Source of the DNA: Bacteroidota bacterium
GTDB taxonomy: Bacteria > Bacteroidota > Bacteroidia > Chitinophagales > LD1
Length of the DNA: 64,000 nucleotides
NCBI GenBank assembly: GCA_016715625.1
Contig: JADJZU010000007.1
Coordinates: 13,237 to 77,236, forward strand
Direction of reading: 5' to 3'
A model generated the notes under the pieces. The model was given only the letters and a program-made list of their open reading frames with translations. It was not told where the DNA came from and searched no databases. How positions within the stretch are numbered: the first letter of the stretch is position 1; each line of letters starts with the position of its first letter. A program made the translations under genes and the position numbers. Of this stretch, positions 1-64,000 are shown in pieces.

Positions 1-1485
1 TATGTTTGATGGTAGTAAAAGGGTACTTTTGTTTTGATCAGTTTCTGAAAACTGATTTTCCGCAGTTAATAAAACGATTTCGCCTAATGAATTAGTGAGC
101 ACAACAGCGACTATCCGGCTCTTATTTTCATTTAATTCTATAGTTAAGGGTCCAGCGGTAGGGTTTGGGTACAGGCGAAATAGGTTTTCTGAAATATCAT
201 TATTAATCGTAAGGTCGACATCATTCAAAAGTCTAGCTATGGCAAACTGAACAGAAGTTACATCGCTAGTCAATCTAGCTCTGCCACCCACCACAATTCT
301 GCCATTTGGCTGGAGTAGTAGAGATGTTAACAGTTCGTTTCGGCTTGCAAAATCAACTTGTACGGTTTGCGGAGGAAAGGAACTGTTGTCAGTAAAGCTA
401 CCATCGGTATTGCCGTCCGTCAGAAGTCGTATTACTTCCATGTTAGCATTGGATAATGTATCAATTGTAAAGCCAACGATGTATTTGCCATCGCTCTGGC
501 TGGCTATTGCATCAGCCCGATTGGCCTTAGAAATGGCACGAATGAAAACTCCATCACCGTTGAAGCTATTATCCAAACTTCCATTGGCTGATAATCTTGC
601 TACGAAACCTGCAGCAGTTGGGTTGGTAGTAGTAAAAGTACGGCCTGCAATTAGTAATCTGTCGGAAGCGTCTACAATCAAGTTAGCAGGGAGTGTAGAC
701 GAGATATCGGTGGGTGATAAGTCAATGTTTAAAAAGCCAACTGTGGCAAAGGTATTATCCTGAGTGCCATTTACATTTACTCTCGTTATAAAAGTCGTAA
801 TTTCCGAGCTGTCCACATTGGCAAAAGCGCTTACCAATTTACCGCTGCTTTGCAGAGCAATGCTACCGAACGAGTTGTTGACCAAGTTAGAAAGGGTTAG
901 TTTACCATCATTACTGAATGAAACATCTAATGTGCCATCTGTATTTAGACGAATGAATGCTGGTCGGTTGTCCGATGCAGCACAAACTACAATTTTTCCA
1001 TCCGGTTGAATCAACATGTCTCTGGTAGTTTCTACACCACCTAGATCTATTACTACTTGCCCGTCAAAGCTAAATGTAGAGTCATAGTTGCCATTGCTCA
1101 AAAGTCGAATAACCCAAATATCGTTGCTGAAATCTCTGTTTCCTGCAGCTACAATTTTTCCGCTATTGTCCACTGCTACACTAAACAAACCGGAGAAGCC
1201 ACTAAAAGGTAAAAGCGTGCCGGTACCATTGAAGGTATTGTCAAGGCTACCATCAGGATTATAACGAAGTAAAGCCGCTGTACCTGGCGAACCATCCAAG
1301 GTGAATCCAACAGCCACAATTTTACCATCGGATTGAATAGCCATGTCTGTTAACATATCTTCATCAAAACCGAAATCGTGTGTTACACGACCATCAGCAC
1401 TAAAATCAGAATCCAGCGATCCGATTTGTGAAAAGGAACAACTCAGTTGTAGTGTGGTGATAAATAGCGCTAGTATTTTCTTCAT
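1..1485 (-). CDS. Secreted repeat protein with a T9SS type-A C-terminal sorting domain; the 3' end runs off the window
   Basis: This gene is absent from the ORF track because no stop codon lies inside the window. Reading the reverse complement from the ATG at 1485 gives MKKILALFITTLQLSCSFSQIGSLDSDFSADGRV... in an unbroken 495-codon frame. It has at least seven LDxxFxxDGxx propeller-like repeats. The C-terminal part (window ~1-190) reads FRLYPNPTAGPLTIELNENKSRIVAVVLTNSLGEIVLL, typical of Por_Secre_tail domains. Confidence 0.75.
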   Translation of the reverse strand, partial: MKKILALFITTLQLSCSFSQIGSLDSDFSADGRVTHDFGFDEDMLTDMAIQSDGKIVAVGFTLDGSPGTAALLRYNPDGSLDNTFNGTGTLLPFSGFSGLFSVAVDNSGKIVAAGNRDFSNDIWVIRLLSNGNYDSTFSFDGQVVIDLGGVETTRDMLIQPDGKIVVCAASDNRPAFIRLNTDGTLDVSFSNDGKLTLSNLVNNSFGSIALQSSGKLVSAFANVDSSEITTFITRVNVNGTQDNTFATVGFLNIDLSPTDISSTLPANLIVDASDRLLIAGRTFTTTNPTAAGFVARLSANGSLDNSFNGDGVFIRAISKANRADAIASQSDGKYIVGFTIDTLSNANMEVIRLLTDGNTDGSFTDNSSFPPQTVQVDFASRNELLTSLLLQPNGRIVVGGRARLTSDVTSVQFAIARLLNDVDLTINNDISENLFRLYPNPTAGPLTIELNENKSRIVAVVLTNSLGEIVLLTAENQFSETDQNKSTLLLPSNI

Positions 1486-1504
1486 TCGTTAAAAGGATTT
1501 TATT

Positions 1505-1825
1505 TTAAGCCTGTGCTGTAGGTCCGAAATTCATTGGCATCATCGGTTGCTCTTTGTCATTGATGGTGCCGAACTGTTGCTCGTATTTTTTTACATTTTC
1601 TGCCAGTGCTTTCATAAAACGCTTGGCGTGCTCCGGAGTCAATAAAATTCTTGACTTAACTTTTGCCTTGGGAATGTTGGGTAATATACGAATGAAATCT
1701 ACCACAAATTCTTGAGGCGAATGTGATATGATAGCCAGGTTGGAATAAGTGCCTTCCGCTACATCTTCAGGTAATTCAATGTTGATTTGATTGTCGTTTT
1801 GTTTTAAGTCGCTCATCTTATTCAA
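1505..1825 (-). CDS. DUF3467 family protein
   Basis: The 106-aa ORF contains GTYSNLAIISHSPQEFVVDFI...ILLTPEHAKRF, which matches my recollection of the DUF3467 family common in Bacteroidota. Confidence 0.6.
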   Translation of the reverse strand: MNKMSDLKQNDNQINIELPEDVAEGTYSNLAIISHSPQEFVVDFIRILPNIPKAKVKSRILLTPEHAKRFMKALAENVKKYEQQFGTINDKEQPMMPMNFGPTAQA

Positions 1826-1979
1826 TTTTTATCTACGAATGTATTATTTGACAATTATTTTATGGGAGATTTATAGGCATAGGCAAAAAGAGAGGATGGC
1901 TATTGCTTATACATGGAAGCATTGAGAATAACATTTTCTATAAGTTGGGACCTTTTATACATTCATCAAAAAATATTTC

Positions 1980-4034
1980 ATGCGCTCTTTTGTAGTGTGT
2001 TTGCTTCTCTCTTTGGCCGGCTTTTCAAAGGCGCAGATAAATTCACAGGACGTAACCATCGTCCGCGATAGTTTTGGGGTGCCGCACATTTACGGTAAAA
2101 CCGATGCGGATGCAGCGTATGGCTTAGCATGGGCACACAGTGAAGATGATTTTAAAAGTATACAGCAAAATTTGTTGGCCGCCAAAGGAATGCTGGGTCA
2201 GGTAATGGGAAAAGAGGGTGTGTTGTTTGATTTTGGATTGCGTTTTTTTGGTATCGATACTTTAGTGGATAACAACTACGAGCGAGTTCTTTCGGCAGAT
2301 TTTCGAAAGTTGTTGAATGGCTATATACAAGGAGTAAATGATTATGCCATGGCACATCCGAATGAGGTATTGCTGCAAAAGGCATTGCCATTTAAGCCTC
2401 AGGACATGGTGAAGGGTTCCACCCTTACGCTTACGCTTTTTGCCGGGGCGGGTATTGCATTAAAATCCATTAAGGATAATCACATTGAACTTTTGCATCA
2501 ACCGAATGAAATTGGATCCAACTCTCTGGCTATTGCCCCCGCCCGAACAGAAGATGGAAAAGCCTGGCTACTCATCAATTCTCACCAACCCATAGAAGGC
2601 AGATTTGCCTGGTATGAGGCACACATCAAAAGCGATGAAGGATGGGATATCATCGGGGGATTGTTCCCTGGGGGAACAACCATTTTTGTTGGCAGCACAA
2701 AGAAATTTGGATGGGCACATACAACCAATTACCATTCGTTTGGTGATATCTATAAGCTGGAACACAAAGGCAATAAGTATCGCTACGATGGTGCATGGAA
2801 AACATTTGAAGTAAAGAAAGCGCATCTCCGGGTAAAGTTAGGCGGAGTGAAAATTGGTATTACCAGGCGCATTCGTGTCTGCGAATATGGTCCGGTGTTT
2901 CAGTCAAAGCACGGTTGGTATGCACTTCGCTATCCGGGTGCTATGGACTTTCGAGCTACGGAACAGTGGTATCGTATGAATAAAGCCAATAACTTAACCG
3001 AGTTTCAACAGGCGCTGAAAATGGAAGCCATCCCGCTTTTTAACATCACCTATGCCGATTGCGATGGCAATATTTTTTACGAGAGCGGATGTCAGGTTCC
3101 TTTGCGCGATAGCACCTTGAACTGGCACACCCCCATCACAGCCAATACCTCGGCTTTTAAATGGACTTCACTGGTGCCATACGAGAGAAAAGCCAGACTC
3201 TTAAATCCTGCATGCGGCTATTTGTTCAGTTGTAACCAAACGCAATATTCTGTTACCGGCAAATCCTGCAATTGGACCGGAGGTTTTATAGGCATTCAGC
3301 AATTTAATTACAACCGCGGGGAACGATACTACGAGATGCTGGAGGAGATAAACGAAAAGTATACCTGGGCCGATTTCAGGCGTATAAAATTTGACACCCG
3401 ATATTCTTCTTCAGCCAGTTATGCCAGAAATTTTGCTGCAGTTTTTAAGCTGGATGAGAAAAAGTATCCCGATATAGCGGATGCTATTACAAAGTTGAAG
3501 AAGTGGAATTTGGCCGGTGATGTAGACAATAAAGAGGCAACCATTGCTATGATTATGCAGGAAAAGCTCCAAAAAGAATGGAAAGTTCCTTTTGCCTTTT
3601 TAATGATTAAAAAAGAACCATTAACGGAAGAAAATGTGGTGGCACAGCTCCGGGCTACCCAAAAATTTATGCTTAAAACGTATGGGACATTAGATATTCC
3701 ATTGGGCGATGTACAACGTATGATTCGGGGAAATGTGAGTTTTCCGGCAAGTGGACTACGGGAGGTTTCTCGCGCGGCAGACCCTAAATTGTATGATAAG
3801 AAGAAAGGGATTTGGCGAATTGTAAATGGTGATGGATATATCCAGATGAATAGGTACTCTAAAGACGGGGCAGAAATCAATAGTGTGAATGCATACGGGG
3901 CCTCTTCGCATGCCGGCAATAAACATTACACCGACCAGATGCAGCTATTTAGCCGCCAGCAATTTAAAACCATGACGTTTAATTGGGAATCTATCGTGCG
4001 AAACGCAGAGAGAATTTACATACCGGGTCGCTAG
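1980..4034 (+). CDS. Penicillin acylase / acyl-homoserine-lactone acylase family Ntn hydrolase
   Basis: The 684-aa ORF has an N-terminal signal peptide. An internal GSNSLAIAP motif fits the Ser nucleophile exposed by autoprocessing. Length and layout are typical of the penicillin amidase family. Confidence 0.75.
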   Translation: MRSFVVCLLLSLAGFSKAQINSQDVTIVRDSFGVPHIYGKTDADAAYGLAWAHSEDDFKSIQQNLLAAKGMLGQVMGKEGVLFDFGLRFFGIDTLVDNNYERVLSADFRKLLNGYIQGVNDYAMAHPNEVLLQKALPFKPQDMVKGSTLTLTLFAGAGIALKSIKDNHIELLHQPNEIGSNSLAIAPARTEDGKAWLLINSHQPIEGRFAWYEAHIKSDEGWDIIGGLFPGGTTIFVGSTKKFGWAHTTNYHSFGDIYKLEHKGNKYRYDGAWKTFEVKKAHLRVKLGGVKIGITRRIRVCEYGPVFQSKHGWYALRYPGAMDFRATEQWYRMNKANNLTEFQQALKMEAIPLFNITYADCDGNIFYESGCQVPLRDSTLNWHTPITANTSAFKWTSLVPYERKARLLNPACGYLFSCNQTQYSVTGKSCNWTGGFIGIQQFNYNRGERYYEMLEEINEKYTWADFRRIKFDTRYSSSASYARNFAAVFKLDEKKYPDIADAITKLKKWNLAGDVDNKEATIAMIMQEKLQKEWKVPFAFLMIKKEPLTEENVVAQLRATQKFMLKTYGTLDIPLGDVQRMIRGNVSFPASGLREVSRAADPKLYDKKKGIWRIVNGDGYIQMNRYSKDGAEINSVNAYGASSHAGNKHYTDQMQLFSRQQFKTMTFNWESIVRNAERIYIPGR

Positions 4035-4212
4035 AATCGTTTCATCATTGGTGCAGTAAGGGCATAACCAGACTCCGGAAATTTTGGAGCCTGTTGAAGA
4101 CCTTGTTTGTATATTCAGTTGAGCTTGCCTGTATTTTTTGCGGCTAGTCAAAGTCACCCCCATTCGGTTATATTCGCACCCTTTTTTATTCGGAAAAGTA
4201 ACAGGATACATT

Positions 4213-6003
4213 ATGCAACACATACGCAATTTTTGCATCATAGCGCACATAGACCACGGCAAAAGCACGCTAGCCGACAGACTTATAGAAACCACCAAAA
4301 CTATCAGCGAACGAAATATGATGGATACGGTGCTCGATAACATGGATTTGGAGCGCGAGCGTGGCATTACCATTAAGAGTCATGCTATTCAGATGGATTT
4401 TGCCAGAAACGGGCAGAAGTATGTGATGAATCTGATTGATACTCCCGGCCACGTGGATTTTAGCTATGAAGTATCTCGCTCGCTGGCGGCTTGTGAAGGG
4501 GCGCTCCTGCTGGTAGACGCATCACAGGGTATTCAGGCGCAAACGATTTCCAATCTTTACCTGGCCGTGGAGCAGGGCTTAACGATTATACCCGTGGTAA
4601 ATAAGATTGATATGCCCGGTGCCAACCCCGAACTGGTAGAAGAACAAATGATGAATCTGGTGGGCTGTAAACGAGAAGAAATTATTCATGCCAGCGGACG
4701 AACCGGACTGGGGGTAGAAAAGATTTTTGATGCAATTATTGATCGCATACCAGCTCCTAAAGGAAACCCTGATGCTCCTTTACGCGCTTTGATTTTTGAC
4801 TCTATGTTCAACTCCTTCAGAGGGGTTATTGCCTACTTCAGAATTTTGGATGGTTCCATTAAGAAAGGCGATAAAGTAAAGTTTGTAAACACCGGTGCCA
4901 CCTACCTGGCCGATGAAGTGGGAATACTTCGTTTTGATTTGGAGCAGAGACCCGAGGTGAAAACCGGTGATGTGGGTTACATCATCACGGGAATCAAAAA
5001 TGCCAAAGAGATTAAAGTAGGCGATACCATTACGCAGTTCTCCAACCCGTGTGCCGAGGCCATTCATGGTTTTGAAGATGTGAAACCGATGGTGTTTGCC
5101 GGTATCTATCCCATGGATAACGATGACTATGCCGATTTGCGCGATTCGCTGGAAAAGTTGCAGTTGAATGACGCATCATTGGTTTTTGAGCCCGAAACTT
5201 CCATTGCTCTGGGTTTTGGTTTTCGTTGTGGTTTCTTGGGCTTGCTACACTTGGAAATTGTGCAAGAACGTCTGGAGCGGGAGTATGATATGACCATTCT
5301 TACCACCGTTCCTCAGGTAAGCTATGAGGCATACCTAACCAATGGAGATCAGATTACTATCAATAACCCTGCTGATATGCCCGACATTCAGCGAATTGAT
5401 AGGCTCGAAGAACCATACATCAAAGCGCAGGTGATTACAAAGCCCGAATACATCGGTAGTATCATGACCTTGTGTATGGACAAGCGTGGTATCCTTATTA
5501 ATCAGAATTACCTTACCGAAGATCGAGTAGAGTTGCACTTCGAAATGCCCTTGGCAGAAATTGTTTTTGATTTTTACGATCGTTTAAAATCTATTTCTCG
5601 CGGATACGCTTCTTTTGATTATCACCCCATTGGTTATCGCGAAGGCGATTTGGTTAAATTGGATATTCTGCTGAATGCCGAGCAGGTAGATGCCTTCAGC
5701 GCAATGATTCACCGCAGCAAAGCGGAAGAGTTTGGTAGAAAAATGTGCGAAAAGTTAAAAGAGATTATCCCTCGCCAGATGTTTATGATTCCCATACAGG
5801 CGGCCATTGGATCCAAAGTCATTGCTCGCGAAAACATATCGGCTATACGTAAAGATGTAACCGCCAAATGTTATGGTGGTGATATATCGCGTAAGCGGAA
5901 ACTTTTGGAAAAACAAAAGAAGGGAAAAAAGAAGATGCGTCAGTTTGGTAAGGTGGAAGTGCCCCAAGAGGCCTTCATAGCAGTGCTTAAACTAAACGAT
6001 TAA
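4213..6003 (+). CDS. lepA: Elongation factor 4 (LepA)
   Basis: The sequence [24 protein letters not shown] carries the G1 motif, and DTPGHVDF and NKID are also present. The LepA-specific C-terminal region ends with a Lys-rich tail. I moved the start from the track ORF (4138) to the ATG at 4213, which gives the canonical N-terminus. Confidence 0.95.
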
Positions 6004-6007
6004 AGTA

Positions 6008-6868
6008 GTGCGCTCCTACAATATCTTTGACCTGTCGCGGAGGAGAATTTTTTTGCTCATCGGTACCTGTCTGGTATTTGCGCTCACCATTTTTTTATTG
6101 AACGAAGTTCTGGATATCCGTAATTTCTGGGATGGATTTTATACCGAAGAAGACATTCGCACTTTTTTTTGCGAGCGGACTCTGTGGGATAGGTTGGTGA
6201 GGCAGCCCATTAATACTTTCAGTAATTTTATTTACTGGATGGTAGCGGTGGCAGTGTTGCGGAGAGGTTGGAAAGATCAGCGCATTCAAAAACGCTACAA
6301 TCTCGTGTCGGCCAACCCTTTCTATAGTATCACCTTTGGGCTGATAATGTTTTATATTTTTTGTGCCAGCACTTTTTTCCATTCTTCTTTAATTCATGTG
6401 GCAAGTCAGCTCGATTTTTCTGCTGTTTATTCACTGTCTTTGTTTCCGCTAATGTATTATACGCACCGCGTGTGGCTTTTGCTGGCGGGTGTAGATAGTC
6501 ACCAACGACATCCACTAAGTACACGAACTGTGGTGTTTGTTTTTAGCATGCTTTATATTCTGCTCACTTTTTTTCTACCCGAGGGTGCCGAGAATTACAC
6601 CGTACTGGGCATTATTTTTGTGCTCATTCTCTTTGGAGTGGTGGTGGAAAAGAAAGACCCGGGCCGCACAAACAGACGATATCTTGTAGTAAGCAGCCTA
6701 AGTATTTTGATTGCTGTGATGTGGTTCGCTATGGATGTATATAAGGTGCTGTGTAACCCCGATAGTGTGTTGCAGCCTCACAGCTTGTGGCACTTTTTTG
6801 CCGGAGTGTCCTCCTTCTATTTTTATATGTACATCCGCAGCGAGCGAGGTGTTGTGTCACAAGCTTAG
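6008..6868 (+). CDS. Alkaline-ceramidase-like integral membrane protein
   Basis: The 286-aa polytopic ORF starts with GTG. FCERT...QPINTFSNF resembles the CE...NTxSN motif of the family. FFHSSL, QLDFS and a C-terminal HSLWH (HxxWH) line up with the His/Asp zinc ligands of ceramidase/PAQR-like families. Confidence 0.6.
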   Translation: MRSYNIFDLSRRRIFLLIGTCLVFALTIFLLNEVLDIRNFWDGFYTEEDIRTFFCERTLWDRLVRQPINTFSNFIYWMVAVAVLRRGWKDQRIQKRYNLVSANPFYSITFGLIMFYIFCASTFFHSSLIHVASQLDFSAVYSLSLFPLMYYTHRVWLLLAGVDSHQRHPLSTRTVVFVFSMLYILLTFFLPEGAENYTVLGIIFVLILFGVVVEKKDPGRTNRRYLVVSSLSILIAVMWFAMDVYKVLCNPDSVLQPHSLWHFFAGVSSFYFYMYIRSERGVVSQA

Positions 6869-7786
6869 AATCATTTCATCCCAGTTGAGCAAAGTATCTA
6901 TGTTTTTGCTGCGAAGGTATGTAGCAAGAGTTTCTCTGGGACCGGTGTGTGTCAACAATACAAAATCACCTCCCCATGCTCCTAATGATTTTACCGCTCC
7001 ATTAAAATCGACAAAGCGCTCCTCCTTTACTTTTGGAAGCGATAGGCTTTTCGCTATAATTTCTTCATGTGCCATTAGTAACTGCTCAAACTCAGAAAGC
7101 GTTGCACAACTCAATACCTGTTTAGTAATTTTATTCAAAGCTTGGATTGTAGCCCCTTTATTTCGCATATTATTTTTGTAGTGTGTGATGGCTTCGCTGC
7201 TCAGTTTCTTTTTTCCCTGGTACGCAAAATAAATGTGATGCTTAAACACGGGATTCCAATTTACTTCTTCCATAATAGGCGAAAACTCATTGCGTTGATA
7301 TAGGATAGGTTTGTGTGCCCCGGCACAGGCTACATCGTATCCGGAGCCGCCCAGTGTTTTCTCTAGCAATTCGTAAGCATTCACCTGGGCCCAGGCTGCC
7401 AGACAATAAATGAAAGTAGAACTGGAACCGAGCCCCCATTCATTGGGAAACTCTAATTGAGTTTCTACCGCAACATCATTATTGTTATTCAGAAATGCAG
7501 GATTTAGATTTCTGCAAAAAGAGAGCGCTCTTGACAGACGCATGGTAGCATCGTCTGCTGTTCCAACGCAACTAAAATCTCTTTTATCCAAAACGGTTTT
7601 GAGCCAAGGCTGCCGCTTATTGTTTAAAGCAACCCAATACAGTAAATTGTTACTACCACTCAGGTTTTGTAATCGAAGATGCTGTCCTAATTGGGTAGGC
7701 AGTGCTAATGCTTTGGCACCATCTAACACAAAATATTCGGCTGTAAGCAGCAGTTTGCCGTGTCCGTAAAAAGTGTTTTTGTCCAT
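6857..7786 (-). CDS. GHMP kinase, GYDIA-type (mevalonate-pathway-associated family)
   Basis: The 309-aa ORF contains GKLLLTAEYFVLDGAKALALP, the GHMP motif GLGSSSTF and GSGYDVACA. Confidence 0.7.
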   Translation of the reverse strand: MDKNTFYGHGKLLLTAEYFVLDGAKALALPTQLGQHLRLQNLSGSNNLLYWVALNNKRQPWLKTVLDKRDFSCVGTADDATMRLSRALSFCRNLNPAFLNNNNDVAVETQLEFPNEWGLGSSSTFIYCLAAWAQVNAYELLEKTLGGSGYDVACAGAHKPILYQRNEFSPIMEEVNWNPVFKHHIYFAYQGKKKLSSEAITHYKNNMRNKGATIQALNKITKQVLSCATLSEFEQLLMAHEEIIAKSLSLPKVKEERFVDFNGAVKSLGAWGGDFVLLTHTGPRETLATYLRSKNIDTLLNWDEMILSL

Positions 7787-7789
7787 GGC

Positions 7790-7978
7790 TTAAAAGAAAG
7801 GGATTGCATCCTTTAGTTTTTGAACGGCTTCTTCGTTCATCAATCCCATGGCTACGGCAGCCAGCAAAACCAACCAACCGATGCCTTTAAGCAGAAAGAA
7901 CACAAATACCACAATACCGCCTCTCTGCAGCCATCCTTTGGTAGTGTTTGAATTGATAGGTTCCTTAGTGTGTTCCAT
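7790..7978 (-). CDS. Small membrane protein (hypothetical)
   Basis: The 62-aa ORF has one clear hydrophobic helix ([27 protein letters not shown]). It ends 4 bp upstream of the GHMP kinase start, which suggests co-transcription. Confidence 0.4.
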
Positions 7979-8042
7979 GCTGTTTCGCGTTGCGAATATG
8001 ACCTTTTACTCTACATTCGCCACCGCTAAAAACAAAAAAAAT

Positions 8043-9440
8043 ATGGCACAGTTCAGAAAAGAAAAAGACACCATGGGCATTGTGGAAGTGCCTGCAGATG
8101 TTTATTGGGGCGCTCAAACTCAACGCTCTATCGAAAATTTTAAGATAGCACAAGACATCAATCGTATGCCGGCTGAAATTATTCGAGCTTTTGCTTACCT
8201 CAAAAAAGCTGCTGCCATCACTAATTTTGAAGCCGGTGTGTTGCCGAAAGAGACGTGTGATATTATTGGGAAGGTGTGTGACGAAATTTTATCCGGACAA
8301 TTGCATGATCAGTTCCCATTAGTGGTGTGGCAAACCGGTAGCGGCACCCAAAGTAATATGAACGTAAATGAAGTGGTTGCCTACCGTGCGCATGTGTTGT
8401 TGGGAGGAAGTTTGCTGGATGAAAAGAAGAAAGTGCATCCAAATGATGATGTCAATAAATCGCAGAGCTCGAACGACACATTTCCAACCGCCATGCACAT
8501 TGCAGCGTATCAAATACTTGCTGAAAAGACGATTCCCGGCATTCAAAAATTGCGGGATACACTTGCCGCCAAGTCCAAAGAATATATGCACATTGTCAAG
8601 ATTGGCAGAACTCACCTGATGGACGCCACACCGCTTACTTTGGGCCAGGAACTTTCGGGTTATGTATCGCAGCTGGATCATGGATTACGCGCTATCAATA
8701 ATACGCTTGCTCACTTATCTGAACTGGCCCTCGGAGGCACAGCTGTCGGAACCGGAATCAATACACCACCACAGTATTCCGAAAATGTAGCCCGTCACAT
8801 CGCTACACTCACCGGTTTGCCGTTTGTAACTGCAGAGAATAAATTCGAAGCACTTGCCGCTCACGATGCAGTGGTAGAAGCGCATGGCGCTTTGAAAACA
8901 GTGGCTTGTTCACTCATGAAAATTGCGAATGATATTCGTCTACTCGCCTCTGGTCCGCGTTGCGGAATAGGAGAGATTTTTATACCCGACAACGAGCCGG
9001 GATCTTCCATTATGCCCGGCAAAGTAAACCCTACACAATGCGAAGCTATGACCATGGTTGCTGCACAGGTGTTGGGCAATGATGTAGCCATCAATATTGG
9101 TGGTGCTACCGGTCATTTTGAACTCAACGTGTTTAAACCGGTGATGATTTACAACTTTTTGCATAGCGCACGACTCATTGCAGATGTTTGTATTTCGTTT
9201 AATGATAAGTGTGCTGTAGGCATTGCACCGCTGGAAGAAAATATCAAAAACAACTTAAATAATTCGTTGATGCTGGTAACCGCTTTGAATACAAAAATCG
9301 GTTATTACAAAGCTGCAGAGATTGCTCAAACGGCACATAAGCAGGGTAAAACACTCAAGCAAACGGCTATTGATTTAGGCTATTTAACCGCTGAGCAGTT
9401 TGATGAATGGGTTGATCCGGCTACCATGGTTGGTTTTTGA
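8043..9440 (+). CDS. fumC: Class II fumarate hydratase
   Basis: The N-terminus reads [29 protein letters not shown]. The fumarate lyase signature [15 protein letters not shown] is present. The product is 465 aa from the ATG at 8043. The track ORF start at 7848 adds an implausible extension that overlaps the upstream minus-strand gene. Confidence 0.95.
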
Positions 9441-9475
9441 TTTCCACCATCTCTCTTTACCATAACTTATCTTTT

Positions 9476-11308
9476 ATGAATAAAAAAAATGCAGCAGTTA
9501 TCTTGCTGTTAGCTCTTGGTTCGGTTCTTTATTCACAGCAGGAATACTACTATACTATTGATTTGGTAAATGTTCAAAAGGATAGGGTGAAAGTGACGCT
9601 TACGCCCCCTGCTATGCAGAAAGAGGAGGTGATGTTTATTATGCCCGAGGTGGTCCCCGGCACTTACAGCACAGAAAATTTCGGCAGATTTCTCCATCAG
9701 TTTTCGGCTTATGATGCAGACGGCAAAAGGCTGAAAGTGAAACAGAAGAATATCAATCGCTTTTACATTAAAGGCGCTACTAATCTGGCTAAAGTGGAGT
9801 ATTATGTAAACGACACCTGGGATGATAAAGATGCAAAGCATTTTATCTTCCAACCGGGTGGCTCCAATATTGAAGCTGGAACCAATTTTGTATTGAATCC
9901 ATTCGCCTTCTTTGGATATTTTGACGAATTCAAAATGAATCCATACAAGATTGAAGTAACCAAGCCCAGTAGTTTTTACGGTTCAGGCCATTTAGCAAAG
10001 CAGGCTAAAAGTGAAACAGTCGATGTGCTCAGTGCTCCCAATTACGTATATCTATGCGATAACCCGATGATGTATTGCGTGCCCGATACTACCTCTTTTC
10101 GGGTAGCTAACAGCACCGTAAAGATTTCTGTATTTTCTACCAACGGTATTGTAAAAAGCAGTCAGATTGCAGATTACCTGTCGCCACTGGCAGAGTCGCT
10201 TCGCAAGTTTTTTGTCAAGCTACCGGTGGATGAATATCATTTCATCTACTACTTTGTAGATCCATCTAAAACGCCTACCTCCAAAGCGGGAGGCTTGAGC
10301 AGTGGATTCGGTGCTTTGGAGCATAACCACTGTTCTATTTACTATTTGCCGGAGACTAAATATGAAAAGGCTGTGAAAGAAACCGTAGAAGAAGTTTCCG
10401 GGCATGAGTTCCTGCACATCCTTACTCCGTTAAATATTCATAGCGAAGAAATTGACAACTTCGATTTTCTTGACCCCAAAATGAGCAAGCATCTTTGGAT
10501 GTATGAAGGGGTAACCGAATACTTTGCACACCTGACTCAGTTTCAGGGAGGCATTACTGATGAGGAAGCATTTGCCCGATCTATGCGGAGTAAGATAAAT
10601 GAAGCTGCAGCCTTTAACAGTTTCTCTATGACTGACATGAGCGTGAATGTATTGACCAAAGAGAATCAAAACCTCTATCTGAGCGTGTATAGTAAAGGGG
10701 CCGTGTTAGCTATGCTGTTGGATATTCGCATCGCTGAACTTACGGACGGAAAGAAGAATCTGAAAACATTAATGCTTGCATTGGCCGATAAATATGGACC
10801 TTCCAAGCCGTTTAAGGATAATGAACTGTTTAGCGATATCATTTCACTGACTCATCCGGGTATTCAAGAGTTTATTGATAAATACATCGTGGGCAAAGAG
10901 CCACTGCCTCTGGAGTATTTTAATCAGATTGGTTGGCAATATGAACCGGAAAAAAGAAAGACCGTATATATGAGTGGCTATTTTGGATTGCGATATGATG
11001 AGAAAAATAATGAGCTCATATTTGATAGGGTAGGAGAGAATCTGCTGGGTATAGCCAGCGGAGATGTGCTCTTAGCAATTAACGATGAAGAAACCTCCCC
11101 TGTAAATATCAGCGAACAATTTCAAACCTTTTTCAGAGGAAACACCAAACCGGATCCCATACATGTCAAAGTAAGACGGAAAGGCACCGAACAGATTTTG
11201 ACTGCCACCCCCAAGGAATCTACTACCACAATCAAAAACGCGCTGGACCCTTTAAAAGAGTTTACTGAACAACAGAAAAAGTTACGTGCCATCTTGCTGG
11301 CTAAGTAG
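9476..11308 (+). CDS. Secreted zinc metallopeptidase (M61/M1-like) with a C-terminal PDZ-like domain
   Basis: The signal peptide is MNKKNAAVILLLALGSVLYSQ. GFGALEH is followed by HEFLH and a downstream EGVTEY, fitting a gluzincin arrangement. The C-terminal LGIASGDVLLAINDEE segment is PDZ-like. Confidence 0.6.
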   Translation: MNKKNAAVILLLALGSVLYSQQEYYYTIDLVNVQKDRVKVTLTPPAMQKEEVMFIMPEVVPGTYSTENFGRFLHQFSAYDADGKRLKVKQKNINRFYIKGATNLAKVEYYVNDTWDDKDAKHFIFQPGGSNIEAGTNFVLNPFAFFGYFDEFKMNPYKIEVTKPSSFYGSGHLAKQAKSETVDVLSAPNYVYLCDNPMMYCVPDTTSFRVANSTVKISVFSTNGIVKSSQIADYLSPLAESLRKFFVKLPVDEYHFIYYFVDPSKTPTSKAGGLSSGFGALEHNHCSIYYLPETKYEKAVKETVEEVSGHEFLHILTPLNIHSEEIDNFDFLDPKMSKHLWMYEGVTEYFAHLTQFQGGITDEEAFARSMRSKINEAAAFNSFSMTDMSVNVLTKENQNLYLSVYSKGAVLAMLLDIRIAELTDGKKNLKTLMLALADKYGPSKPFKDNELFSDIISLTHPGIQEFIDKYIVGKEPLPLEYFNQIGWQYEPEKRKTVYMSGYFGLRYDEKNNELIFDRVGENLLGIASGDVLLAINDEETSPVNISEQFQTFFRGNTKPDPIHVKVRRKGTEQILTATPKESTTTIKNALDPLKEFTEQQKKLRAILLAK

Positions 11309-11376
11309 GTATCGGTATTCAAAATTTTGTTGAGGCATTTATAGATGGGCTCACTTTATTTGCCCACTCTTGCAGC

Positions 11377-12177
11377 GTGGAACTCCAAATAGCTTTTGGA
11401 TATATAGGAGCCTTGCTTACGGGCATTGTGCTTGGAATTTTGGGAGGTGGTGGGGCGCTGCTCTCAATACCTGTTTTGGTTTATTTTTTTCATGTGGAGG
11501 CAGGAGTTGCCACCGGCTATTCACTCTTTCTAATTGGCATTACCGCGCTGAGTGGTGCTGTGCGAAACGTCCTGATGCGAAATGTGGATTTTCGGTTAGC
11601 TCTTTGGTACGGAGTGCCCTCTCTGTTTTCGGTTTATGTAATGCGCAGATTTATTATGCCCGCTGTGCCGGATATAATTTACAGTGGGCCTCCTTTTGCA
11701 ATCGATAAAAATCACCTCATCCTCTTTGTTCTGAGTGCGGTGATGTTGTTGGTTGGGCGGAAAATGATTCAAGAGGAACGAGAGGAAACACCCAATTCCA
11801 CAGGTGCTGTTGATTATAAACGCATGATTTTGTATTCGCTTTTAATTGGTTCCTTTCTGGGCATGGTAGGTGCCGGAGGTGGATTTTTGATGACCCCGGT
11901 GCTCATTTATTTCGGCCGGCTGGAGATGAAAAAAGCGGTGGGTACCTCTTTGTTATTGGTTTCTTGCAATTCTTTTATCGGTTTTCTGGGAGATTTAGGG
12001 GGAAACCATCCCATGAACTGGAATTTGCTTCTGTCTTTTTCCGGATTTTCGGTGGCCGGAGTTTTTGCCGGTGTTTACCTTGCCAATTTTGTAGATGAGT
12101 CCCGATTGAAAAAAGCGTTCGGCTGGTTCATGCTGGTATTAGCCGCAGCCATAATTATAAAAGAGTTGCTGCGGTAG
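11377..12177 (+). CDS. TauE/SafE family sulfite/anion exporter
   Basis: The 266-aa polytopic protein has two homologous halves, each with a Gly-rich motif (GILGGGGALLSIP and GMVGAGGGFLMTP). Confidence 0.75.
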   Translation: MELQIAFGYIGALLTGIVLGILGGGGALLSIPVLVYFFHVEAGVATGYSLFLIGITALSGAVRNVLMRNVDFRLALWYGVPSLFSVYVMRRFIMPAVPDIIYSGPPFAIDKNHLILFVLSAVMLLVGRKMIQEEREETPNSTGAVDYKRMILYSLLIGSFLGMVGAGGGFLMTPVLIYFGRLEMKKAVGTSLLLVSCNSFIGFLGDLGGNHPMNWNLLLSFSGFSVAGVFAGVYLANFVDESRLKKAFGWFMLVLAAAIIIKELLR

Positions 12178-12181
12178 GGCT

Positions 12182-12973
12182 TTAGTCTTCGCTTGAGCTC
12201 TTGAATCCTTTCATAACGCCTCTTACGCTTTCGCGTATAAACGATACGATCTCATCTTTTTCGGGGCTGTCGGGTATGTCGGCCTCTATGAGTTTGAGGG
12301 CTGTGCTGGTATTAAACCCACGGATGTAAAGCGTGCGATACACATCCAGTATCTGATTGATTTGTTCTGTTGTGTATCCTCTTCTTCTTAGTCCCACCGA
12401 GTTTACTCCCGCATAGGTCGTTGGGTGCCTTGCGGCTCGCACAAATGGCGGTATATCTTTATTAACCAAGCATCCACCACTTACAATAACGTGCCGGCCT
12501 ATTTTTACAAACTGCTGAAAATTAGTAGAGCCGCCTAATACTGTAAAATCACCTACCTCTACATGGCCGGCCAGGTTGGCATTGTTGGCCAACACACAAT
12601 TATTGCCGATTACACAGTCATGGGCAATATGAACATACGCCATTAAAAGGGTGTTGTTTCCAATTACCGTTTTCATCGCAGCTTCAGTACCTTTATTCAC
12701 CGTTACATATTCGCGTATGGTTACATTGTCACCAATGCTTACGGTAGATTTTTCCCCTTTGTATTTTAAATCTTGTGGTATTGCTGATATAACGGCTCCC
12801 GGAAATATTTTGCAGTTTTTCCCGATTCGAGCGCCTTCCATAATAGTTACGTGTGGACCAATCCAAGTCCCTTCCCCAATCACCACATCTTTTGAAATGG
12901 TTACAAAAGGTTCTATCACTACATTGTCAGCAATTTCCGCATTGGGATGTATGAAGGAAAAAGGTTGATTCAT
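12182..12973 (-). CDS. lpxA: Acyl-ACP--UDP-N-acetylglucosamine O-acyltransferase
   Basis: The 263-aa product has left-handed beta-helix hexapeptide repeats and an LpxA-type C-terminal helical domain. It is the last gene of the lpxD-lpxC/fabZ-lpxA arrangement. Confidence 0.9.
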   Translation of the reverse strand: MNQPFSFIHPNAEIADNVVIEPFVTISKDVVIGEGTWIGPHVTIMEGARIGKNCKIFPGAVISAIPQDLKYKGEKSTVSIGDNVTIREYVTVNKGTEAAMKTVIGNNTLLMAYVHIAHDCVIGNNCVLANNANLAGHVEVGDFTVLGGSTNFQQFVKIGRHVIVSGGCLVNKDIPPFVRAARHPTTYAGVNSVGLRRRGYTTEQINQILDVYRTLYIRGFNTSTALKLIEADIPDSPEKDEIVSFIRESVRGVMKGFKSSSED

Positions 12974-13055
12974 AGTAGTTGGCGGGCTTGCTTTTTAGAG
13001 GGCAGTTTAGAATGCTGTGTTTTGTTTGTAGATAGTAAATAAACTAATTAAGCAT

Positions 13056-14459
13056 TTACTTGCCTTCTTTTCTTTGAATTTTCGCCATCAATTCCGCTTC
13101 GCTCACCAAACGATTGCCCACATAAGCGGAGCCTTTCATTTCTATAATGCCTCTGCGTATGGGGGATAGTAGTTCCAATTTAAAGAGTACAGTATCTCCC
13201 GGAACAACCAGTTGCTTGAATTTTACTTTGTCAATTTTGATAAAATAGGTATCATAATTTTGAGGGTCGGGCACCTGGCTTAGGACCAAAATGCCTCCGG
13301 TTTGTGCCATGGCTTCTAATTGCAAAACACCCGGCATAACAGGATTTCCTGGAAAATGCCCTCTGAAAAAATCTTCATTAAAAGTAACCGCCTTTACACC
13401 CACCACTTCTTCGGGCGACAGGGAAATTATTTTGTCTACCAGAAGAAATGGATATCGGTGCGGTAATATTTTTTCTATGCCCACAGCATCATAAACCGGA
13501 GGTTTGTTGGGGTCATATTCCGGAGCAGGATCTTTCATGCGTTCCTGCTTAATATGTTGTTTCAAAATTTTGGCAAACTCAACGTTGTGTTTATGCCCGG
13601 GTTTAGTGGCAATAATGTTGGCGTTGATAGGTGTGCCTACCAAGCCTAAGTCGCCTACCACATCCAGCAGTTTGTGGCGCGCAGGTTCGTTGTGGTGGTG
13701 CAGCTTGATATTATTCAATATGCCCTCTTCCACTACCTTAATGTCGGGTTTGTTGAATAGTTCGGCAAGTTTTAGCCGCTCCTCTTCCGATATAGGTTTA
13801 TCTACAACAATGATGGCGTTATTTAAATCACCACCGCGTATCAGCCCGGCTGCGTACAACATTTCCAACTCGTGGAGAAAACAAAACGTGCGTGATGGTG
13901 CAATTTCCTTTTTGAAATCAGCTACTTTGTCGAGCGTGGCGTGCTGCTGGCCCAACACTTCACTTTTATAATCAATAAGCGCGGTTACCTTATATCGGTT
14001 CGAAGGCATGGCAAGGTATTCTACCCCGCTTTCTTTGTCTACGTAGTGTATGTTTTTGCGCAGTTCAAATACCTCTCGTTCCTCACTTTGTTCTTGTATA
14101 CCCACTTTTTCCAAGGCCTCTACAAAATATTTCGCGCTGCCATCCATAATGGGCATTTCAATGCCGTTAACCTGTACCAGACAGTTGTCAATTTGCAAAC
14201 CAACCAGCGAGCTCATGACATGTTCTACTGTGGCTACCATAGCCGGACCTTTTTCAAGCGTAGTACCCCGTTGCACCGTGGTCACTAAATCACAGTCCGC
14301 ATTAATGAGCGGTTGACCTTCTAAATCAATTCGCTGAAATTTGATACCATGGTTAACAGGAGCAGGAACAAATTTTACAGTAACATTTTGGCCGGTATGT
14401 AAGCCAACGCCCGTGAGCGAAATCTCTTCCTTGATGGTTTGCTGGTAACTATGATTCAT
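13056..14459 (-). CDS. lpxC: Bifunctional UDP-3-O-acyl-GlcNAc deacetylase / 3-hydroxyacyl-ACP dehydratase (LpxC-FabZ fusion)
   Basis: The N-terminal half is LpxC-like (GVGLHTGQNVTV, HHHNEPARHKLLDVVGDL). The C-terminal half is FabZ-like (ILPHRYPFLLVDKI, GHFPGNPVMPGVLQLEAMAQ). This fusion is typical of Bacteroidota. Confidence 0.95.
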   Translation of the reverse strand: MNHSYQQTIKEEISLTGVGLHTGQNVTVKFVPAPVNHGIKFQRIDLEGQPLINADCDLVTTVQRGTTLEKGPAMVATVEHVMSSLVGLQIDNCLVQVNGIEMPIMDGSAKYFVEALEKVGIQEQSEEREVFELRKNIHYVDKESGVEYLAMPSNRYKVTALIDYKSEVLGQQHATLDKVADFKKEIAPSRTFCFLHELEMLYAAGLIRGGDLNNAIIVVDKPISEEERLKLAELFNKPDIKVVEEGILNNIKLHHHNEPARHKLLDVVGDLGLVGTPINANIIATKPGHKHNVEFAKILKQHIKQERMKDPAPEYDPNKPPVYDAVGIEKILPHRYPFLLVDKIISLSPEEVVGVKAVTFNEDFFRGHFPGNPVMPGVLQLEAMAQTGGILVLSQVPDPQNYDTYFIKIDKVKFKQLVVPGDTVLFKLELLSPIRRGIIEMKGSAYVGNRLVSEAELMAKIQRKEGK

Positions 14460-14534
14460 TCACATTTCTTAAGGTGGGCAAATCTAATATTTCGCTTAAC
14501 AGATGGACCTCCAACCCCTGTCCATTCCTGCAAG

Positions 14535-15569
14535 CTATTGGTCTTCTAGTTTCTTCTCTAATTCTTTAATTTTTTTAATCAAATCGGGCAGTTGCTTTAT
14601 TGCCGCCAGTTGTCTGTAATGTTCGCGCGCATCAATGGCCGGCACGCCCGAAATGCCTTTACCGCTTTCCACATCGCGGATAACCGCAGCTTGTGCCTGA
14701 ATCTTTACTCCATCGCCTATGTTTAAATGCCCGGTAATGCCCGCTTGTCCGCCTATCAATACATATTTGCCAAATTTCGTGGAGCCGGAGATACCTGCCT
14801 GAGCCGCAATGACGGAATGGTCACCAATTTCTACATTGTGCGCTACCTGAATCAGGTTGTCCAGTTTCACACCATTCCCAATTTTAGTAGAACCGATAAC
14901 TGCGCGATCTATGCAGGTATTAGCGCCAATTTCTACATTATCACCAATTTCTACGTTGCCGGTTTGAGGTATCTTTTTGTAGCTGCCATCTGCTTGGGGG
15001 GCAAAGCCAAAGCCATCGCTTCCAATCACAGATCCGGAGTGAATAATGCAGTTAGCACCTATTTTGCAGTGATGATATACAGATACCTGGCTGTATAAGG
15101 TGGTGTTGTCGCCAATCACAGCATGGTCGCCTATAGATACATTGGCGTGTATTTTTACGTTTTTACCTATTTGCACATAATCACCGATAGAGGCAAACGC
15201 TCCTAAATAGAGATTTTCCCCATAGGTTGATTTTTGGCCTATGTAACTCTGCTTGGCAATGCCCGAAGTTTTTTCACTGCTATTCATGGCAGCATAGAGT
15301 TCCATGAGTTTTTGAAATGCCTGATATGGTTCTTTAACACGAAGCGCAGCAGCAATATTTGCTGTGTTATACTCAAGCGTTTCATCACATAGCAAAATAC
15401 CTGCCTTTGCAGTTTGTGCATAGTGGTAATATTTGGGGTTAGCCAGAAAACAAAAGGATTGCTCATCAGCTTCTTCTATTTTGGCTAGCTTGGTTACGGT
15501 AGCCTCCGGGTTCCCTTCTAATTTGGCATTTAAAACAACTGCCAAATCTCTTGCTTTTATCTCCATCAC
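14535..15569 (-). CDS. lpxD: UDP-3-O-(3-hydroxyacyl)glucosamine N-acyltransferase
   Basis: The 344-aa product has an LpxD N-terminal domain, an extended hexapeptide-repeat region and a C-terminal coiled tail. Confidence 0.9.
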
Positions 15570-15643
15570 AGGGTGCTTAAGTATACGTTAAACGGACTAT
15601 TGAAAAATTATTGTGTCATTCAGAAAACAACGCTTGGGAGTTT

Positions 15644-16873
15644 TTATTCGGCCAGCACTTTTGGGTAAAAAACATAATACTTGGTAACCGGAACACTGAG
15701 TACAGAAATGTTGAGTTGATCGCTGGCCTGAGCGATGTCCACCACTTCGTTTTTGCCTTTCATGATATTGATTCTGTTTTCATTTGGATTGTAGGCATGG
15801 TTTGATGTTGCATCCGAAAACACGAGATAACTCACTTCTTCTTCACTCATTTTAAACTTCTTCATGGCTTCTTGATTCAGCTTTCTCACTTTTGTGTACG
15901 GAAACGCTTTATTGCTGATTTCAATCTTGAAGAGCTTGCGGTCCAGTATACAATCACACAACATTTTGAGCACCTTATCGGATGAGTGTCTCCAATACTT
16001 AAACGCTGAAAAAATATCTACATCGTCCAAGTGCGAGTAATAGTGCAGCACTTTTTCATCTTTCTGGAAATCTTTTAAACGAACCTCATTGTTTAAAAAA
16101 TAACTGAATGCCGGTGAGGCGTCCAGCAATTCTCCTTTCCGAATCAGGTATTTAGCGCGCTCAATAGCTTTCACCATCATCATTTCAACGCACAATACAG
16201 TCTTGTGCAAATACACTTGCCAATACATAAGCCTGCGGGCAATAATGAAACTTTCGATGCTGTATATTCCTTTTTGCTCTATCACTACTTCATCGTTTCG
16301 CACATTCATCATTTCAATGAGTCGCTCGTAGGAAATCGCACCTTCATTTACTCCTGTAAAAAAGGCATCGCGGGTCAGATAATCCAGACGATCTACATCC
16401 AGCTGTGATGACACCAGCTGATGAAGGAATTTTTTCTTGTAAGTGCCTTCAAAAATATGAATGGCCAACGTGAGTTTTCCTTTAAAATACTCATTGAGGC
16501 GTTTCATGTAAATCTTTGAAATGTCTTCGTGATTCACTCCTGAAATTAAGCTGTGTTCCAGCGTATGGCTGAATGGACCATGGCCAATGTCGTGTAGTAG
16601 AATGGCAATTTGTGCGCCTAACTCTTCCTCTTCCGTAATCTTAACGCCCTTGATTTTGAGAATAGAAATGGCTTTGCGCATAAGGTGAAACGCCCCCAGT
16701 GCGTGATGAAAACGGGTGTGTATGGCACCGGGATATACATAGTCGCTAAGCCCAAGTTGTTTAATCCTTCGCAATCGTTGGAAATACGGATGTTCAATGA
16801 CATCGAACACCAATTCGTGCGGAATGGTAATAAATCCGTGGACCGGATCGTTGAAGATTTTTCGTTTGTTCAT
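15644..16873 (-). CDS. HD-domain phosphohydrolase (dGTPase-like family)
   Basis: The 409-aa product contains HTRFHHALG and LLHDIGHGPFSH. It sits in the conserved position upstream of lpxD. Confidence 0.8.
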   Translation of the reverse strand: MNKRKIFNDPVHGFITIPHELVFDVIEHPYFQRLRRIKQLGLSDYVYPGAIHTRFHHALGAFHLMRKAISILKIKGVKITEEEELGAQIAILLHDIGHGPFSHTLEHSLISGVNHEDISKIYMKRLNEYFKGKLTLAIHIFEGTYKKKFLHQLVSSQLDVDRLDYLTRDAFFTGVNEGAISYERLIEMMNVRNDEVVIEQKGIYSIESFIIARRLMYWQVYLHKTVLCVEMMMVKAIERAKYLIRKGELLDASPAFSYFLNNEVRLKDFQKDEKVLHYYSHLDDVDIFSAFKYWRHSSDKVLKMLCDCILDRKLFKIEISNKAFPYTKVRKLNQEAMKKFKMSEEEVSYLVFSDATSNHAYNPNENRINIMKGKNEVVDIAQASDQLNISVLSVPVTKYYVFYPKVLAE

Positions 16874-16911
16874 GCCGAAAGCGATACTGGCTTTAGAAGT
16901 GGGGCTATTGT

Positions 16912-17520
16912 TTAATAGTTGGCTTCTTTCTTCCAGGCACTGAATTCTTTCTTTTCTATCTGATTAAAGATATCCTTGATGGCACCAGCCCACGCTTTGG
17001 CAGGAGAGCCGCCTGAAGCTTTTCCGGTCATTTTTTTGAGCCAGAGAACATTGCGACTGGCTACATCAAAGAAGGCAACATGCACGGTAGCCAAATTGCT
17101 GGTTTTATTAAAACTCTGAACAATGAAAGTCACTGCTAATCCATCTTTTTTTTGACCCACAGGAATGAGTTTCACTTGCTCCGCCACTTGCTCGGCAGTC
17201 AGATCCACATCTTCGCTTGCTTTCAGATTGTCTGTTTCGCGCGCCAGATTCATTTTATTGATTCCATTAGGGTCTTTATATGCGGCATTTTTCTGAAACA
17301 CTTTTGCCAAATCCATATCTACCGTTACTTCATTCCATGGTTTGAAATATTCTTCCTGCATTTTATGTGGTGACTCATCACCCATCCCAATCATTTTTGC
17401 TTTTGTAAGGTCTACCCCATACCAAATAATGGTGGGGCTACCGAATACTTTTTTGGTGTCTTGTGACTGAAGTGCGATGGAAAATGCCAGAAGGAATAGC
17501 AGCGCAAAGTTCTTTTTCAT
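16912..17520 (-). CDS. Hypothetical secreted protein
   Basis: The 202-aa ORF has the signal peptide MKKNFALLFLLAFSIALQSQ. I recognised no family. Confidence 0.5.
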   Translation of the reverse strand: MKKNFALLFLLAFSIALQSQDTKKVFGSPTIIWYGVDLTKAKMIGMGDESPHKMQEEYFKPWNEVTVDMDLAKVFQKNAAYKDPNGINKMNLARETDNLKASEDVDLTAEQVAEQVKLIPVGQKKDGLAVTFIVQSFNKTSNLATVHVAFFDVASRNVLWLKKMTGKASGGSPAKAWAGAIKDIFNQIEKKEFSAWKKEANY

Positions 17521-17614
17521 TGTGTTTGTTTAAGTATGAATTGGAATGAAAATAGAAAAATATTGAAAGTAATTAGCTCAACAGATTGGGTTTTAATGTA
17601 ACTAAAATCATAAT

Positions 17615-18331
17615 ATGACTCAGGTGCCTTTTAGGTTTAAGCAGTTTGACGTAGCACAACATTTATGCAGCATGCGGGTGAATACTGATGGTGTATTGCT
17701 GGGTGCTTGGGCTTGTTTTAGAGTCGATGATTCCTGTCATCGTGCTTTAGATATTGGCACCGGTTCCGGAGTTATCGGATTAATGCTTGCACAATGCACG
17801 CGAAATGTCCGGATAGATGCGATTGACATTGATGAACTTTCCAGCAAACAGGCGGATATGAATTTTGCTAATTCAGATTGGCGCGACAGGTTGAATGCGT
17901 ATCATACCTCTTTGCAGTTGTTTCTCCCCGAATACCAATACGATTTAATTGTTTCAAATCCGCCATACTTCGTAGATGATTTGAAATCGGACGATAGTAG
18001 AAAGAATCTGGCACGTCACGGTGTTGCCCTTAGTTATCCTGATTTGCTGAAAGGGTGCTACCGATTGCTCTCCGAATCAGGTAGCTGTTATATCGTCATT
18101 CCTGATTCGAATGCAATGATGTTACAAGCGATTGCACTAGAGCAGAAATTGTTTGTAAACGAAATTCTTTCAGTCAGTGCAATACAAGATAAGGCACCTT
18201 ACCTCTCCATTTTTCAATTGCAGAAATTTGAAAAGCCGGTAGTGAAATCAACCCTTTATATTCAGAGCAGGGACGGTCAATTTTCAGAAGAGTATGTTTC
18301 ACTCACTAAATCATTTTACCTTAAATTTTAA
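17615..18331 (+). CDS. tRNA (adenine-N6)-methyltransferase, TrmN6/YfiC-like
   Basis: The product contains FRFKQFDVAQHLCSMRVNTDGVLLGAWA, the SAM motif LDIGTGSGVIGLMLAQ and the N6-adenine motif NPPYF. Confidence 0.8.
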   Translation: MTQVPFRFKQFDVAQHLCSMRVNTDGVLLGAWACFRVDDSCHRALDIGTGSGVIGLMLAQCTRNVRIDAIDIDELSSKQADMNFANSDWRDRLNAYHTSLQLFLPEYQYDLIVSNPPYFVDDLKSDDSRKNLARHGVALSYPDLLKGCYRLLSESGSCYIVIPDSNAMMLQAIALEQKLFVNEILSVSAIQDKAPYLSIFQLQKFEKPVVKSTLYIQSRDGQFSEEYVSLTKSFYLKF

Positions 18332-18339
18332 ATGGTGTT

Positions 18340-18744
18340 ATGGCTTATTGGCGCTCGCTTTTAGTCTGGTTACTCCTGATGCTTATTGAATCCATACACG
18401 GCACTCTTCGTTTATTGCTACTGGTGCCGATAGTGGGCGATTTTATGGCAAGGCAAATTGCCGTGTTTACGGGCGCACTACTCATTTTTATAACGACATA
18501 CTTTTGCATTTCATGGATACACCCTCAACGTAAAAGCCGGAGTCTACTCATCGGCTTGCTTTGGGTGATACTTACAATTTTGTTTGAGGTGCTGCTCGGA
18601 ATCTTAGTGTTTCGTATGTCTGTTAGTCGTATCGCTGAAGATTATGACATTCTGAATGGAGGGCTGATACCTATTGGGCTGTTACTCATGCTTTTTACCC
18701 CCTTGGCGGTAGCACATATAAAGGGGATAAAACTCAAATGGTAA
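18340..18744 (+). CDS. Hypothetical four-helix membrane protein
   Basis: The 134-aa ORF is strongly hydrophobic. It begins 9 bp after the stop of the upstream methyltransferase gene. Confidence 0.5.
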   Translation: MAYWRSLLVWLLLMLIESIHGTLRLLLLVPIVGDFMARQIAVFTGALLIFITTYFCISWIHPQRKSRSLLIGLLWVILTILFEVLLGILVFRMSVSRIAEDYDILNGGLIPIGLLLMLFTPLAVAHIKGIKLKW

Positions 18745-18851
18745 GATACGTTAAACTGGGGGCAGATTAACTTCTTTACAGCTAAGTGTAGTGGGAAAAT
18801 GAACCGACCATTTTATATTTGGCACAGTTATTAAAATCTAAAACAAAAATC

Positions 18852-19145
18852 ATGAACAGAATTATTTTGATTGTTGCTATTATGGTCGGATTCGTTTTCG
18901 CTGTAAATGCACATGATGAAGGAAAAAAGGTGAAGAAAGCCAAATCAAACAAGTCGATGAAAGCACATCAGTGCAGCGAGGCTTGTAAAAAAGATGGTAA
19001 ATGCACAGCGGCTCATGCGTCCGATGGCAAATCATGCCAGGGGCATGGCGCGTCTAGCGATGCAAAAGCGCATCAGTGTAGCGAAGCCTGCAAAAAAGAA
19101 GGCAAATGCGCTCACCACGGAAGTGGAGAAGGCCACAGCCACTAA
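18852..19145 (+). CDS. Small secreted Cys/His-rich protein with a duplicated AHQCSEACKK(D/E)GKC motif
   Basis: The signal peptide is MNRIILIVAIMVGFVFAVNA, starting from the internal ATG at 18852. Two 14-codon motif copies lie at 18963-19004 and 19068-19109. The C-terminus is a His-rich tail, HHGSGEGHSH. Confidence 0.65.
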   Translation: MNRIILIVAIMVGFVFAVNAHDEGKKVKKAKSNKSMKAHQCSEACKKDGKCTAAHASDGKSCQGHGASSDAKAHQCSEACKKEGKCAHHGSGEGHSH

Positions 19146-19174
19146 TTTTTATTGGTCAATCTCATTTTTCAAAT

Positions 19175-19207
19175 CCGGGCACTTGATATCAATGGCCCGG
19201 ATTTTTA
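19175..19207 (+). terminator. Rho-independent terminator after the Cys/His-rich gene
   Basis: The stem pairs CCGGGC (19175-19180) with GCCCGG (19195-19200) across a 14-nt loop and is followed by ATTTTTA. Confidence 0.6.
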
Positions 19208-19215
19208 CTTTCTAA

Positions 19216-20208
19216 ATGTTACGAATGAAAAAGCTTTTAATTCTTGGCGGTACCAATTTTATCGGGAGAGTAGTGGTGGAACAGTTGCTCTTAGCTGATG
19301 CGTATGATATAACACTGTTTAATCGCGGTAAACGCAATGCAACATTATTCCCCACTGTAAAACGTATTGTCGGTGATCGAGAAACAGATGATCATTTAAA
19401 GATTGCAGACTCCACTTGGGATTGTATCATCGACTTTTCGGGCTATTACCCTCAGTCATTTGATAAAATGCTGAACGCACTTCGTGACAAGGTGAAACGC
19501 TACATTTTTGTTTCCACCTTGTCGGTCTACGATATGGCTGCATTGGAAGGTTCAATCATCGATGAAACAACTGATATATTGACTTGTTCTAATGAACAGC
19601 AAACTTCGCCTTTGCCGGATGCTTACGGAGAAAAAAAGGCAGAGATGGAACGAGTATTAAATCGTCAAGCATGGTTAGATAGCATTATTATACGTCCAAG
19701 TTTTGTTTATGGTAAGTATGACTTTACGGACCGATTTTATCATTGGCTATGGAGAGGTAAAAAGCAGCACAACGTATTGTTGCCCGATTCTACATTGCAT
19801 GATTTCCCAATTACAGAAGTTAACCAGCTTTCGCAGGGGATATTAAATGCCATAGAGGTAGCTGAGCATAGCGGTATTTATAATGCGGTTACCTTTTCTG
19901 ATGTCACTATTCGAAAGATTGTGGAATCGGCAAAACCTGAAGGGTCGACTATCGTTTATTCTATCGCAAATGAAGTATTTTTAAAGCAGCATGGTGTTGG
20001 TCAGGAACAATTTCCGCTTTACATGCCCTTATCGGTAAAAGTCGATAATTCAAAGTGGTTAGCTGATTTTAGATTACAAACTCCCTCTACTTTGTTAAAC
20101 GAACAGACAGAAAAGTATTATGCCGATTTAAACTGGCCGGAACCTAAGGCTGGTATTTCCTTAGAGCGAGAAAGGAAATTGCTGGTGCATTTGAATGCTC
20201 CTGTATAA
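19216..20208 (+). CDS. NAD-dependent epimerase/dehydratase family (extended SDR) protein
   Basis: The N-terminal Rossmann motif is LILGGTNFIGR. The product is 330 aa. The start could be the second Met at 19225. Confidence 0.7.
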   Translation: MLRMKKLLILGGTNFIGRVVVEQLLLADAYDITLFNRGKRNATLFPTVKRIVGDRETDDHLKIADSTWDCIIDFSGYYPQSFDKMLNALRDKVKRYIFVSTLSVYDMAALEGSIIDETTDILTCSNEQQTSPLPDAYGEKKAEMERVLNRQAWLDSIIIRPSFVYGKYDFTDRFYHWLWRGKKQHNVLLPDSTLHDFPITEVNQLSQGILNAIEVAEHSGIYNAVTFSDVTIRKIVESAKPEGSTIVYSIANEVFLKQHGVGQEQFPLYMPLSVKVDNSKWLADFRLQTPSTLLNEQTEKYYADLNWPEPKAGISLERERKLLVHLNAPV

Positions 20209-20219
20209 AGATGAAAGAG

Positions 20220-20756
20220 TTAGAACAATTCCCGGCACTCAGCTTTTAAAAATTCTAAGGCCTGCTCGGTAGGTAAGGGGGTGTTGGCATGCTGAATGCC
20301 CGAGAATATGGCGTTGACCAACATACCGGCACTGGCTCCTTCGGGTAGATTGGCTGCAATTAAATTTACGGTCTTAATCATTTCTTCTTTCGATTGCACA
20401 ATTAAGTTCCAGGCATTACTGCTTACATAAATCTGCTGCGATAAATTATACTCAAACTCATCGCGCATATTTTGAGTAATGGCATAGTGCAAATGAGTTG
20501 CCTGCATTTCAGGTGTGCGAACGCGGTCAATAACCATCGAAAAATGAATGCGCTCCAGAAAGAGCGACAGGCGTTCATAGGCTTGTAACCGGAGCATGAT
20601 AATTTCCTTATCTCGCTTCATCTTTAACTCAATCATCTTTTCAGCAGCATCTTTTTGCATGTATCGGGTGAGCAAAAAATAAGCGGTTAGAAATACAGTA
20701 AGCGCAGGAAGAGTGTATTTGACTATTTCCAATAATTGCAAAGTGAGAGTTTCCAT
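20220..20756 (-). CDS. Hypothetical membrane-anchored protein
   Basis: The 178-aa ORF has one N-terminal TM helix (YTLPALTVFLTAYFLL). I recognised no family. Confidence 0.45.
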   Translation of the reverse strand: METLTLQLLEIVKYTLPALTVFLTAYFLLTRYMQKDAAEKMIELKMKRDKEIIMLRLQAYERLSLFLERIHFSMVIDRVRTPEMQATHLHYAITQNMRDEFEYNLSQQIYVSSNAWNLIVQSKEEMIKTVNLIAANLPEGASAGMLVNAIFSGIQHANTPLPTEQALEFLKAECRELF

Positions 20757-20805
20757 ATTACTATTTATATAACGCTGCGATGATAAGAATTAGTGTGTGG
20801 AGGCA

Positions 20806-21348
20806 TTAGAACCGCTCCTCCTCAATCTTTACCTTTAGTTTTTCGAGGTAGTAGACCTTGGTATTATCTTTTTTGTCCTTCGCTTTTGCAATCTCTACAT
20901 TCAGTTGCCCCATATATTTCTGTTTCAGCGACCTTCCGTCAATAATCATGTTCATAGTAGCGATTAACTCCTTTTCTAAGGCTTGCAGCAAACCCTTAGA
21001 GAGATACAATTCGTTGAGAAAACCACTGAAGTCGGATTCGCAAAAGCGCTTGATAATATCCGTATAAAGATCTTCTACCTTGCTGTCGCCATACACACGT
21101 ATATAATTGAGCGCCTCCAGATATTTTTTGTTTTTTGAATGTGTATAGTGAATGGCTACACTGTCTAATAGTGTTTGGCGACAATCGAACGTGTCGATAA
21201 ATATTTTTTGCGTATTTCTTTTTATGAACTCCAGATTCTTATCGATGCTATCCATCAAAAAACACGGATGGTATACCGGTTTGGCAGTTTGAGAATACCC
21301 TCCCAATAGCCAGCAGTTAAACACAAAAATCAACATCCACTTTTGCAT
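20806..21348 (-). CDS. Hypothetical secreted protein
   Basis: The 180-aa ORF has an N-terminal signal-like segment, MQKWMLIFVFNCWLLGGYSQ. Confidence 0.45.
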   Translation of the reverse strand: MQKWMLIFVFNCWLLGGYSQTAKPVYHPCFLMDSIDKNLEFIKRNTQKIFIDTFDCRQTLLDSVAIHYTHSKNKKYLEALNYIRVYGDSKVEDLYTDIIKRFCESDFSGFLNELYLSKGLLQALEKELIATMNMIIDGRSLKQKYMGQLNVEIAKAKDKKDNTKVYYLEKLKVKIEEERF

Positions 21349-21373
21349 GGTTCTAAATTATCAGAAACTCGGG

Positions 21374-21408
21374 CATAAAAAAAGGAGAGCATTTTCAATG
21401 CTCTCCTT
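21374..21408 (-). terminator. Rho-independent terminator downstream of the DUF4476 gene
   Basis: On the minus strand, AAGGAGAGCATT pairs with AATGCTCTCCTT as a 12-bp stem (plus-strand coordinates 21382-21408). It is followed by a T-run (plus-strand A-run 21377-21383). Confidence 0.7.
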
Positions 21409-21426
21409 CATTTTTATTGAATTCAA

Positions 21427-22378
21427 TTATTGTCTTCCCTGAACGTAATCGTTCAGTTCATCGCTGCTGCTGCTAAATCCAAAAACGTTGTTCACGTTAA
21501 AGTAGTTTCTGGGTTCTGTGCAACGATCGTAGGCAAATTTTGCGAAGTCTAACTTGGTTTCTTCAAATCCAAAAATTTGGCAAATCTGTGTAATCTGTGA
21601 TACACTCAGGCAATTAGCGGATGCCACCTGTTTGGCTGTTTTTAGTTGCGTGTCGCTGAATCCTTGTTTTTTGATAGTGGCGAGTGCATTTGAGAAGTCG
21701 GATGAACTCATGGCGTATGCGTTAGCGCAGCCTACCGGTTGGCGTGGGGGTTCTACAACTGCTGTGCTGTTTACAGTGGTAGTTCTGGAAGTGGTAGTAT
21801 TGGTTTGAACCTCGCCATTCAATAATGGGTCGTTGATAGTAACGTTCATTCCTATACCACCAACGTTTACGCTAGCCCCTACACCACCCACATTACTGGT
21901 GGTGGTAGTCGTTGTTGTTTGCGTAACTACGGGAGTAGTAGTGGTAACCACTGTAGTGGGTTGCACCACCGGGTTTCCAAAGTGAACAACCGCTACGTTG
22001 CTTGGAGCCACAAAGCCTTGCTGCACCGGAATAGCAGAGTAATATCTCAAAGCCATTTTGCCGTTGTTTTTATCGCGCTTCAGCTTGTAGGTTACATCCG
22101 ATAGCCTTCCGTCTACATCCGCAATCTGTATGTTTTTTCGAAATATCGGCCAGGCTCTTGTCTTCAAAAATGATTTTTGCGCTGTAGTAAGGTTGAGGCA
22201 AATCTTCTACCCGAAGGTTTGTCTGTGCCACATTGTTTTGGCGCTCACCATTTAGGATCAGGAAAAATTTGTCGCCATCTTCAGAGAAAATGGTCAGGTG
22301 GCCCACCGGTTGAGGTTGTGCGATTGCAGTTACTGTAAAAAGTAAAAGTGCAAAGGGGAGAGTTAGTTTTTTGTTCAT
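21427..22378 (-). pseudogene. DUF4476 domain protein interrupted by a single frameshift
   Basis: The upstream part, MNKKLTLPFALLLF...AKIIFEDKSLADISKK (track ORF 22070..22477, real start ATG at 22378), continues in another frame as NIQIADVDGRLSDVTYKLK... (track ORF 21427..22167). The C-terminal SDFSNALATIKKQGFSDTQLKTAKQ...FGFEETKLDFAKFAYDRC region is DUF4476-like. The frame switch maps to a six-base homopolymer at 22133-22138. Confidence 0.7.
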
Positions 22379-22505
22379 GTGATAAATTTTTGGTAAGCTA
22401 ATTCCAATCCTAATGCCAAATGAAGAACATAAATTGGATTTAGAAAATTTTAAGATATGGGATAAACTTTGAAACAATTCGAAGCGTCCAAAAGTTCTGA
22501 TTTAT

Positions 22506-23162
22506 TTAGTTGTCCTCAGGTGAACTCTCCGGAGGCAAGTCAGAAACCACTTCCGACACTTCACCAATGGTATTGGCATCTTGCGGAGGCAGAATGTCTT
22601 TTAGTTTTGGTAGTTCATCGGTGCTATTAATGCCGAAGTAATCCAAAAAGTTGGTAGTTACCCGGTAAACAATCGGCTTCCCTACTGCAGTTTCCAATCG
22701 TCCGGCTACTTCTATCAATTCTTTTTCCAGCAGTTTTTCAATGGAGTAGTCGCAGTTGACCCCGCGTATTTTTTCGCACTCTACTTTGGTGATGGGACCT
22801 CTGTAGGCAATAATAGATAGCGTTTCCAAGGCAGCGGTGCTTAAACGTTTTTTCTCTTTTTGACCAATGAGAGCGGCAACCGTATTGTAGTAAGCTGCTT
22901 TGGTAAAAAACTGATAACCACCTCCAATAACGCGCAACTCGAAAGCATAAATATCACTGCTGAATTTATCCTGAATGTCACCCAGCATTTGCTCCACCAG
23001 CTTTTCATCAAGCACGGTACCCGGAAATGCTTTCTCCATCACCTCCACAATGTCGTCAATGGTAACAGCACTTTCGCTGCTGAACACAAGAGCTTCAATA
23101 TGTTGGTGTATGTTTTCCAATTTGGGGATGATATTATCCTTTGTCTTCCAGAGCTGCAGCAC
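22506..23162 (-). CDS. scpB: Segregation and condensation protein B
   Basis: The product contains HIEALVFSSESAVTIDDI and two winged-helix repeats (LSTAALETLSIIAYRGPITKVECEKIRGV). The GTG start at 23162 overlaps atpG by 29 bp. A TTG at 23120 would avoid that overlap, so the start is uncertain. Confidence 0.8.
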   Translation of the reverse strand: MLQLWKTKDNIIPKLENIHQHIEALVFSSESAVTIDDIVEVMEKAFPGTVLDEKLVEQMLGDIQDKFSSDIYAFELRVIGGGYQFFTKAAYYNTVAALIGQKEKKRLSTAALETLSIIAYRGPITKVECEKIRGVNCDYSIEKLLEKELIEVAGRLETAVGKPIVYRVTTNFLDYFGINSTDELPKLKDILPPQDANTIGEVSEVVSDLPPESSPEDN

Positions 23163-24024
23163 CGCCTACGATTTCAAGAATTTCTTTGGTAATAGCCGCC
23201 TGACGTTCCCGATTGTAAACAATTTTCAGGCTGCGAATCAAGTCGTTTGCATTATTAGTAGCACTTTCCATTGCCACCATTCTTGCACCATGCTCCGATG
23301 CATTGGTATCCAATAGCGCTTTGTAAAACTGTGTATTCAGGATTTTTGGAACGAGTTCTTCCAATAACAGCTCCTTATTCGGTTCAAAAATGTAATCCGC
23401 TTTTGTCTTCGATGTTTTGCTATCAGCGGATGGTTCTACCGGCAAAAAGCGTTCTACCGAATATAACTGTGTAGCTGCGTTTTTGAATTTGGCATACACC
23501 AACTCAATCACATCATATTTTGCATCGGCAAAGGCGTTCATCAACGATTGTGAAACAGCCTGAGATTTATCAAAACTTAAACCGGCCATCAGGCTAATGT
23601 GGTCGTTAATAAAGCGGAGTTCTGTATCTTTCTTGAAGAAGTCGTATCCCTTTTTGCCAACGCACAGCAAGGTTACGTTACCGGCTTTCTTTTGCGCAGC
23701 ATAATTTTCTGTAATCAGTTTGCGTGCCGCTTTAATAATGTTGGAGTTAAAACCACCACAAAGTCCTTTATCGGAGGTTAACACAACAATTAAAACATTC
23801 TTCTCTTCGCGCTTTTTGCTAAACGTAGCCCCTGCCTCTCCTTCCATGCTGCTGAGCAAATTGCTGAGGATTTCGTTCAGTTTTTCTGAGTAAGGGCGCA
23901 TTTGCAGAATACGATCTTGTGCACGCTTCAGTTTACTGGCGGCTACCAGTTTCATGGCTTTGGTAATTTGCTGTGTGGTATTTACAGAGCCAATTCGAAT
24001 TCTGATTTCTTTAAGGTTTGCCAT
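23134..24024 (-). CDS. atpG: F0F1 ATP synthase gamma subunit
   Basis: The N-terminus reads MANLKEIRIRIGSVNTTQQITKAMKLVAASKLKRAQ and the C-terminus carries ITKEILEIVGGAAAL. I set the start at the internal ATG at 24024. Confidence 0.9.
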   Translation of the reverse strand: MANLKEIRIRIGSVNTTQQITKAMKLVAASKLKRAQDRILQMRPYSEKLNEILSNLLSSMEGEAGATFSKKREEKNVLIVVLTSDKGLCGGFNSNIIKAARKLITENYAAQKKAGNVTLLCVGKKGYDFFKKDTELRFINDHISLMAGLSFDKSQAVSQSLMNAFADAKYDVIELVYAKFKNAATQLYSVERFLPVEPSADSKTSKTKADYIFEPNKELLLEELVPKILNTQFYKALLDTNASEHGARMVAMESATNNANDLIRSLKIVYNRERQAAITKEILEIVGGAAALEDKG

Positions 24025-24188
24025 TGGGTTAAGCTGTTTTGGATGCTTGAATTGCACACAATTTGTTGCAATTTAAAGCGGGCGCAAATGTAGAAGAAAA
24101 GGGTTCATAGGCAAGTGCATGGTGATACACGTAATTTAATGGCGATGCAAGCCATTATTTTAACCGGATTTAATGCCGACTAGTCCGA

Positions 24189-25082
24189 TTATCGGTTAAT
24201 AATCAGGTATTTGCTGTAATTGCGTCCGTTTGCCAGTTGCAGCGTATAAAAATACGTTCCATCGGGTAGCGCTTTCCCCGAATCGTTGGCAGTACCATCC
24301 CATTCATTTTTGTAGTCTTCATTGTCGTAAACCAGGGTTCCGTATCGGTTGAGCACTTTCAGTTTTGCCGGTCCAAAATAGTCAATGCCTTTAAAAACCA
24401 GCTTGTCGTTTATTCCATCGCCATCGGGAGAAAAGCCTTCGGGCAGAAAGACCGCTTCCGGACACACGATATGAATGGTTATTTGAAAAGTATCGCACAG
24501 CGTGGCATCACAGAGTGTGTATAGAAACGTTTTGCTTCCGCAGGCTAACCCCGACCTTATGAAAATTAAACTCAAATCTTGCGGGAGCAAATTACCAAGT
24601 GGGTTAGCTGAATCGGTATTAAGGATGCTGCCAATGAAAATGGAATCGCCATCGGCATCCGATGCGCCAATGTCGATAAGTGCTGCCGAAAGAGTGTCGC
24701 CAAAGTAGGCTTCGTTCAGCGAGGCGGTGGGAGCCGTGTTGCTGCCATCCACTACAATAAAAACAAATGCCGAATCACAGTCGTTGGTGCCTGTTTGGCA
24801 TAGCAAATAGTTCAACGTATCATTCCCGGTGAAACCATTCGTGGGCGAATAGGATATCAAATTAAAGTTGAGTAAAGCGGTGCCATGCATTGGAACCGAA
24901 AGCAAACTGACCGTGAGCGAATCGCCATCGGCATCAAAATCATTGCTGGTAACGGGCAGGAGGGTCGTCTGATTTTTCTGAACCGTAAAATAGTCATCAT
25001 TGGCCACGGGACTATTCTGCGCGGCACATAAATTTGAAGCCAACAGAATAGAGATGACAATAAAGGTCGACAGTAGCCTCAT
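24189..25082 (-). CDS. Surface protein with a T9SS type-B (CHU_C / gliding-motility C-terminal) sorting domain
   Basis: The product has a signal peptide and cadherin/VCBS-like ANDDYFTV...SNDFDADGDSLTV segments. The C-terminal part reads FSPDGDGINDKLVFKGIDYF...LKVLNRYGTLVY...WDGT...LPDGTYFY. Confidence 0.8.
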   Translation of the reverse strand: MRLLSTFIVISILLASNLCAAQNSPVANDDYFTVQKNQTTLLPVTSNDFDADGDSLTVSLLSVPMHGTALLNFNLISYSPTNGFTGNDTLNYLLCQTGTNDCDSAFVFIVVDGSNTAPTASLNEAYFGDTLSAALIDIGASDADGDSIFIGSILNTDSANPLGNLLPQDLSLIFIRSGLACGSKTFLYTLCDATLCDTFQITIHIVCPEAVFLPEGFSPDGDGINDKLVFKGIDYFGPAKLKVLNRYGTLVYDNEDYKNEWDGTANDSGKALPDGTYFYTLQLANGRNYSKYLIINR

Positions 25083-25088
25083 GCCCGG

Positions 25089-26135
25089 TTAGTTTTTAAG
25101 AAAAGATTCTGCTTTGTCCACCAGATTTTTGCTGCCAATAAATATGGCACTTCTCTCGTGAACTTCTCCCGGCTGCAAATCCAGAATGCGCTGTTTGCCA
25201 TCGGTTGATTTTCCTCCTGCATTTTCTATCAGAGAACTCATGGGAGTGCACTCATACAACAACCGCAATTTGCCCTTGGCTTCTCCTTTGCTTGCAGGGT
25301 AAATAAATATACCGCCTTTGAGAAAGTTTCTGTGTAAATCGGCCACCATAGAGCCAATGTAGCGTAGCGAATAAGGCCGGGAGGTTTCTTTGTCGGTGGC
25401 TGAGCAGTAATTCAAAAAGTTTTTGATGGAATCGTCAAACTTTTCGATGTTGCCCTGATTGATAGAATAAATTTTACCTTTTTCGGGCACTCTTATGTTA
25501 GCATGAGACAGGTAAAATTCGCTGTCGGATGTATTGAGTGTGAAGCCGTGCAGTCCGTTGCCTGTGCTGAACATAAGTATGGTGGAACTGCCATATATTA
25601 CATAGCCTGCACAGATGGTTTTATCACCTTTCTGCAGGAAGTCTGCGGGAGTAACATCCCCCTGCTTGGATAGTCTGTTCACTACATTAAAAATAGTACC
25701 GATAGGAGCTACCACATCGATATTGGAGGACCCATCCAGCGGGTCGATGCTTACAATGTGCTTGCCCGTAGGGCAAAGGGTAACGATGTCGTCATTTTCT
25801 TCCGATAAATAGCCTGCACAAATCTCTGTTTGGGTCAGGTAATCCATCAGGATTTGGTTCGATAAGTCATCCAGCTTTTGTTGACTTTCGCCCTGCACAT
25901 TGGTAGTTCCGGTTACACCGAGTATATCGCTAAGGCCTGCATTATTCACCATTCTGCCTATCACCGTGCAGGCGCGCGCCAGTGCCATTAATGTTTTTGA
26001 AATATCGGTCGTGGTGTGTTCCCGTAAAAAATCTTCGAGTCGGGTGCCGGCTACCATGGTTGCTGCTGAGTTCATCGGTCCAAATATAATTAGTGGCAGC
26101 AGTTTAGCATGGCTGAACTGCAAACTTCCTGCCAC
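25089..26135 (-). CDS. fbp: Class 1 fructose-1,6-bisphosphatase
   Basis: The product contains DPLDGSSNIDV, GSSTILMFS and LRLLYECTPMSSLIENAGG. The true start may be the internal Met at 26075. Confidence 0.9.
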   Translation of the reverse strand: MAGSLQFSHAKLLPLIIFGPMNSAATMVAGTRLEDFLREHTTTDISKTLMALARACTVIGRMVNNAGLSDILGVTGTTNVQGESQQKLDDLSNQILMDYLTQTEICAGYLSEENDDIVTLCPTGKHIVSIDPLDGSSNIDVVAPIGTIFNVVNRLSKQGDVTPADFLQKGDKTICAGYVIYGSSTILMFSTGNGLHGFTLNTSDSEFYLSHANIRVPEKGKIYSINQGNIEKFDDSIKNFLNYCSATDKETSRPYSLRYIGSMVADLHRNFLKGGIFIYPASKGEAKGKLRLLYECTPMSSLIENAGGKSTDGKQRILDLQPGEVHERSAIFIGSKNLVDKAESFLKN

Positions 26136-26178
26136 CGCAAGGGGTTTGGAACCTCCGCACTTCGTTTACATTCGGCCT

Positions 26179-26601
26179 ATGAAAACAAAAGTTGCCGGAC
26201 TTATTTTGTGCCTGATTGTCATTTTATATTCCTGCCAACCCAAAACGGCTGAGCAGGCAACACCCGCACCCACCCTGGTTTTTCGGTTTGAAGTGGACTC
26301 TGCCGGAAATATTGTGGAGGAGGATGTAAAATCACAATTAAAAGAATTGGCCGTGCGCATTTCTAAAACGGCCGATCGTGTAATGCTGTATAGTTACACA
26401 GAGAAAATGAACTCAGCCGATAGCAGTATGCAAATTGCCTCGCAGCAGGCGTATGCCGCCAAAAACTGGATGTATCAGGCGTCCAAGGAACGTATTTACT
26501 ACAGCGTGGGCATCGCCATTAAGGGTTTTGAAAATCCTGTGGATAGTGCTGCCCCGGAGTCTAAAATCAACCGGAGGATAGAGTTTCAGTTTCTTGAATA
26601 G
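26179..26601 (+). CDS. Small lipoprotein with an OmpA-like C-terminal domain
   Basis: I set the start at the ATG at 26179 (MKTKVAGLILCLIVILYSC, a lipobox-like Cys). The C-terminus ends in NRRIEFQF, which is OmpA_C-like. The track ORF 25900.. is an antisense extension into fbp. Confidence 0.55.
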   Translation: MKTKVAGLILCLIVILYSCQPKTAEQATPAPTLVFRFEVDSAGNIVEEDVKSQLKELAVRISKTADRVMLYSYTEKMNSADSSMQIASQQAYAAKNWMYQASKERIYYSVGIAIKGFENPVDSAAPESKINRRIEFQFLE

Positions 26602-26710
26602 ACCACAAAACAGTGGTGTGATTTTGTGCAGTTACGTTTTGTAAAATGCAGTGCTTTTTGTTTGTTGTATTAATGCTGCGTCTATCTTCGCGCACTTAAT
26701 TCTGGCAGAT

Positions 26711-27196
26711 ATGAGTTTTATTATCAGAAGAGGTACCGAGGCCGATATCAGTGGAATGATGTGTCTTGTGAAAGAGTTGGCCCTATTTGAGCGCGCCCCC
26801 GAAGCGGTGGTTAACACCGAAGCCATGTTGCTGGAAGATGGCTTTGGTAAACATTCCATCTATAAGGTTTTTGTGGCCGAGGATGTAGCTACCAACGACA
26901 TTATTGGCATGGCGCTTTATTACACTGCCTATTCTACCTGGAAAGGCAAGATTTTCTTTTTGGATGATTTAGTAGTAACAGAGCGTTTTAGAAAGTTTGG
27001 TATTGGCAAGCGTCTTTTAGATGAGGTATTGCGCGAAGCCCATGAAGCAGGTGTGGAGCAAATTCGCTGGCAGGTGCTCGATTGGAACGAGCCCGCCATT
27101 GCCTTTTACAAAAAGATTGGGGCGGAGTTGGACCCGGAGTGGATTACCTGTAAAATGAGCAAGGCTGAAATAGCAGCGTATGTTTCAAAACAGTAA
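26711..27196 (+). CDS. GNAT family N-acetyltransferase
   Basis: The product reads MSFIIRRGTEADISGMM...VTERFRKFGIGKRLL...LDWNEPAIAFYKKIGA. This carries the acetyl-CoA-binding R/Q-x-x-G-x-G/A motif. Confidence 0.8.
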   Translation: MSFIIRRGTEADISGMMCLVKELALFERAPEAVVNTEAMLLEDGFGKHSIYKVFVAEDVATNDIIGMALYYTAYSTWKGKIFFLDDLVVTERFRKFGIGKRLLDEVLREAHEAGVEQIRWQVLDWNEPAIAFYKKIGAELDPEWITCKMSKAEIAAYVSKQ

Positions 27197-27221
27197 AAAA
27201 ATCAAGGAGTAAATAAACAAT

Positions 27222-28487
27222 ATGCAGGTCTACAAATTTGGAGGAGCATCCGTAAAAGATGCCGATGCAGTGAAGAATGTAACATCCATTCTGGCACAGA
27301 ATAATTTTAATGAAAAGGTGGTGGTGATTTCTGCGATGGGGAAAACAACCAACGAGTTAGAGCAGGTGATTCAGCAATATTATGCCGGCAAAGAAAGCTG
27401 GCAAGCTGCGCTGCAAGGAGTGCTCGATAAACACCTGTTGATTATTGACCAACTGTATGCCGATGCTGATAAGGCAAAAGCGGTAGATGATGTAAAGCAG
27501 TTGGTAGCGGCCACGGCAAAGTTTCTGAGTGAGAATACGTCCCGGAATTTCAATTACATATACGATCAGGTGGTGTCGTTGGGCGAATATATCTCCACCA
27601 CCATTGTTAGTGATTATGCTAATTCAATTGGTTTAGCCAACACGCTGTTGAACGTAAAAGAGGTGTTGTTTACCGACAATGCTTACACAGAAGGGAAAGT
27701 GGATTTTCCCAAAACAGAAACCGCTATTCGCCACAAAGTGGCGGAGTTAGTAAAGTCGGGCTTTGTAATTACACAAGGATTTGTTGGCTGCACTCCGGAG
27801 GGTTTTGCCACCACCTTGGGTCGCGAGGGCTCCGATTACACCGCCTCTATTTTTGCTTACTCATTGAATGCAGAGCGAATGACCGTTTGGAAAGATGTAG
27901 AAGGAATTATGAATGCCGACCCGAAAGAATTTCCGGATGCTCAGTTTATCAGCGAGCTGACGTTTCACGAGGCCATCGAAATGACTTACTACGGTGCCTC
28001 GGTGATTCACCCCAAAACCATTAAGCCGATACAGAACAAAAACATTCCACTGGAAGTGCGTTCTTTTGTCAATTCCTCTAAGCGAGGCTCGGTGATCAGC
28101 GCCAATGCGAATACGAATTTTCTTCCACCCATTATTATTTGGAAACGCGGACAGGTATTGCTGAGTTTCTCCGCTAAAGATTTTTCGTTTATTGCCGAAG
28201 AACACCTGAGTAAAGTATTTGCCACGTTTGCCGAAAATCGTCTGCGCATCAACATGATGCAGAATGCCGCCATTAGTTTTTCGATAGCGGTTGATTTCAA
28301 AAAAGAAAAGATTGATAATGCCATTGCGCAACTGCAGAATGATTTTTCCATTACCCGCAATGACGGACTCTCGCTATTGACTATACGACATTATAACCAG
28401 GGCATTATTGATAAGTTGACGAAAGAGAAAGATACCCTGCTGCGTCAAATGTCCCGCACCACCATTCAGGTACTTCTGCGCGAGTAA
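27222..28487 (+). CDS. Aspartate kinase (monofunctional)
   Basis: The product has MQVYKFGGASV, a TLGREGSDYTA motif and a C-terminal ACT-like region. It is 421 aa. Confidence 0.85.
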   Translation: MQVYKFGGASVKDADAVKNVTSILAQNNFNEKVVVISAMGKTTNELEQVIQQYYAGKESWQAALQGVLDKHLLIIDQLYADADKAKAVDDVKQLVAATAKFLSENTSRNFNYIYDQVVSLGEYISTTIVSDYANSIGLANTLLNVKEVLFTDNAYTEGKVDFPKTETAIRHKVAELVKSGFVITQGFVGCTPEGFATTLGREGSDYTASIFAYSLNAERMTVWKDVEGIMNADPKEFPDAQFISELTFHEAIEMTYYGASVIHPKTIKPIQNKNIPLEVRSFVNSSKRGSVISANANTNFLPPIIIWKRGQVLLSFSAKDFSFIAEEHLSKVFATFAENRLRINMMQNAAISFSIAVDFKKEKIDNAIAQLQNDFSITRNDGLSLLTIRHYNQGIIDKLTKEKDTLLRQMSRTTIQVLLRE

Positions 28488-28551
28488 GTGACCGAAGTCC
28501 GCATTTGTGTTTTGAGCCGTTTTTCGTGTTTAATTTGCAGCCGTTATTTAT

Positions 28552-30411
28552 ATGCGCGCTGCTCTTCTTTTTTCTTTCCTGTTTTTTTTAACGGACGTTC
28601 GATGCCAGTGCATTAATACTTTTCCTTTTACCGAAGATTTTGAAGCAAACAACGGAGCTTGGGCCGCTTATGGGGCCGGCATAGATTGGGAGTGGGGCAC
28701 GCCTACTAAATCTGTTATTTCGGGGGCCTTTAGCGGAAACAACTGTTGGGTAGCCGGCACGCTGAACACTTCTTTTTACACATACGGAGAAAGGAGCTAT
28801 ATACAAAGCCCTTGTTTTGATTTCGGCAGTTTGTCATATCCCATTGTGTCGTTTGCGGTTTTTTGGGAATGCGAGCGAGGTTTTGACGGAGCCAACTTTC
28901 AATCTTCTATCGATGGAGGAACTACCTGGCAGAATGTGGGTGCCGCCAATGAGCCGGTTAATTGTATGAATGCGAATTGGTTTAATACGGCCAACATCAA
29001 CAATTTATCGGGCTTGGTGACGAATCGGGAGGGCTGGAGCGGAAACATCCAACCCAGTTCCGGAAGTTGTGTGGGTGGCAATGGGAGCGGAGGGTGGCTC
29101 ATTGCCAAACACTGCTTGTTCAATTTGGCAGGCGAACCCAGCGTTTTGTTTCGCTTTACCTTTGGTGCCGGCACACAATGCAATAACTATGATGGCTTTG
29201 CCATCGATGATTTTAGCGTTGCTGAAGCGCCTGCCAATGCGGCCACGATTGCTGTAAATTGTGTTGGCAATAACACATTCGCCTGCTCTGCCACAGTCAA
29301 TCAATGCCCCGATGGCACACTCTGGAATTTTGGTGATGGAACCACTGCTTCCGGCATCACGGCCTCTCACACTTATAGCAGCCCGGGAAGCTATACCATT
29401 ACTTTTTCCGCCTCGGGGCCCTGCAATGCTCCTGCGATTGTTTCGCAGCAAGTAGAGGTCATTTCGGTGAGTGTAGGTTCGCTGCCCAGTAGCTGTGCTG
29501 TTCCGGATGGGCAAGCCTTTGTCACTAATCCCCAAACCGGTTTTAGCTACGAATGGAACTCCACTCCACCCCAATTCACGGATACGGCTTTTAACCTGGC
29601 AGCCGGTACCTATACGGTGACTGTTACACAAGCTAATGCCTGCAGTGCTACTGCATCTGTGGTGGTGGTTCCCTCTGCCTCACCCAACCTTGCTGCCATT
29701 GTTTCTAACGACACTTGCTCGCAGGCCACCGGGCGCGTGGAAGTATCGGCCAATGGTGGCAGCCCGCCCTACACCTACCTGTGGTGGAATGGCGTACAAC
29801 TGAATGTGGTGGATGCTTTAAATGCCGGAGTGTATGCACTCACCGTTATCGATAGCAAGAGTTGTTCTGCCATTGCGGAGTATAGTGTAGCCGATGTTTC
29901 CGGATTGCAGATTCAGGTAGTGGCCTTAGAAGATGTTTCCTGTTTGGGCGTGAAAGATGGCAGTGCAGGCGTTACAGTGATTGGCGGAGAACGACCCTAT
30001 CAATTCAATTGGTCTGTAGGAAACATCGACTCTGTATTAAGAAATATAGCCAGCGGCTTTTACACGGTTACCGTTACCGATAGCAAGGGCTGTGCTGACA
30101 GCTTATCGGTGGAAGTGAGCAAACAGGTCTGCGAAAGTTATATCTACTTTCCCACGGCTTTTTCACCAAATGGCGACAACGCAAACGATTTTTTTAGACC
30201 CAGATATTCGCCCGATTTAAAAAGCTATTCGATAGCCGTTTATAACCGCTGGGGTGAGTTAGTGTATGAATCGACCAACGTAAACGAAGGATGGGATGGC
30301 TTCTACAAAGGGGTGGCGCAACCTCTATCTACCTACATCTGGAGGTCTCAATTCTCTTTCCTGAACGGAGAAACGAAACAAAGGTCCGGAAATGTGACGC
30401 TCCTGCGCTAA
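28552..30411 (+). CDS. Large surface protein with a T9SS type-B sorting domain, a PKD-like domain and SprB-like repeats
   Basis: The product has a signal peptide and an N-terminal MAM/lectin-like region. The PKD-like segment reads FGDGTTASGITASHTYSSPGSYTITF. Repeated ...G.YTVTVTD..GC units follow. The C-terminal part reads FPTAFSPNGDNANDFFRP...AVYNRWGELVYES...GWDG. Confidence 0.8.
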   Translation: MRAALLFSFLFFLTDVRCQCINTFPFTEDFEANNGAWAAYGAGIDWEWGTPTKSVISGAFSGNNCWVAGTLNTSFYTYGERSYIQSPCFDFGSLSYPIVSFAVFWECERGFDGANFQSSIDGGTTWQNVGAANEPVNCMNANWFNTANINNLSGLVTNREGWSGNIQPSSGSCVGGNGSGGWLIAKHCLFNLAGEPSVLFRFTFGAGTQCNNYDGFAIDDFSVAEAPANAATIAVNCVGNNTFACSATVNQCPDGTLWNFGDGTTASGITASHTYSSPGSYTITFSASGPCNAPAIVSQQVEVISVSVGSLPSSCAVPDGQAFVTNPQTGFSYEWNSTPPQFTDTAFNLAAGTYTVTVTQANACSATASVVVVPSASPNLAAIVSNDTCSQATGRVEVSANGGSPPYTYLWWNGVQLNVVDALNAGVYALTVIDSKSCSAIAEYSVADVSGLQIQVVALEDVSCLGVKDGSAGVTVIGGERPYQFNWSVGNIDSVLRNIASGFYTVTVTDSKGCADSLSVEVSKQVCESYIYFPTAFSPNGDNANDFFRPRYSPDLKSYSIAVYNRWGELVYESTNVNEGWDGFYKGVAQPLSTYIWRSQFSFLNGETKQRSGNVTLLR

Positions 30412-30413
30412 AC

Positions 30414-31208
30414 TTATTTGCCCGGTTTGCGGGCCGGATAGTTCCATAAAACGGAACTGAGTATGGGTGCGGCAAAGATGGTCACCGTGAAAAGCGAGAA
30501 GAACAAATCGCCATGCTCGCCTTCCATCACTTCGCACCAACTGGTGCCGCCAAACTGAACGCAGTAAAATCCCAGCATCAATTTCAATCCTAATATGCCG
30601 ATGATGAGAAACGCCACCGAGTCAAGGAATGGAAAGCGCTCCATCAGTTTTACAAAATAGCCCGCTACAATCCGCATGGTGATAATGCCGATGAAAACGC
30701 CCAGACATACCAGGTGAATATTGTCGGTAAAGGCCACCGCAGCAAACACATTATCGAGTGAGAAGGTCATGTCCATCATTTCCACCATCACCACGGTGCT
30801 CCAGAAATGATTCAGAAAAGGAAGTTTGCGCTTGGGGTGTTTCACCGCTTCCGATAGCTCTTCATTCTCAATCTGAAGAATATCTTCTTTCATGAAAATG
30901 CGCTTGTAAAAGAAATGAATGCAGAGATAGAGCAGGTAACCGCCCCCTACCAGCTTCAGCCAGTTTATTTTGATGAGCACACTCGCAAAAAGAAGTGCCG
31001 TACCCCGGAAGAAGTATGCCAGTATCAATCCGATGCGCAAGGCTCTTTTTCTGTCTTTCTCGGGCAGGTCCATCACCATGGTGGCTAACACCGCAGCATT
31101 GTCTATGGAGAGCAAACTCTCTATCAGTATCAGGTTCAGCACTACCAAAATGGCCGATTGCGGATCGGGTTGAATAAACCTGGAAAAGAAATCGAGGAGG
31201 GTATCCAA
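30414..31208 (-). CDS. TerC family integral membrane protein
   Basis: The 264-aa polytopic product has two copies of the SxDN motif (LLSIDNAAVLA and TFSLDNVFAAVA). Confidence 0.8.
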   Translation of the reverse strand: MDTLLDFFSRFIQPDPQSAILVVLNLILIESLLSIDNAAVLATMVMDLPEKDRKRALRIGLILAYFFRGTALLFASVLIKINWLKLVGGGYLLYLCIHFFYKRIFMKEDILQIENEELSEAVKHPKRKLPFLNHFWSTVVMVEMMDMTFSLDNVFAAVAFTDNIHLVCLGVFIGIITMRIVAGYFVKLMERFPFLDSVAFLIIGILGLKLMLGFYCVQFGGTSWCEVMEGEHGDLFFSLFTVTIFAAPILSSVLWNYPARKPGK

Positions 31209-31263
31209 ATTGAATTTATTTGCGGGCGAAGTTAAAAGTTGCTGCTTAATACAAACTACTTAC

Positions 31264-31926
31264 ATGCGAGATTTGTTCGATTCCATTGATTTGGTGATTT
31301 ACGACATGGACGGTCTGCTGATTGACAGCGAACCATTTTGGCGGCAGGCAGAGATAAATGTTTTTGGCACGGTGGGTGTGGAGCTCACCGAAGCGGATTG
31401 CAAAGCCACCACCGGTTTCCGGTTCGATGAAGTGGTGGAGCATTGGTATCATCGAAAGCCCTGGACCAATAAATCCATACAACAGGTGCATGATGAAGTA
31501 TTGGATGAAATGGAACGCGCCATTCAGCATCAGGCCCTGCCGATGCCAGGTGTTATAGAATCGCTGGAGTTTTTTGCGCAGCACAACAAGCGAATGGCCC
31601 TGGCTTCCTCCTCGGCTATGCGCCTGATTAAAGCCACCGTGCATAAACTGGAAATCGAAAAGTATTTTGACTTAATCGTGAGCGCTGAGCACGAAACCTA
31701 TGGCAAGCCTCATCCGGCTGTTTTCATTCGCACCGCGAATAATCTGAAAGTGCGGGAGGAGCGCTGCCTGGTGTTAGAAGATTCCATCAACGGAGTGCTG
31801 GCGGCTAAAGCTGCCCGCATGAAGTGCATAGCCGTGCCTGACAAAGACCATTTTAATGATGTGCGCTTTGCTATTGCCGATGGCAAGGTGGCATCGCTCT
31901 TCGAGGCAATAAAACAGCTAAGCTGA
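31264..31926 (+). CDS. HAD-superfamily sugar/hexitol phosphatase (beta-phosphoglucomutase family)
   Basis: I set the start at the ATG at 31264. Motif I is VIYDMDGLLIDSE. LASSS, a GKPHP motif and EDSINGVLAAKAA are also present. Confidence 0.8.
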   Translation: MRDLFDSIDLVIYDMDGLLIDSEPFWRQAEINVFGTVGVELTEADCKATTGFRFDEVVEHWYHRKPWTNKSIQQVHDEVLDEMERAIQHQALPMPGVIESLEFFAQHNKRMALASSSAMRLIKATVHKLEIEKYFDLIVSAEHETYGKPHPAVFIRTANNLKVREERCLVLEDSINGVLAAKAARMKCIAVPDKDHFNDVRFAIADGKVASLFEAIKQLS

Positions 31927-31927
31927 C

Positions 31928-32488
31928 TTATTTAGGGAACTTCATTTTGTAGCTGACGTCCACTATCCCTTTCGATATCTTGTCCAGTTTGCCCTTGAGC
32001 AAGGTGCGCTTTAAAGGTTTAATGTGGTCTATAAACAGCTTGCCTTCCAGGTGGTCGTATTCATGCTGAATAACCCGGGCGGTTAAACCTTTAAACGTCT
32101 TCTTTTTCTTCTTGAAATCGCGGTCGTAATATTCAATCAGGATGTGCTCCTGGCGGTATACATCCTCGCGTATATTGGGTATGCTCAGGCAGCCTTCTTC
32201 GTAGGGCCAATCGTCACCGGTTTCTTCCAGCATGCGGGCGTTAATAAACACCTCGCGCAGCGCCTCGCCATGGTCCGGCTCATCCTCGTCATACATCTTG
32301 GTGCTGTCAATCACAAAGAGGCGAATGCTCTTGTTGATTTGCGGTGCGGCCAGGCCTACGCCCTTGCTTTTCTCCATGGTTTCGAACATGTCGTCAATCA
32401 GTTGCTGCAGGTTGGGGTAGTTCTTATCAATATCTACCGCTACTTTGCGCAGGATAGGGTCACCGTAAGCTACAATAGGTAAATTCAT
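31928..32488 (-). CDS. def: Peptide deformylase
   Basis: All three deformylase motifs are present: GVGLAAPQ, EGCLSIP and QHEYDHLEG. Confidence 0.95.
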   Translation of the reverse strand: MNLPIVAYGDPILRKVAVDIDKNYPNLQQLIDDMFETMEKSKGVGLAAPQINKSIRLFVIDSTKMYDEDEPDHGEALREVFINARMLEETGDDWPYEEGCLSIPNIREDVYRQEHILIEYYDRDFKKKKKTFKGLTARVIQHEYDHLEGKLFIDHIKPLKRTLLKGKLDKISKGIVDVSYKMKFPK

Positions 32489-32534
32489 TTTATCCGGTTG
32501 TGGGTGCGAATTAAATAAGTGTGTGCGATTTTTC

Positions 32535-32960
32535 TCAGGATTGAAACAGCTTCGGATTCTCTAAGTAGGACTGCAAAATCAAATTGGCCGATATGGCATC
32601 AATGTTCTTCTTGTTGTGTTTTTCGGTGCGGTTTACCCCGCTCATGTGGAGCGTTTGTCGTGCAATTTTGGAACTGAATCGCTCATCCACTTTATAGATT
32701 TTCTTATCCGGAAACATCGCCTGCAGCTTTTGGATAAAGCTTTCAATGTGCTTTACCACATCGTTTTGATGGTGCCCATGATTAAACGGAAAACCCACCA
32801 CGATGCTCTCTACATCTTCTGCCGAGCAGTATTTTTTGGCGAAGTCGTAAATGTTTTTGGTGTCCTGGGTTTCCAGCGAGTTGGCAATCATCTGGAGCGG
32901 GTCGCTCACGGCCACCCCCACGCGCCTGGTTCCATAATCAAATGCCAATACTCTGCCCAT
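32535..32960 (-). CDS. ruvX: Holliday junction resolvase-like RuvX (YqgF)
   Basis: The product starts MGRVLAFDYGTRRVGVAVSD and also contains ...DERFSS... It is 141 aa. Confidence 0.85.
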   Translation of the reverse strand: MGRVLAFDYGTRRVGVAVSDPLQMIANSLETQDTKNIYDFAKKYCSAEDVESIVVGFPFNHGHHQNDVVKHIESFIQKLQAMFPDKKIYKVDERFSSKIARQTLHMSGVNRTEKHNKKNIDAISANLILQSYLENPKLFQS

Positions 32961-32963
32961 GGT

Positions 32964-33512
32964 TTAGTTTTTAGGAATCACTGTGCCACGGATAGTAAGC
33001 ACCTGTTTAGGGGGAATGGTATTGCAGGTAACGGTAACGGTTTTGGTCACTTCGCCCGATTTCTTTTTGCTGTCAAACGCTACATCAATTCTCGAAGACT
33101 CACCGGGGGCGATGGGCCCGCGCGGCCAGTTGGCCACCGTGCAGCCACACGATGCCACGGCACTGGTAATGAGTAAAGGTTCCTGCCCGGTATTGGTGAA
33201 TTCAAAAGTGGTTTTGGGGATGTCGCCTTCGTTCATTTTTCCAAAATCGTGCTTCGTCTTTTCGAATTGAATAGACGTTATCTTTTGCTGTTGCGGTATT
33301 TTGGCCGCCATGGGGTCTGTGTTCGGGTTATCGAAGGGGCTGGCTGCATGGGCGGCAGCTGCCTCTGCTTTTTTGGCCGCTTCTTTCTCGCGGGCCTCTT
33401 TCCTTTCTTCCCGTTTTTGGTTCAGCCTGTAGGTGTAGATGTTTCCACCCACCGACATAAACAGCAGCACCACCACCAGATATAAAATATAGTTGCGATT
33501 TTTCATGCCCAC
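32964..33512 (-). CDS. DUF1573 domain protein
   Basis: The product has an N-terminal TM anchor and a charged Lys/Glu/Ala-rich linker. The C-terminal domain contains FEFTNTGQEPLLI and SCGCT, characteristic of DUF1573. Confidence 0.75.
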   Translation of the reverse strand: MGMKNRNYILYLVVVLLFMSVGGNIYTYRLNQKREERKEAREKEAAKKAEAAAAHAASPFDNPNTDPMAAKIPQQQKITSIQFEKTKHDFGKMNEGDIPKTTFEFTNTGQEPLLITSAVASCGCTVANWPRGPIAPGESSRIDVAFDSKKKSGEVTKTVTVTCNTIPPKQVLTIRGTVIPKN

Positions 33513-33539
33513 AAAGGTAATGTTGAATTCGGTGTGGTG

Positions 33540-33911
33540 TCAATAATTTTCATCTTCATGAAAAAAGGCATCTTCTATGTGATGCACCTCGGTTTTACTC
33601 TTGGAGATAAGAACCGAAACAATATCGAACCGCAATTCGCCCTCATGCCCCGTTTGATACATATATTCTTCAGCCGCCTCTTTCATCAATCTTATTTTTT
33701 TCCGGTCCACCGATTCTTCGGGGTAGCCGAAGGCCTCGCTGCTTCTGGTTTTTACCTCCGTAAAAATCAGAATGCCGTTTTCTTTAGAGATGATATCTAT
33801 TTCGGCCCGGCCAAAGCGGTAATTGCACACCACTATCTCGTGTCCTTTCTGTTTCAGCAAGGCCTGTGCGGCCGCTTCGCCCAGTTTGCCCAGTTCATTG
33901 TGTGCCGCCAT
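33540..33911 (-). CDS. YraN family (UPF0102) endonuclease-like protein
   Basis: The product contains GKLGEAAAQALLKQKGHEIVVCNYRFGRAEIDIISKENGILIFTEVKTR. I set the start at the ATG at 33911, which lies 4 nt downstream of the upstream gene's stop (33916-33918). The track ORF start at 34019 would overlap that gene. Confidence 0.75.
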   Translation of the reverse strand: MAAHNELGKLGEAAAQALLKQKGHEIVVCNYRFGRAEIDIISKENGILIFTEVKTRSSEAFGYPEESVDRKKIRLMKEAAEEYMYQTGHEGELRFDIVSVLISKSKTEVHHIEDAFFHEDENY

Positions 33912-33915
33912 GGGC

Positions 33916-34338
33916 TCAGGCGTGTTTTTTAATGGCGCAGGTGAGGCGACTGGCGCATACCTGTTTATTGTCTTCATTGAATATCTCAATGTTCCAAACG
34001 TGGATGGTTTTGCCCACATACAGAGGCTTTACCACACCGGTCACAAACCCTTTGCTGGCTGAGCGCAAATGGTTGGCATTAATCTCTACCCCCACCGCCA
34101 TTTCCCTGGTGGGGTCTATGCAAAAGGTGGAAGCAATGCTGCCCAGGGTTTCGGCCAATACGCAGCTGGCTCCTCCGTGCAACAGGCCGAAGGGTTGCTT
34201 GGTGCGCTCGTCCACGGGCATGCGGGCTTTGATGTAATCGTCTCCTACTTCCACTACCTCTACGCCCAGGTGCGTGCCCATGTGTGCGTTCGGAAATATA
34301 TTGGCCAGTTCTTTGGTGGGTTTTGTTTTCCAAATCAT
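33916..34338 (-). CDS. PaaI/YdiI-type hotdog-fold thioesterase
   Basis: The 140-aa product contains MGTHLGVEVVEVGDDYIKARMPVDERTKQPFGLLHGGAS. Confidence 0.8.
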   Translation of the reverse strand: MIWKTKPTKELANIFPNAHMGTHLGVEVVEVGDDYIKARMPVDERTKQPFGLLHGGASCVLAETLGSIASTFCIDPTREMAVGVEINANHLRSASKGFVTGVVKPLYVGKTIHVWNIEIFNEDNKQVCASRLTCAIKKHA

Positions 34339-34581
34339 GGTTCAGCTTGTTTTAGGCTGCGAAAGTAATTTTCCTTGTTGGTGAGCAAGCTTTCGCGATT
34401 AAAAGTACTCACCCTGTAAAGAAAAAGATGAAAGAATCTGCATCAGCAAAATGCTGGACCCATCGTTGGAAGAAACCATGAACCGCGAGAAGCAACTAAT
34501 CTTTAAAGAAAATTGGTTGCCCGGCAACGTCTACTCCATAAAATATTTCCCTTTTCTTACGTTAGTGCATATACATAAACG

Positions 34582-35551
34582 ATGCAAAAACAAAAGCTAC
34601 GTTTTTTAGGCGATACGTTGGGGCTTGCTCCTTTTCCTCTCCGCTTTAAACAAGCCATGATAGCCATACGTGGCGAGGAAGATGTGCCGCCATCGCGCTG
34701 GGGGCTCAGCAGTTTATCGCAACTGCATTTAAAAGTATCGCATAAATTGTGGAGGGGTAAACCATACCTTGAAAACACGGTGCTTATCTCTAACCTGTTT
34801 AACCATCTGCAAACGCCTATTGAAGAAGGATGGTCCGTACAGAAAACACAGACCCGCGACTTTCGGGAAGAAACCTTACCTACAACAGCCACACGGAACC
34901 GATTTTGCTATCCGGTGGGTTCTTTGGTGTGCACTGCAGCACCGGCAGGTAGTGGCCGTGCTGTCGCAATTTAACCGGGGTGGTTTAAAAGTATTTATCG
35001 ACCACGGAGAGGGCTTAATGACCTGCTATGCACACTTGGCTAAAAGCATAGTGCAGCCGGGCGATGAGCTGGAGCGCGGTCAGGCTATTGCTATTTCGGG
35101 CTACAGTGGTTTAGATGCCGCAGTTACTTTTCCGTTTGGTGTGCCGCATGTGCATTTTAATGTTTGGCTGAACGGAGAACCGGTTGACCCTTTTGCGCAT
35201 CAAGAGCATACCGGCTTATGGATAGCCGGTGAATTGCCTGCTCCGGCTACCGATAGTAAAAGCAGTTTCACCCCATCTATCTATAACCCTTCCCAGGTGC
35301 AGCAGGCCATTGGCTATTGTAAAACACCATGGGTGCGCGAACAATTATTACAGCAGCAGGACTTACACCTGCGTGGAGCTCACACCATTATTGAAATGAA
35401 CTATTACCCTACCCGCTTTACCAACCGCGTTAACGTGTACGATAAAACTTATCCGCGTACACCGCGCTTTGATTTACCTTTCAGCAGCAGCGAATTTCAG
35501 CAGGTTGTTTTTCTGGATGATGTGTTGCCCTCACTTATCAGGAAGAATTAG
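34582..35551 (+). pseudogene. M23 family metallopeptidase, frameshifted
   Basis: The M23 signature elements are split across two frames within about 100 bp. HGTDFAI is in the frame of track ORF 34769... PVGSLVCTAAPAG is in the frame of track ORF 34582... VVAVLSQFNRGGLKVFIDHGEGLMTCYAHL...VPHVHFNVW returns to the first of those frames. This requires at least three frame changes between ~34860 and ~34950. Confidence 0.7.
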
Positions 35552-35580
35552 ATTTACCATCGCTCAAATAGCGAAGTGGT

Positions 35581-36972
35581 ATGAACAAGCAGAGATACGA
35601 ATTCCCTGAACAGGCAAAGCCCATAGCCGAATTGCTGGAAACGGTAAAACAGAAAAAACAAAAAGATATTGACTGGCGAAGTGGCAAAGCTTTTTGCTTA
35701 ATCTATCACCCGGGCGAAGGCGCGAGGTGAACATAAAAAGGTGTTTGACCAATACTATGCCGACAGTGCCTTAAACCCAACCGCCCCCCAGCCTGGCAGA
35801 AATAGAAAGCGAAACGGTAGCCAGTGGCCGATTTATTTCATGGCGATGAGCAGGTGTGCGGAAACGCAACCACCGGTGGCACCGGAGAGTATTATACTGG
35901 CCGTAAAGACCGCCCGCGATTGGGCGCGCAACCACAAACCACAGATAACTAAACCGCATGTGGTGGTGCCCGAATCGGTTCACCCGGCCTTTTCAAAGCC
36001 TTCCATTATTTAAACAGACGGCTGTAAAAACAGGTGCAGACTACCGCGCAGATGTTACAGCAATGGAAAAAGCAATAACATCCGATACGAATTGCTGGTA
36101 GGTTCTGCACCCTCTTACCCTTAGGGGTAATTGACCCCATTGAAGAAATAGCGGCACTGGCAAAAGAAGAACCTGTTATGCCATGTAGATGCCTGTGTGG
36201 GCGGTTTTATTCTTCCGTTTTAAAGAACTGGCTATTCCGCGTTTCGATTTTGAGGTAGACAGGGGTTACTTCCTCTCGGCCGACATACATAAATGCGGTT
36301 ACGCCCAAGGGGCTTGGTCATTCTATATCGCACGCACGAGTTACGCAAATTTCAATTTTCGCTGTATACGAAATGGGCTGGTGGTGTATGGGTTCGCCTA
36401 CTATTACCGGTACGCGCTCCGGTGCTAACATTGCGGCAGCATGGGCGGCTATTAACTCAATAGGCAAACAGGGTTATACAGAAATGGCAAAGGCTACCAT
36501 GCAAACTACGGAACGCATTAAGCAGTTTGTAGCAGAAACCGAAGAGTTGGAACTGATGGGTAAAACCGATATGTGCATTGTTGCTTTTAAAAGCGCTACG
36601 ATAGATGTATACATGCTGGCCGATGAGCTGAATAAAAAGGATGGCATTTTGAACGGCACAGTTGCTTTACCGTTAACTACATACATCGCACGGTGGTCGA
36701 AGATTTTATTGTTGATTTAAAACAAGCCATTGCCGATGTTCGCGCCAAGCGAATGGCACAGATGGGCAACAAACTGCAATCTGCCGTGGTAAAAGGCCTG
36801 AGCAGTATATTACCCGAAGGCTCTATTGCCCGCCTGCAGAAAGACTCGAAACCCGATTTAAACAACGAGAACAAAGCTGCCATGTATGGCATGATGGGGG
36901 CGCTTTCCGGCACATGATCTGGACAAGATTGTGCTCGATTTTTTAGATAACATCTATACCGCCAAAAACTAA
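35581..36972 (+). pseudogene. PLP-dependent sphingosine-1-phosphate-lyase / group II decarboxylase-like gene, heavily frameshifted
   Basis: Recognisable segments are scattered over all three plus frames. They include MNKQRYEFPEQAKPIAELL, EHKKVFDQYYADSALNP, PSLAEIESETVA, HGDEQVCGNATTGGT, ESIILAVKTARDWARNHKPQITKPHVVVPESVHPAFSK and VIDPIEEIAALAKE. LSADIHK-GYA carries the PLP lysine motif. Further segments are GSPTITGTRSGANIAAAWAAINSIGKQGY, VEDFIVDLKQAIADVRAK and DLDKIVLDFLDNIYTAKN. By my reading there are at least ten frame changes or in-frame stops. Confidence 0.75.
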
Positions 36973-36979
36973 AGGCTAT

Positions 36980-37579
36980 ATGTTGGAGGCAATGGGCCAG
37001 GGTATACTTACCGGTCTGGTTTTAGCAACGTTTATTGGCCCTATCTTTTTTGCCGTGGTGGACCTGGGCTTAAAAGGAAATGTAAAAGGGGCGGCTTATA
37101 TAGCCCTGGCACTTTTGTAAGCGATATTTTTATGGGTGCTGTTTATTTACCTGGTGGCAAAGCAGATAGAAAAAGATTCGATGCTGATGCAGGCAATGTA
37201 TGTGGCGGTGGCTTGGTGCTGGTGGTAGCTTGGCTTGCAAAATCTGCTCAAGACCAAAGTGACCAGTGCACACCGCCATGAATCCAAAAGATAGGTGGAG
37301 TTGTTTCGAGAGGCTTCTCATTAACGCTACCAACCCGAATGTTTTCTTCTTTTGGTTTGGGGCGGTTATGGTGGCAGTTCATCAATACCACAATCAAGCG
37401 CCATTGGTGCTCACGCATTTTGTAAGTGCCTTAACCGTAGTGTTCACCACCGATTTCCTGAAGGGCTATGCCGCATCGCTCCTTCGACCTTACATCAAAC
37501 CAAACACGCTCACCTACCTCAGCCGCGTGTCGGTATCATCCTCATTTACTTTGGTGTAAAGCTGATGTTGTTTCATTAA
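36980..37579 (+). pseudogene. LysE/RhtB family amino-acid exporter, frameshifted
   Basis: The gene starts MLEAMGQGILTGLVLATFIGPIFFAVVDLGLKG and then hits a stop. Later segments sit in other frames: LINATNPNVFFFWFGAVMVAV...LTHFVSALTVVFTTDFLKGYAASLLRPYIKP and GIILIYFGVKLMLFH. Confidence 0.7.
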
Positions 37580-37855
37580 ATAAAGCGTTTGCAAACCCGG
37601 GTTCCGCTACTTATCGGCCTGCCCGCGGTAGCTTCAGGCCAAAAGGACCAAGCTCCGGGCTGTTCCCTTCGATAAATCCGAAGGCCGAAGGCATTAGAAA
37701 AGGAATGTTGTCCGTTTACAGGCGGCTAAAGCCCCGCCTCCTGCTACTCAAAACTGCCGCTGCACCTGCTCTCTGACTCCTATTCCAATAAATGAGACGG
37801 CCTTTTGTTAGCAGCGGAAAATGCTCTGTTTATATGTAGCATAAGCGGTTTTTTG

Positions 37856-37933
37856 GTATAAACCGCATACCAATTAGTATAAACCAACGACTAATTAGTA
37901 TAAACCGCATACCGATTGGTATAAACCGCATAC
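37856..37933. repeat. Four tandem 21-bp units with core GTATAAACCGCATAC (iteron-like or operator array)
   Basis: Units start at 37856, 37877, 37898 and 37919. Units 1, 3 and 4 share an identical 15-nt core. Unit 2 is degenerate (GTATAAACCAACGAC). The core is itself GTAT-N7-ATAC, so its ends are inverted repeats. Confidence 0.8.
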
Positions 37934-38224
37934 TGCACCGCTCCAAACGCCTTTTGTGCTCTTGCACATGAGCAGCCGATGGCATTAATTTGTGTATCAC
38001 ATTTAAACTCTACTTGGTTAAGCGCAGCACTCCGCTGGCGGTTAATTTATGAGCGGGAAACGGTTTTCGTCTCCTAAACCTCCATCTTCTTGTAGTTGCA
38101 AAACGTTCGTGTGAATGTGTAGGCAACAGCCGAACTTAACTGCAAGAAATTATCTTTGATAGATTACAAAATAAAATGGGGAAGCTGAAAACCAACTAGA
38201 GTAAGCAACATCAAACATTAAACA

Positions 38225-38708
38225 ATGAAAAAAAAGTACAGCTGTTGGCACTCGTATTTTTGACAAGCCATTTGGCAATTAACATTTTATCCAATGGAAG
38301 GGAAACCATAGTGAAACTATCCAACTCAGGAATGAAATATCAAGAGAGCTGCTGGCCTAGAAACCTAGACCACTCTATTTTAAAGACATTGACATTCCCC
38401 ACGCTTCCTAATTTGACAAATGTAGAGGTGGCCTATGTATCGGAAACAACCTTTGATTTAGATGCCTGTTATATATTATCAGGATGATAAACTGGCAAAC
38501 AGCAGATGAATCGGGTGCTTTGAGCCTGGTAAAGAAGCTACAGTTTCTGTATATAACATAGCCGGTGAAGTGGTGAGAACTTATACGCTTGACAGTAACT
38601 ATAAAGAATTACTGATAGATTCCCTCGAATTTAGTAATGGCACCTATTTATGTCATATACAATCAAATGATCTTACGATAGCCAACAAAGATGGTTGTTC
38701 AAAGATAA
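38225..38708 (+). pseudogene. Small T9SS type-A CTD protein, frameshifted
   Basis: An ATG is followed by an A8 run. The signal-peptide-like VQLLALVFLTSHLAIN sits in a shifted frame. The C-terminal part reads ATVSVYNIAGEVVRTYTLDSNYKELLIDSLEFSNGTYLCHIQSNDLTIANK (Por_Secre_tail-like) and needs further frame changes. The expected ending KMVVQR-stop is out of frame. Confidence 0.6.
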
Positions 38709-38988
38709 AACACCACTGCTGAAAACCCTCGCACGTCCTTCGAAGAGGACGCTGCGCAATCCTTTTCAAAGTATAACATTTCTTAATGGTGGGTGTACCA
38801 CCCATCATTACTTGACTCAGAGTCATTATTATAGGACTCCACTTAAGCAAAGGCGAATCGGTTTAAGTTCAGCGCCACGCAGGCGAAGAATTCGTTCCTT
38901 ACCCGTAGGTGTCCCACATGCCGAAACCAACCAATTGTTAGCCGAAACCATAAAGATTACTTTGCACCCCCTTAACTGACGAACAAAA

Positions 38989-39636
38989 ATGGCAACAACC
39001 CTCTCCCATACCGAAAAACAAAAACTTTACAAGTTCGCTTTTGGGCTTGCTGTTTTTACCATCTTCTATAACATAGCAGAAGGTCTTGTTTCTACCTACC
39101 TGGGTTACGAGGCCGAAAGTTTAACCCTGTTCGGCTTTGGGGCCGACAGCTTTATAGAAGTGGTGTCCGGTCTTGGCATTGCTCACATGCTATACCGCAT
39201 TCAACAACATCCCGATAGCAATCGCAACAAGTTTGAACGAACTGCATTACGGGTAACAGGGTTTGCTTTTTACGCTTTAGTGGTGCTGCTGGTAGTAACC
39301 GCTCTGTATAATATCGGGACCGGTCATAAACCTGAATCCACCTTTTGGGGTGTAGTCATATCTGTCATCTCCATTGTGGTGATGCTGGTTTTAATTTACG
39401 GCAAAACAAAAGTGGGCACACAACTTAACTCTGACGCCATTCTTGCAGACGCGGAATGCACAAGGGTTTGCATTTATATGTCTGTTATTCTGTTACTAAG
39501 CAGTGGCATTTACGAGTTAACCAACTTTGCTTACACAGACAGTATTGGCTCCCTCGCACTGGCTTACTTTTCATTCAAGGAGGGTAAGGAGTGTTTTGAT
39601 AAAGCAAAGTCAGACAAGCTTTGCACATGTGGCTAA
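38989..39636 (+). CDS. Cation-efflux (CDF-like) membrane protein, transmembrane domain only
   Basis: The 215-aa product has six predicted helices. NIAEGLVSTYLG and FGADSFIEVVSG resemble the Asp/Glu-containing TM2 region of cation diffusion facilitators. The C-terminal tail is Cys-rich (KLCTCG). Confidence 0.6.
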   Translation: MATTLSHTEKQKLYKFAFGLAVFTIFYNIAEGLVSTYLGYEAESLTLFGFGADSFIEVVSGLGIAHMLYRIQQHPDSNRNKFERTALRVTGFAFYALVVLLVVTALYNIGTGHKPESTFWGVVISVISIVVMLVLIYGKTKVGTQLNSDAILADAECTRVCIYMSVILLLSSGIYELTNFAYTDSIGSLALAYFSFKEGKECFDKAKSDKLCTCG

Positions 39637-39769
39637 GATAATTCACCACTTCCAATCCGCATTCTTTCTTTTATGATTGGCGGGGGGCACCCACGATTGC
39701 AATCATCCCACACTGCATCGTTTATGCCCCCTGCGTATTTGATGTTCCTTTTCTATCATTGTGCCCCTT

Positions 39770-41062
39770 ATGCGCAACATACTGGTTTTGGGTGCCGGCA
39801 AGTCTTCCATTTATCTCATAGATTATCTGGTAAAGCATGCCCCTGCTCAGCAGTGGCACGTGACGGTGGCCGATGTGTCGGCCGAGCTGGCGCTCCACAA
39901 AACCAAAAACCGCCCGCATACTCAAGCACGTTCCTTCGATTTTAACCATACCACCGGCCGGCAGGCTTTAATAAAAGCAGCGGATGTGGTTATATCCATG
40001 CTGCCGGCCGCCATGCATCCCACCATCGCCAAAGACTGCCTCCGGCTCCGCAAACATCTGGTGACGCCTTCTTACATTTCCGAGGCCATGCAGGGCCTGC
40101 ATGCCGAAGCGGTGAAAAGGGGCTTGGTATTTATGAACGAAATAGGGCTGGACCCCGGCATAGACCACATGAGTTCCATGCAGGTGATTCATCGGCTGAA
40201 TGCCGAAGGGAAAGTGATTACCGGCTACAAATCGCACTGTGGCGGGCTGATAGCTCCGGAGAGCGATACCAATCCCTGGCATTATAAGTTTACCTGGAAT
40301 CCGCGCAATGTGATATTGGCCGGGCAGGGCGATGGGTTTATCCAATATCTGGAGCAGGGCAAAAAGCGCAAGCTGAAGTATGAGCAATTATTCTCCACCA
40401 CTTCGGCACTGCAGGTGCGTGGCTACGGAAATTTTGAAAGCTACCCTAACCGCGATTCTTTAAAGTATATCGGGCTCTATGGCTTGCAGGACGTAAAAAC
40501 CATGTATCGCGGCACCCTGCGCAGGCCGCTGTTTTGCGCGGGCTGGCAATGGCTGGTAGATTTGGGATTTACCGGAGTGCAGGAGTTGGATACGGCTGCT
40601 TTTCAAAAGCGGGTTTCGCGATTATTAAAAAGCAGGGCGGCTTTGGTTCCCTCGCGGATTCACCAGTTGCTGGAGGCCACAGCCGTGTTGCCCGCCTTGT
40701 ATAATCACTCCGCAAAAAGCCTCGTTCCGGCTCAGCTCCTGCAATCCGTGCTGGAAGAACAATGGGCCTTGCAGCCCAAGGACAAAGACATGGTGGTGAT
40801 GGTGCACGAGTTTTTTTACCGTAAAGGACGCGTAAACAAAAAGCTGCAGTCTTCATTGGTGGTGCTGGGCGAAAACCAGGAACACACGGCCATGGCCAAA
40901 ACGGTGGGGCTGCCCCTGGGCATGGTCACCAAGCTCATTTTGAATCAGGCGGTAAAAGCCACCGGGGTCTTAATGCCCAAAGATTCTGAAGTGTACAATC
41001 CTATATTAGCGGAGTTGGAGACCTATGGAATCGGGTTTAAAGAGAAAATAACAAAAACATAG
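39770..41062 (+). CDS. Saccharopine dehydrogenase family protein
   Basis: I set the start at the ATG at 39770 ([20 protein letters not shown], a Rossmann motif). GLDPGIDHM is present. The product is about 430 aa. Confidence 0.8.
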
Positions 41063-41069
41063 TTTTCGT

Positions 41070-42611
41070 ATGAAAGAGCAGATAGAGAAGCTACAGGCCA
41101 AACGCCAGCAAGCCTTATTAGGTGGCGGGCAAAAAAGAATTGACGACCAGCACCGCAAGGGTAAACTGACAGCCCGCGAGCGGATTGATTTATTGCTCGA
41201 TGCCGGCAGTTTTGAAGAGATAGGCATGTTTGTGGAGCATCGCGGTCGCGATTTTAGCATTGATAAAGAAGTGTATTTAAGCGATGGCGTGGTGACAGGC
41301 TATGGCACCATTCAGGGCCGCCTGGTGTATGTGTTTTCGCAGGATTTTACGGTGTTTGGTGGCTCCCTTTCCGAAACACATGCCGAAAAGATTTGCAAGC
41401 TAATGGATCTGGCTTTAAAGAATGGAGCGCCTGTCATTGGTTTGAATGATTCGGGCGGAGCGCGCATACAGGAGGGCGTGGTTTCGCTTGGTGGCTATGC
41501 TGATATTTTTTACCGAAATACCATCGCCAGCGGAGTGATACCGCAGATTTCGGCCATCCTGGGCCCCTGTGCCGGTGGGGCGGTGTATTCTCCGGCCATC
41601 ACCGATTTTATTATGATGGTGGAGCAAACCTCCTATATGTTCGTTACAGGACCCAACGTAGTAAAAACGGTGACGCATGAAGATGTAACCAGCGAGCAGC
41701 TGGGCGGTGCCGAAGCACACGCCACTAAGAGTGGGGTGACGCATTTTACCTATGCCAACGAAGTAGCCTGCATACAAGGCATCAAAAAACTGGTGAGCTA
41801 TATGCCTTCCAATTGCGATGAATCGGCCCCTGCCCTGAACTATGAACCGGGCAATGAGGTGCGCGAAAAGTTGAACAGCATTATACCGGCCAATCCGAAT
41901 CAGCCTTACGACATGCGCGATATTATTGCGGAGGTGGTAGATGCCGATTCATTTTATGAAGTGCACAAAGGCTATGCTGAGAATATTGTGGTGGGGTTTG
42001 CGCGCATTGCAGGCAGAAGTATAGGAGTAGTAGCCAATCAACCGGCTGTGTTGGCGGGCGTGCTGGATATCAATTCTTCCAAAAAAGGAGCGCGTTTTGT
42101 TCGTTTCTGCGATTGCTTCAATATTCCATTGCTCACCTTGGTGGATGTTCCGGGATTTTTGCCGGGCACCGATCAGGAATGGCACGGTATTATCTCCAAC
42201 GGAGCTAAATTGTTATATGCTTTCAGCGAAGCAACTGTGCCCAAATTGACTGTGATTGTCCGCAAAGCCTATGGCGGAGCTTATGATGTAATGAACAGCA
42301 AGCACATTGGTGCCGATATGAATTTTGCCTGGCCCAATGCCGAGATTGCCGTGATGGGAGCCAAGGGCGCTGCGGAGATTATTTTTAAGCGGGAGATAGC
42401 GGAGTCGGCTAACAAAGAGGAAAAACTAAAAGAAGTAGTGGATGCTTATTCTGAGAATTTTGCCAATCCTTATAAAGCCGCAGCGCGTGGGTTTGTAGAT
42501 GAAGTGATAGAGCCTTCGCAAACCAGAGCTAAATTGATACGGGCTTTCAAGATGACTGAGAATAAGGCCGTGAAATTGCCTCGCAAAAAGCACGGCAATA
42601 TTCCATTATAA
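41070..42611 (+). CDS. Acyl-CoA carboxylase carboxyltransferase (beta) subunit; propionyl-CoA carboxylase / methylmalonyl-CoA decarboxylase type
   Basis: The 513-aa product contains [27 protein letters not shown] and [10 protein letters not shown]-like [13 protein letters not shown]. Confidence 0.9.
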
Positions 42612-42688
42612 ACAGGTGTAATTCCCACAGGGGGTCTTTATGAATTTACCAGCAGCTCATACCTTTCGTCATCTTTAGAAGCCATTAC

Positions 42689-43765
42689 GTGCTGCTGATG
42701 ATGGCAGGCCTGTTGAGCATGCAGCGTTCTTCCGCACAGTGCTTAGCTCCCTTCCAGGACTTCAACAATTTTGTTTATCTCTTTGATGCCGGTCAAAGCA
42801 ACTACATCGAAAACCTGCCGCTGCGCAGTTACAAGGTGGGGCGCAACAACATCTTTGCCTACATAGCCGCCAATAATCGCCTGAAGGTGTATTACCGCGG
42901 CAAGACATTTACCGTAAACGACAACACTCCCAATTATTACATGACCGATAACTGGTTGTTGTATCAGAATTTTAATCAGATTAAAGTGCTGTATGAAAAT
43001 CAGTTTCTCACCATCGAAAATTTCTTTCGGTTTGGCGAAGACTCGCTGTATTATTCCGATAGTCTCATTGTGTGGCAAAATACCTTGGGCGAGCTCAATG
43101 TGTTTTATGAAGGCAAAACACAGATTATAGAGCGCAGTGGTATTCAGCGGGCAAAGATTGGCGATAATATGTTTGCCTATATCGACCTGAATGGAACGTT
43201 TAAAGTGTTTTATCAGGGCAAAACCTTTACGCTGGAAACCTATGAGCCGGTCAATTTTCTGGTGGACCGCGACATGATTATGTATATAGACTACTATGGC
43301 AACTTCAAATACTTTGATGCCGGAGAAGCGCACGAAACGCAGCAGATTTCGGTGAATGAGTACTGGACCGGTCAGCAGTTTGCCTGCTATATTTCGCAGC
43401 TTAAGCAACTCGTGGTTTATTACAAAGGCGAGGAAACGATATTGATGCAGGACCGCCCTCAGAAACTCATCGTGAAAGAAAATCTGATTGTATATCTCGA
43501 TAAAGGGAACAACTTCTGGTGTTGGTATAAAGGAAAAAAGTATTGGCTGGAAAGATACGTGCCGCGTAGTATAGAGGTCGATAACGATATTATCGTGTAT
43601 CAGGATTTAGACGGACGCCTGCGCGGTTTTTATTACGGAGAGCAGGTAGACATCAGCGACCAGATTGTGAAGAAATACAACCTCTACAATGAGGCCGTTA
43701 CCTACTCGCTGCAACCTTACGAAACCAAAGTTTGGTGCAATAAAAAAACCTACACTTTTCAGTAG
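42689..43765 (+). CDS. Hypothetical secreted protein built from about nine ~38-aa repeats
   Basis: The product has a signal peptide ending SSAQC. The repeated unit is aromatic-Y-x(5-6)-hKVaYxGKxxxhE. Examples are LKVYYRGKTFTVN, LNVFYEGKTQIIE, FKVFYQGKTFTLE, LVVYYKGEETILM, FWCWYKGKKYWLE and LRGFYYGEQVDIS. Confidence 0.55.
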   Translation: MLLMMAGLLSMQRSSAQCLAPFQDFNNFVYLFDAGQSNYIENLPLRSYKVGRNNIFAYIAANNRLKVYYRGKTFTVNDNTPNYYMTDNWLLYQNFNQIKVLYENQFLTIENFFRFGEDSLYYSDSLIVWQNTLGELNVFYEGKTQIIERSGIQRAKIGDNMFAYIDLNGTFKVFYQGKTFTLETYEPVNFLVDRDMIMYIDYYGNFKYFDAGEAHETQQISVNEYWTGQQFACYISQLKQLVVYYKGEETILMQDRPQKLIVKENLIVYLDKGNNFWCWYKGKKYWLERYVPRSIEVDNDIIVYQDLDGRLRGFYYGEQVDISDQIVKKYNLYNEAVTYSLQPYETKVWCNKKTYTFQ

Positions 43766-43795
43766 TAGGTTTTCTTATAATCTGAAGTATATGTT

Positions 43796-45004
43796 TTATA
43801 CCCGTTCAATAATCGTAGCTACGCCCATTCCGCCACCCACACATAAGGTGATAAGTCCGGTAGATTTGTTGGTGCGCTCTAATTCATCTAATACGGTTCC
43901 CAGCAACATAGAGCCGGTGGCCCCCAGCGGGTGCCCCATGGCAATGGCACCACCGTTCACGTTGAGGATAGCATCATCAATATCCATGTCGCGCTGAAAC
44001 TTGAGAACAGCCGAGGCAAAGGCTTCATTCATCTCGTAGAGGTCAATATCTTTGGCGTTCATTCCGGCTACGGCAAGTGCTTTTTTGGCCGAGAAAGCCG
44101 GGCCTGTAAGCATAATCGTGGGGTCGGCTGATGTAACAGCGGCTGCCACAATGCGCGCGCGGGGTTTTAACCCCAGCTTTTCTCCGATTTCTTTGGAGCC
44201 TACCAAGGTAAGCGCAGCGCCATCTACAATGCCGGATGAATTTCCGGGAGTATGTACATGGTTTATGTTTTCTACTTGCGTATACTTCAGCATGGCCACG
44301 GCATCAAAACCAAATTCGCCCATCATGGCAAAGGAGGGCTCCAGTTTTTTCATGGCTTCCATCGAGGCATCTTCGCGGATGGTTTCATCATTATCCAAAA
44401 TCATGATACCGCTTTGGTCAGTAACCGGTATCACCGATTTTTTAAAGTAACCGGCCTTGCGGGCTGCGGCTGCTTTGCGATGCGAGCTAAGGGCGTAGTT
44501 ATCGACCGTTTCGCGGCTAAAGCCTTCAATGGTGGCAATCAGGTCAGCTGAAATTCCCTGAGGGATAAAACCGAGGCGGCTGTTGACTTGCGGGTCCAGA
44601 TACCAGGCACCACCATCGCTGCCCATGGGGTTGCGGCTCATGGATTCCACGCCACCGGCTACTACTAATTCTTCCCAACCGCTTCGCACTTTCATGGCAG
44701 CCAGGTTAATAGCCTCCAGCCCCGATGAGCAGAATCGGTTGATTTGCATACCCGATACTTTTTCACTCCATCCGGCCATGGCATGGCCAAACTTGGCAAT
44801 GTCTCCGCCTTGTTCGCCAATAGGGGTGACGCAACCCAGCACCACATCGTCTACCTGCGAAGTGTCGAAATGGTGATTGCGCTCGGAGAGCGCTTTGAAT
44901 AAAGTTGCCAGCAGGTTAACTGGTTTTACCTCATAGAGTGAACCGGATTTTTTTCCTCTGCCACGTGGCGTGCGCACCGAATCGTAGATGTAAGCTTCTT
45001 TCAT
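43796..45004 (-). CDS. Acetyl-CoA C-acyltransferase (thiolase)
   Basis: The 402-aa product has [10 protein letters not shown] carrying the active-site Cys. [17 protein letters not shown] and a C-terminal CVGGGMG are also present. Confidence 0.9.
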
Positions 45005-45014
45005 ATTGTGTAAT

Positions 45015-45596
45015 TTATTTGCGGGTTCCGTTTAAAATTAAATCAGTGAAAATTTCTGCAACGCGTTCAATGCTGTAGCCCTCTTTTACATGATACCAGC
45101 GGTAACTCCAGTTCAGCATGCCTAAGATGCCCTTTACAACCATCTTGTAGTCCATCTCTTCTCTGAAATCGCCTCGCTTTACACCTTCAGCAAATATCTC
45201 AAGCCATCCGCTTTCGTATTGGCGTATCAATTGAAAAATATCGTTGCTCGATGTTTTGTTGATGAGTTGCAAATCCTCTGAAATAAATACCCCGAAGGCA
45301 TCGAGGTTATTATGGAAAAGATGCAGGTGGCTCACCGTGCATAATTTTATCTTATCAGCTGGAGTATGTTCTTTGTCTTTAATGCTATCGAGCAGCGATA
45401 CGCTTTGCTCCAGAATATCTTCTACCAAACCTTTCAGCAAATCTTCTTTGGTGGATATATAGTAATACAAACTGCCTTTCTGCATACCCAAAGCATCGGC
45501 CACATCCTGTATCCGCGTGGCATGGTAGCCTTTGGTACGAAATACCTTGGCTGCCTTTTTAAGAATTTCTGTCTTTTTGAGATCGTGCTTTACCAT
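45015..45596 (-). CDS. TetR/AcrR family transcriptional regulator
   Basis: The N-terminal HTH reads [36 protein letters not shown]. The gene lies directly upstream of the thiolase on the same strand. Confidence 0.85.
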
Positions 45597-45683
45597 GACT
45601 GCTGAGTAGCAAACATATAAGGCATAAGGAGAAATTCAAACGGTTGTTTGAAAAGTGTTTTGTAGGCAAGGTTGGCCCTGGCC

Positions 45684-47240
45684 TTACTTGCTGCTCAGTT
45701 TGATAAGCGGAACAATCATTTCTTCCAACGAGATACCGCCATGCTGAAACGTATTCTTGTAAAAGTTTACAAAGTGGTTGTAGTTGTTGGGGTACACCAG
45801 GTATTTGTCCTCTTTGGCAAAAATGTAGGTGGAACTCAGTCGGCTTTTGGGCAAACCGATAGATTCGGGTTCGCGAACGGTGTAAACGTCTTTCTCTTCA
45901 AAGTTGAGGTTCCGCCCGTTTTTGTATCGAATGTTGGTGGTGGTTTCGCGGTCGCCAATACAGCGCGAAGGAGATTGAACGCGCATCGTTCCATGGTCGG
46001 TCGTCAATAACACGTTTACATCTTTTTCGGCCAGCTTCTTCAAGGCGTTTTGCAAGGGCGAATGATCGAACCAAGACACAGAGAGCGAGCGATAAGCGGC
46101 TTCGTCACTCGCCAATTCTTTTAATACTTCCATTTCGGTGCGCGCGTGCGAAAGCATGTCCACAAAATTGTAGACAATCACGGTCAACTTATTGTTGTAA
46201 TAGTTGCTGATGTTGTTTTCCAGCAATTCCCCATCGCGGTGGTTGGTTATTTTTACGTATTGGTGTTTGATGGGTTCATGAAAAGTTCTTTTCAGAAATG
46301 CTTCCAGAAAATCTGCTTCAAACAGGTTTTTTCCTCCTTCATCATCATCGTTTTTCCATTTGTCCGGAAACTGCTTTTGAATATCGGCAGGCATCATGCC
46401 GGCAAAAATGGCATTGCGGGCATATTGGGTAGCAGTGGGTAAGATGGCATAAAAAGACTCTTCGGAATCCACCCTGAAATTTTCCATCACCATAGGTTGT
46501 ATCGCTTTCCATTGGTCATAGCGGAGATTATCAATCAGGATGAGGAAAGTGGGCTTATTCTCTTTCAGCATAGGCACCAGCTTCTGCCGAAGCAGGTTGT
46601 GGCTCATAACAGGGGCATTGTCCCCCGGCTCTGTGTTTACCCATGTTTTATAATTTTTAATCACAAACTTGTTGAATTCGCGGTTGGCCTCTTCTTTTTG
46701 TGATTCAAAAATCTGCTTCATGCTTGAATCACTTTTGTCCAGCTCCATTTCCCAATAAATGAGCTTTTTGTAAAGCTCGGCCCATTCATTAAAGTTCATG
46801 TGCTCTTGTATCTGCATAAAAAGCTTCTGGAACTCTTGTTGGTAGTTGGATGTTGTTTTCTCTGTGATCAAACGGCTGTTGTCAATGATTTTTTTGAGGG
46901 TAGAAAGAATCTGCTGCGGTTTCACGGGTTTAATGAGGTAATCCGCAATCTGCGAACCAATAGCATCTTCCATTAGATTTTCCTCCTCGTTTTTGGTAAT
47001 CATTACACAAGGTAAATGCTGGTTAATTTCCTTGATGCGTTGCAGGGTTTCCAGGCCGGTGAGTCCTGGCATGCTTTCGTCTAAAAAAACCACGTCAATT
47101 CCTTTGGCTGTTACTTTATCAATGGCATCTTTTCCATTGGTAACCGGAATCACCTTGTAGCCTTTATTTTCCAGGAACATAATGCTGGGTTTCAGTAAAT
47201 CTATTTCATCGTCTGCCCAGAGGATAGTAATTGCGGCCAT
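45684..47240 (-). CDS. porX: PorX-type response regulator (receiver domain + PglZ/alkaline-phosphatase-like domain)
   Basis: The N-terminal receiver is canonical (ILWADDEIDLL, FLDESMPG, VMITK, ADYLIKP). It is followed by a ~400-aa PglZ-like domain (LIDNLRYDQW...DMLSHAR...TTDHG). I set the start at the ATG at 47240. Confidence 0.8.
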   Translation of the reverse strand: MAAITILWADDEIDLLKPSIMFLENKGYKVIPVTNGKDAIDKVTAKGIDVVFLDESMPGLTGLETLQRIKEINQHLPCVMITKNEEENLMEDAIGSQIADYLIKPVKPQQILSTLKKIIDNSRLITEKTTSNYQQEFQKLFMQIQEHMNFNEWAELYKKLIYWEMELDKSDSSMKQIFESQKEEANREFNKFVIKNYKTWVNTEPGDNAPVMSHNLLRQKLVPMLKENKPTFLILIDNLRYDQWKAIQPMVMENFRVDSEESFYAILPTATQYARNAIFAGMMPADIQKQFPDKWKNDDDEGGKNLFEADFLEAFLKRTFHEPIKHQYVKITNHRDGELLENNISNYYNNKLTVIVYNFVDMLSHARTEMEVLKELASDEAAYRSLSVSWFDHSPLQNALKKLAEKDVNVLLTTDHGTMRVQSPSRCIGDRETTTNIRYKNGRNLNFEEKDVYTVREPESIGLPKSRLSSTYIFAKEDKYLVYPNNYNHFVNFYKNTFQHGGISLEEMIVPLIKLSSK

Positions 47241-47348
47241 GGTGTTTGGTAGTGGTTTTGCTTGTATCATGCAAGTATAAAGCGATAACCGGTATTTTAT
47301 TGTGTAAGCGACTTGTTAAGAAAATGAAAACCCGGAGAGGGCCATTCT

Positions 47349-49031
47349 CTAAGGACGGCTCCATTGCTGGAGCTGTTTTTCCATTTTTTCTACTTCGTGC
47401 CGGTCGTTTACTTCTTTGGTAAGAGCCGTTTTTAAAAGCGCAACGGCATTTGATTTTCTGCCGCGCATTTGCTCATACTCCGCCAACCAATAATATGTTT
47501 CCCAAAATTCAGGATTCGTTGCTATGAAGTTGGCGGTTAAATTTTGCTCTTGTGGCAAAGGCTTTTCCTGAAGCACGGCCCGTCTAATCTCTTTTTTGAT
47601 TGCTTTGAACCGGTTGTAGTTTTTCCAATTGCCCGAATAGAGAAACGAGTCCGGAGCTATGTTTAACGTTTGCTCATAAATTTCATCATTGTTTCTTTTA
47701 GCAGGAGCTTCCTCAAAAATTTTTCTCAAATCGTAACAGACAAAGGCACCTAGCTGATAAGGATTGGCAGTTACCCACATGCGCAACTGCTCCGGCTGAA
47801 AAATAACGGCATGGTGGCTGAGCAACTGATTCAATGCTTTTTCATTGCCCATGCCAATGTTTTTTTCTTGCTGTCCTTTTTGGTCGCGTAAAATTTCGGC
47901 CACATGGGTATAGTCGAGTTGTTCGTGTTGTTGCATTAACTCCTGCAAACGAATAAAACGATACATGGAGGCACTGGTGGCGATGTTCTCTATATTATTC
48001 TTGTCGGTTCTGAAGCTATCGCTTTGATAATGGTTAGCACAAAGTATAAAGTTGGTGTCGCTTTGAACCAGAACAGTTTTTGTAATAGATTTTTCAATGA
48101 GTGCGGTTCGGTGGTCAGCCGCAGAGCCTATCATTAATGTTTCGCACACAAACGTTTTCCTCTTTTTAGCAATGGCGAAAGCTTCGTCAATCGTGCCGGC
48201 ATATTGCAATATTTCGCGCGCCAGAATAGCAATGGGAGTGGCGGATGCGTTGGGGAAATCACTTTTGGCAGCATTGAGTGTAACCGTGAGCCCTTTTTCG
48301 TTCATGCCTGAAACGCAACCCATAAAACCGGCCCAGGTTACCATCGCAAAACGATGCCCATCCTCCGGCTTGCAAAAGAGCACAATCTTATCCTCGCCAA
48401 ACTTATCGCCCAGACTAAAATCAAAGTTGCGTCCGATGATTAATGAAGAGTCGGAGCTTTTACCATCCCAGGCCGAAAAAGAGGTGCATCCCACTAAAGC
48501 AAAATTCTGCAATGCATGACCAATGTCGTGAGCGGCATGGTAGTTTAACATCCTGTCGTATGCGGGTGATATGTAGTCAAATTCATGCGGTGCCGAAAAG
48601 GACTCCCCATATATCTCCAACTTGTTTTCTTCCGGAAAATTTTCTTCCAGGTTGCGGTTAAATACCCGGGTAAACAGTGCCAGAAAGCTGAGATAATTGT
48701 CGTTGGGTATTAACTGGTGAATTTGGTCTACGAATGCTTTTTCTTGTGTGTAAAGCATTTCTTTATTCAGTTTGCCGAGAATAACACCCCGGGTAAATGG
48801 ATCTCCTTCTACATACTCTTCCCAAATTCCATATTGATTTTTGCGCAACCAGTTGTTCCCAATTCTGAAATGGTTTTCCCCGACTTTCTCGCGCTGCAAA
48901 TCGAGCGTTGCTTCGTTTTTCGCCTCGGGATGTTCAGGAGCCATGCCCCACTTGATGTATCCCAGGACGACTACTATCAGCAGCACAAAGCCGAGCAATA
49001 CACTCCCGATAATTTTAAACAGCCGCATCAT
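47349..49031 (-). CDS. C45 family (acyl-CoA:6-APA acyltransferase-like) Ntn hydrolase with an N-terminal TM anchor
   Basis: The 560-aa product has a TM helix at its N-terminus. LVGCTSFSAW fits the Gly-Cys autoprocessing and nucleophile site. IIGRNFDF is also present. The C-terminal part is helical and TPR-like. Its start overlaps the end of the upstream oxidoreductase gene. Confidence 0.65.
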   Translation of the reverse strand: MMRLFKIIGSVLLGFVLLIVVVLGYIKWGMAPEHPEAKNEATLDLQREKVGENHFRIGNNWLRKNQYGIWEEYVEGDPFTRGVILGKLNKEMLYTQEKAFVDQIHQLIPNDNYLSFLALFTRVFNRNLEENFPEENKLEIYGESFSAPHEFDYISPAYDRMLNYHAAHDIGHALQNFALVGCTSFSAWDGKSSDSSLIIGRNFDFSLGDKFGEDKIVLFCKPEDGHRFAMVTWAGFMGCVSGMNEKGLTVTLNAAKSDFPNASATPIAILAREILQYAGTIDEAFAIAKKRKTFVCETLMIGSAADHRTALIEKSITKTVLVQSDTNFILCANHYQSDSFRTDKNNIENIATSASMYRFIRLQELMQQHEQLDYTHVAEILRDQKGQQEKNIGMGNEKALNQLLSHHAVIFQPEQLRMWVTANPYQLGAFVCYDLRKIFEEAPAKRNNDEIYEQTLNIAPDSFLYSGNWKNYNRFKAIKKEIRRAVLQEKPLPQEQNLTANFIATNPEFWETYYWLAEYEQMRGRKSNAVALLKTALTKEVNDRHEVEKMEKQLQQWSRP

Positions 49032-50546
49032 TTGCTTTCAATATTTTTTCTACCAGATAATCTTTGCCCAGCAGAAAACTGCAGGTAATCACAGCACTTA
49101 CCGAAACACCCAACACCCCGTGTAAGTTTATGTTCTGCCCGGTTAAATAGAGGTTGTCGATTTTTGTTTTGGGCGAAATCATTGTTTTAAGGGGTTCGTT
49201 GTAATCTCTCAATATGCCATACATGTTGCCATCGGTGCTGCCAATGTAGTCGCGATAGGAGAGGGGAGTGGAGGTGTAATACGATTGGATACTGTTTCGG
49301 AAGCCCGGAAATTTCTTTTCTACCGTTTCTAATAGTTTTTCCGCTTTTCGCTTTTAAATGCCTCGTAACTTTCGCCTCTTTCGTTTTTATGTAGGGTAGT
49401 GTTATGCGTATCGGCCCATTCTTTTACTTCATCAAATTTCATATAGGCCATAATGGTAACCGCTTCGGCATATTCGTTTTGATGCTGTGGCACACACTCA
49501 AAAAAGGCGTAGGTGTAAGGCCAGGTTTGCTCAGTGTAATCGTGGCAGCGCCATACATCCTGTTCGTCAAAGTAATAATAGTTACGGTTTCGGTGTTGGA
49601 ATGTGCCAGGCTTAAGCGTAGCATAAATCACAAAAACCGATATGGAGTTGTCAAGATTCTTTATCCTGTTTCTAAAAACCTGACGGATGGCGTGGCTATC
49701 GGTCAGCTCCAGAGTCTGCTGCGGAGGTATATTGGAAATAAATGTTTCTGCCCTTATTCTTTCTCCGCTTTCCAGCATCAGACTTTTTGCTACTCCATCG
49801 GTAACTTCCAGATGAACCGCTTTTTGTTTTCGTAAAATATCCCCTCCATTTTCTTTAATCACCCGGGCTATGAGCTTGGCAATCTGATCGCCTCCCTGTT
49901 TGCATTTCATAGCACTTTCAATGTAGCTATTGACAACCAGTGCGTGAATATACATGGGTGTTTTGTCGGCTATCCCGGCATAAAGCAGGTTGGTGCCGGC
50001 CAATACTTGCTGCAGTTTTTTATTGCTGGTTATTCCTGCAATAAAATCCCGAACACCGGTAGTAAAAACACTGTTATCCTGATAGGTTCCTTGCGTGCGC
50101 AGGTAGTACATAGGGAAATTGTTGCAGATGCGTTTCATCTCTTCGCAATACCTATGTATAGCCTCCTTTTCTTCCGGAAATTTGTTTCCCAGTATTCGCT
50201 CGAAGTTTTCGTACCCCATGCCATAGGGATATTCATCGTTATCATCTCCAAACAACACCACGTCAAAACCTTCTTCGTCCATCTTTACCAATTCCAGTCT
50301 ATCCATTATACCTAAATACTGAAAAATCTGAAATAGATTATGCCCCTTTTCGAGCCCTCCGATATAGTGAACACCGGTGTCAAAAGTGACTCCATCCCGT
50401 TTAAATGTTTGAAGACTTCCTCCTATCTGCTCGTTCTTTTCTACGATACATACACGCTTGCCTTCTTTCGCCAATATAGCGCCACACACCAAACCCGCCA
50501 GTCCACTGCCTATAATCACGATATCATATTTCTTCTCCATGTTCAT
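49015..50546 (-). pseudogene. NAD(P)/FAD-dependent oxidoreductase (phytoene-desaturase-like), interrupted by one frameshift
   Basis: The N-terminal part (track ORF 49329..50546) has YDIVIIGSGLAGLVCGAILAKEGKRVCIVEKNEQIGG and ends ...YEAFKSEKRKNY-stop. A second frame continues KRKAEKLLETVEKKFPGFRNSIQSYYTSTPLSYRDYIGSTDGNMYGI...LYLTGQN (track ORF 49015..49224). One extra base in the T4 run at 49352-49355 would restore a single ORF of about 510 aa. Confidence 0.7.
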
Positions 50547-53500
50547 ACGCTATTCCATATTTTGCTTTCAGCTCGTTCATTGATTAAAATAATTTTACCA
50601 CCCTCCAGCAGCATCTCTTCCAAGCCTGTCAAAAATCTTTCCTTTTCCGGTAAGTTTTTATTAATAAATATTAGTTCGTTTACTACAAACGAGTCTTGTT
50701 TTTCCAAAACAGCAGTAAATACATCTGTTTGATAAAAGTGGAGGTTGGGTGTAAGCAGATAGCCATTTTTCGCAATGTCTATTTTATGCTCATTTACATC
50801 ATAGCCTGTTACAACTCTGGTTTCACTCAACAGTGCCAGTATGTATGCTACATATCCATAGCTGCAACCCAACACAGCCACCTTCCCATTTTCGGGGATA
50901 AGCCTGTTTAATGCGTCATATTTTTCTGAGTTAAAATGTTGCTTCAGTGCGTATGCAAACACTTCAGGGCCTTTGTATGTATAATTTAATCTTAGCTGTT
51001 GACGGAAATATCCGGCTGTTTCTTTTTCCTTTTTCAGCAACTCGTATTCGTGCTTGAAATGTCGCGAGATCAGTTTTGTTCGTTCGGCATACCCTTCGCC
51101 ATAGGATTTATCATCAGGCGCAATTCGGGGTAAAAACTTCATAGTCATGGAGGCATTCATAACCATAAAATCACCTTTGCGTATAGTATCTCCGGTGCCA
51201 TGCAATACCATTGGAATAATGTCCAGTTTCAGTTTTTCTGCCAGAAAAAATGCTCCCTTGTGGAAGCGCTTTAGCTTCCTGTCGGGTGAACGGGTGCCTT
51301 CCGGAAAAACGACAATGGAATAGCCGTCCTTCACAATGTCTTCAAACTTGTCTATGGCAGGATCTACCCCTTCCATTACCGGATAGTAGTCGGCCAGTTG
51401 CACTACTTTACCAAACACCGGTGAATAATACACCCAGCGATTGGTGAGCAAAATGAGTTTTGGATGCTGCATTACGGTTACCAGAATATCGAGAAAGGAT
51501 TGGTGATTGGCTATGATGATGGCCGGCTTCGAAAAATCCATCCGGTTTTTGTTTACATGCGTTTTGCGCACATTGACCATCATGTAGGTAAGTCCGCGCA
51601 GGCACCAGCACATTAAATGATGCAGCCAAAGTTTTCTTGTTTTTAGTTTTACGAACGGGAGTGCGTAAATCAGGATATAGCCAATGAGAGAGAGCAGCAA
51701 AGACCCTGCTACATAATAGGAAAAGGCAATAATGGTGAGTACCAGCGAACTGATGGTATAAGGCGGTAGCCCTTTATCTTTTCTACTTTGAATCAGTGCA
51801 TTAAACAGGAATGGCTGAACAGTTTGGCCAATCAGCAGCACACAAAAAATGCCAATGATGGAGATGAGGGCAATGGATTGTAGGGCGGGGTGTTTAGCAA
51901 AAATCAGTGCGCCCAAACCAATAATGGTTGTAGCGGCACACAAAATGATAGAGACTTTATGGGAGGCAATGGTCTCTTTTCCTTCGGCATATTTTTTCAT
52001 TAACCCATCGGTGGTAAAAATGCTGAAGTCGTCTCCCAATCCGAAAATGAAGGTGGAGATGATGATATTGATAAGGTTAAAAGGTATATGTAGCAAAGCC
52101 ATAATCCCCAGAATCCATATCCAGGAAATAAGCATGGGTAGAAAAGTGATAATGGTGAGTTCAAGGCTTCCATAGCTCACGAGCAGGGATACAAAAACTA
52201 ATAGGGAGGTGAAAAGCAGAATGCGGTTGAAATCGGAATACAAAATACTAACCAGCGAATTGGTGATTATTTGTTTATCCAGAATTACTGCACTGCTGTT
52301 TTGCAACGAGGCATAAAATTCCTGGCGGGTGGCTTTGTTTACTTTTACTGCATTGAGCACTACTGTATTGTTCGGGTTGCTGAAGAATAACTCGTTGCCT
52401 ACCGAATTTTTAAGTACATCAAAATCTGTTTGACTTATGGGCCTATAGCTGCTGTTCAGTAGACTCTCAAAATGATCAAACGCCTGCGGCCTGAATTTGA
52501 ATTTAGCACCTTCCGATTTTAGTACGGAGAGCACCTGAGTCTTTTTCTCCTCCGTCCAATAGTTATTCCACTGCCTCCACTTTTGCTGCTGTTTGTCACG
52601 GGATGGAAGAAACCAATTGATAGACGAATATTTTTTAACCCAACCTTTCTGTTCCGCCAAGGCCAGCTGCTCGAGCAATTGCTCATTTTGCGCTAAAACC
52701 TGCTCCGCATTTTGTCCGGTAGACGCTATAAACACCGTTTTAGATTTGCTATCCTGCATCACATCCAACTCTTGCTGAGCTTTTTGTAGCGCTTCATCCA
52801 GATAGCTGTAATGATTCATATCGCTGTCAAATTCAACACTTCCTGCTTTCAACAAAAAGAACAGTGTAAGCACAAGGATGGCAACAAACACTTTGCCTTG
52901 ATGCGGAACTGCACCGGACATAAAACGCTCTAATAAGTTTGGGGTATGTATTAAATGCTTTGGATGTTTTTCCTGTGCGAAGTGTGGTAGGAATACGAGC
53001 GCAAAAATGGTAGCTCCGGTCAGGCTGAGTCCGGCAAACAATCCGAAATCGTTGAGGATTTGCGACTGTAGAAAGAGGAGCGAAAAAAACGAACCTACGG
53101 TAGTGAAACTTCCGATAGTCATGGGTTGCCACAAATCGGCAATCGTTTGTTTTACAGAACCGCAGTGTTTGAGGTGACTGAAAAAATGAATCGAATAATT
53201 AATAGCAATCCCCAGTATGATACTGCCTGCGCCCAACGCAATACTGGAGATACTTCCTTTGTAGATACCGATTATGGCCAATGAAAATAGCGCACCGAAA
53301 AGCACTGGTAGCATCATCACCAGCGGCACACGCTTCTGCCGGAAGAAAAAGAAGGTAAAGGCCAGCAGACTCACTACTGTGATACTGAGTGTAAGCAGCG
53401 TATCTCTTCTTAATTGCCGGGCATTGCTAACACCTACGATGGGGCCGCCAAAAAAGATAATCTCCTGACCGGATGGTGCCGCAAAGTTGGAAAGTGATTC

Positions 53501-54187
53501 AAAAAGTAGCTCATTTTTCGAAGTTTCGTTGGCGGTATGCGTAGGCGCAATGAAAAGCACCAGGCTTCGGTTACTATCGCTGAGCATATAACCGTCATAC
53601 AATTGATATTTTTCGTCCAGCGGCAGGGTTTCCAATCGTTTCAATGCCAGCGGTGTGATTCCTAACGGATCATCGGCAATCAATCGTTTGAGTATAAAAC
53701 CCGAAGCAGAAGTGAGTGCCTGATAATTGGCTTCTGTTTTGGCGGCCAAACACTCCGGTGTGCAAAGCGAGTCAATCGTTTTATAATCCTCATCGGTCAA
53801 AAACAAAGGGAGGTTATGATGAATGGCTTCATACACTTCGGTGGCCGATTCGTCATCCACCCGTATCTTTATATCAGCAATGCTTTCGGCACAGTTTTGC
53901 TGTAGCCATAGCACCAGGCTGTCTGCAGTGGCTATCAGCGCTTCTGTTTCTGTTTGCTCGTTGCCGCGTATTTTTACAATTATCTTATCGCCCAGTTTCG
54001 ATTGTTTAAGCAAATCGTTGATCTGCTGCGCTTGCTGCCCGTTAGGTAATATTCGGGTAATGTCTTCTTCAATGTGAACACGAAAAGCCAAAATGCCCAG
54101 AACAGCAAAGCATGTCAGTGCACACGCATACAGCAAAGGTCTTCGCTGCTCAAAAAAGGAATATGTGGCTAATAGAATACGCTCCAT
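50543..54187 (-). CDS. Trifunctional fusion: MMPL/RND-like exporter + lysophospholipid (PlsC-type) acyltransferase + SAM-dependent methyltransferase-like domain
   Basis: The 1214-aa product has about 780 aa with two blocks of TM helices separated by large soluble loops, fitting MMPL architecture. The acyltransferase motifs are NHQSFLDILV (HX4D) and VVFPEGTRS. The C-terminal ~200 aa carry VAVLGCSYGYVAYILA...GYDVNEHKIDIA, resembling methyltransferase motifs I and II. The stop overlaps the next gene's start as ATGA. Confidence 0.8.
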   Translation of the reverse strand: MERILLATYSFFEQRRPLLYACALTCFAVLGILAFRVHIEEDITRILPNGQQAQQINDLLKQSKLGDKIIVKIRGNEQTETEALIATADSLVLWLQQNCAESIADIKIRVDDESATEVYEAIHHNLPLFLTDEDYKTIDSLCTPECLAAKTEANYQALTSASGFILKRLIADDPLGITPLALKRLETLPLDEKYQLYDGYMLSDSNRSLVLFIAPTHTANETSKNELLFESLSNFAAPSGQEIIFFGGPIVGVSNARQLRRDTLLTLSITVVSLLAFTFFFFRQKRVPLVMMLPVLFGALFSLAIIGIYKGSISSIALGAGSIILGIAINYSIHFFSHLKHCGSVKQTIADLWQPMTIGSFTTVGSFFSLLFLQSQILNDFGLFAGLSLTGATIFALVFLPHFAQEKHPKHLIHTPNLLERFMSGAVPHQGKVFVAILVLTLFFLLKAGSVEFDSDMNHYSYLDEALQKAQQELDVMQDSKSKTVFIASTGQNAEQVLAQNEQLLEQLALAEQKGWVKKYSSINWFLPSRDKQQQKWRQWNNYWTEEKKTQVLSVLKSEGAKFKFRPQAFDHFESLLNSSYRPISQTDFDVLKNSVGNELFFSNPNNTVVLNAVKVNKATRQEFYASLQNSSAVILDKQIITNSLVSILYSDFNRILLFTSLLVFVSLLVSYGSLELTIITFLPMLISWIWILGIMALLHIPFNLINIIISTFIFGLGDDFSIFTTDGLMKKYAEGKETIASHKVSIILCAATTIIGLGALIFAKHPALQSIALISIIGIFCVLLIGQTVQPFLFNALIQSRKDKGLPPYTISSLVLTIIAFSYYVAGSLLLSLIGYILIYALPFVKLKTRKLWLHHLMCWCLRGLTYMMVNVRKTHVNKNRMDFSKPAIIIANHQSFLDILVTVMQHPKLILLTNRWVYYSPVFGKVVQLADYYPVMEGVDPAIDKFEDIVKDGYSIVVFPEGTRSPDRKLKRFHKGAFFLAEKLKLDIIPMVLHGTGDTIRKGDFMVMNASMTMKFLPRIAPDDKSYGEGYAERTKLISRHFKHEYELLKKEKETAGYFRQQLRLNYTYKGPEVFAYALKQHFNSEKYDALNRLIPENGKVAVLGCSYGYVAYILALLSETRVVTGYDVNEHKIDIAKNGYLLTPNLHFYQTDVFTAVLEKQDSFVVNELIFINKNLPEKERFLTGLEEMLLEGGKIILINERAESKIWNSV

Positions 54188-54276
54188 GTGCTTCGAGGGC
54201 GAATATGCAAAAAAAAGGTGCAGCCACTTACCTCTTCTTGTTCCGGCTGCTATGGGTGAGCGTTGTTATTTCTTTT

Positions 54277-54292
54277 TATGATTTTTATCAAA
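54277..54292. promoter_or_regulatory. Candidate CRP/FNR-type operator S1 (TATGATTTTTATCAAA)
   Basis: The core is TGAT-N4-ATCA. The site lies in the divergent intergenic region between the MMPL-fusion gene (start 54187, minus) and the WG-repeat gene (start 54372, plus). Confidence 0.4.
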
Positions 54293-54371
54293 GAAAATTA
54301 ATGGACGATGCTTACTTTTGTGCTATCAACAGAAACAAAATCTATATTAGCATCGCACAAAAAATAAGCAC

Positions 54372-54839
54372 ATGAAACATTTAGCATCCTTTTTACTTCT
54401 GGTGGCCGCTCTATCATTAAATGCCCAGGAAATTACGCAGCAATACGACAAGATTGACAAATTTGACCAGGGAGTTGCGGTAATGTGGAAGAACGGCAAG
54501 TGCGGTTTGGTGTCACAAACAGGTAAAGAGATTATCAAACCGCAATTCGACAACATTGGTCGGTTTGGGAGAGATGGAATCGCTTATACCCACAAAAACG
54601 GCTTAATGGGTTTGGTGAACATGACAGGCAAAGTGATAGTTGACAACATTTATGGCGACATTGGTCGTTTCAATGGGTTTTGGGCAATCACTCGAAAAAA
54701 CGGGCTTGCCGGTATGATAAACAAACAAGGTAAAGTGCTTATTGAGAACAAGTACGAATCCATTAAAGTGGAGAAAGGTGGCATCATCCGAGGAGTGATT
54801 GGCGGTAAAGAAGTTATCCTTACGTTAAAAGACGAGTAA
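54372..54839 (+). CDS. WG-repeat (KWG-like) secreted protein
   Basis: The product has a signal peptide. It has three to four repeats of the type KNGKCGLVSQTGKEIIKPQFDNIGRF, KNGLMGLVNMTGKVIVDNIYGDIGRF and KNGLAGMINKQGKVLIENKYESI. Confidence 0.7.
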   Translation: MKHLASFLLLVAALSLNAQEITQQYDKIDKFDQGVAVMWKNGKCGLVSQTGKEIIKPQFDNIGRFGRDGIAYTHKNGLMGLVNMTGKVIVDNIYGDIGRFNGFWAITRKNGLAGMINKQGKVLIENKYESIKVEKGGIIRGVIGGKEVILTLKDE

Positions 54840-54865
54840 CTACGATTTAAAATTTTTTTTAAAAG

Positions 54866-54896
54866 AGGTCACCCAAAGCTGGTGACTTCTTTTTTT
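54866..54896 (+). terminator. Rho-independent terminator after the WG-repeat gene
   Basis: The stem pairs GGTCACC (54867-54873) with GGTGAC (54881-54886). It is followed by TTCTTTTTTT. Confidence 0.6.
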
Positions 54897-54952
54897 ACCC
54901 GATTTTTAGTTCTTTGTAAATCAGTCGATTAGGTCTTTAGAGTTTTTGTTTT

Positions 54953-54968
54953 GGTGATTTATATCATC
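54953..54968. promoter_or_regulatory. Candidate CRP/FNR-type operator S2 (GGTGATTTATATCATC)
   Basis: The site is centred about 61 bp upstream of the regulator gene's ATG at 55022. It matches S3 at 14 of 16 positions. Confidence 0.45.
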
Positions 54969-55021
54969 ATTTCTGATTTCCTCTTTTTTTTAACATTGCC
55001 AACACAAACATCTGTTAGCAA

Positions 55022-56080
55022 ATGCCTAAAATCCTACTCATTGAATCTTCGAAGGATTATCGAAACTCCATCACCGAGATACTGACCATGGCCGGATATG
55101 ATGTGATAACTGCTGCGGATGGAAAAACCGGCTTTTCCACTGCCGTCAGAGAAGTTCCGGATTTGATTATCTGCGATGTTTTAATTCCCCTTCTTGATGG
55201 CTATGGAGTTTTGAAATTGGTGAGCCACGAACCGGTACTGAGCGCTATTCCATTTATTTCGCTTACCCATAAAACTGAATGGGCAGAAATGCGTAAACTT
55301 ATCACCTTAGGGGCAGATGATTACCTCAGTCGGGATGCCGATAGTTCAGATTTGCTGTTAGCGGTGGAAGCACAAATAGCAAAAAGCCGAAGGATGAAAG
55401 CTGATCGAATAGCTAATGGAAGTGAACAGGCCAGAGAAGTTTTGCAATCCAAGCACGTTAGCCTGCTCCATTTTGTTGGAAACGGACGAGATAAAAGACG
55501 GTTCAAGAAGAAACAGATTATTTATTCGGAGGGGGAACGAAACGGGTATCTCTACTTTGTGTTGAGTGGTAGTGTGAAATGTTTTGTTACCAGTGATCAG
55601 GGTAAAGAATTGATTACAGACTTTTTTACCGAAGGCGATTTTTTTGGCTTTTATTCATTGATTTCGGGCTTGCCTCATTCCGATTCTGCCGAGGCTATGA
55701 GCGAAACCGAGTTGATTCTGATTCCCAAAAAGGAGTTTACGGAGGTGATGGAAAAGGATAGCACACTCTCCAAAGAGTTTACCCGTATTTTAAATAAACA
55801 AGTAGCCGACCGCGATGATGTTCTCGTTAGCATTGCTTACGATTCAGCCCGAAAACGGGTGGCCAACGGCCTACTTAAAGTCTTCGAAAAGTTTAAAAAG
55901 AAAGCGAATGGGACTAATGAGGTAAATATAGGTCGTACCGATTTGGGCAATATGTGTGGGGTTACCAAGGAATCCACTATTCGTATTTTATCTGACCTGA
56001 AAGAAGAAAAGCTGATTGATATAGTCGACAGCAAGATTATTGTGCTGCAGCAAGACAAACTCCGTAATTTGGTTAACTGA
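55022..56080 (+). CDS. Hybrid transcriptional regulator: receiver (REC) domain + cNMP-binding domain + Crp/Fnr-type HTH
   Basis: The first ~120 aa are CheY-like (KILLIESS, LIICDVLIPLLDG, PFISLT, GADDYLSRD). A cNMP-binding beta-barrel follows (IIYSEGERNGYLYFVLSGSVKC...GDFFG). The C-terminal HTH reads RTDLGNMCGVTKESTIRILSDLKEEKLI. Confidence 0.8.
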   Translation: MPKILLIESSKDYRNSITEILTMAGYDVITAADGKTGFSTAVREVPDLIICDVLIPLLDGYGVLKLVSHEPVLSAIPFISLTHKTEWAEMRKLITLGADDYLSRDADSSDLLLAVEAQIAKSRRMKADRIANGSEQAREVLQSKHVSLLHFVGNGRDKRRFKKKQIIYSEGERNGYLYFVLSGSVKCFVTSDQGKELITDFFTEGDFFGFYSLISGLPHSDSAEAMSETELILIPKKEFTEVMEKDSTLSKEFTRILNKQVADRDDVLVSIAYDSARKRVANGLLKVFEKFKKKANGTNEVNIGRTDLGNMCGVTKESTIRILSDLKEEKLIDIVDSKIIVLQQDKLRNLVN

Positions 56081-56094
56081 TATCTCTACACAAT

Positions 56095-56110
56095 GGTGAT
56101 GTAGATCATC
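56095..56110. promoter_or_regulatory. Candidate CRP/FNR-type operator S3 (GGTGATGTAGATCATC)
   Basis: The site is centred about 101 bp upstream of the ATG at 56204, in the 123-bp intergenic region after the regulator gene. Confidence 0.45.
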
Positions 56111-56116
56111 TCTTTC

Positions 56117-56132
56117 GATGATTCATATCACT
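56117..56132. promoter_or_regulatory. Candidate CRP/FNR-type operator S4 (minus strand reads AGTGATATGAATCATC)
   Basis: The plus strand reads GATGATTCATATCACT. The reverse complement matches the GGTGAT-N4-ATCATC pattern at 11 of 12 specified positions. Its centre is 22 bp from the S3 centre, about two helical turns. Confidence 0.45.
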
Positions 56133-56203
56133 GGTGTGCTGTAGGCTGTTGAGGCACTCCTGGGTTATAATTGCGCTTCACTTAAAACGCAAAATATCAT
56201 CCC

Positions 56204-58519
56204 ATGATTAAAGAAATTACTAAACATCTTTCTAAACTGACATTAGCAGTTTTAATACTGCTAAGTTCAACCGCAGTCTTTGCCGGCACGCAATATGTTG
56301 CCAATCCGGGTATTACATTTGTCGATAATCTTACACAATGGAATGCGGCATTTGCAGCAGCGGGGCCCTCAGCATTACCAGCCTATGATGAGTATTATAT
56401 CGGTTCGGGCAGTGCGATTATTGTTGGTAAAATTACCGGCACCACCAATAACGTAGACCTCACCGGTGGTATTGATAAACGGATTATTATTCAGAGCGGT
56501 GGCGCTTTAGGATTCAGATCGCAGGGTTTTAATGCCTTGCACCTGTCGCCCGCTTCGGTAGTGGAAGTGGAACCAAACGGACAGTTGGGTTTTTACTTGT
56601 TGATTCCTGCCAACTTTGGCGGTCAGGGCAATTCAGCAGGCTCCGATTGGTATGGAAATACCAACGAGTTTCTGTTCTTTACCCCCACTTTCCCGGGCAC
56701 TCCGGGTGCTACCCCTGCTATCAAAGGACCTTATGTGATAGCGCCTACCGGTTTCGGTACGGTGTTAGATGTTTCGGATGCGGGTATCCCAGCACTGTCG
56801 GCTCCTAAAACCAGAATCTGGAATGGTAGTGCCTTTGATTATGACTGGAACAATGCCAATAACTGGGCCCCTGTGCAAACGGCCGGTGGTCCGGTGTTTT
56901 CTGTTCCATCCGGTACTGACGTAGCGATTATACCTGATTCCAATCAATTGGGCGTACCCACCATCAGTTACCCGGAGTTGCAAACACAAAATATAACCGT
57001 TCATGATTTGGTAGTGGAAGATGAAGCGTATGTGGGGATTGATTTTGCCAGTTCGCTCAACGTAACCGGTGATGTGGTGAATATCGGCACTATCTCACTG
57101 CAAGCCGGTGGTGCGTTGAAAGTAGCAGACGCTACCGACTGGGTGGCCAACATAGGCGGAGACTCTATCGGCTTTCTTTATGTAAACCTCAACCTGGCGG
57201 GTCCATCTCCTTGGTTTATGAGTAGTATGTATGTAACCGGAGCACCTTCGGCCTGGGGCTCCAGTTGCGGTGATGCACAGATTGTGCCTACCGCCTGCGA
57301 TGCGCCATCGCTGGGCAGCACTACTTTTTGCACCATGGAACTTAACCAGAGCAACACGGCCACTGCGCTTAACTGTTCTCACTCTTTGTGGAATTATAAA
57401 TCCAGTGGATTGTTTACCCCCGGCAGAGGTTTCTCGTTGTATGCACCTTCCTTCTCGCCTACATGGAGAGGAGCCGACCCGCACACCGATCCGGTATCGT
57501 ATGGTCCGCTGGGGTATTCCAATCTGGGTAATTTGAATTTGCCGGCCGGTTTTGGTGGCACAGTTACTCGTGGCTGGCATATGTTGGGCAATCCTTATTC
57601 TTGCCCTATTGAACTGACCGCAGCCGACAGAGCCGCTATGGGCTTTGAGGGACAAATGCATTTTTGGGATAATGGTTCATGGGTAAGTCCTGCTCCGGGT
57701 GCTACGGTAACAGTAGCGGTAGGTCAGGGCTTTCAGATGCGCGTAGCCGGTGGCGTTGGTGGCTCCGCTACTTTTGCCGTCAACGAAGCGCACCGCAAAA
57801 CAACTACCGGTGTTACCTTCTACAAAACCGAAGAAAACGATGCGTATGTAAACATTACGATTGGTGATGGCGCATTTACTAATAAGGCTTCTGTTTACTT
57901 CGTAGATGGTGCTACCGATGCGTTTGATGGGGCGTATGATGCAAACCGTTTGTTTGGTTTAGTAGAGCGCCCTTATGTTTACACCATTGAGCAAAACGGA
58001 GAGTTTCTTTCTTACAATGCCCTTCCGTTGCTGGTCAGCGGCACGACCAAATCGGTTCCGCTATCGGTGCACATTGGTGTAAATGGCACTCACACGCTTA
58101 CGTTTGATGGTATTGATGCAGCTAACGCTACAGTGGTATTGGAAGATTTAACAAGCGGCAATATGTATCCTGTTACCGAAGGATATGTGCACAGTTTTTC
58201 AGCTCAAACAAGTGATAATCCAAATCGCTTTGTGTTGCACTTTAGCGCAAACGCAGTTTCCGGTATTAAGAACATGAATAATAGCAATGTAACCTTGTTC
58301 CCAAATCCTACTACCGGTCGTGCTACTATCATGCTTAATGAAAATCACGGATTCAATAAAGTAACGGTTCTGGATTTTTCAGGTAGAGTAGTTTATTCAG
58401 AGGCACTTGCTGCATCTGACATGAGCAAAACATTCGAAGTTTCAGGCATGTCAAGCGGTATCTATACGGTGAGACTTACCGGAACAACCACCGCTACACA
58501 GAAGTTAATTAAACAGTAA
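56204..58519 (+). CDS. Large secreted protein with a T9SS type-A C-terminal sorting domain
   Basis: The 771-aa product has the signal peptide LTLAVLILLSSTAVFAG. I recognised no catalytic domain. The C-terminal part reads VTLFPNPTTGRATIMLNENHGFNKVTVLDFSGRVVYSE...GIYTVRLTG...QKLIKQ. Confidence 0.75.
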   Translation: MIKEITKHLSKLTLAVLILLSSTAVFAGTQYVANPGITFVDNLTQWNAAFAAAGPSALPAYDEYYIGSGSAIIVGKITGTTNNVDLTGGIDKRIIIQSGGALGFRSQGFNALHLSPASVVEVEPNGQLGFYLLIPANFGGQGNSAGSDWYGNTNEFLFFTPTFPGTPGATPAIKGPYVIAPTGFGTVLDVSDAGIPALSAPKTRIWNGSAFDYDWNNANNWAPVQTAGGPVFSVPSGTDVAIIPDSNQLGVPTISYPELQTQNITVHDLVVEDEAYVGIDFASSLNVTGDVVNIGTISLQAGGALKVADATDWVANIGGDSIGFLYVNLNLAGPSPWFMSSMYVTGAPSAWGSSCGDAQIVPTACDAPSLGSTTFCTMELNQSNTATALNCSHSLWNYKSSGLFTPGRGFSLYAPSFSPTWRGADPHTDPVSYGPLGYSNLGNLNLPAGFGGTVTRGWHMLGNPYSCPIELTAADRAAMGFEGQMHFWDNGSWVSPAPGATVTVAVGQGFQMRVAGGVGGSATFAVNEAHRKTTTGVTFYKTEENDAYVNITIGDGAFTNKASVYFVDGATDAFDGAYDANRLFGLVERPYVYTIEQNGEFLSYNALPLLVSGTTKSVPLSVHIGVNGTHTLTFDGIDAANATVVLEDLTSGNMYPVTEGYVHSFSAQTSDNPNRFVLHFSANAVSGIKNMNNSNVTLFPNPTTGRATIMLNENHGFNKVTVLDFSGRVVYSEALAASDMSKTFEVSGMSSGIYTVRLTGTTTATQKLIKQ

Positions 58520-58553
58520 ACTGCATTAAGCAGAAAAAATAAAAAATACAGCT

Positions 58554-58760
58554 ATGAATAATTTAAATAAAATACTCGGTTTAACTTTCCTGTTAATGGT
58601 AGGTTTTGCATACATAACTAACGCTCAGGTGCCGCCTCCGGGTAACACCACTCCCTCTGCAGTCCCCATTGATGGAGGAGTGATAAGCATTGTAGGGGCA
58701 AGTATTGCTTACGGTGCCAAAAAGCTATACGATAAAAACAAAGCGAAAAAAGGAGAATAA
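58554..58760 (+). CDS. 68-aa precursor: signal peptide + ~13-16 aa Pro/Thr-rich core + PID-GG / TM helix / Lys-rich C-terminal sorting-signal-like tail
   Basis: The signal peptide is MNNLNKILGLTFLLMVGFAYITNA, with a likely cleavage site after TNA. The core is QVPPPGNTTPSAV. The tail has the motif PIDGG, the helix VISIVGASIAYGA and the basic cluster KKLYDKNKAKKGE. This is the tripartite layout of PEP-CTERM-class signals. The gene starts 34 bp after the upstream gene's stop. Confidence 0.6.
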   Translation: MNNLNKILGLTFLLMVGFAYITNAQVPPPGNTTPSAVPIDGGVISIVGASIAYGAKKLYDKNKAKKGE

Positions 58761-58783
58761 TTCCTTTTTATTTTAAACAAAAA

Positions 58784-58812
58784 CCGCTGCTGAAACAGGC
58801 AGCGGTTTTTTT
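58784..58812 (+). terminator. Strong rho-independent terminator between the precursor gene and the exosortase-like gene
   Basis: The stem pairs CCGCTGC (58784-58790) with GCAGCGG (58799-58805) across an 8-nt loop. A T7 run follows (58806-58812). The next ATG is only 12 bp downstream. Confidence 0.75.
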
Positions 58813-58823
58813 ATTTATGCATC

Positions 58824-59393
58824 ATGCTGAGGCAACTGCTGAAAAAAGTTTTTAGTAATGAACTGCTGATTGAGCCGGCTGAGTTTATCATAAAAGTGGC
58901 TATGGTTTATGCTCTGTGGCGTGGGCTTAAATATTGCGGAGAAACATACCCGGGTTTTTTGTGGGGTGGCTGGGCAGCCTTTTATGACTTTATCGGTAAC
59001 CTGCTTGCGTATTGTAATTCAGTTATATTAAATGTGATGGGCATTCAGCACATACATGAGAAGAGAGTAATTATTGTAGCGGGGACCAATGGTATTGAAT
59101 TCAGCGACTTGTGTTTGGGCATTGCCCCCATGTTTATTTACAGCGGTATTATTCTCGCATTTGGCACTAATCTGAAAGCTAAACTGTGGTTCATTCCCAT
59201 GGGTGTATTCTTGATTTTCCTGATTAACGTTTTTCGCTTATTAGCACTCATTCTTATCCAGGCACGCTATAACAGTTATTTTGATTTTGCACATGATTAC
59301 CTTTATGTAGTGGTAACTTACAGTTTGATATTTGTGCTGGTAATGTGGTGGATGAATCGCTGGGCGTTTGCAGGCGAGGAGAATGCCGGTTAG
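58824..59393 (+). CDS. Exosortase/archaeosortase-family membrane protein (short form of XrtF-like size)
   Basis: The 189-aa polytopic product shows the family pattern in the expected order and spacing. LNVMGIQ...VIIVAGTNGIEFSDLCLGIAPM carries the candidate catalytic Cys. FLINVFRLLALILI carries the conserved Asn-x-x-Arg. FDFAHDYLYVVVTYSLIFVLVMWWMNRW carries the conserved His. This was compared from memory with the XrtF-type motifs EGCNAIS / LNVxRI / H. Confidence 0.7.
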   Translation: MLRQLLKKVFSNELLIEPAEFIIKVAMVYALWRGLKYCGETYPGFLWGGWAAFYDFIGNLLAYCNSVILNVMGIQHIHEKRVIIVAGTNGIEFSDLCLGIAPMFIYSGIILAFGTNLKAKLWFIPMGVFLIFLINVFRLLALILIQARYNSYFDFAHDYLYVVVTYSLIFVLVMWWMNRWAFAGEENAG

Positions 59394-60574
59394 GCCTTCT
59401 TCATTTTCTTAAATGTTTTTACCACAATGTATGTGGCCGCCCAGGAGATGACGGCCAGTATAGCCCCTAATGTGAAACTGCCCAATACATATTGCAGAAA
59501 ATTCTTTTTTGCGCCTTCGAGCGACAGGTGGGTATCGTAGCTCATATGAATGCCTGCACTTCCCATCCAGATCATACCGGTTTCGTAACTTAAGAAAACA
59601 ATAATGGGAATCAGCGGTGGAATACTGATGTTCGAAGCTAAAACGGCTATGCCCTTGTTAAGCTTGAAAATAAACGCGAACAGCAATACCAGCCACATTT
59701 GAAAGCCCCATAAGGGACTAATGCCGAAGAAAACACCGAGTGCTACAGAAGAGGCTTTTACAGATGGAGTTTCATGCGGTCGAATCAAATGGTCTTCAAG
59801 AAATTGTCTCCAGTTTTTTTTTTTGATTGCTCTGAAAAAATTTCTTGGCTTTATCCAAGCAAAAGTCCAGAACACCAGGACCGTATTTAAAACGCTGATT
59901 CTTGAAAAATCTTTAAACGGTCGGAAATGTGTAATTCGTTCATCAGCCGGAGGGTAGTATACCTTAACCGGAACGGCAATTACATCCAAACCGCTCCAGG
60001 CTCCTCTTACAATTACCTCTATTTCAAATTCATATTTTCTGGTAAAAAAATGAATGTGTTTCAATTTCTGTATAGGATATAACCGATATCCGGATTGCGT
60101 GTCCGGAAGTTCAATGCCGGTTTCCAGCGTAAACCAGAAGTTGGAGAATTTATTGCCAAAACTACTCTTGCCGGGTACCGAGCTCTGATTCATGTTGCGA
60201 GCGCCAATGACAATGGCATGATTGTTTTTCTCCAAGGCATCCAGCATGGTAGGCAAATCTTCGGCAAAATGCTGTCCGTCTGTGTCCAGTGTAATGGCAT
60301 ATTCATACCCCTGCGCTAAGGCAAACGCAAATCCTTGTCGAAGGGCCCAACCTTTGCCTTTATTTTGTTCGTAGGAGTGGAGTTTGATATTGGGATATTG
60401 AGATAGAATTTCGAGCGTGTTATCCGTTGAGCCGTCATTCACCACACAAATATCATTAGTGTAGGTTGCTACATCCTCTAACACACCCGCTATGGTTTTC
60501 GAATTATTGTAGGTAGGAAGTAATACACAGCATTTTAGTTTTTTAAAACGCTGTTGTGTGTTGTGTTCAGGCAT
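59390..60574 (-). CDS. Family 2 glycosyltransferase fused to a DUF2062 membrane domain
   Basis: The GT2 part reads CCVLLPTYNNSKTIAGVLEDV...VVNDGSTDNT...TLDTDGQH. The C-terminal DUF2062-like part reads ALGVFFGISPLWGFQMWLVLLFAFIFKLNKGIAVLASNISIPPL. I chose the start MPEHN at 60574, which gives an ATGCCTGA overlap with the upstream stop. The track start is 60613. Confidence 0.75.
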   Translation of the reverse strand: MPEHNTQQRFKKLKCCVLLPTYNNSKTIAGVLEDVATYTNDICVVNDGSTDNTLEILSQYPNIKLHSYEQNKGKGWALRQGFAFALAQGYEYAITLDTDGQHFAEDLPTMLDALEKNNHAIVIGARNMNQSSVPGKSSFGNKFSNFWFTLETGIELPDTQSGYRLYPIQKLKHIHFFTRKYEFEIEVIVRGAWSGLDVIAVPVKVYYPPADERITHFRPFKDFSRISVLNTVLVFWTFAWIKPRNFFRAIKKKNWRQFLEDHLIRPHETPSVKASSVALGVFFGISPLWGFQMWLVLLFAFIFKLNKGIAVLASNISIPPLIPIIVFLSYETGMIWMGSAGIHMSYDTHLSLEGAKKNFLQYVLGSFTLGAILAVISWAATYIVVKTFKKMKKA

Positions 60575-60932
60575 GCAGCTGTCCCTTGAATCTGAAAAAG
60601 GTTTCTGTATCACTAAAGTAACGAGCGGTGACTGCTATGGTGCTATCATTGGTGATTTCGCGGTGTATATCAAGTGTAATGGTGGGTGATTTTACCGGAT
60701 TCAAAAGGGCCAAAAACTTTACCTGACCTGCTTCTTTTACTACATATGGTTTAGCTGTAAGATGTGATATTACTTCCTCCAAAATCTGAATCTGGCACAC
60801 GCCCGGCACTACCGGCAAATGCGGAAAATGCCCTTTGAAAATTTCGTGTGCCGGGTTAAAAGATATCTGAACCAAGTCATTTTGATCCTGATGTTGAATG
60901 TCATTTATCTGATAGAAGGAACCTAAAAGCAT
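60567..60932 (-). CDS. FabZ/FabA-like hotdog-fold 3-hydroxyacyl-ACP dehydratase
   Basis: The 121-aa product contains FKGHFPHLPVVPGVCQIQILEEV. Confidence 0.7.
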   Translation of the reverse strand: MLLGSFYQINDIQHQDQNDLVQISFNPAHEIFKGHFPHLPVVPGVCQIQILEEVISHLTAKPYVVKEAGQVKFLALLNPVKSPTITLDIHREITNDSTIAVTARYFSDTETFFRFKGQLHA

Positions 60933-60987
60933 ATGGATTGATTGCGGGTGTAAAATACAGAATGAGTCAAAATATTACAGAAGAAAT

Positions 60988-61623
60988 TCATCGGAGCGTA
61001 AAGAGGGAATCTTGTAATGGGCTATTCACCAGTTTGTGCAGGAAGGTGAGTGCAGTATGGTCGCCCGAGGGTTCATGCATTTCTAAGCGGGCGGCCGTAA
61101 AATCTCTTTTGTCTATGATCATTACAATCCGGTTCAAAAAATTCTTCATGCTCTTACCGGTCGGAGCCAGTTCAATTTTTATCTGCGATTTGCTTTCAAA
61201 AAATTTCAGTGAAAAATCTTTGCTCGAAAACAGTTGTCCATTTACGGAACCTGTAATGATATTGTTGAATTGCTGAAAGAAACGGCTACGATGTATATCC
61301 AGTTGTGTGGTTTTTTTACCATCATTCATCATCATTTTACCATCATTCAAAACCAGCACACTTTTGGTGGGATGTGTATACTCCAACCGGACTTTGTTTT
61401 CTTTTTTGTAGCAGAATTTACCTTTAGAAACCGTTGGTTCCGACAGCATGCTCATGTTTTTTTCCTGCAGAAAATCAGCTTGAAGTGAATTGAACTTTTG
61501 CGAAGCCTCTGTAATCTTCTTTTTGATAGCAGTAGCATCTTTTACTTCCACGTATTCTTGCGAAAACATGCTATGGCAAGAGAAAACGAAGAGAATAGCA
61601 AGAAATGGTTTTGTAAATGTCAT
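60988..61623 (-). CDS. LolA-like outer-membrane lipoprotein carrier family protein
   Basis: The 211-aa product has a signal peptide. F..LQADFLQEKNMSMLSEPTVSKGKFCYKKENKVRLEY is typical of the LolA-like proteins found in aryl-polyene/flexirubin-type clusters. Confidence 0.7.
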   Translation of the reverse strand: MTFTKPFLAILFVFSCHSMFSQEYVEVKDATAIKKKITEASQKFNSLQADFLQEKNMSMLSEPTVSKGKFCYKKENKVRLEYTHPTKSVLVLNDGKMMMNDGKKTTQLDIHRSRFFQQFNNIITGSVNGQLFSSKDFSLKFFESKSQIKIELAPTGKSMKNFLNRIVMIIDKRDFTAARLEMHEPSGDHTALTFLHKLVNSPLQDSLFTLR

Positions 61624-61641
61624 GTTGAATAGCGCTGCAAA

Positions 61642-62415
61642 TCAAACATAAGCTTGTTGATTCAGCAATTCATCCACTCTTAAAATTTCAAAACCGCGAT
61701 TGCGTATGCCTTGAATAATTTCCGGCAAAGCATCAATAGTGAAGGGGGCCCAATCGTGGAGTAAGATGATGTCTCCGTTATTTAATCCGTTAAGCGCTTT
61801 CCGTACTACAGCATCTTTACTTTTGGCCGTGGTGTCATAGGTTCTTATGCTCCAACCAATGCACAAAAATTTTGCATTCCGCACTACTTTGCCAATCCAG
61901 GGGTTAGTTACTCCATAAGGCGGGCGAAAGAAATTCATTTGTTTACCAATGATGTCAAAAACGAGTTGATTGCAACGGGTCGTGTCCGCTATCATCGACT
62001 CTTTTGATTTCATCGAAAACCAAAAGTTGTGCTCATAACTATGATTGCCGACTATATGCTCTTCTTCCAGCATTTTCATGAGAAGTTCTTCGTTGCCTTG
62101 AATGTTTTTACCGATTACAAAAAAGCAGGCTTTTACCTTTTCCCGGTGTAATATCTCGAGTACTTTATCGGTGTGTTGTTTGCTGGGGCCATCGTCAAAG
62201 GTAAGTGCAACAGCCTTTTTGTTTCTATCGCCATGCCAGTGAGCCTTTACATAAAAATCAGATTGAATAAAATAAGAACCGTAAAAGGATATGCTGATGT
62301 ATGCAAGGTAAATGATGGGGTAAACCCATATTGGCACCTCGTAGTAAACATCCATTAACAGCACCAGTATCGTTAATGCTACGAAGAATATTCTGTTATA
62401 AATGTATTTCAGCAT
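61642..62415 (-). CDS. Polysaccharide deacetylase (NodB homology) family protein with an N-terminal membrane anchor
   Basis: The product contains ALTFDDGP, GNHSYEH and RPPYG motifs. Its start overlaps the upstream stop as ATGCTGA. Confidence 0.8.
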   Translation of the reverse strand: MLKYIYNRIFFVALTILVLLMDVYYEVPIWVYPIIYLAYISISFYGSYFIQSDFYVKAHWHGDRNKKAVALTFDDGPSKQHTDKVLEILHREKVKACFFVIGKNIQGNEELLMKMLEEEHIVGNHSYEHNFWFSMKSKESMIADTTRCNQLVFDIIGKQMNFFRPPYGVTNPWIGKVVRNAKFLCIGWSIRTYDTTAKSKDAVVRKALNGLNNGDIILLHDWAPFTIDALPEIIQGIRNRGFEILRVDELLNQQAYV

Positions 62416-63458
62416 GCGTGAAAAAGCATGAGGGAATGATACCGCTTATAGGAATTATACACTAATACCACTCGTGGGGAGCGTTGTCTGTTTTCAATAA
62501 TAACAGCATCGGGAACGCTGTTTGTTTTCATCATTTTACACGCTAACCAAAAGCCAAAAGCTGATGCGGTCATATACTCACCACAAAGATGCTTATAAGC
62601 GGTTATGGTGGATTGTTTGAATAAATCTTGAACGGTTTCGGTGAGTGCATCTTGCTTAGTTGCTCCGGAATAGCCTAATGCGGCCACATCTATATCCTCT
62701 ACCTGAAGTTGATGAGCCGTTAAGAAATCTAATATCCAATTGCGCAACTCATCCGCGTTTTCAGGGTTGAATAAAGTACTGTGACCGGATAAAGAGCCAT
62801 ACGAGTTGGCTGTTTTATCTTTACTCAGAACAAAAAAAGCAGCACCTTCACCCATTATAACTCCGGGGTTTTCTTTGCTTAAGATATCCGAACTGGTGCA
62901 GGGTTCCTGTCGCAGTTCACCCACATGCTTAAACTTGGCGTGTGCAAACTGCCCCACCTCATCATACGCTCCAATCAACACACTTTGCTTGCCTTCCTGT
63001 AACATAAACGCTGTATCTGTCAAAGCGCTTTCAAACGAAAAACCGCGTTGCGAAAAGGTATTATTGTGGGCATGGCAACCACACAGCAATGCAATGTTGG
63101 AGCTAACGGTATTATGAGTGCTCAAAATGAAGGAGGTGGGACTCACCACACCTTCCTGCGTTGCTATAACATCAGCCAAGAATTTTTGGGATAAATCCAA
63201 TAATCCAAATCCGGTTGCCGTGGAAATGGCTCCGGGAGTTTCTACACCTGCATCGCGCAAAGCAATAAGTCCGGCTGTGGTGCCAAACTTTAATAGTCTT
63301 CCCATTCTGCGCACTGCACCAGGGTCTAGAAACTTCGTGTAGTCAGGGTCTATGCACAACATTTTATCGGTGGCATATTCCTTCACTTCCTTCAGAAACT
63401 CATCGTTGCGAAAGGTGTTTTGCGGAGAAATGCAACCAATGCCATTGATGTATGTCAT
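62409..63458 (-). CDS. Beta-ketoacyl synthase-like protein lacking the nucleophilic Cys (chain-length-factor-like partner)
   Basis: The product has a thiolase-fold length and the N-terminus MTYINGIGCISPQ. The region where KS enzymes carry T-A-C-S-S reads STHNTVSSNIALL, with no Cys at the aligned position. I set the start at the ATG at 63458, which gives an ATGA overlap with the upstream KS stop. Confidence 0.65.
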   Translation of the reverse strand: MTYINGIGCISPQNTFRNDEFLKEVKEYATDKMLCIDPDYTKFLDPGAVRRMGRLLKFGTTAGLIALRDAGVETPGAISTATGFGLLDLSQKFLADVIATQEGVVSPTSFILSTHNTVSSNIALLCGCHAHNNTFSQRGFSFESALTDTAFMLQEGKQSVLIGAYDEVGQFAHAKFKHVGELRQEPCTSSDILSKENPGVIMGEGAAFFVLSKDKTANSYGSLSGHSTLFNPENADELRNWILDFLTAHQLQVEDIDVAALGYSGATKQDALTETVQDLFKQSTITAYKHLCGEYMTASAFGFWLACKMMKTNSVPDAVIIENRQRSPRVVLVYNSYKRYHSLMLFHAC

Positions 63459-64000
63459 GCCCGTGCTTTTGAGAAAATAAGAGAAGAACAATTTCCACCA
63501 AAGCCAAATGAGTTACTCATTACATGTTTTACATCCTGATTTTCAAGAAACTTTGTGCAAGGCTCAAAGTTGAGTTCTTTCATTTTGGTTGTGAATCGCA
63601 AGTGCGGAAGAATGATTCCTTTTTCTAAACATAAAATAGAAAACACAGCCTCTACCGCTGCACATGCACCCAGGGTGTGGCCGGTAAAAGGTTTGGTAGA
63701 ACTTACAGGAGGTATGTGGGTTCCAAAAATTTGCTCGATGGCCACACCTTCACTTAAGTCATTGTTACTGGTTCCCGTGCCGTGAAGGTTGATATAACTT
63801 ATGTCTTCCGGTTTTAGTCCACTGCTCCGCAATGCGCCACTCATAGCCAGGTAGTTTCCTTTTCCCTCGGGAGAAGAGGCTGTTTGATGAAAGGCATCAT
63901 TCGCATTTTCATAGCCGCTTAACTTAGTCAAAGGTTGGGAGGCGAGCGTGGCGGCTACTCTTTCTGAAACCAGCACAATGTATGCCGCTCCTTCTCCCAG
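63455..64000 (-). CDS. Beta-ketoacyl-ACP synthase (FabF/KAS II-like); the 5' end lies beyond the window
   Basis: The frame is open to the window edge (LGEGAAYIVLVSERVAA...). The catalytic His motifs NLHGTGTSNND and TGHTLGACAAVE are present, as is the C-terminal NSFGFGGNCSSLIF. Confidence 0.85.
   Translation of the reverse strand: MGEGAAYIVLVSERVAATLASQPLTKLSGYENANDAFHQTASSPEGKGNYLAMSGALRSSGLKPEDISYINLHGTGTSNNDLSEGVAIEQIFGTHIPPVSSTKPFTGHTLGACAAVEAVFSILCLEKGIILPHLRFTTKMKELNFEPCTKFLENQDVKHVMSNSFGFGGNCSSLIFSKARA

Follow-up and report, generated by a model that had tools for sequence, protein, structure and literature searches.

Conserved putative FNR/CRP-type operators around an orphan receiver-Crp regulator gene in a Bacteroidota genome

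Gene content of the locus

The stretch of DNA analysed here, called the window, comprises 64 kb of a Bacteroidota genome and carries on its + strand the gene of an orphan regulator of 352 aa (positions 55022..56080). Its Pfam domains follow the order REC-cNMP_binding-HTH_Crp, with an atypical receiver, and both HTH_Crp_2 and Crp domains were found. The preceding gene on the + strand encodes a WG-repeat protein of 155 aa (54372..54839; Pfam WG_beta_rep, E = 1.7e-19) and is syntenic in two related loci, L106 and L111, whose regulators are about 79% and 91% identical to that of the window. Behind the WG-repeat gene stands a terminator-like hairpin with a T-run (54868..54897, + strand), the stem of which is kept through changed bases in both loci; this hairpin isolates the regulator's own promoter.

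On the other side of the regulator gene lies a gene for a type IX secretion system (T9SS) cargo protein of 771 aa (56204..58519, + strand), in which only the Por_Secre_tail domain was recognised. The gene of a small PID-CTERM protein of 68 aa (58554..58760, + strand; NCBIfam NF046080, 26.3 bits, cutoff 26) starts 34 bp past the cargo gene, is syntenic in L106, L114 and L115, and is probably co-transcribed with it. A strong terminator-like hairpin with a 13-bp stem and a T-run (58779..58810, + strand) ends this unit. It is followed by an exosortase X-like gene of 189 aa (58824..59393, + strand; NF046081, 102 bits, cutoff 170), the product of which is related to exosortase X and falls below the equivalog threshold. 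In L111 the exosortase-like gene is located directly 3' of the regulator gene, without boxes.

Candidate operators in the window

The initial annotation of this DNA had drawn attention to four palindromes around the regulator gene, and each was found at the coordinates and with the sequence that it had given. The putative operators are S1 (TATGATTTTTATCAAA, 54277..54292, centre 54284.5), S2 (GGTGATTTATATCATC, 54953..54968, centre 54960.5), S3 (GGTGATGTAGATCATC, 56095..56110, centre 56102.5) and S4 (GATGATTCATATCACT, 56117..56132, centre 56124.5). All read TGAT-N4-ATCA, a two-fold symmetric TGA-N6-TCA core within about 16 bp, and none is assigned a strand. S1 has the top position weight matrix (PWM) score of the window (16.3 bits), S2 is the candidate autoregulatory site, and S3 and S4 are the distal and proximal members of a tandem. 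As first described, S2 and S3 share 14 of their 16 positions, and S3 and S4 are spaced 22 bp centre to centre. A weak candidate operator, S0 (GGTGAGCGTTGTTATT, TGA-N6-TTA; 54255..54270, centre 54262.5, no strand), was newly noticed by reading the sequence; it is degenerate, obtains no score with the exact-core PWM, and has its centre exactly 22 bp upstream of that of S1.

An exhaustive search of the 64 kb for TGATNNNNATCA (TGAT-N4-ATCA) returned 5 exact matches; dinucleotide shuffles contained 1.36 +/- 1.22, and 1 of 100 shuffles reached 5. Four of the five fall within the three consecutive intergenic regions around the REC-cNMP-HTH_Crp gene, which sum to 489 bp (184 + 182 + 123) and not to the 430 bp or so of the initial annotation. 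The fifth match (CCTGATTCCAATCAAT, 56935-56946, feature 56933..56948, no strand) lies inside the T9SS cargo coding sequence and had been missed, so the claim that the motif is confined to intergenic regions holds for the four copies and otherwise needs a small correction. We judged this coding match to be due to chance, since L106, the orthologous locus, lacks it and one to two chance matches are expected per 64 kb. A look-elsewhere test considered all 4-Ng-4 palindromes in the 489 bp (g = 0-8, half-site with G or C): TGAT-N4 ranked first with 4 copies, and no palindrome of any kind reached 4 in 2000 dinucleotide shuffles. This test, together with the location of four of the five exact matches in these 489 bp, marks the clustering as non-random; a search with shuffles had been proposed as a check. 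When the whole window was scanned with a PWM made from the sites of related loci, only S1-S4 and one coding match scored above 10 bits; the remaining approximately 7 kb of intergenic DNA contained no match above that score.

Conservation in orthologous loci

The scans extended over 64 kb of the source genome and, for the orthologue, over 21 kb. Between the window and L106, the cores agree at 32 of 32 positions, compared with 7 of 16 positions in the N4 spacers and 56% of other intergenic positions, and no other exact core match occurs in the 21 kb of L106. The half-sites of S1 are kept in both L106 and L111, with an altered spacer in L106. S2 is unchanged in L111, and its L106 counterpart is GATGATTTATATCATC, preceded directly by sequence that is unrelated. 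The half-sites of S3 are likewise kept in L106 around an altered spacer, and S4 is kept at the same 22-bp spacing to S3. Even S0 is retained, as GGTGAGCGCTGTTATT in L111 and GGTGACCATTGTTATT in L106, next to upstream DNA that is scrambled. This footprint, with preserved half-sites among diverged spacers and flanks, is the outcome for which the initial annotation had suggested looking, and it points to purifying selection on the half-sites and not on the spacer.

L111 retains S0, S1 and S2; S3/S4 alone have decayed, and the cargo and PID-CTERM genes are missing. The missing segment runs from just past S4 to the hairpin at 58779-58810. In L109, L112 and L115, homologues of the cargo gene follow REC-Crp genes and are preceded by 22-bp tandem boxes, which in L112 and L115 stand 51.5 and 29.5 bp from TACAATTG. 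A cargo homologue in L113 (40% identical) has just one box, located 29.5 bp upstream of TACGTTTG, and no regulator gene was found in the 6 kb available upstream of it. Boxed cargo homologues occur in three further genome contexts, and we infer from these sequences that the cargo gene is a conserved target of the regulator, presumably the main one.

The regulator family and its box

At E <= 1e-20 the regulator has more than 2,275 homologues, which are 42-47% identical to it at a coverage of 100%, and it shows the full-length architecture by which the REC-cNMP-HTH_Crp family is defined here (about 350 aa; REC, cNMP_binding and HTH_Crp_2). It is a divergent orphan of a large uncharacterised Bacteroidota family. 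Canonical members are preceded by a PAS histidine kinase: a PAS-HisKA-HATPase gene occurs in 70 of 80 loci and, in 45 gene maps, is usually directly upstream. Their neighbours include cbb3-oxidase genes of the fixNOP/fixGHIS type and genes for Usp and Hsp20 proteins. No histidine kinase homologous to the cognate PAS kinase of the family (F0) is present in the window.

Across 80 loci of homologous regulators, 79 intergenic TGAT-N4-ATCA sites were counted against 2.9 +/- 1.9 in shuffles, a 27-fold enrichment. This is the commonest 4-Ng-4 palindrome in the family loci, where composition-matched halves reach 6 at most, and the family box can be written (A/C)TGAT-W4-ATCA(T/G). Box density peaks less than 2 kb from the regulator gene and is still 0.3-0.7 boxes per kb at 2-6 kb from canonical regulators.

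The TAnnTTTG -7 box of Bacteroidetes sigma-A spans -12 to -5 (PMC9723704). Measured to TAnnTTTG, family sites have their centres 51.5 bp upstream (33 sites) or 28.5-29.5 bp upstream (13 sites); with the box at -12 to -5, the 51.5- and 29.5-bp sites fall at about -63.5 and -41.5. A second TGA-N6-TCA with no more than one mismatch stands 22 bp downstream in 25 of the 32 distinct promoters of the 51.5-bp class, and close pairs are exactly 22 bp apart in 6 of 13 cases in other loci (7 of 14 when S3-S4 of the window are included). Within 120 bp of the box, the phasing histogram contains almost no sites beyond the 28.5-29.5 and 50.5-52.5 bp classes, and no site centre on the -7 box or the start region.

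Promoters in the window

All promoter positions given here derive from -7 boxes that are themselves predicted, two of them with a mismatch. A perfect sigma-A box, TACTTTTG (54313..54320, + strand), precedes the WG-repeat gene and is identical in L106 and L111, where it is part of a conserved block. S1 is 28.5 bp from this box and S0 is 50.5 bp from it, at predicted positions of about -40.5 and -62.5. The predicted promoter of the regulator has a -7-like box, TAACATTG (54991..54998, + strand), with one mismatch to TAnnTTTG. S2 is 30.5 bp from this conserved box, near a predicted -42.5, in the window and in L106, where TAACGTTG stands at the same offset. S0/S1, before the WG-repeat gene, and S2 fit the promoter grammar of the family.

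For the cargo gene, the sole candidate is the uncertain -7-like box TATAATTG (56166..56173, + strand), and no box was found at a canonical offset from S3/S4. If TATAATTG is right, S4 and S3 are 41.5 and 63.5 bp from it, near -53.5 and -75.5, or about one helical turn further upstream than the family grammar. In L106 the corresponding predicted cargo promoter has TACCCTTG, 40.5 bp downstream of its S4.

These offsets bear on which genes the sites may serve. The small local regulon with autoregulation through S2 that was first proposed is supported by conservation, the family-wide motif and promoter phasing, which also agree in tying operators of CRP/FNR geometry to the adjoining REC-Crp/Fnr regulator. 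The further proposal of an S3/S4 operon that includes the exosortase-like gene stands for the cargo unit, given that the sites decayed where the cargo gene is absent and that cargo homologues are boxed elsewhere; the exosortase-like gene may lie outside the S3/S4 transcript, because the hairpin at 58779-58810 separates it from the PID-CTERM gene. A regulatory link to the lipid cluster found no support. The -7 box to which S0/S1 are phased is that of the + strand WG-repeat gene, the MMPL-fusion operon has no box facing it at a corresponding phase, and in other lineages the regulator-cargo module is located after rpsP-rimM-trmD with no lipid cluster nearby.

Features of the regulator protein

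The best solved relative of the regulator is the FNR of A. fischeri. Over its C-terminal two thirds the window protein can be aligned with FNR, CRP and FixK2, with conservation of the DNA-contacting Glu and Arg: K316, E317 and R321 align with the DNA-contact residues R180, E181 and R185 of CRP, and E317 and R321 with E209 and R213 of FNR. This Glu and Arg of the recognition helix are invariant throughout the family, and the subfamily of the window protein has its own helix variant (VTKESTIRIL versus TATESLIRTL). FNR proper was considered as an identity and rejected, as the N-terminal 120 residues form a Response_reg domain and the alignment holds no Cys cluster for a [4Fe-4S] centre; C51 is its only invariant Cys. 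The cAMP receptor CRP proper was rejected as well. In a pairwise alignment its cAMP contacts E72, R82 and S83 correspond to F, H and S, and the replacement of E72 and R82 makes control by cAMP unlikely.

The phospho-acceptor of the receiver, D52 in the motif PDLIICD, is invariant. At the pocket positions, E-D and K-P are found in 112 of 116 canonical family members; the window receiver carries E-S-S and R-D. In its subfamily, S or A takes the place of the second acidic pocket residue, equivalent to D13, and R stands at the position of K109 with D or E, not P, after it; these anomalies are common to the whole subfamily and specific to it. The loss of the pocket residue and of the Lys-Pro pair, together with the lack of a kinase homologue in the window, suggests that the input to this regulator is probably not classical phosphorylation.

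Interpretation and alternatives

The reading that we favour, with a probability of about 70%, is that S1-S4 are real, conserved FNR/CRP-type operators and that the adjacent regulator most likely activates its own gene, the WG-repeat gene and the cargo operon. Each site, composed of two inverted TGAT half-sites with an overall length of 16 bp, would be bound by one dimer of the REC-cNMP-HTH_Crp protein through its helix-turn-helix (K316/E317/R321). The sites would share one helical face and precede Bacteroidetes sigma-A promoters, with S0/S1 serving the WG-repeat gene, S2 the regulator's own gene, and S3/S4 the T9SS-cargo/PID-CTERM unit. The protein would most likely activate in the manner of class II or tandem CRP/FNR activators, and two dimers may bind cooperatively at the 22-bp tandems. 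Canonical members, paired with a PAS kinase, would apply this box and grammar to cbb3-oxidase, Usp and Hsp20 genes in a fused FixJ/FixK-like low-oxygen circuit.

Chance, in the form of AT-rich intergenic composition, has been effectively refuted as the source of the cluster: although the count of five is by itself only mildly unusual, the look-elsewhere-corrected shuffles, the identity of the cores in L106 against the intergenic background and the enrichment across the family all oppose it. We give very little credence to the proposal that the palindromes are structural elements, such as a hairpin or terminator, a cruciform, or the insertion ends of the island. S3 and S4, just past the regulator stop codon, do fold together into a hairpin of about 20 bp (-22.1 kcal/mol, z = -4.4), but L106 lacks the long hairpin and has two small separate stems (z = -2.1), and the folds differ among L109, L112, L065 and L010. 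Spacers vary without compensation while half-sites are invariant, no T-run follows the S3/S4 hairpin, S1 has no significant fold (z = 0.41), and phasing to -7 boxes at dozens of unrelated promoters is unexpected for scars.

Two other proposals accept the operators as genuine and question how they are used. The local regulator might bind and repress, or act dually, for example by keeping its own gene and the cargo operon off until a signal arrives; S3/S4 are off the canonical activating offsets, and the atypical receiver leaves room for other switching logic. We regard this as improbable, as the family sites are locked at about -41.5 and -63.5, the positions of CRP/FNR activators at class I and II promoters, with almost none outside the two phased classes and none centred on the -7 box or the start region. 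Imperfect -7-like boxes, such as those that follow S2 and S4, are also typical of activator-dependent promoters. It is unlikely, if less so, that the sites are bound by a canonical, kinase-paired low-oxygen paralogue and that the island, with the local regulator gene in it, is a branch of a global regulon and not a self-contained circuit. As the TGAT-N4-ATCA core is common to the whole family, and the recognition-helix Glu and Arg with it, such a paralogue elsewhere in the genome could occupy the sites, and the L113 cargo gene is boxed with no regulator in the available upstream DNA. None is encoded in the window, however, and two unrelated genome contexts each have the boxes together with the orphan regulator gene. 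Moreover, the second base outside TGAT is G in 5 of 6 half-sites of S2-S4 in the window and in 6 of 6 in L106, whereas family sites have G there in 18% of cases and directly flanking TGAT in 5%; the subfamily's own recognition-helix variant likewise speaks for the local protein.

Comparison with known systems

The window sites share inverted-repeat geometry and the TGAT/ATCA core with the FNR/FixK boxes of Proteobacteria (TTGAT-N4-ATCAA), and for the C-terminal two thirds of the regulator A. fischeri FNR gives the best alignment, while FixK and FixK2 can be aligned too. As at FNR/FixK class II promoters, the modal family site is near -41.5, and as in FNR/FixK regulons, the canonical family adjoins cbb3-oxidase, Usp and Hsp20 genes. 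In contrast to FNR, the window regulator has a receiver domain in place of the N-terminal Fe-S Cys cluster. Next to TGAT, where FNR/FixK boxes have T, the family has A or C and the window sites have G or A. The promoters belong to the Bacteroidetes -7/-33 type, and the predicted targets are the WG-repeat gene and the T9SS cargo/PID-CTERM unit rather than respiratory genes. Like E. coli CRP, the window regulator is predicted to be a dimeric protein of cNMP domain and helix-turn-helix, GTGA-N6-TCAC-like half-sites are present in S2-S4, and sites are predicted to lie on one helical face near -41.5 and -63.5 as in CRP class I/II/III promoters. Unlike CRP, the protein is fused to a receiver and has its cAMP contacts replaced, and the tandem spacing is fixed at 22 bp.

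The FixL-FixJ-FixK cascade of rhizobia offers a comparison at the level of the pathway. Canonical family loci likewise have a PAS kinase directly upstream and boxed cbb3-oxidase genes nearby, which suggests a wiring from kinase to receiver to Crp-type DNA binding to high-affinity oxidase; with receiver and Crp-type domain in one polypeptide, it would have one tier fewer. The window protein departs from this cascade in having no adjacent kinase and a degenerate receiver. In this it resembles HP1043/HsrA, ChxR and JadR1, atypical response regulators that are independent of phosphorylation: it is an orphan that keeps the acceptor D52 and has lost other pocket residues. Its output differs from theirs, being a Crp/Fnr module and not an OmpR- or NarL-type domain.

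A broader reading, to which we give even odds, is that the canonical family members are one-polypeptide FixJ-FixK hybrids of Bacteroidota that, together with a PAS kinase, govern a low-oxygen regulon of cbb3-oxidase, Usp and Hsp20 genes through a rigid tandem grammar, in which boxes at -63.5 and -41.5, spaced by 22 bp, precede a -7 element specific to the phylum, and that the window protein is a rewired, kinase-less pseudo-receiver offshoot in a mobile module. It would make the family a large and so far undescribed class of receiver-Crp/Fnr fusions. The module would consist of the regulator, the T9SS cargo and the PID-CTERM protein, and would be present, absent or relocated among close relatives.

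Conclusions

A Crp/Fnr regulator with FNR-like boxes beside its own gene is textbook logic; the regulatory logic here is ordinary, and its carrier is an uncharacterised Bacteroidota regulator family. To our knowledge, the architecture of activator-dependent promoters in Bacteroidota is poorly charted and such cis-codes are almost unknown. The family box, (A/C)TGAT-W4-ATCA(T/G) at 29.5 and 51.5 bp before TAnnTTTG, offers a testable one, and could be used to predict regulon members across thousands of metagenome-assembled genomes. If the hybrid reading is true, activator-dependent transcription in Bacteroidota would have a defined cis-code. The family also offers a candidate regulator for hypoxic induction of cbb3 oxidase in the Chitinophagia and Cytophagia lineages among the 80 loci. 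The window protein would be a clean example of a two-component output that was fused to a Crp scaffold, lost its phosphorylation pocket and was redeployed to a surface-protein module, and that module provides a handle on what the cargo, PID-CTERM and exosortase X-like genes do.

Gene content of the locus

The regulator gene (55022-56080) encodes a protein of 352 aa with Response_reg, cNMP_binding and HTH_Crp_2 domains, which passes no NCBIfam model. Upstream of it lie the genes for a WG-repeat protein (155 aa) and, on the minus strand, an MMPL-acyltransferase-methyltransferase fusion (1214 aa). The first gene downstream, referred to here as the cargo gene (56204-58519), encodes a 771-aa protein with a T9SS C-terminal sorting domain, besides which domain searches found no recognisable domain. 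The cargo family is very small, with five further members or clusters at E < 1e-140 in a database of 5.8 billion proteins. After the cargo gene come genes for a PID-CTERM protein (68 aa; 26.3 bits, cutoff 26) and an exosortase X-like protein (189 aa; 102 bits, under the cutoff of 170), separated by a strong terminator-like hairpin with a 13-bp stem and a T-run (58779-58810). This island is flanked by an aryl-polyene/flexirubin-like lipid cluster encoding an ApeI-like protein, LolA, ketosynthases, ACP and a halogenase-like protein. Rfam gave zero matches in the window, and a sigma-70 promoter scan found 9 promoters against 10.6 expected, the model being uninformative for this phylum.

Just outside the lipid cluster, a PorX-like protein (Response_reg and PglZ, 528 aa; 45684-47270, minus strand) adjoins a TetR regulator (45015-45596, minus strand), with the same gene order in the syntenic contig L106. 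The PorX-like protein is a second T9SS-related regulator less than 10 kb from the T9SS cargo gene. Elsewhere in the window, about 4.6 kb (34400-38990) is almost devoid of long ORFs and looks like decayed genes or an indel-rich assembly stretch. Within it are fragments of an M23-like peptidase (34769-35551) and of a LysE-like protein (36980-37559), as well as a group-II decarboxylase-like protein broken across several frames (35581-36917). A 21-nt tandem repeat, GTATAAACCGCATACCAATTA, occurs in 3.7 copies at 37856-37933.

Palindromic sites in the window

The initial annotation had placed four palindromes with a TGAT-N4-ATCA core, S1 (54277-54292), S2 (54953-54968), S3 (56095-56110) and S4 (56117-56132), around the regulator gene, and their coordinates and sequences were the same when reread from the window. 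An exhaustive search for TGATNNNNATCA returned five exact matches in the 64 kb, compared with 1.36 +/- 1.22 in dinucleotide shuffles. The palindrome was thought to be confined to intergenic DNA, which is true of S1-S4 but not of the fifth match (56935-56946), which lies within downstream coding sequence, is absent from the orthologous locus and fits chance expectation. Above 10 bits, a PWM derived from related loci likewise detected S1-S4 and the coding match alone, and found nothing in the rest of the window's intergenic DNA (~7 kb).

S1-S4 fall within three consecutive intergenic regions (54188-54371, 54840-55021 and 56081-56203; 489 bp in total). The post-hoc choice of motif was corrected for by counting all palindromes of the form 4-Ng-4 (g = 0-8) across the 489 bp. 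TGAT-N4-ATCA was the top palindrome with four copies, a number that no palindrome with G or C in its half-site reached in any of 2000 dinucleotide shuffles of the same DNA. A candidate weak site, S0 (54255-54270; GGTGAGCGTTGTTATT, of the form TGA-N6-TTA), has its centre exactly 22 bp before that of S1. Inspection by eye revealed no partner site 22 bp on either side of S2.

Conservation in related loci

Exact look-up of the regulator and of protein P0002 returned no record, and orthologous loci were reached via cluster members. Genome and metagenome scans yielded no close ortholog, and their best matches (44% and 43% identical) were used only for family-level analysis. Synteny with the window is shown by three metagenome contigs, L106-L108, which are mutually identical over 2.3 kb spanning the intergenic regions; their regulator, P0121, falls in a cluster represented by a protein with 79% identity to that of the window. 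All four sites occur there at aligned positions with the 22-bp spacing of S3 and S4 unchanged, and L106 has no further exact match in 21 kb. Between L106 and the window, core positions are identical at 32/32, compared with 7/16 in the N4 spacers and 56% of other intergenic columns; the conserved intergenic blocks also cover the predicted -7 boxes. In L107 (5517-9162 and 14316-15503) and L108 (18397-19591), genes for the MMPL fusion, a GT2/DUF2062 protein and a ketosynthase are each split into two calls in otherwise identical contigs, probably reflecting frameshift errors or strain-level pseudogenes.

In L111, a closer relative whose regulator shares 91% identity with that of the window, S1 and S2 are exact amid diverged flanks. 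S0 is kept in both L106 and L111, and the DNA immediately upstream of it is scrambled. L111 has no cargo or PID-CTERM gene, and directly 3' of its regulator gene is the exosortase-like gene, which shows 82% identity over 137 aa. Where S3/S4 would align, the DNA is degenerate and contains no site with fewer than three mismatches. Thus the sites are kept together with their target and decay without it. The segment missing from L111 runs from just after S4 to the terminator-like hairpin, as if the cargo and PID-CTERM genes were a cassette that can be inserted or deleted. Directly upstream of the MMPL-fusion start codon, a ~40-bp block (GTGCTTCGAGGGCGAATATGCAAAAAAA..GTGCAGCCACTT; window 54188-54230) is nearly invariant in three genomes (L106, 9163-9205; L111, 5167-5209) and may be an MMPL promoter or leader; one annotation calls a 37-aa ORF across it.

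Regulator family and promoter organization

At E <= 1e-20, upwards of 2,275 full-length homologues of the window's regulator were found. Among the 120 listed, all share the three-domain architecture and, excepting the window's own protein and the 79% cluster, are 41-47% identical to it. Named sources and genome titles are Bacteroidota, including Chitinophagaceae, Saprospiraceae, Cytophagales and Hymenobacter. A PAS-HisKA-HATPase kinase gene is found in 70 of 80 family loci, usually directly upstream of the regulator (45 gene maps; Pfam), and recurrent neighbours encode CcoN (COX1), FixP, FixG, FixH, a CcoI-type P-ATPase, DsbD_2, Usp and Hsp20-like proteins. Intergenic DNA of the 80 loci contains 79 copies of TGAT-N4-ATCA against 2.9 +/- 1.9 in shuffles, making it the commonest 4-Ng-4 palindrome there (composition-matched half-sites, at most 6), with the consensus (A/C)TGAT-W4-ATCA(T/G). 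Up to 2 kb from the regulator gene the boxes number 1.1-1.8 per kb, falling to 0.3-0.7 per kb at distances of 2-6 kb.

The distance separating each box centre from the initial T of a downstream TAnnTTTG falls into two sharp classes, 33 sites lying at 51.5 bp and 13 at 28.5-29.5 bp, with almost none elsewhere under 120 bp. The flavobacterial sigma-A -7 box occupies -12 to -5 (PMC9723704), which places the two classes at about -63.5 and -41.5. Among the 32 distinct promoters of the 51.5-bp class, an exact TGA-N6-TCA follows 22 bp downstream in 16 and a one-mismatch version in 9; in other loci, 6 of 13 closely spaced pairs of exact boxes have a spacing of exactly 22 bp. Phased boxes precede genes for Hsp20-like proteins (9), CcoN (5), Usp (4), the P-ATPase (3), the kinase (2), DoxX-like proteins (2) and an uncharacterised ~130-aa family (4). 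These are the genes of an FNR/FixK-type low-oxygen regulon, from which the family differs in joining kinase input and Crp-type output in one response regulator.

In the window, S0 and S1 are 50.5 and 28.5 bp before a perfect box, TACTTTTG (54313-54320), facing the WG-repeat gene, with the same offsets in the ortholog. Canonical promoters (L001-L105; e.g. L012, 8060-8140, and L051, 7096-7170) have a strong distal box at about -63.5 and a weaker TGA-N6-TCA at about -41.5; the order of S0 and S1 is the opposite, with the weak site distal. Ahead of the regulator gene, S2 is 30.5 bp before TAACATTG (54991-54998), for which the ortholog has TAACGTTG; a conserved terminator-like hairpin after the WG gene separates the regulator gene from upstream transcription. 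Such a geometry is what positive autoregulation would predict. S3 and S4 lie 63.5 and 41.5 bp before TATAATTG, the sole box-like element there; the ortholog has TACCCTTG, with offsets of 62.5 and 40.5 bp. Relative to the family mode, the pair is displaced upstream by about one helical turn, and no box is present at the canonical offset. The one candidate box facing the MMPL operon, TTTTTTTG, is out of phase, at 47.5 and 69.5 bp from S0/S1.

The regulator protein

A. fischeri FNR (5cvr and related entries) gives the best alignment to the C-terminal two thirds of the regulator, followed by Vfr, CRP and FixK2. K316, E317 and R321 align with R180, E181 and R185 of CRP, and E317 and R321 with E209 and R213 of FNR. 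Unlike FNR proper, with its Fe-S cysteines, the protein shows no FNR-type Cys cluster in the alignment, and unlike CRP proper it has F and H in place of the cAMP contacts E72 and R82. The receiver D52 is invariant, with pocket motifs E-[S/A]-S and R-[D/E] in the window's subfamily and E-D and K-P in 112 of 116 canonical sequences. Nor is the protein a canonical response regulator: its pocket is incomplete, and neither a homologue of the family kinase nor a second Crp paralogue was found in the window. We infer that the receiver is atypical and would take an input other than ordinary phosphotransfer. A G two bases outside TGAT is present in 5 of 6 half-sites of S2-S4 in the window and 6 of 6 in L106, against a family frequency of 18%, which hints at subfamily-specific recognition. 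K316, at the CRP-R180 position, does not explain these flanks, because the recognition helices read from 65 canonical regulators include 15 with K, and the boxes of those 15 have ordinary flanks.

The module in other genomic contexts

A second orphan-regulator subgroup (P0119 and P0022; 45% identical; recognition helix LTKESTVRVL) sits after rpsP-rimM-trmD with no lipid cluster nearby. Directly 3' of its regulator gene are two exact boxes 22 bp apart, which in loci L112 and L115 are 51.5 and 29.5 bp before TACAATTG. A cargo homologue comes next (57% identical over residues 279-652 in L109; 52% for P0140, the L115 copy), followed by a PID-CTERM gene. Upstream of the regulator gene itself, TGAG-N4-ATCA, with one mismatch, is 31.5 bp before a TATAATTG or TATTATTG box. 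In another context, L113, a cargo member 40% identical is accompanied by a single box, GTTGATCTAAATCAAC, which is 29.5 bp before TACGTTTG and is the only TGA-N6-TCA in 8.3 kb. L114, incomplete at its 5' end, has cargo, PID-CTERM and exosortase genes. Regulator, boxed promoter, cargo gene and the accompanying PID-CTERM gene thus form the conserved unit; both the WG gene and the location in the lipid cluster are lineage-specific.

Interpretation

S1-S4 share the sequence-level features of FNR/FixK/CRP operators, and we estimate a probability of about 0.7 that they function as Crp/Fnr-type operators for the adjacent regulator. Chance is excluded as their origin by the shuffles, by the full core identity in the ortholog and by the excess of boxes across the family. 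S3 and S4 together (56088-56140) can fold as a ~20-bp hairpin (-22.1 kcal/mol, z = -4.4), as a structural RNA or DNA element might, but this hairpin is not kept in L106 or in analogous tandems, the spacers show no covariation and the hairpin is not followed by a T-run. A structural element is thus unlikely, and the hairpin is probably a by-product of two similar palindromes.

If the sites are operators, their occupant may possibly be a canonical paralogue encoded elsewhere in the genome, since the core is common to the family. Repression rather than activation is also possible, but the site positions argue for activation. The initial annotation's interpretation is supported in part: autoregulation and a small local regulon are probable. 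Its proposed link to the lipid cluster is not supported: control of the lipid operon, though possible, is unsupported given the out-of-phase MMPL-facing box, and the P0119/P0022 subgroup carries the module away from any such cluster.

Within the searchable library, no description was found of REC-Crp regulators of Bacteroidota, of their box or of PID-CTERM. The regulatory logic is ordinary. The locus joins to it an uncharacterised regulator architecture, an unusually rigid promoter grammar and an orphan offshoot of the family, probably rewired to a surface-protein module.

Follow-up and report, generated by a model that had tools for sequence, protein, structure and literature searches.

A divergent, probably PID-CTERM/exosortase-X-type gene pair in a Chitinophagales bacterium, linked to a gene for a T9SS-secreted protein

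Is a protein of only 68 residues the substrate of the small exosortase-like enzyme encoded directly downstream of it, and what could such a minimal sorting system be for? Exosortases are widespread, and to our knowledge their chemistry and their acceptors in bacteria are not yet known. The two genes lie in a 64,000-nucleotide stretch of a contig from a member of the Chitinophagales (hereafter the window), and an initial annotation had described them as an enzyme with its dedicated precursor. The analysis below refers to the following features, all on the + strand:

54372–54839, +, WG-repeat protein, 155 aa (PF14903 WG_beta_rep, E = 1.7e-19)
55022–56080, +, response-regulator receiver, cNMP-binding, and Crp-HTH protein, 352 aa (Pfam Response_reg, cNMP_binding, HTH_Crp_2)
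56204–58519, +, secreted protein with a T9SS type-A C-terminal sorting domain (CTD), 771 aa (TIGR04183, PF18962)
58554–58760, +, PID-CTERM mini-precursor (the peptide), 68 aa (ORF, NF046080, PF28310)
58554–58625, +, signal-peptide-like N-terminus of the peptide, residues 1–24, ending TNA|Q as judged by eye
58626–58664, +, Pro-rich linker of the peptide, 13 residues, QVPPPGNTTPSAV, with Gln25 at the predicted +1 position
58665–58679, +, PIDGG motif of the peptide, residues 38–42
58674–58718, +, hydrophobic helix of the peptide, G41–A55, 15 residues (Gly/Ala/Ile/Val)
58719–58757, +, basic tail of the peptide, K56–E68, KKLYDKNKAKKGE, followed by the stop codon
58779–58817, +, intrinsic-terminator-like hairpin, 13 bp and T-run (terminator scan, folding)
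58824–59393, +, XrtX-like exosortase-family enzyme, 189 aa (ORF, NCBIfam models)
59112–59114, 59226–59237, and 59292–59294, +, codons of the putative catalytic residues Cys97, Asn135/Arg138, and His157 of the enzyme

The enzyme contains the motifs DLCLGI (Cys97), NVFRL (Asn135, Arg138), and FAHDY (His157) in this order. Residues 96–178 match the exosortase/archaeosortase signature model TIGR04178 with 51.7 bits (NCBIfam cutoff: 23), and the same model is matched at E ≤ 0.001 by 27 of the 29 members of the enzyme's clade, the exceptions including truncated or chimeric sequences. Cys97, Arg138, and His157 are invariant in an alignment of 26 full-length clade members. Among 71 broader relatives, which include true XrtX proteins, the Cys and the His are found in all 71 sequences, and Asn135 and Arg138 in 70. 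The signature match and the aligned columns bear out the initial description of an exosortase-like protein with ordered Cys, Asn-x-x-Arg, and His elements, and they place the enzyme in the exosortase/archaeosortase family with Cys, Arg, and His as conserved, putatively catalytic residues. An AF2 model of the enzyme (pLDDT 87.5) folds into five long helices (residues 13–41, 45–72, 100–112, 117–148, and 150–179) and a beta-hairpin. Hydropathy segments concur with these helices, and the enzyme is predicted to be a polytopic integral membrane protein. Since PDB searches by sequence profile and, using the enzyme model, by Foldseek gave no meaningful match, there was no solved exosortase for comparison. 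A Pfam-A copy that probably does not contain PF28310 returned no match for either enzyme or peptide. Relatives of these proteins do have precomputed Pfam matches, and the miss for the enzyme is probably due to a score under the filters for PF09721.

Assignment to a family within this class is less clear-cut. The best-scoring model is XrtX (NF046081) with 102.2 bits (cutoff: 170), the XrtF model (TIGR04128) gives 49.3 bits (cutoff: 90), and the 8TM_EpsH and ArtA models give scores that fall far short of their own cutoffs. None of the 29 clade members reaches the XrtX cutoff (best E-value 1.2e-36), and true XrtX members in related loci score 176–225 bits on the same model. Because 102 bits falls short of 170, we refer to the enzyme as XrtX-like and not as XrtX proper.

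The peptide scores 26.3 bits on the PID_CTERM model (NF046080; residues 37–61), a marginal pass only 0.3 bits over the cutoff of 26. Its orthologues and relatives reach 28–50 bits, and its own cluster (P0030) has a precomputed match to PF28310. Model match and layout identify the C-terminus as a tripartite sorting signal of the PEP-CTERM class, which already carries the name PID-CTERM; the earlier reading as a small precursor with a signal peptide and a three-part tail therefore stands. A search with the full-length peptide found only seven homologous clusters, each of 64–68 residues and all with one layout, and no large protein containing the words of the tail. No other tail of this PID type occurs in the 64-kb window. 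Comparison with the 91%-identical orthologue in locus L018 reveals 4, 1, and 17 differences at the first, second, and third codon positions, and this bias to third positions resembles that of a coding gene. The very short mature segment (∼13–16 residues) pointed out by the initial annotation is real and typical of the family, as most of the 43 distinct peptides compared have one of 10 to ∼25 residues. Gln occupies the predicted +1 position in 33 of these 43 by a heuristic assignment and in three more by eye; a preference of this kind has been described as the Q-rule of Bacteroidetes (PMC5837995, PMC10653852). A two-Cys motif, CWPPPC, is present in 28 of the 43. The mature segments of the window clade are poorly conserved and contain no Cys. 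Among homologues of 43–91% identity, the tail sequence IAYGAKKLYD is far more conserved than the supposed mature part, a pattern that could also mean that the tail, and not the released peptide, is the functional portion. Two further ideas about this ORF were discarded: N- or O-glycosylation sequons in the linker lack conservation across the orthologues, and the ORF is not a frameshifted extension of the preceding gene for the T9SS protein, since at all loci it begins with a separate start codon and encodes a signal peptide.

Both genes are on the same strand, with 63 nt between the end of the peptide ORF and the start of the enzyme gene, in keeping with the co-occurrence of PID-CTERM proteins with XrtX. 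A tail-bearing ORF of 54–125 codons lies directly upstream of the enzyme gene in at least 39 (38 + 1) of 68 assessable related metagenome loci. These pairing counts are lower bounds, because the regular expression for the tail misses variants such as PIEDG (L053), PVGSG, PIGSG, and PVGDS (L102/L104). The tail pattern is matched 39 times in related loci that total 486.5 kb. In 38 cases the match falls directly upstream of an enzyme gene on the same strand, leaving one match per 486.5 kb away from this position. The two genes are adjacent within the clade of the window (L006, L009–13, L018–21), in L017, where no T9SS gene accompanies them, and in four loci with true XrtX (L035, L041, L046, L059; 176–203 bits), where the substrates comprise 72–108 residues. 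Because the 39 loci include true XrtX, the combination of a tiny substrate with a small exosortase is the general design of a system that has already been modelled. Adjacency is not universal, an observation that speaks against the pair reading. Locus L001, the only one to come from the scan of genome contigs, encodes an 82%-identical enzyme and cleanly lacks the block of T9SS gene and peptide gene. A sub-branch of enzymes with 50–56% identity is encoded beside gldB and a ∼300-residue membrane protein with no peptide nearby, and L014, L102, and L104 contain the peptide with no enzyme within the flank. Conservation of the small ORF beside homologues of the enzyme nonetheless extends over several unrelated genomic contexts. 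The term "dedicated" is too narrow in view of the loci that depart from this order, and also because the gene for the T9SS protein is linked to the peptide gene no less closely than the enzyme gene is.

This second coupling involves the 771-residue protein, the CTD of which (residues 698–771, nt 58295–58516) matches TIGR04183 with 44.8 bits (cutoff: 23) and PF18962 with 46.3 bits (cutoff: 27). Its gene ends 34 nt before the peptide gene. In L006, L009, L012, L018, and L021 an orthologue of 47–69% identity directly precedes the peptide gene, distant homologues in L043, L101, L102, and L104 are each followed by a mini-peptide ORF, and L054 and L076 encode further homologues close to canonical XrtX. 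The large-protein search with the 771-residue sequence was dominated by low-complexity candidates, and eight matches were scored. In L104 the cassettes are distal or duplicated, and at the site in the window the block of T9SS gene and peptide gene represents a clean indel relative to L001. The AF2 model of the protein (pLDDT 52, from an alignment of seven sequences) was too poor for a fold search. Gene order and homology show that the peptide gene is coupled to the T9SS-protein gene in a two-gene cassette, which constitutes a conserved, duplicated, and mobile unit. The relation between enzyme and peptide looks more like one-to-few, and the peptide is probably of use, in one way or another, to the T9SS surface protein encoded with it.

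The peptide and enzyme genes are separated by a conserved terminator hairpin that ends 6 nt before the ATG of the enzyme gene (ΔG = −20.2 kcal/mol, z = −5.3; 0 of 200 shuffled sequences fold equally well). Equivalent hairpins of different sequence occur in L018, L006, L009, L012, L021, L027, L030, L031, and L043. Loci of the window type have intergenic gaps of 60–67 nt with such a hairpin, whereas the two genes in other PID-CTERM/XrtX loci mostly overlap or lie 4–34 nt apart.

Comparison with known systems clarifies what is novel about this locus. The pair is not of an unrecognised kind: NCBIfam lists PID_CTERM (NF046080), XrtX (NF046081), and an XrtX-associated protein (NF046082), and Pfam contains PF28310. 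A literature search for PID-CTERM, XrtX, or exosortase X found no relevant paper. The locus shares with this catalogued system the tail of PIDGG, hydrophobic helix, and basic cluster, at a score above the PID_CTERM cutoff, as well as a mini-ORF directly upstream of a ∼180-residue exosortase for which XrtX is the best-scoring family. It differs in the low XrtX score of the enzyme (102 bits against 170), in the lack of an NF046082 partner in the window, in the absence of CWPPPC from the peptide, and in the coupling of the peptide gene to a gene for T9SS cargo. Judged by these sequence features, the locus is a divergent copy of the catalogued PID-CTERM/XrtX pair. Neither gene flanking the pair matches the models for the XrtF partner or the XrtX-associated protein, so that the earlier remark about a missing XrtF partner was correct, and tblastn with two XrtX-associated proteins, a search of limited sensitivity, detected no copy in the 64-kb window. 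Sub-cutoff matches to NF046082 do follow XrtX in L035, L050, L059, and L081. The missing NF046082 component and the sub-cutoff XrtX score both count against the pair reading.

XrtF (TIGR04128; Fjoh_1448/1449 in Flavobacteriia) is likewise a small Bacteroidota exosortase with the same catalytic columns, and we know of no substrates for it. Our enzyme differs from XrtF in its score (49.3 bits against 90), in the absence of the associated-protein gene, and in the presence of an adjacent candidate substrate. The T9SS linkage echoes the phenotype of an xrtF deletion mutant of F. johnsoniae, which is classed with that of porU and porZ, mutants in T9SS attachment (PMC10936215). PGF-CTERM/ArtA and PEP-CTERM/EpsH belong to the same superfamily (TIGR04178) and use the same tripartite layout of the C-terminal signal, but their much larger enzymes each process many large cargos, whereas the present system consists of a 189-residue minimal core and a cargo of ∼16 residues. 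ArtA requires Cys173, Arg214, and Arg253, and its substrates end up attached to lipid (PMC9263693). We take ArtA as the template for the mechanism proposed below. One-to-one "dedicated" sorting systems have been recognised through gene adjacency (bioRxiv 10.1101/2023.06.07.544157). JDVT-CTERM proteins and their adjacent intramembrane protease resemble the present pair in that target and sorting enzyme are encoded by consecutive genes and adjacency is the main evidence, but the JDVT-CTERM enzyme is of the Rce1/CPBP type, unrelated to exosortases, and the relation in our loci is closer to one-to-few. The cassette itself has a parallel as well. T9SS cargo proteins with type-B CTDs have cognate PorP/SprF-like partners encoded in adjacent genes. 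These units also consist of a large T9SS protein beside a small partner gene and are also duplicated and dispersed. The PorP/SprF-like partner is however an outer-membrane beta-barrel, whereas here the cargo carries a type-A CTD and the partner is a Sec-exported peptide of 64–79 residues with an exosortase signal.

With a probability of roughly 0.7, we interpret the locus as an enzyme–substrate pair of the PID-CTERM/exosortase-X class from a divergent Chitinophagales branch. A possible mode of operation would begin with co-transcription of the genes for the T9SS protein and the peptide, with most transcripts ending at the hairpin. As there is no room for a promoter between the hairpin and the ATG of the enzyme gene, the enzyme would be produced by read-through, and hence in small amounts relative to the peptide. 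The pre-peptide would be exported by Sec and cut after TNA24, exposing Gln25, which would presumably cyclise to pyroglutamate as is usual in Bacteroidota. The C-terminal helix would anchor the peptide to the inner membrane, leaving the Lys-rich tail on the cytoplasmic side. Cys97 could then attack at or near the PID/GG junction, the putative cleavage site, to form a thioester intermediate with removal of helix and tail, and the ∼16-residue Pro-rich peptide pGlu-VPPPGNTTPSAVPID would be transferred to an acceptor molecule or released by water. If archaeosortase A is a guide, this acceptor would most likely be the amine of a membrane lipid, and the product a tiny lipopeptide.

Other explanations account for parts of these data. 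The 68-residue protein might not be cargo at all but a small membrane component that acts as subunit or regulator for either the enzyme or the T9SS cargo, with the helix and the YGAKKLYD segment as functional parts, the Pro-rich N-terminal segment as a mere spacer, and no need for cleavage. The steep conservation of the tail over the linker would fit such a role, as would the peptides beside T9SS-protein genes with no enzyme nearby (L102, L104), and a small membrane partner could substitute for the XrtX-associated protein that the window lacks. We nevertheless consider this unlikely: the conserved part follows a curated sorting-signal model position by position, in a class that is defined by cleavage, and the recognition tail is the part of a sorting signal that is expected to be conserved; moreover, the enzyme retains its Cys, Arg, and His, and in canonical loci the associated membrane protein occurs alongside the peptide. 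That the small ORF arose by chance beside an orphan enzyme may be regarded as effectively refuted. Its 68 codons and its score barely above the PID_CTERM cutoff could have suggested so, but seven homologous clusters of the same layout, the third-position bias, and the position beside the enzyme in 39 of 68 loci, with the tail pattern almost never found elsewhere, tell against it.

Two further readings draw on the neighborhood. The peptide could be a secreted or periplasmic RiPP-like pheromone for which the exosortase is only the protease of a follower peptide, with the 352-residue regulator controlling the module or responding to it. The regulator gene occurs near the module in three arrangements: in synteny in the window and L018–20, immediately before the enzyme gene in L001 (91% identity), and, as a 36% homologue, downstream of the enzyme in L021. 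It may possibly regulate the module, and a product of 10 to ∼25 residues, the conserved CWPPPC two-Cys loop of canonical loci, and a terminator implying high peptide and low enzyme expression would all suit a pheromone. The regulator is absent, however, from the flanks of L006, L009, and L012, the module encodes neither a sensor kinase nor an exporter nor a modifying enzyme (RiPP enzymes such as radical SAM, YcaO, or lanthipeptide synthetase are missing from the orthologous loci as well), and a poorly conserved, Cys-free mature segment is unlike a signal that a receptor has to recognise, so that we deem this reading very unlikely. Even smaller is the chance that, as the initial annotation proposed, the peptide is transferred to a lipid or glycolipid that the neighboring genes, an aryl-polyene/flexirubin-type cluster, produce. 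The pair is indeed embedded among such genes: in the window and in L018–20 the module stands between an MMPL/acyltransferase gene and genes for GT2-DUF2062, ApeI-like, LolA-like, ketosynthase, and ACP proteins, and lipid attachment of archaeosortase A substrates provides a precedent (PMC9263693). Every lipid gene is nevertheless on the opposite strand, the block of T9SS gene and peptide gene is an indel relative to L001, and the trios of L006, L009–13, and L021 and the pair of L017 have unrelated flanks, among them CMAS/SBF genes and a Mur ligase. As the lipid-gene context is confined to the closest relatives (L018–L020), synteny lends no support to the proposed acceptor, and the aryl-polyene/flexirubin genes are probably unrelated to the pair. 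The WG-repeat gene, with which a block of + strand genes begins in the midst of the − strand lipid cluster, is syntenic only in L001 (98.5%) and L018–20 (95%), and it may or may not belong to the functional module. Rfam gave no match over the whole 64-kb window.

The enzyme–substrate pair thus belongs to a kind that is already known as PID-CTERM/XrtX, and what is new is a divergent form in a cassette with a T9SS gene. If the pair merely trims a small peptide of no consequence, the locus would amount to an ordinary annotation of a known family. NCBIfam and Pfam list the class, but our search turned up no literature on it, so any experiment would break new ground. A complete substrate of ∼16 residues encoded next door offers about the simplest handle on exosortase chemistry, and the product is small enough for mass spectrometry together with any attached acceptor. 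The cassette also provides a testable link between two surface-sorting pathways of Bacteroidota, one that fits the unexplained phenotype of xrtF mutants. A bolder and rather doubtful proposal is that the exosortase-processed mini-peptide is the dedicated partner of the upstream T9SS protein and acts, for example, as a Pro-rich anchor linked to lipid, or as a covalent tag, by which this surface protein is fixed or matured. The mobility of the two-gene unit, the homologues near XrtX in L054 and L076, and the resemblance of xrtF to porU and porZ mutants (PMC10936215) are consistent with this idea. Were it true, small Bacteroidota exosortases (XrtX-like, perhaps also XrtF) would be a missing link in the attachment of T9SS cargo in bacteria that do not have the A-LPS anchor of Porphyromonas.

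The initial annotation had proposed an exosortase-like enzyme encoded directly downstream of a dedicated precursor, and both open reading frames could be located among the following features (numbers with the prefix L denote related loci compared with the window).

50543-54187 and 59390-63976, minus strand: aryl-polyene/flexirubin-type lipid cluster
54372-59393, plus strand: five-gene block interrupting the lipid cluster (WG-repeat gene, regulator, T9SS protein, peptide, enzyme)
56204-58519, plus strand: 771-aa protein with a T9SS type-A sorting domain, just upstream of the peptide gene
58554-58760, plus strand: 68-aa PID-CTERM mini-precursor (the peptide)
58779-58817: terminator hairpin (13 bp) with T-run between peptide and enzyme genes (-20.2 kcal/mol, z = -5.3)
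58824-59393, plus strand: 189-aa exosortase-family enzyme, the only exosortase-like gene in the 64-kb window

The enzyme belongs to the exosortase family, with 51.7 bits on the NCBIfam exosortase/archaeosortase signature TIGR04178 (cutoff 23) and the motifs DLCLGI (Cys97), NVFRL (Asn135, Arg138) and FAHDY (His157) in this order. The Cys/Arg/His columns align as predicted: Cys97, Arg138 and His157 do not vary among 26 full-length clade members, and in an alignment of 71 enzymes including true XrtX, Cys97 and His157 occur in all 71 and Asn135 and Arg138 in 70. Exosortase X (XrtX, NF046081) is the top family (102.2 bits, cutoff 170), with lower scores for archaeosortase B (60.7 bits, cutoff 150) and XrtY (60.0 bits, cutoff 160); a match to XrtF, also considered in the initial annotation, failed (49.3 bits, cutoff 90). 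All 29 close homologue clusters stay below the XrtX cutoff, and the branch is small (26 representatives at E <= 1e-30 versus 2683 at E <= 1e-3, among 1.84 billion). The AlphaFold model is confident (pLDDT 87.5) and contains five long helices in a compact bundle, and PDB searches by sequence and by fold returned no match. Enzyme topology and the signal peptide of the peptide were judged from sequence and AF2 secondary structure only.

The peptide consists of a signal-peptide-like MNNLNKILGLTFLLMVGFAYITNA, followed by QVPPPGNTTPSAV, the motif PIDGG, VISIVGASIAYGA and KKLYDKNKAKKGE. A search of ORF ends identified it as the sole carrier of a PID-type tail in the window. It narrowly passes the model for the PID-CTERM protein-sorting domain (NF046080: 26.3 bits, cutoff 26, residues 37-61), its orthologues score 28-50 bits on this curated model, and precomputed Pfam matches assign PF28310 (PID_CTERM) to its own cluster and to six of six homologous clusters (64-68 aa). 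Therefore, the signal class re-discovered from raw sequence in the initial annotation is one that curators had already named. Compared with a 91%-identical orthologue, the gene differs at 4/1/17 sites by codon position, as a translated gene would.

Among members of the window clade (enzyme identity of 57% or higher), L006, L009-13, L018-20 and L021 place the peptide gene 60-67 nt 5′ of the enzyme gene, and L017 encodes a 43%-identical peptide directly followed by a 185-aa exosortase. A scan of genome contigs found one locus. Searching metagenomes with the enzyme alignment yielded 80 loci (24-57% identity); 68 of them extend at least 350 nt upstream and could be assessed for pairing. In 39 of these 68, an ORF of 54-125 aa with a P[IV]D-type tail sits immediately 5′ of the enzyme gene on the same strand, a wider conservation than the initial annotation expected. 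Across 486.5 kb (both strands), 38 of 39 matches to the tail pattern occupy this position. The paired loci include true XrtX (L035, 203 bits; L041, 197; L046, 176.5; L059, 176). This distribution argues that a tiny putative substrate beside a minimal exosortase is how the PID-CTERM/XrtX class is normally built, and not specific to this window.

PID-CTERM/XrtX is the closest known system, with the window peptide as a marginal member and the enzyme as part of a sub-cutoff branch. Canonical loci carry a downstream gene for the XrtX-associated membrane protein (NF046082), one of three canonical components, which is absent from the window. Canonical peptides mostly contain two Cys, whereas the pre-PIDGG segment of window-clade peptides has none. 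Among 43 distinct peptides, 28 close this segment with a two-Cys motif, typically PPCWPPPC[IV], pointing to a very small disulfide loop at the presumed cleavage site. This motif is strongly conserved directly before PIDGG in mini-ORFs immediately 5′ of XrtX-type genes (L034, L035, L039, L041, L042, L048, L052, L067, L072, L075, L080-L088, L093); variants are PCGGPFGTVC (L057-61, L069) and PCGPPFGDPC (L062). Canonical gaps are mostly 4-34 nt, or the genes overlap, in contrast to the longer, hairpin-containing gap of the window clade. This hairpin is kept as a structure in ten loci with differing sequence. Since it ends 6 nt short of the enzyme ATG, enzyme synthesis probably depends on read-through and stays below that of the peptide.

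Orthologues of the 771-aa T9SS protein (47-69% identity) lie 5′ of the peptide in every locus with all three genes. More distant homologues (L043; L101 5001-7269; L102 5001-7560; L104 1253-3841 and 3948-7201) each precede a small ORF of like design, at a distance of 11-37 nt: signal peptide, Gln, Pro/Gly-rich run, short motif (PVDSG, PVGSG, PIGSG or PVGDS), helix and basic tail. The peptides in L102 and L104 comprise 76-79 aa with PVGSG, PIGSG or PVGDS, L104 holds two such units in tandem, and the L101 sequence ends 69 nt into the small ORF. The flanking sequence examined for L102 and L104 contains no exosortase gene. Conversely, the close relative L001 encodes the WG-repeat protein (98.5% identity), the regulator (91%) and the enzyme (82%) in this order and cleanly lacks a ~2.7-kb block of T9SS gene, peptide gene and hairpin (L001 5925-6005 versus window 56081-58823); its junction aligns first with the left and then with the right window flank. 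Because cassettes occur without a nearby enzyme and the enzyme without a cassette, the tightest unit is the T9SS protein with the mini-peptide, and the enzyme can presumably act on cassettes encoded elsewhere.

The T9SS protein is only 56% identical to its L018 counterpart (5710-7965), against 91% for the peptide and 79% for the regulator. Conservation may be higher in its C-terminal half (63-69% identity to a fragment in L006) than over the full length, a hint that the N-terminal half evolves fast. T9SS proteins encoded near other XrtX-like genes (L043, L054, L076) share with it a conserved middle domain (~aa 450-690, GWxxLGNPYP...). Structure modelling of the 771-aa protein gave a low-quality model. 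In L014 the gene 5′ of the mini-peptide encodes a DUF5117/DUF4953 metalloprotease, not a T9SS-protein homologue. An enoyl-CoA hydratase (ECH_1) gene follows the mini-peptide gene in two unrelated loci (L014 6001-7004; L102 7321-8563).

The position of the pair inside a lipid cluster holds for the window and L018-20. The cluster encodes an MMPL-acyltransferase-methyltransferase fusion, GT2-DUF2062, ApeI-like and LolA-like proteins, a deacetylase, ketosynthases and an ACP. All lipid genes are on the minus strand, opposed to the module, and orthologous modules elsewhere have unrelated flanks, so that the proposed transfer onto a lipid made by the neighbouring genes finds no comparative support. 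An enzyme sub-branch (50-56% identical) has no peptide nearby and shows a conserved order of gldB (gliding lipoprotein), a ~290-305-aa polytopic membrane protein and enzyme (L002 ~3950-6560, L004, L007, L023, L024). Homologues (24-26% identical) of this membrane protein, a possible alternative accessory subunit, lie 3′ of the enzyme in L031, L032, L043 and L099/L100. Many canonical XrtX loci carry a divergent upstream gene of ~790-808 aa that by eye looks like a Wzc-type chain-length/tyrosine-kinase protein with a GYGY-repeat tail (L042, L046, L055, L059 [2053-4473, minus strand], L061, L075, L076, L081, L083, L088, L093), recalling the exopolysaccharide linkage of PEP-CTERM/EpsH systems. Elsewhere in the window, 35560-38990 contains no ORF above 115 aa; fragments resembling by eye a PLP-dependent decarboxylase and a LysE-type exporter suggest pseudogenes or frameshifts, and a 21-bp tandem repeat (3.7 copies) occupies 37856-37933. 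Rfam gave no match anywhere in the window.

As to mechanism, the pre-peptide would be exported by Sec and cut after Ala24 to expose Gln25, which may become pyroglutamate, the usual fate of Gln at +1 in Bacteroidota (PMC5837995, PMC10653852). Gln occupies the predicted +1 position in 33 of the 43 peptides by a heuristic, and in three more by eye. The C-terminal helix would hold the peptide in the inner membrane with its Lys-rich tail in the cytoplasm, Cys97 would attack at or near PID/GG, and the ~16-residue peptide would pass to an acceptor. Our best guess for this acceptor is a lipid amine, because substrates of archaeosortase A, which needs one conserved Cys and two Arg, become lipid-attached (PMC9263693). 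Alternatively, the small protein could be a membrane subunit rather than cargo, a reading we keep alive since homologue comparison shows the tail IAYGAKKLYD to be far more conserved than the segment to be released; however, a recognition signal would be expected to be conserved as well.

We found no paper mentioning PID-CTERM or XrtX, a kind of system that is known but experimentally untouched. The connection to T9SS is the lead of greatest interest. In F. johnsoniae, mutants deleted for xrtF, whose substrates are unknown, or for its partner fall into one phenotype class with porU and porZ deletion mutants (PMC10936215).
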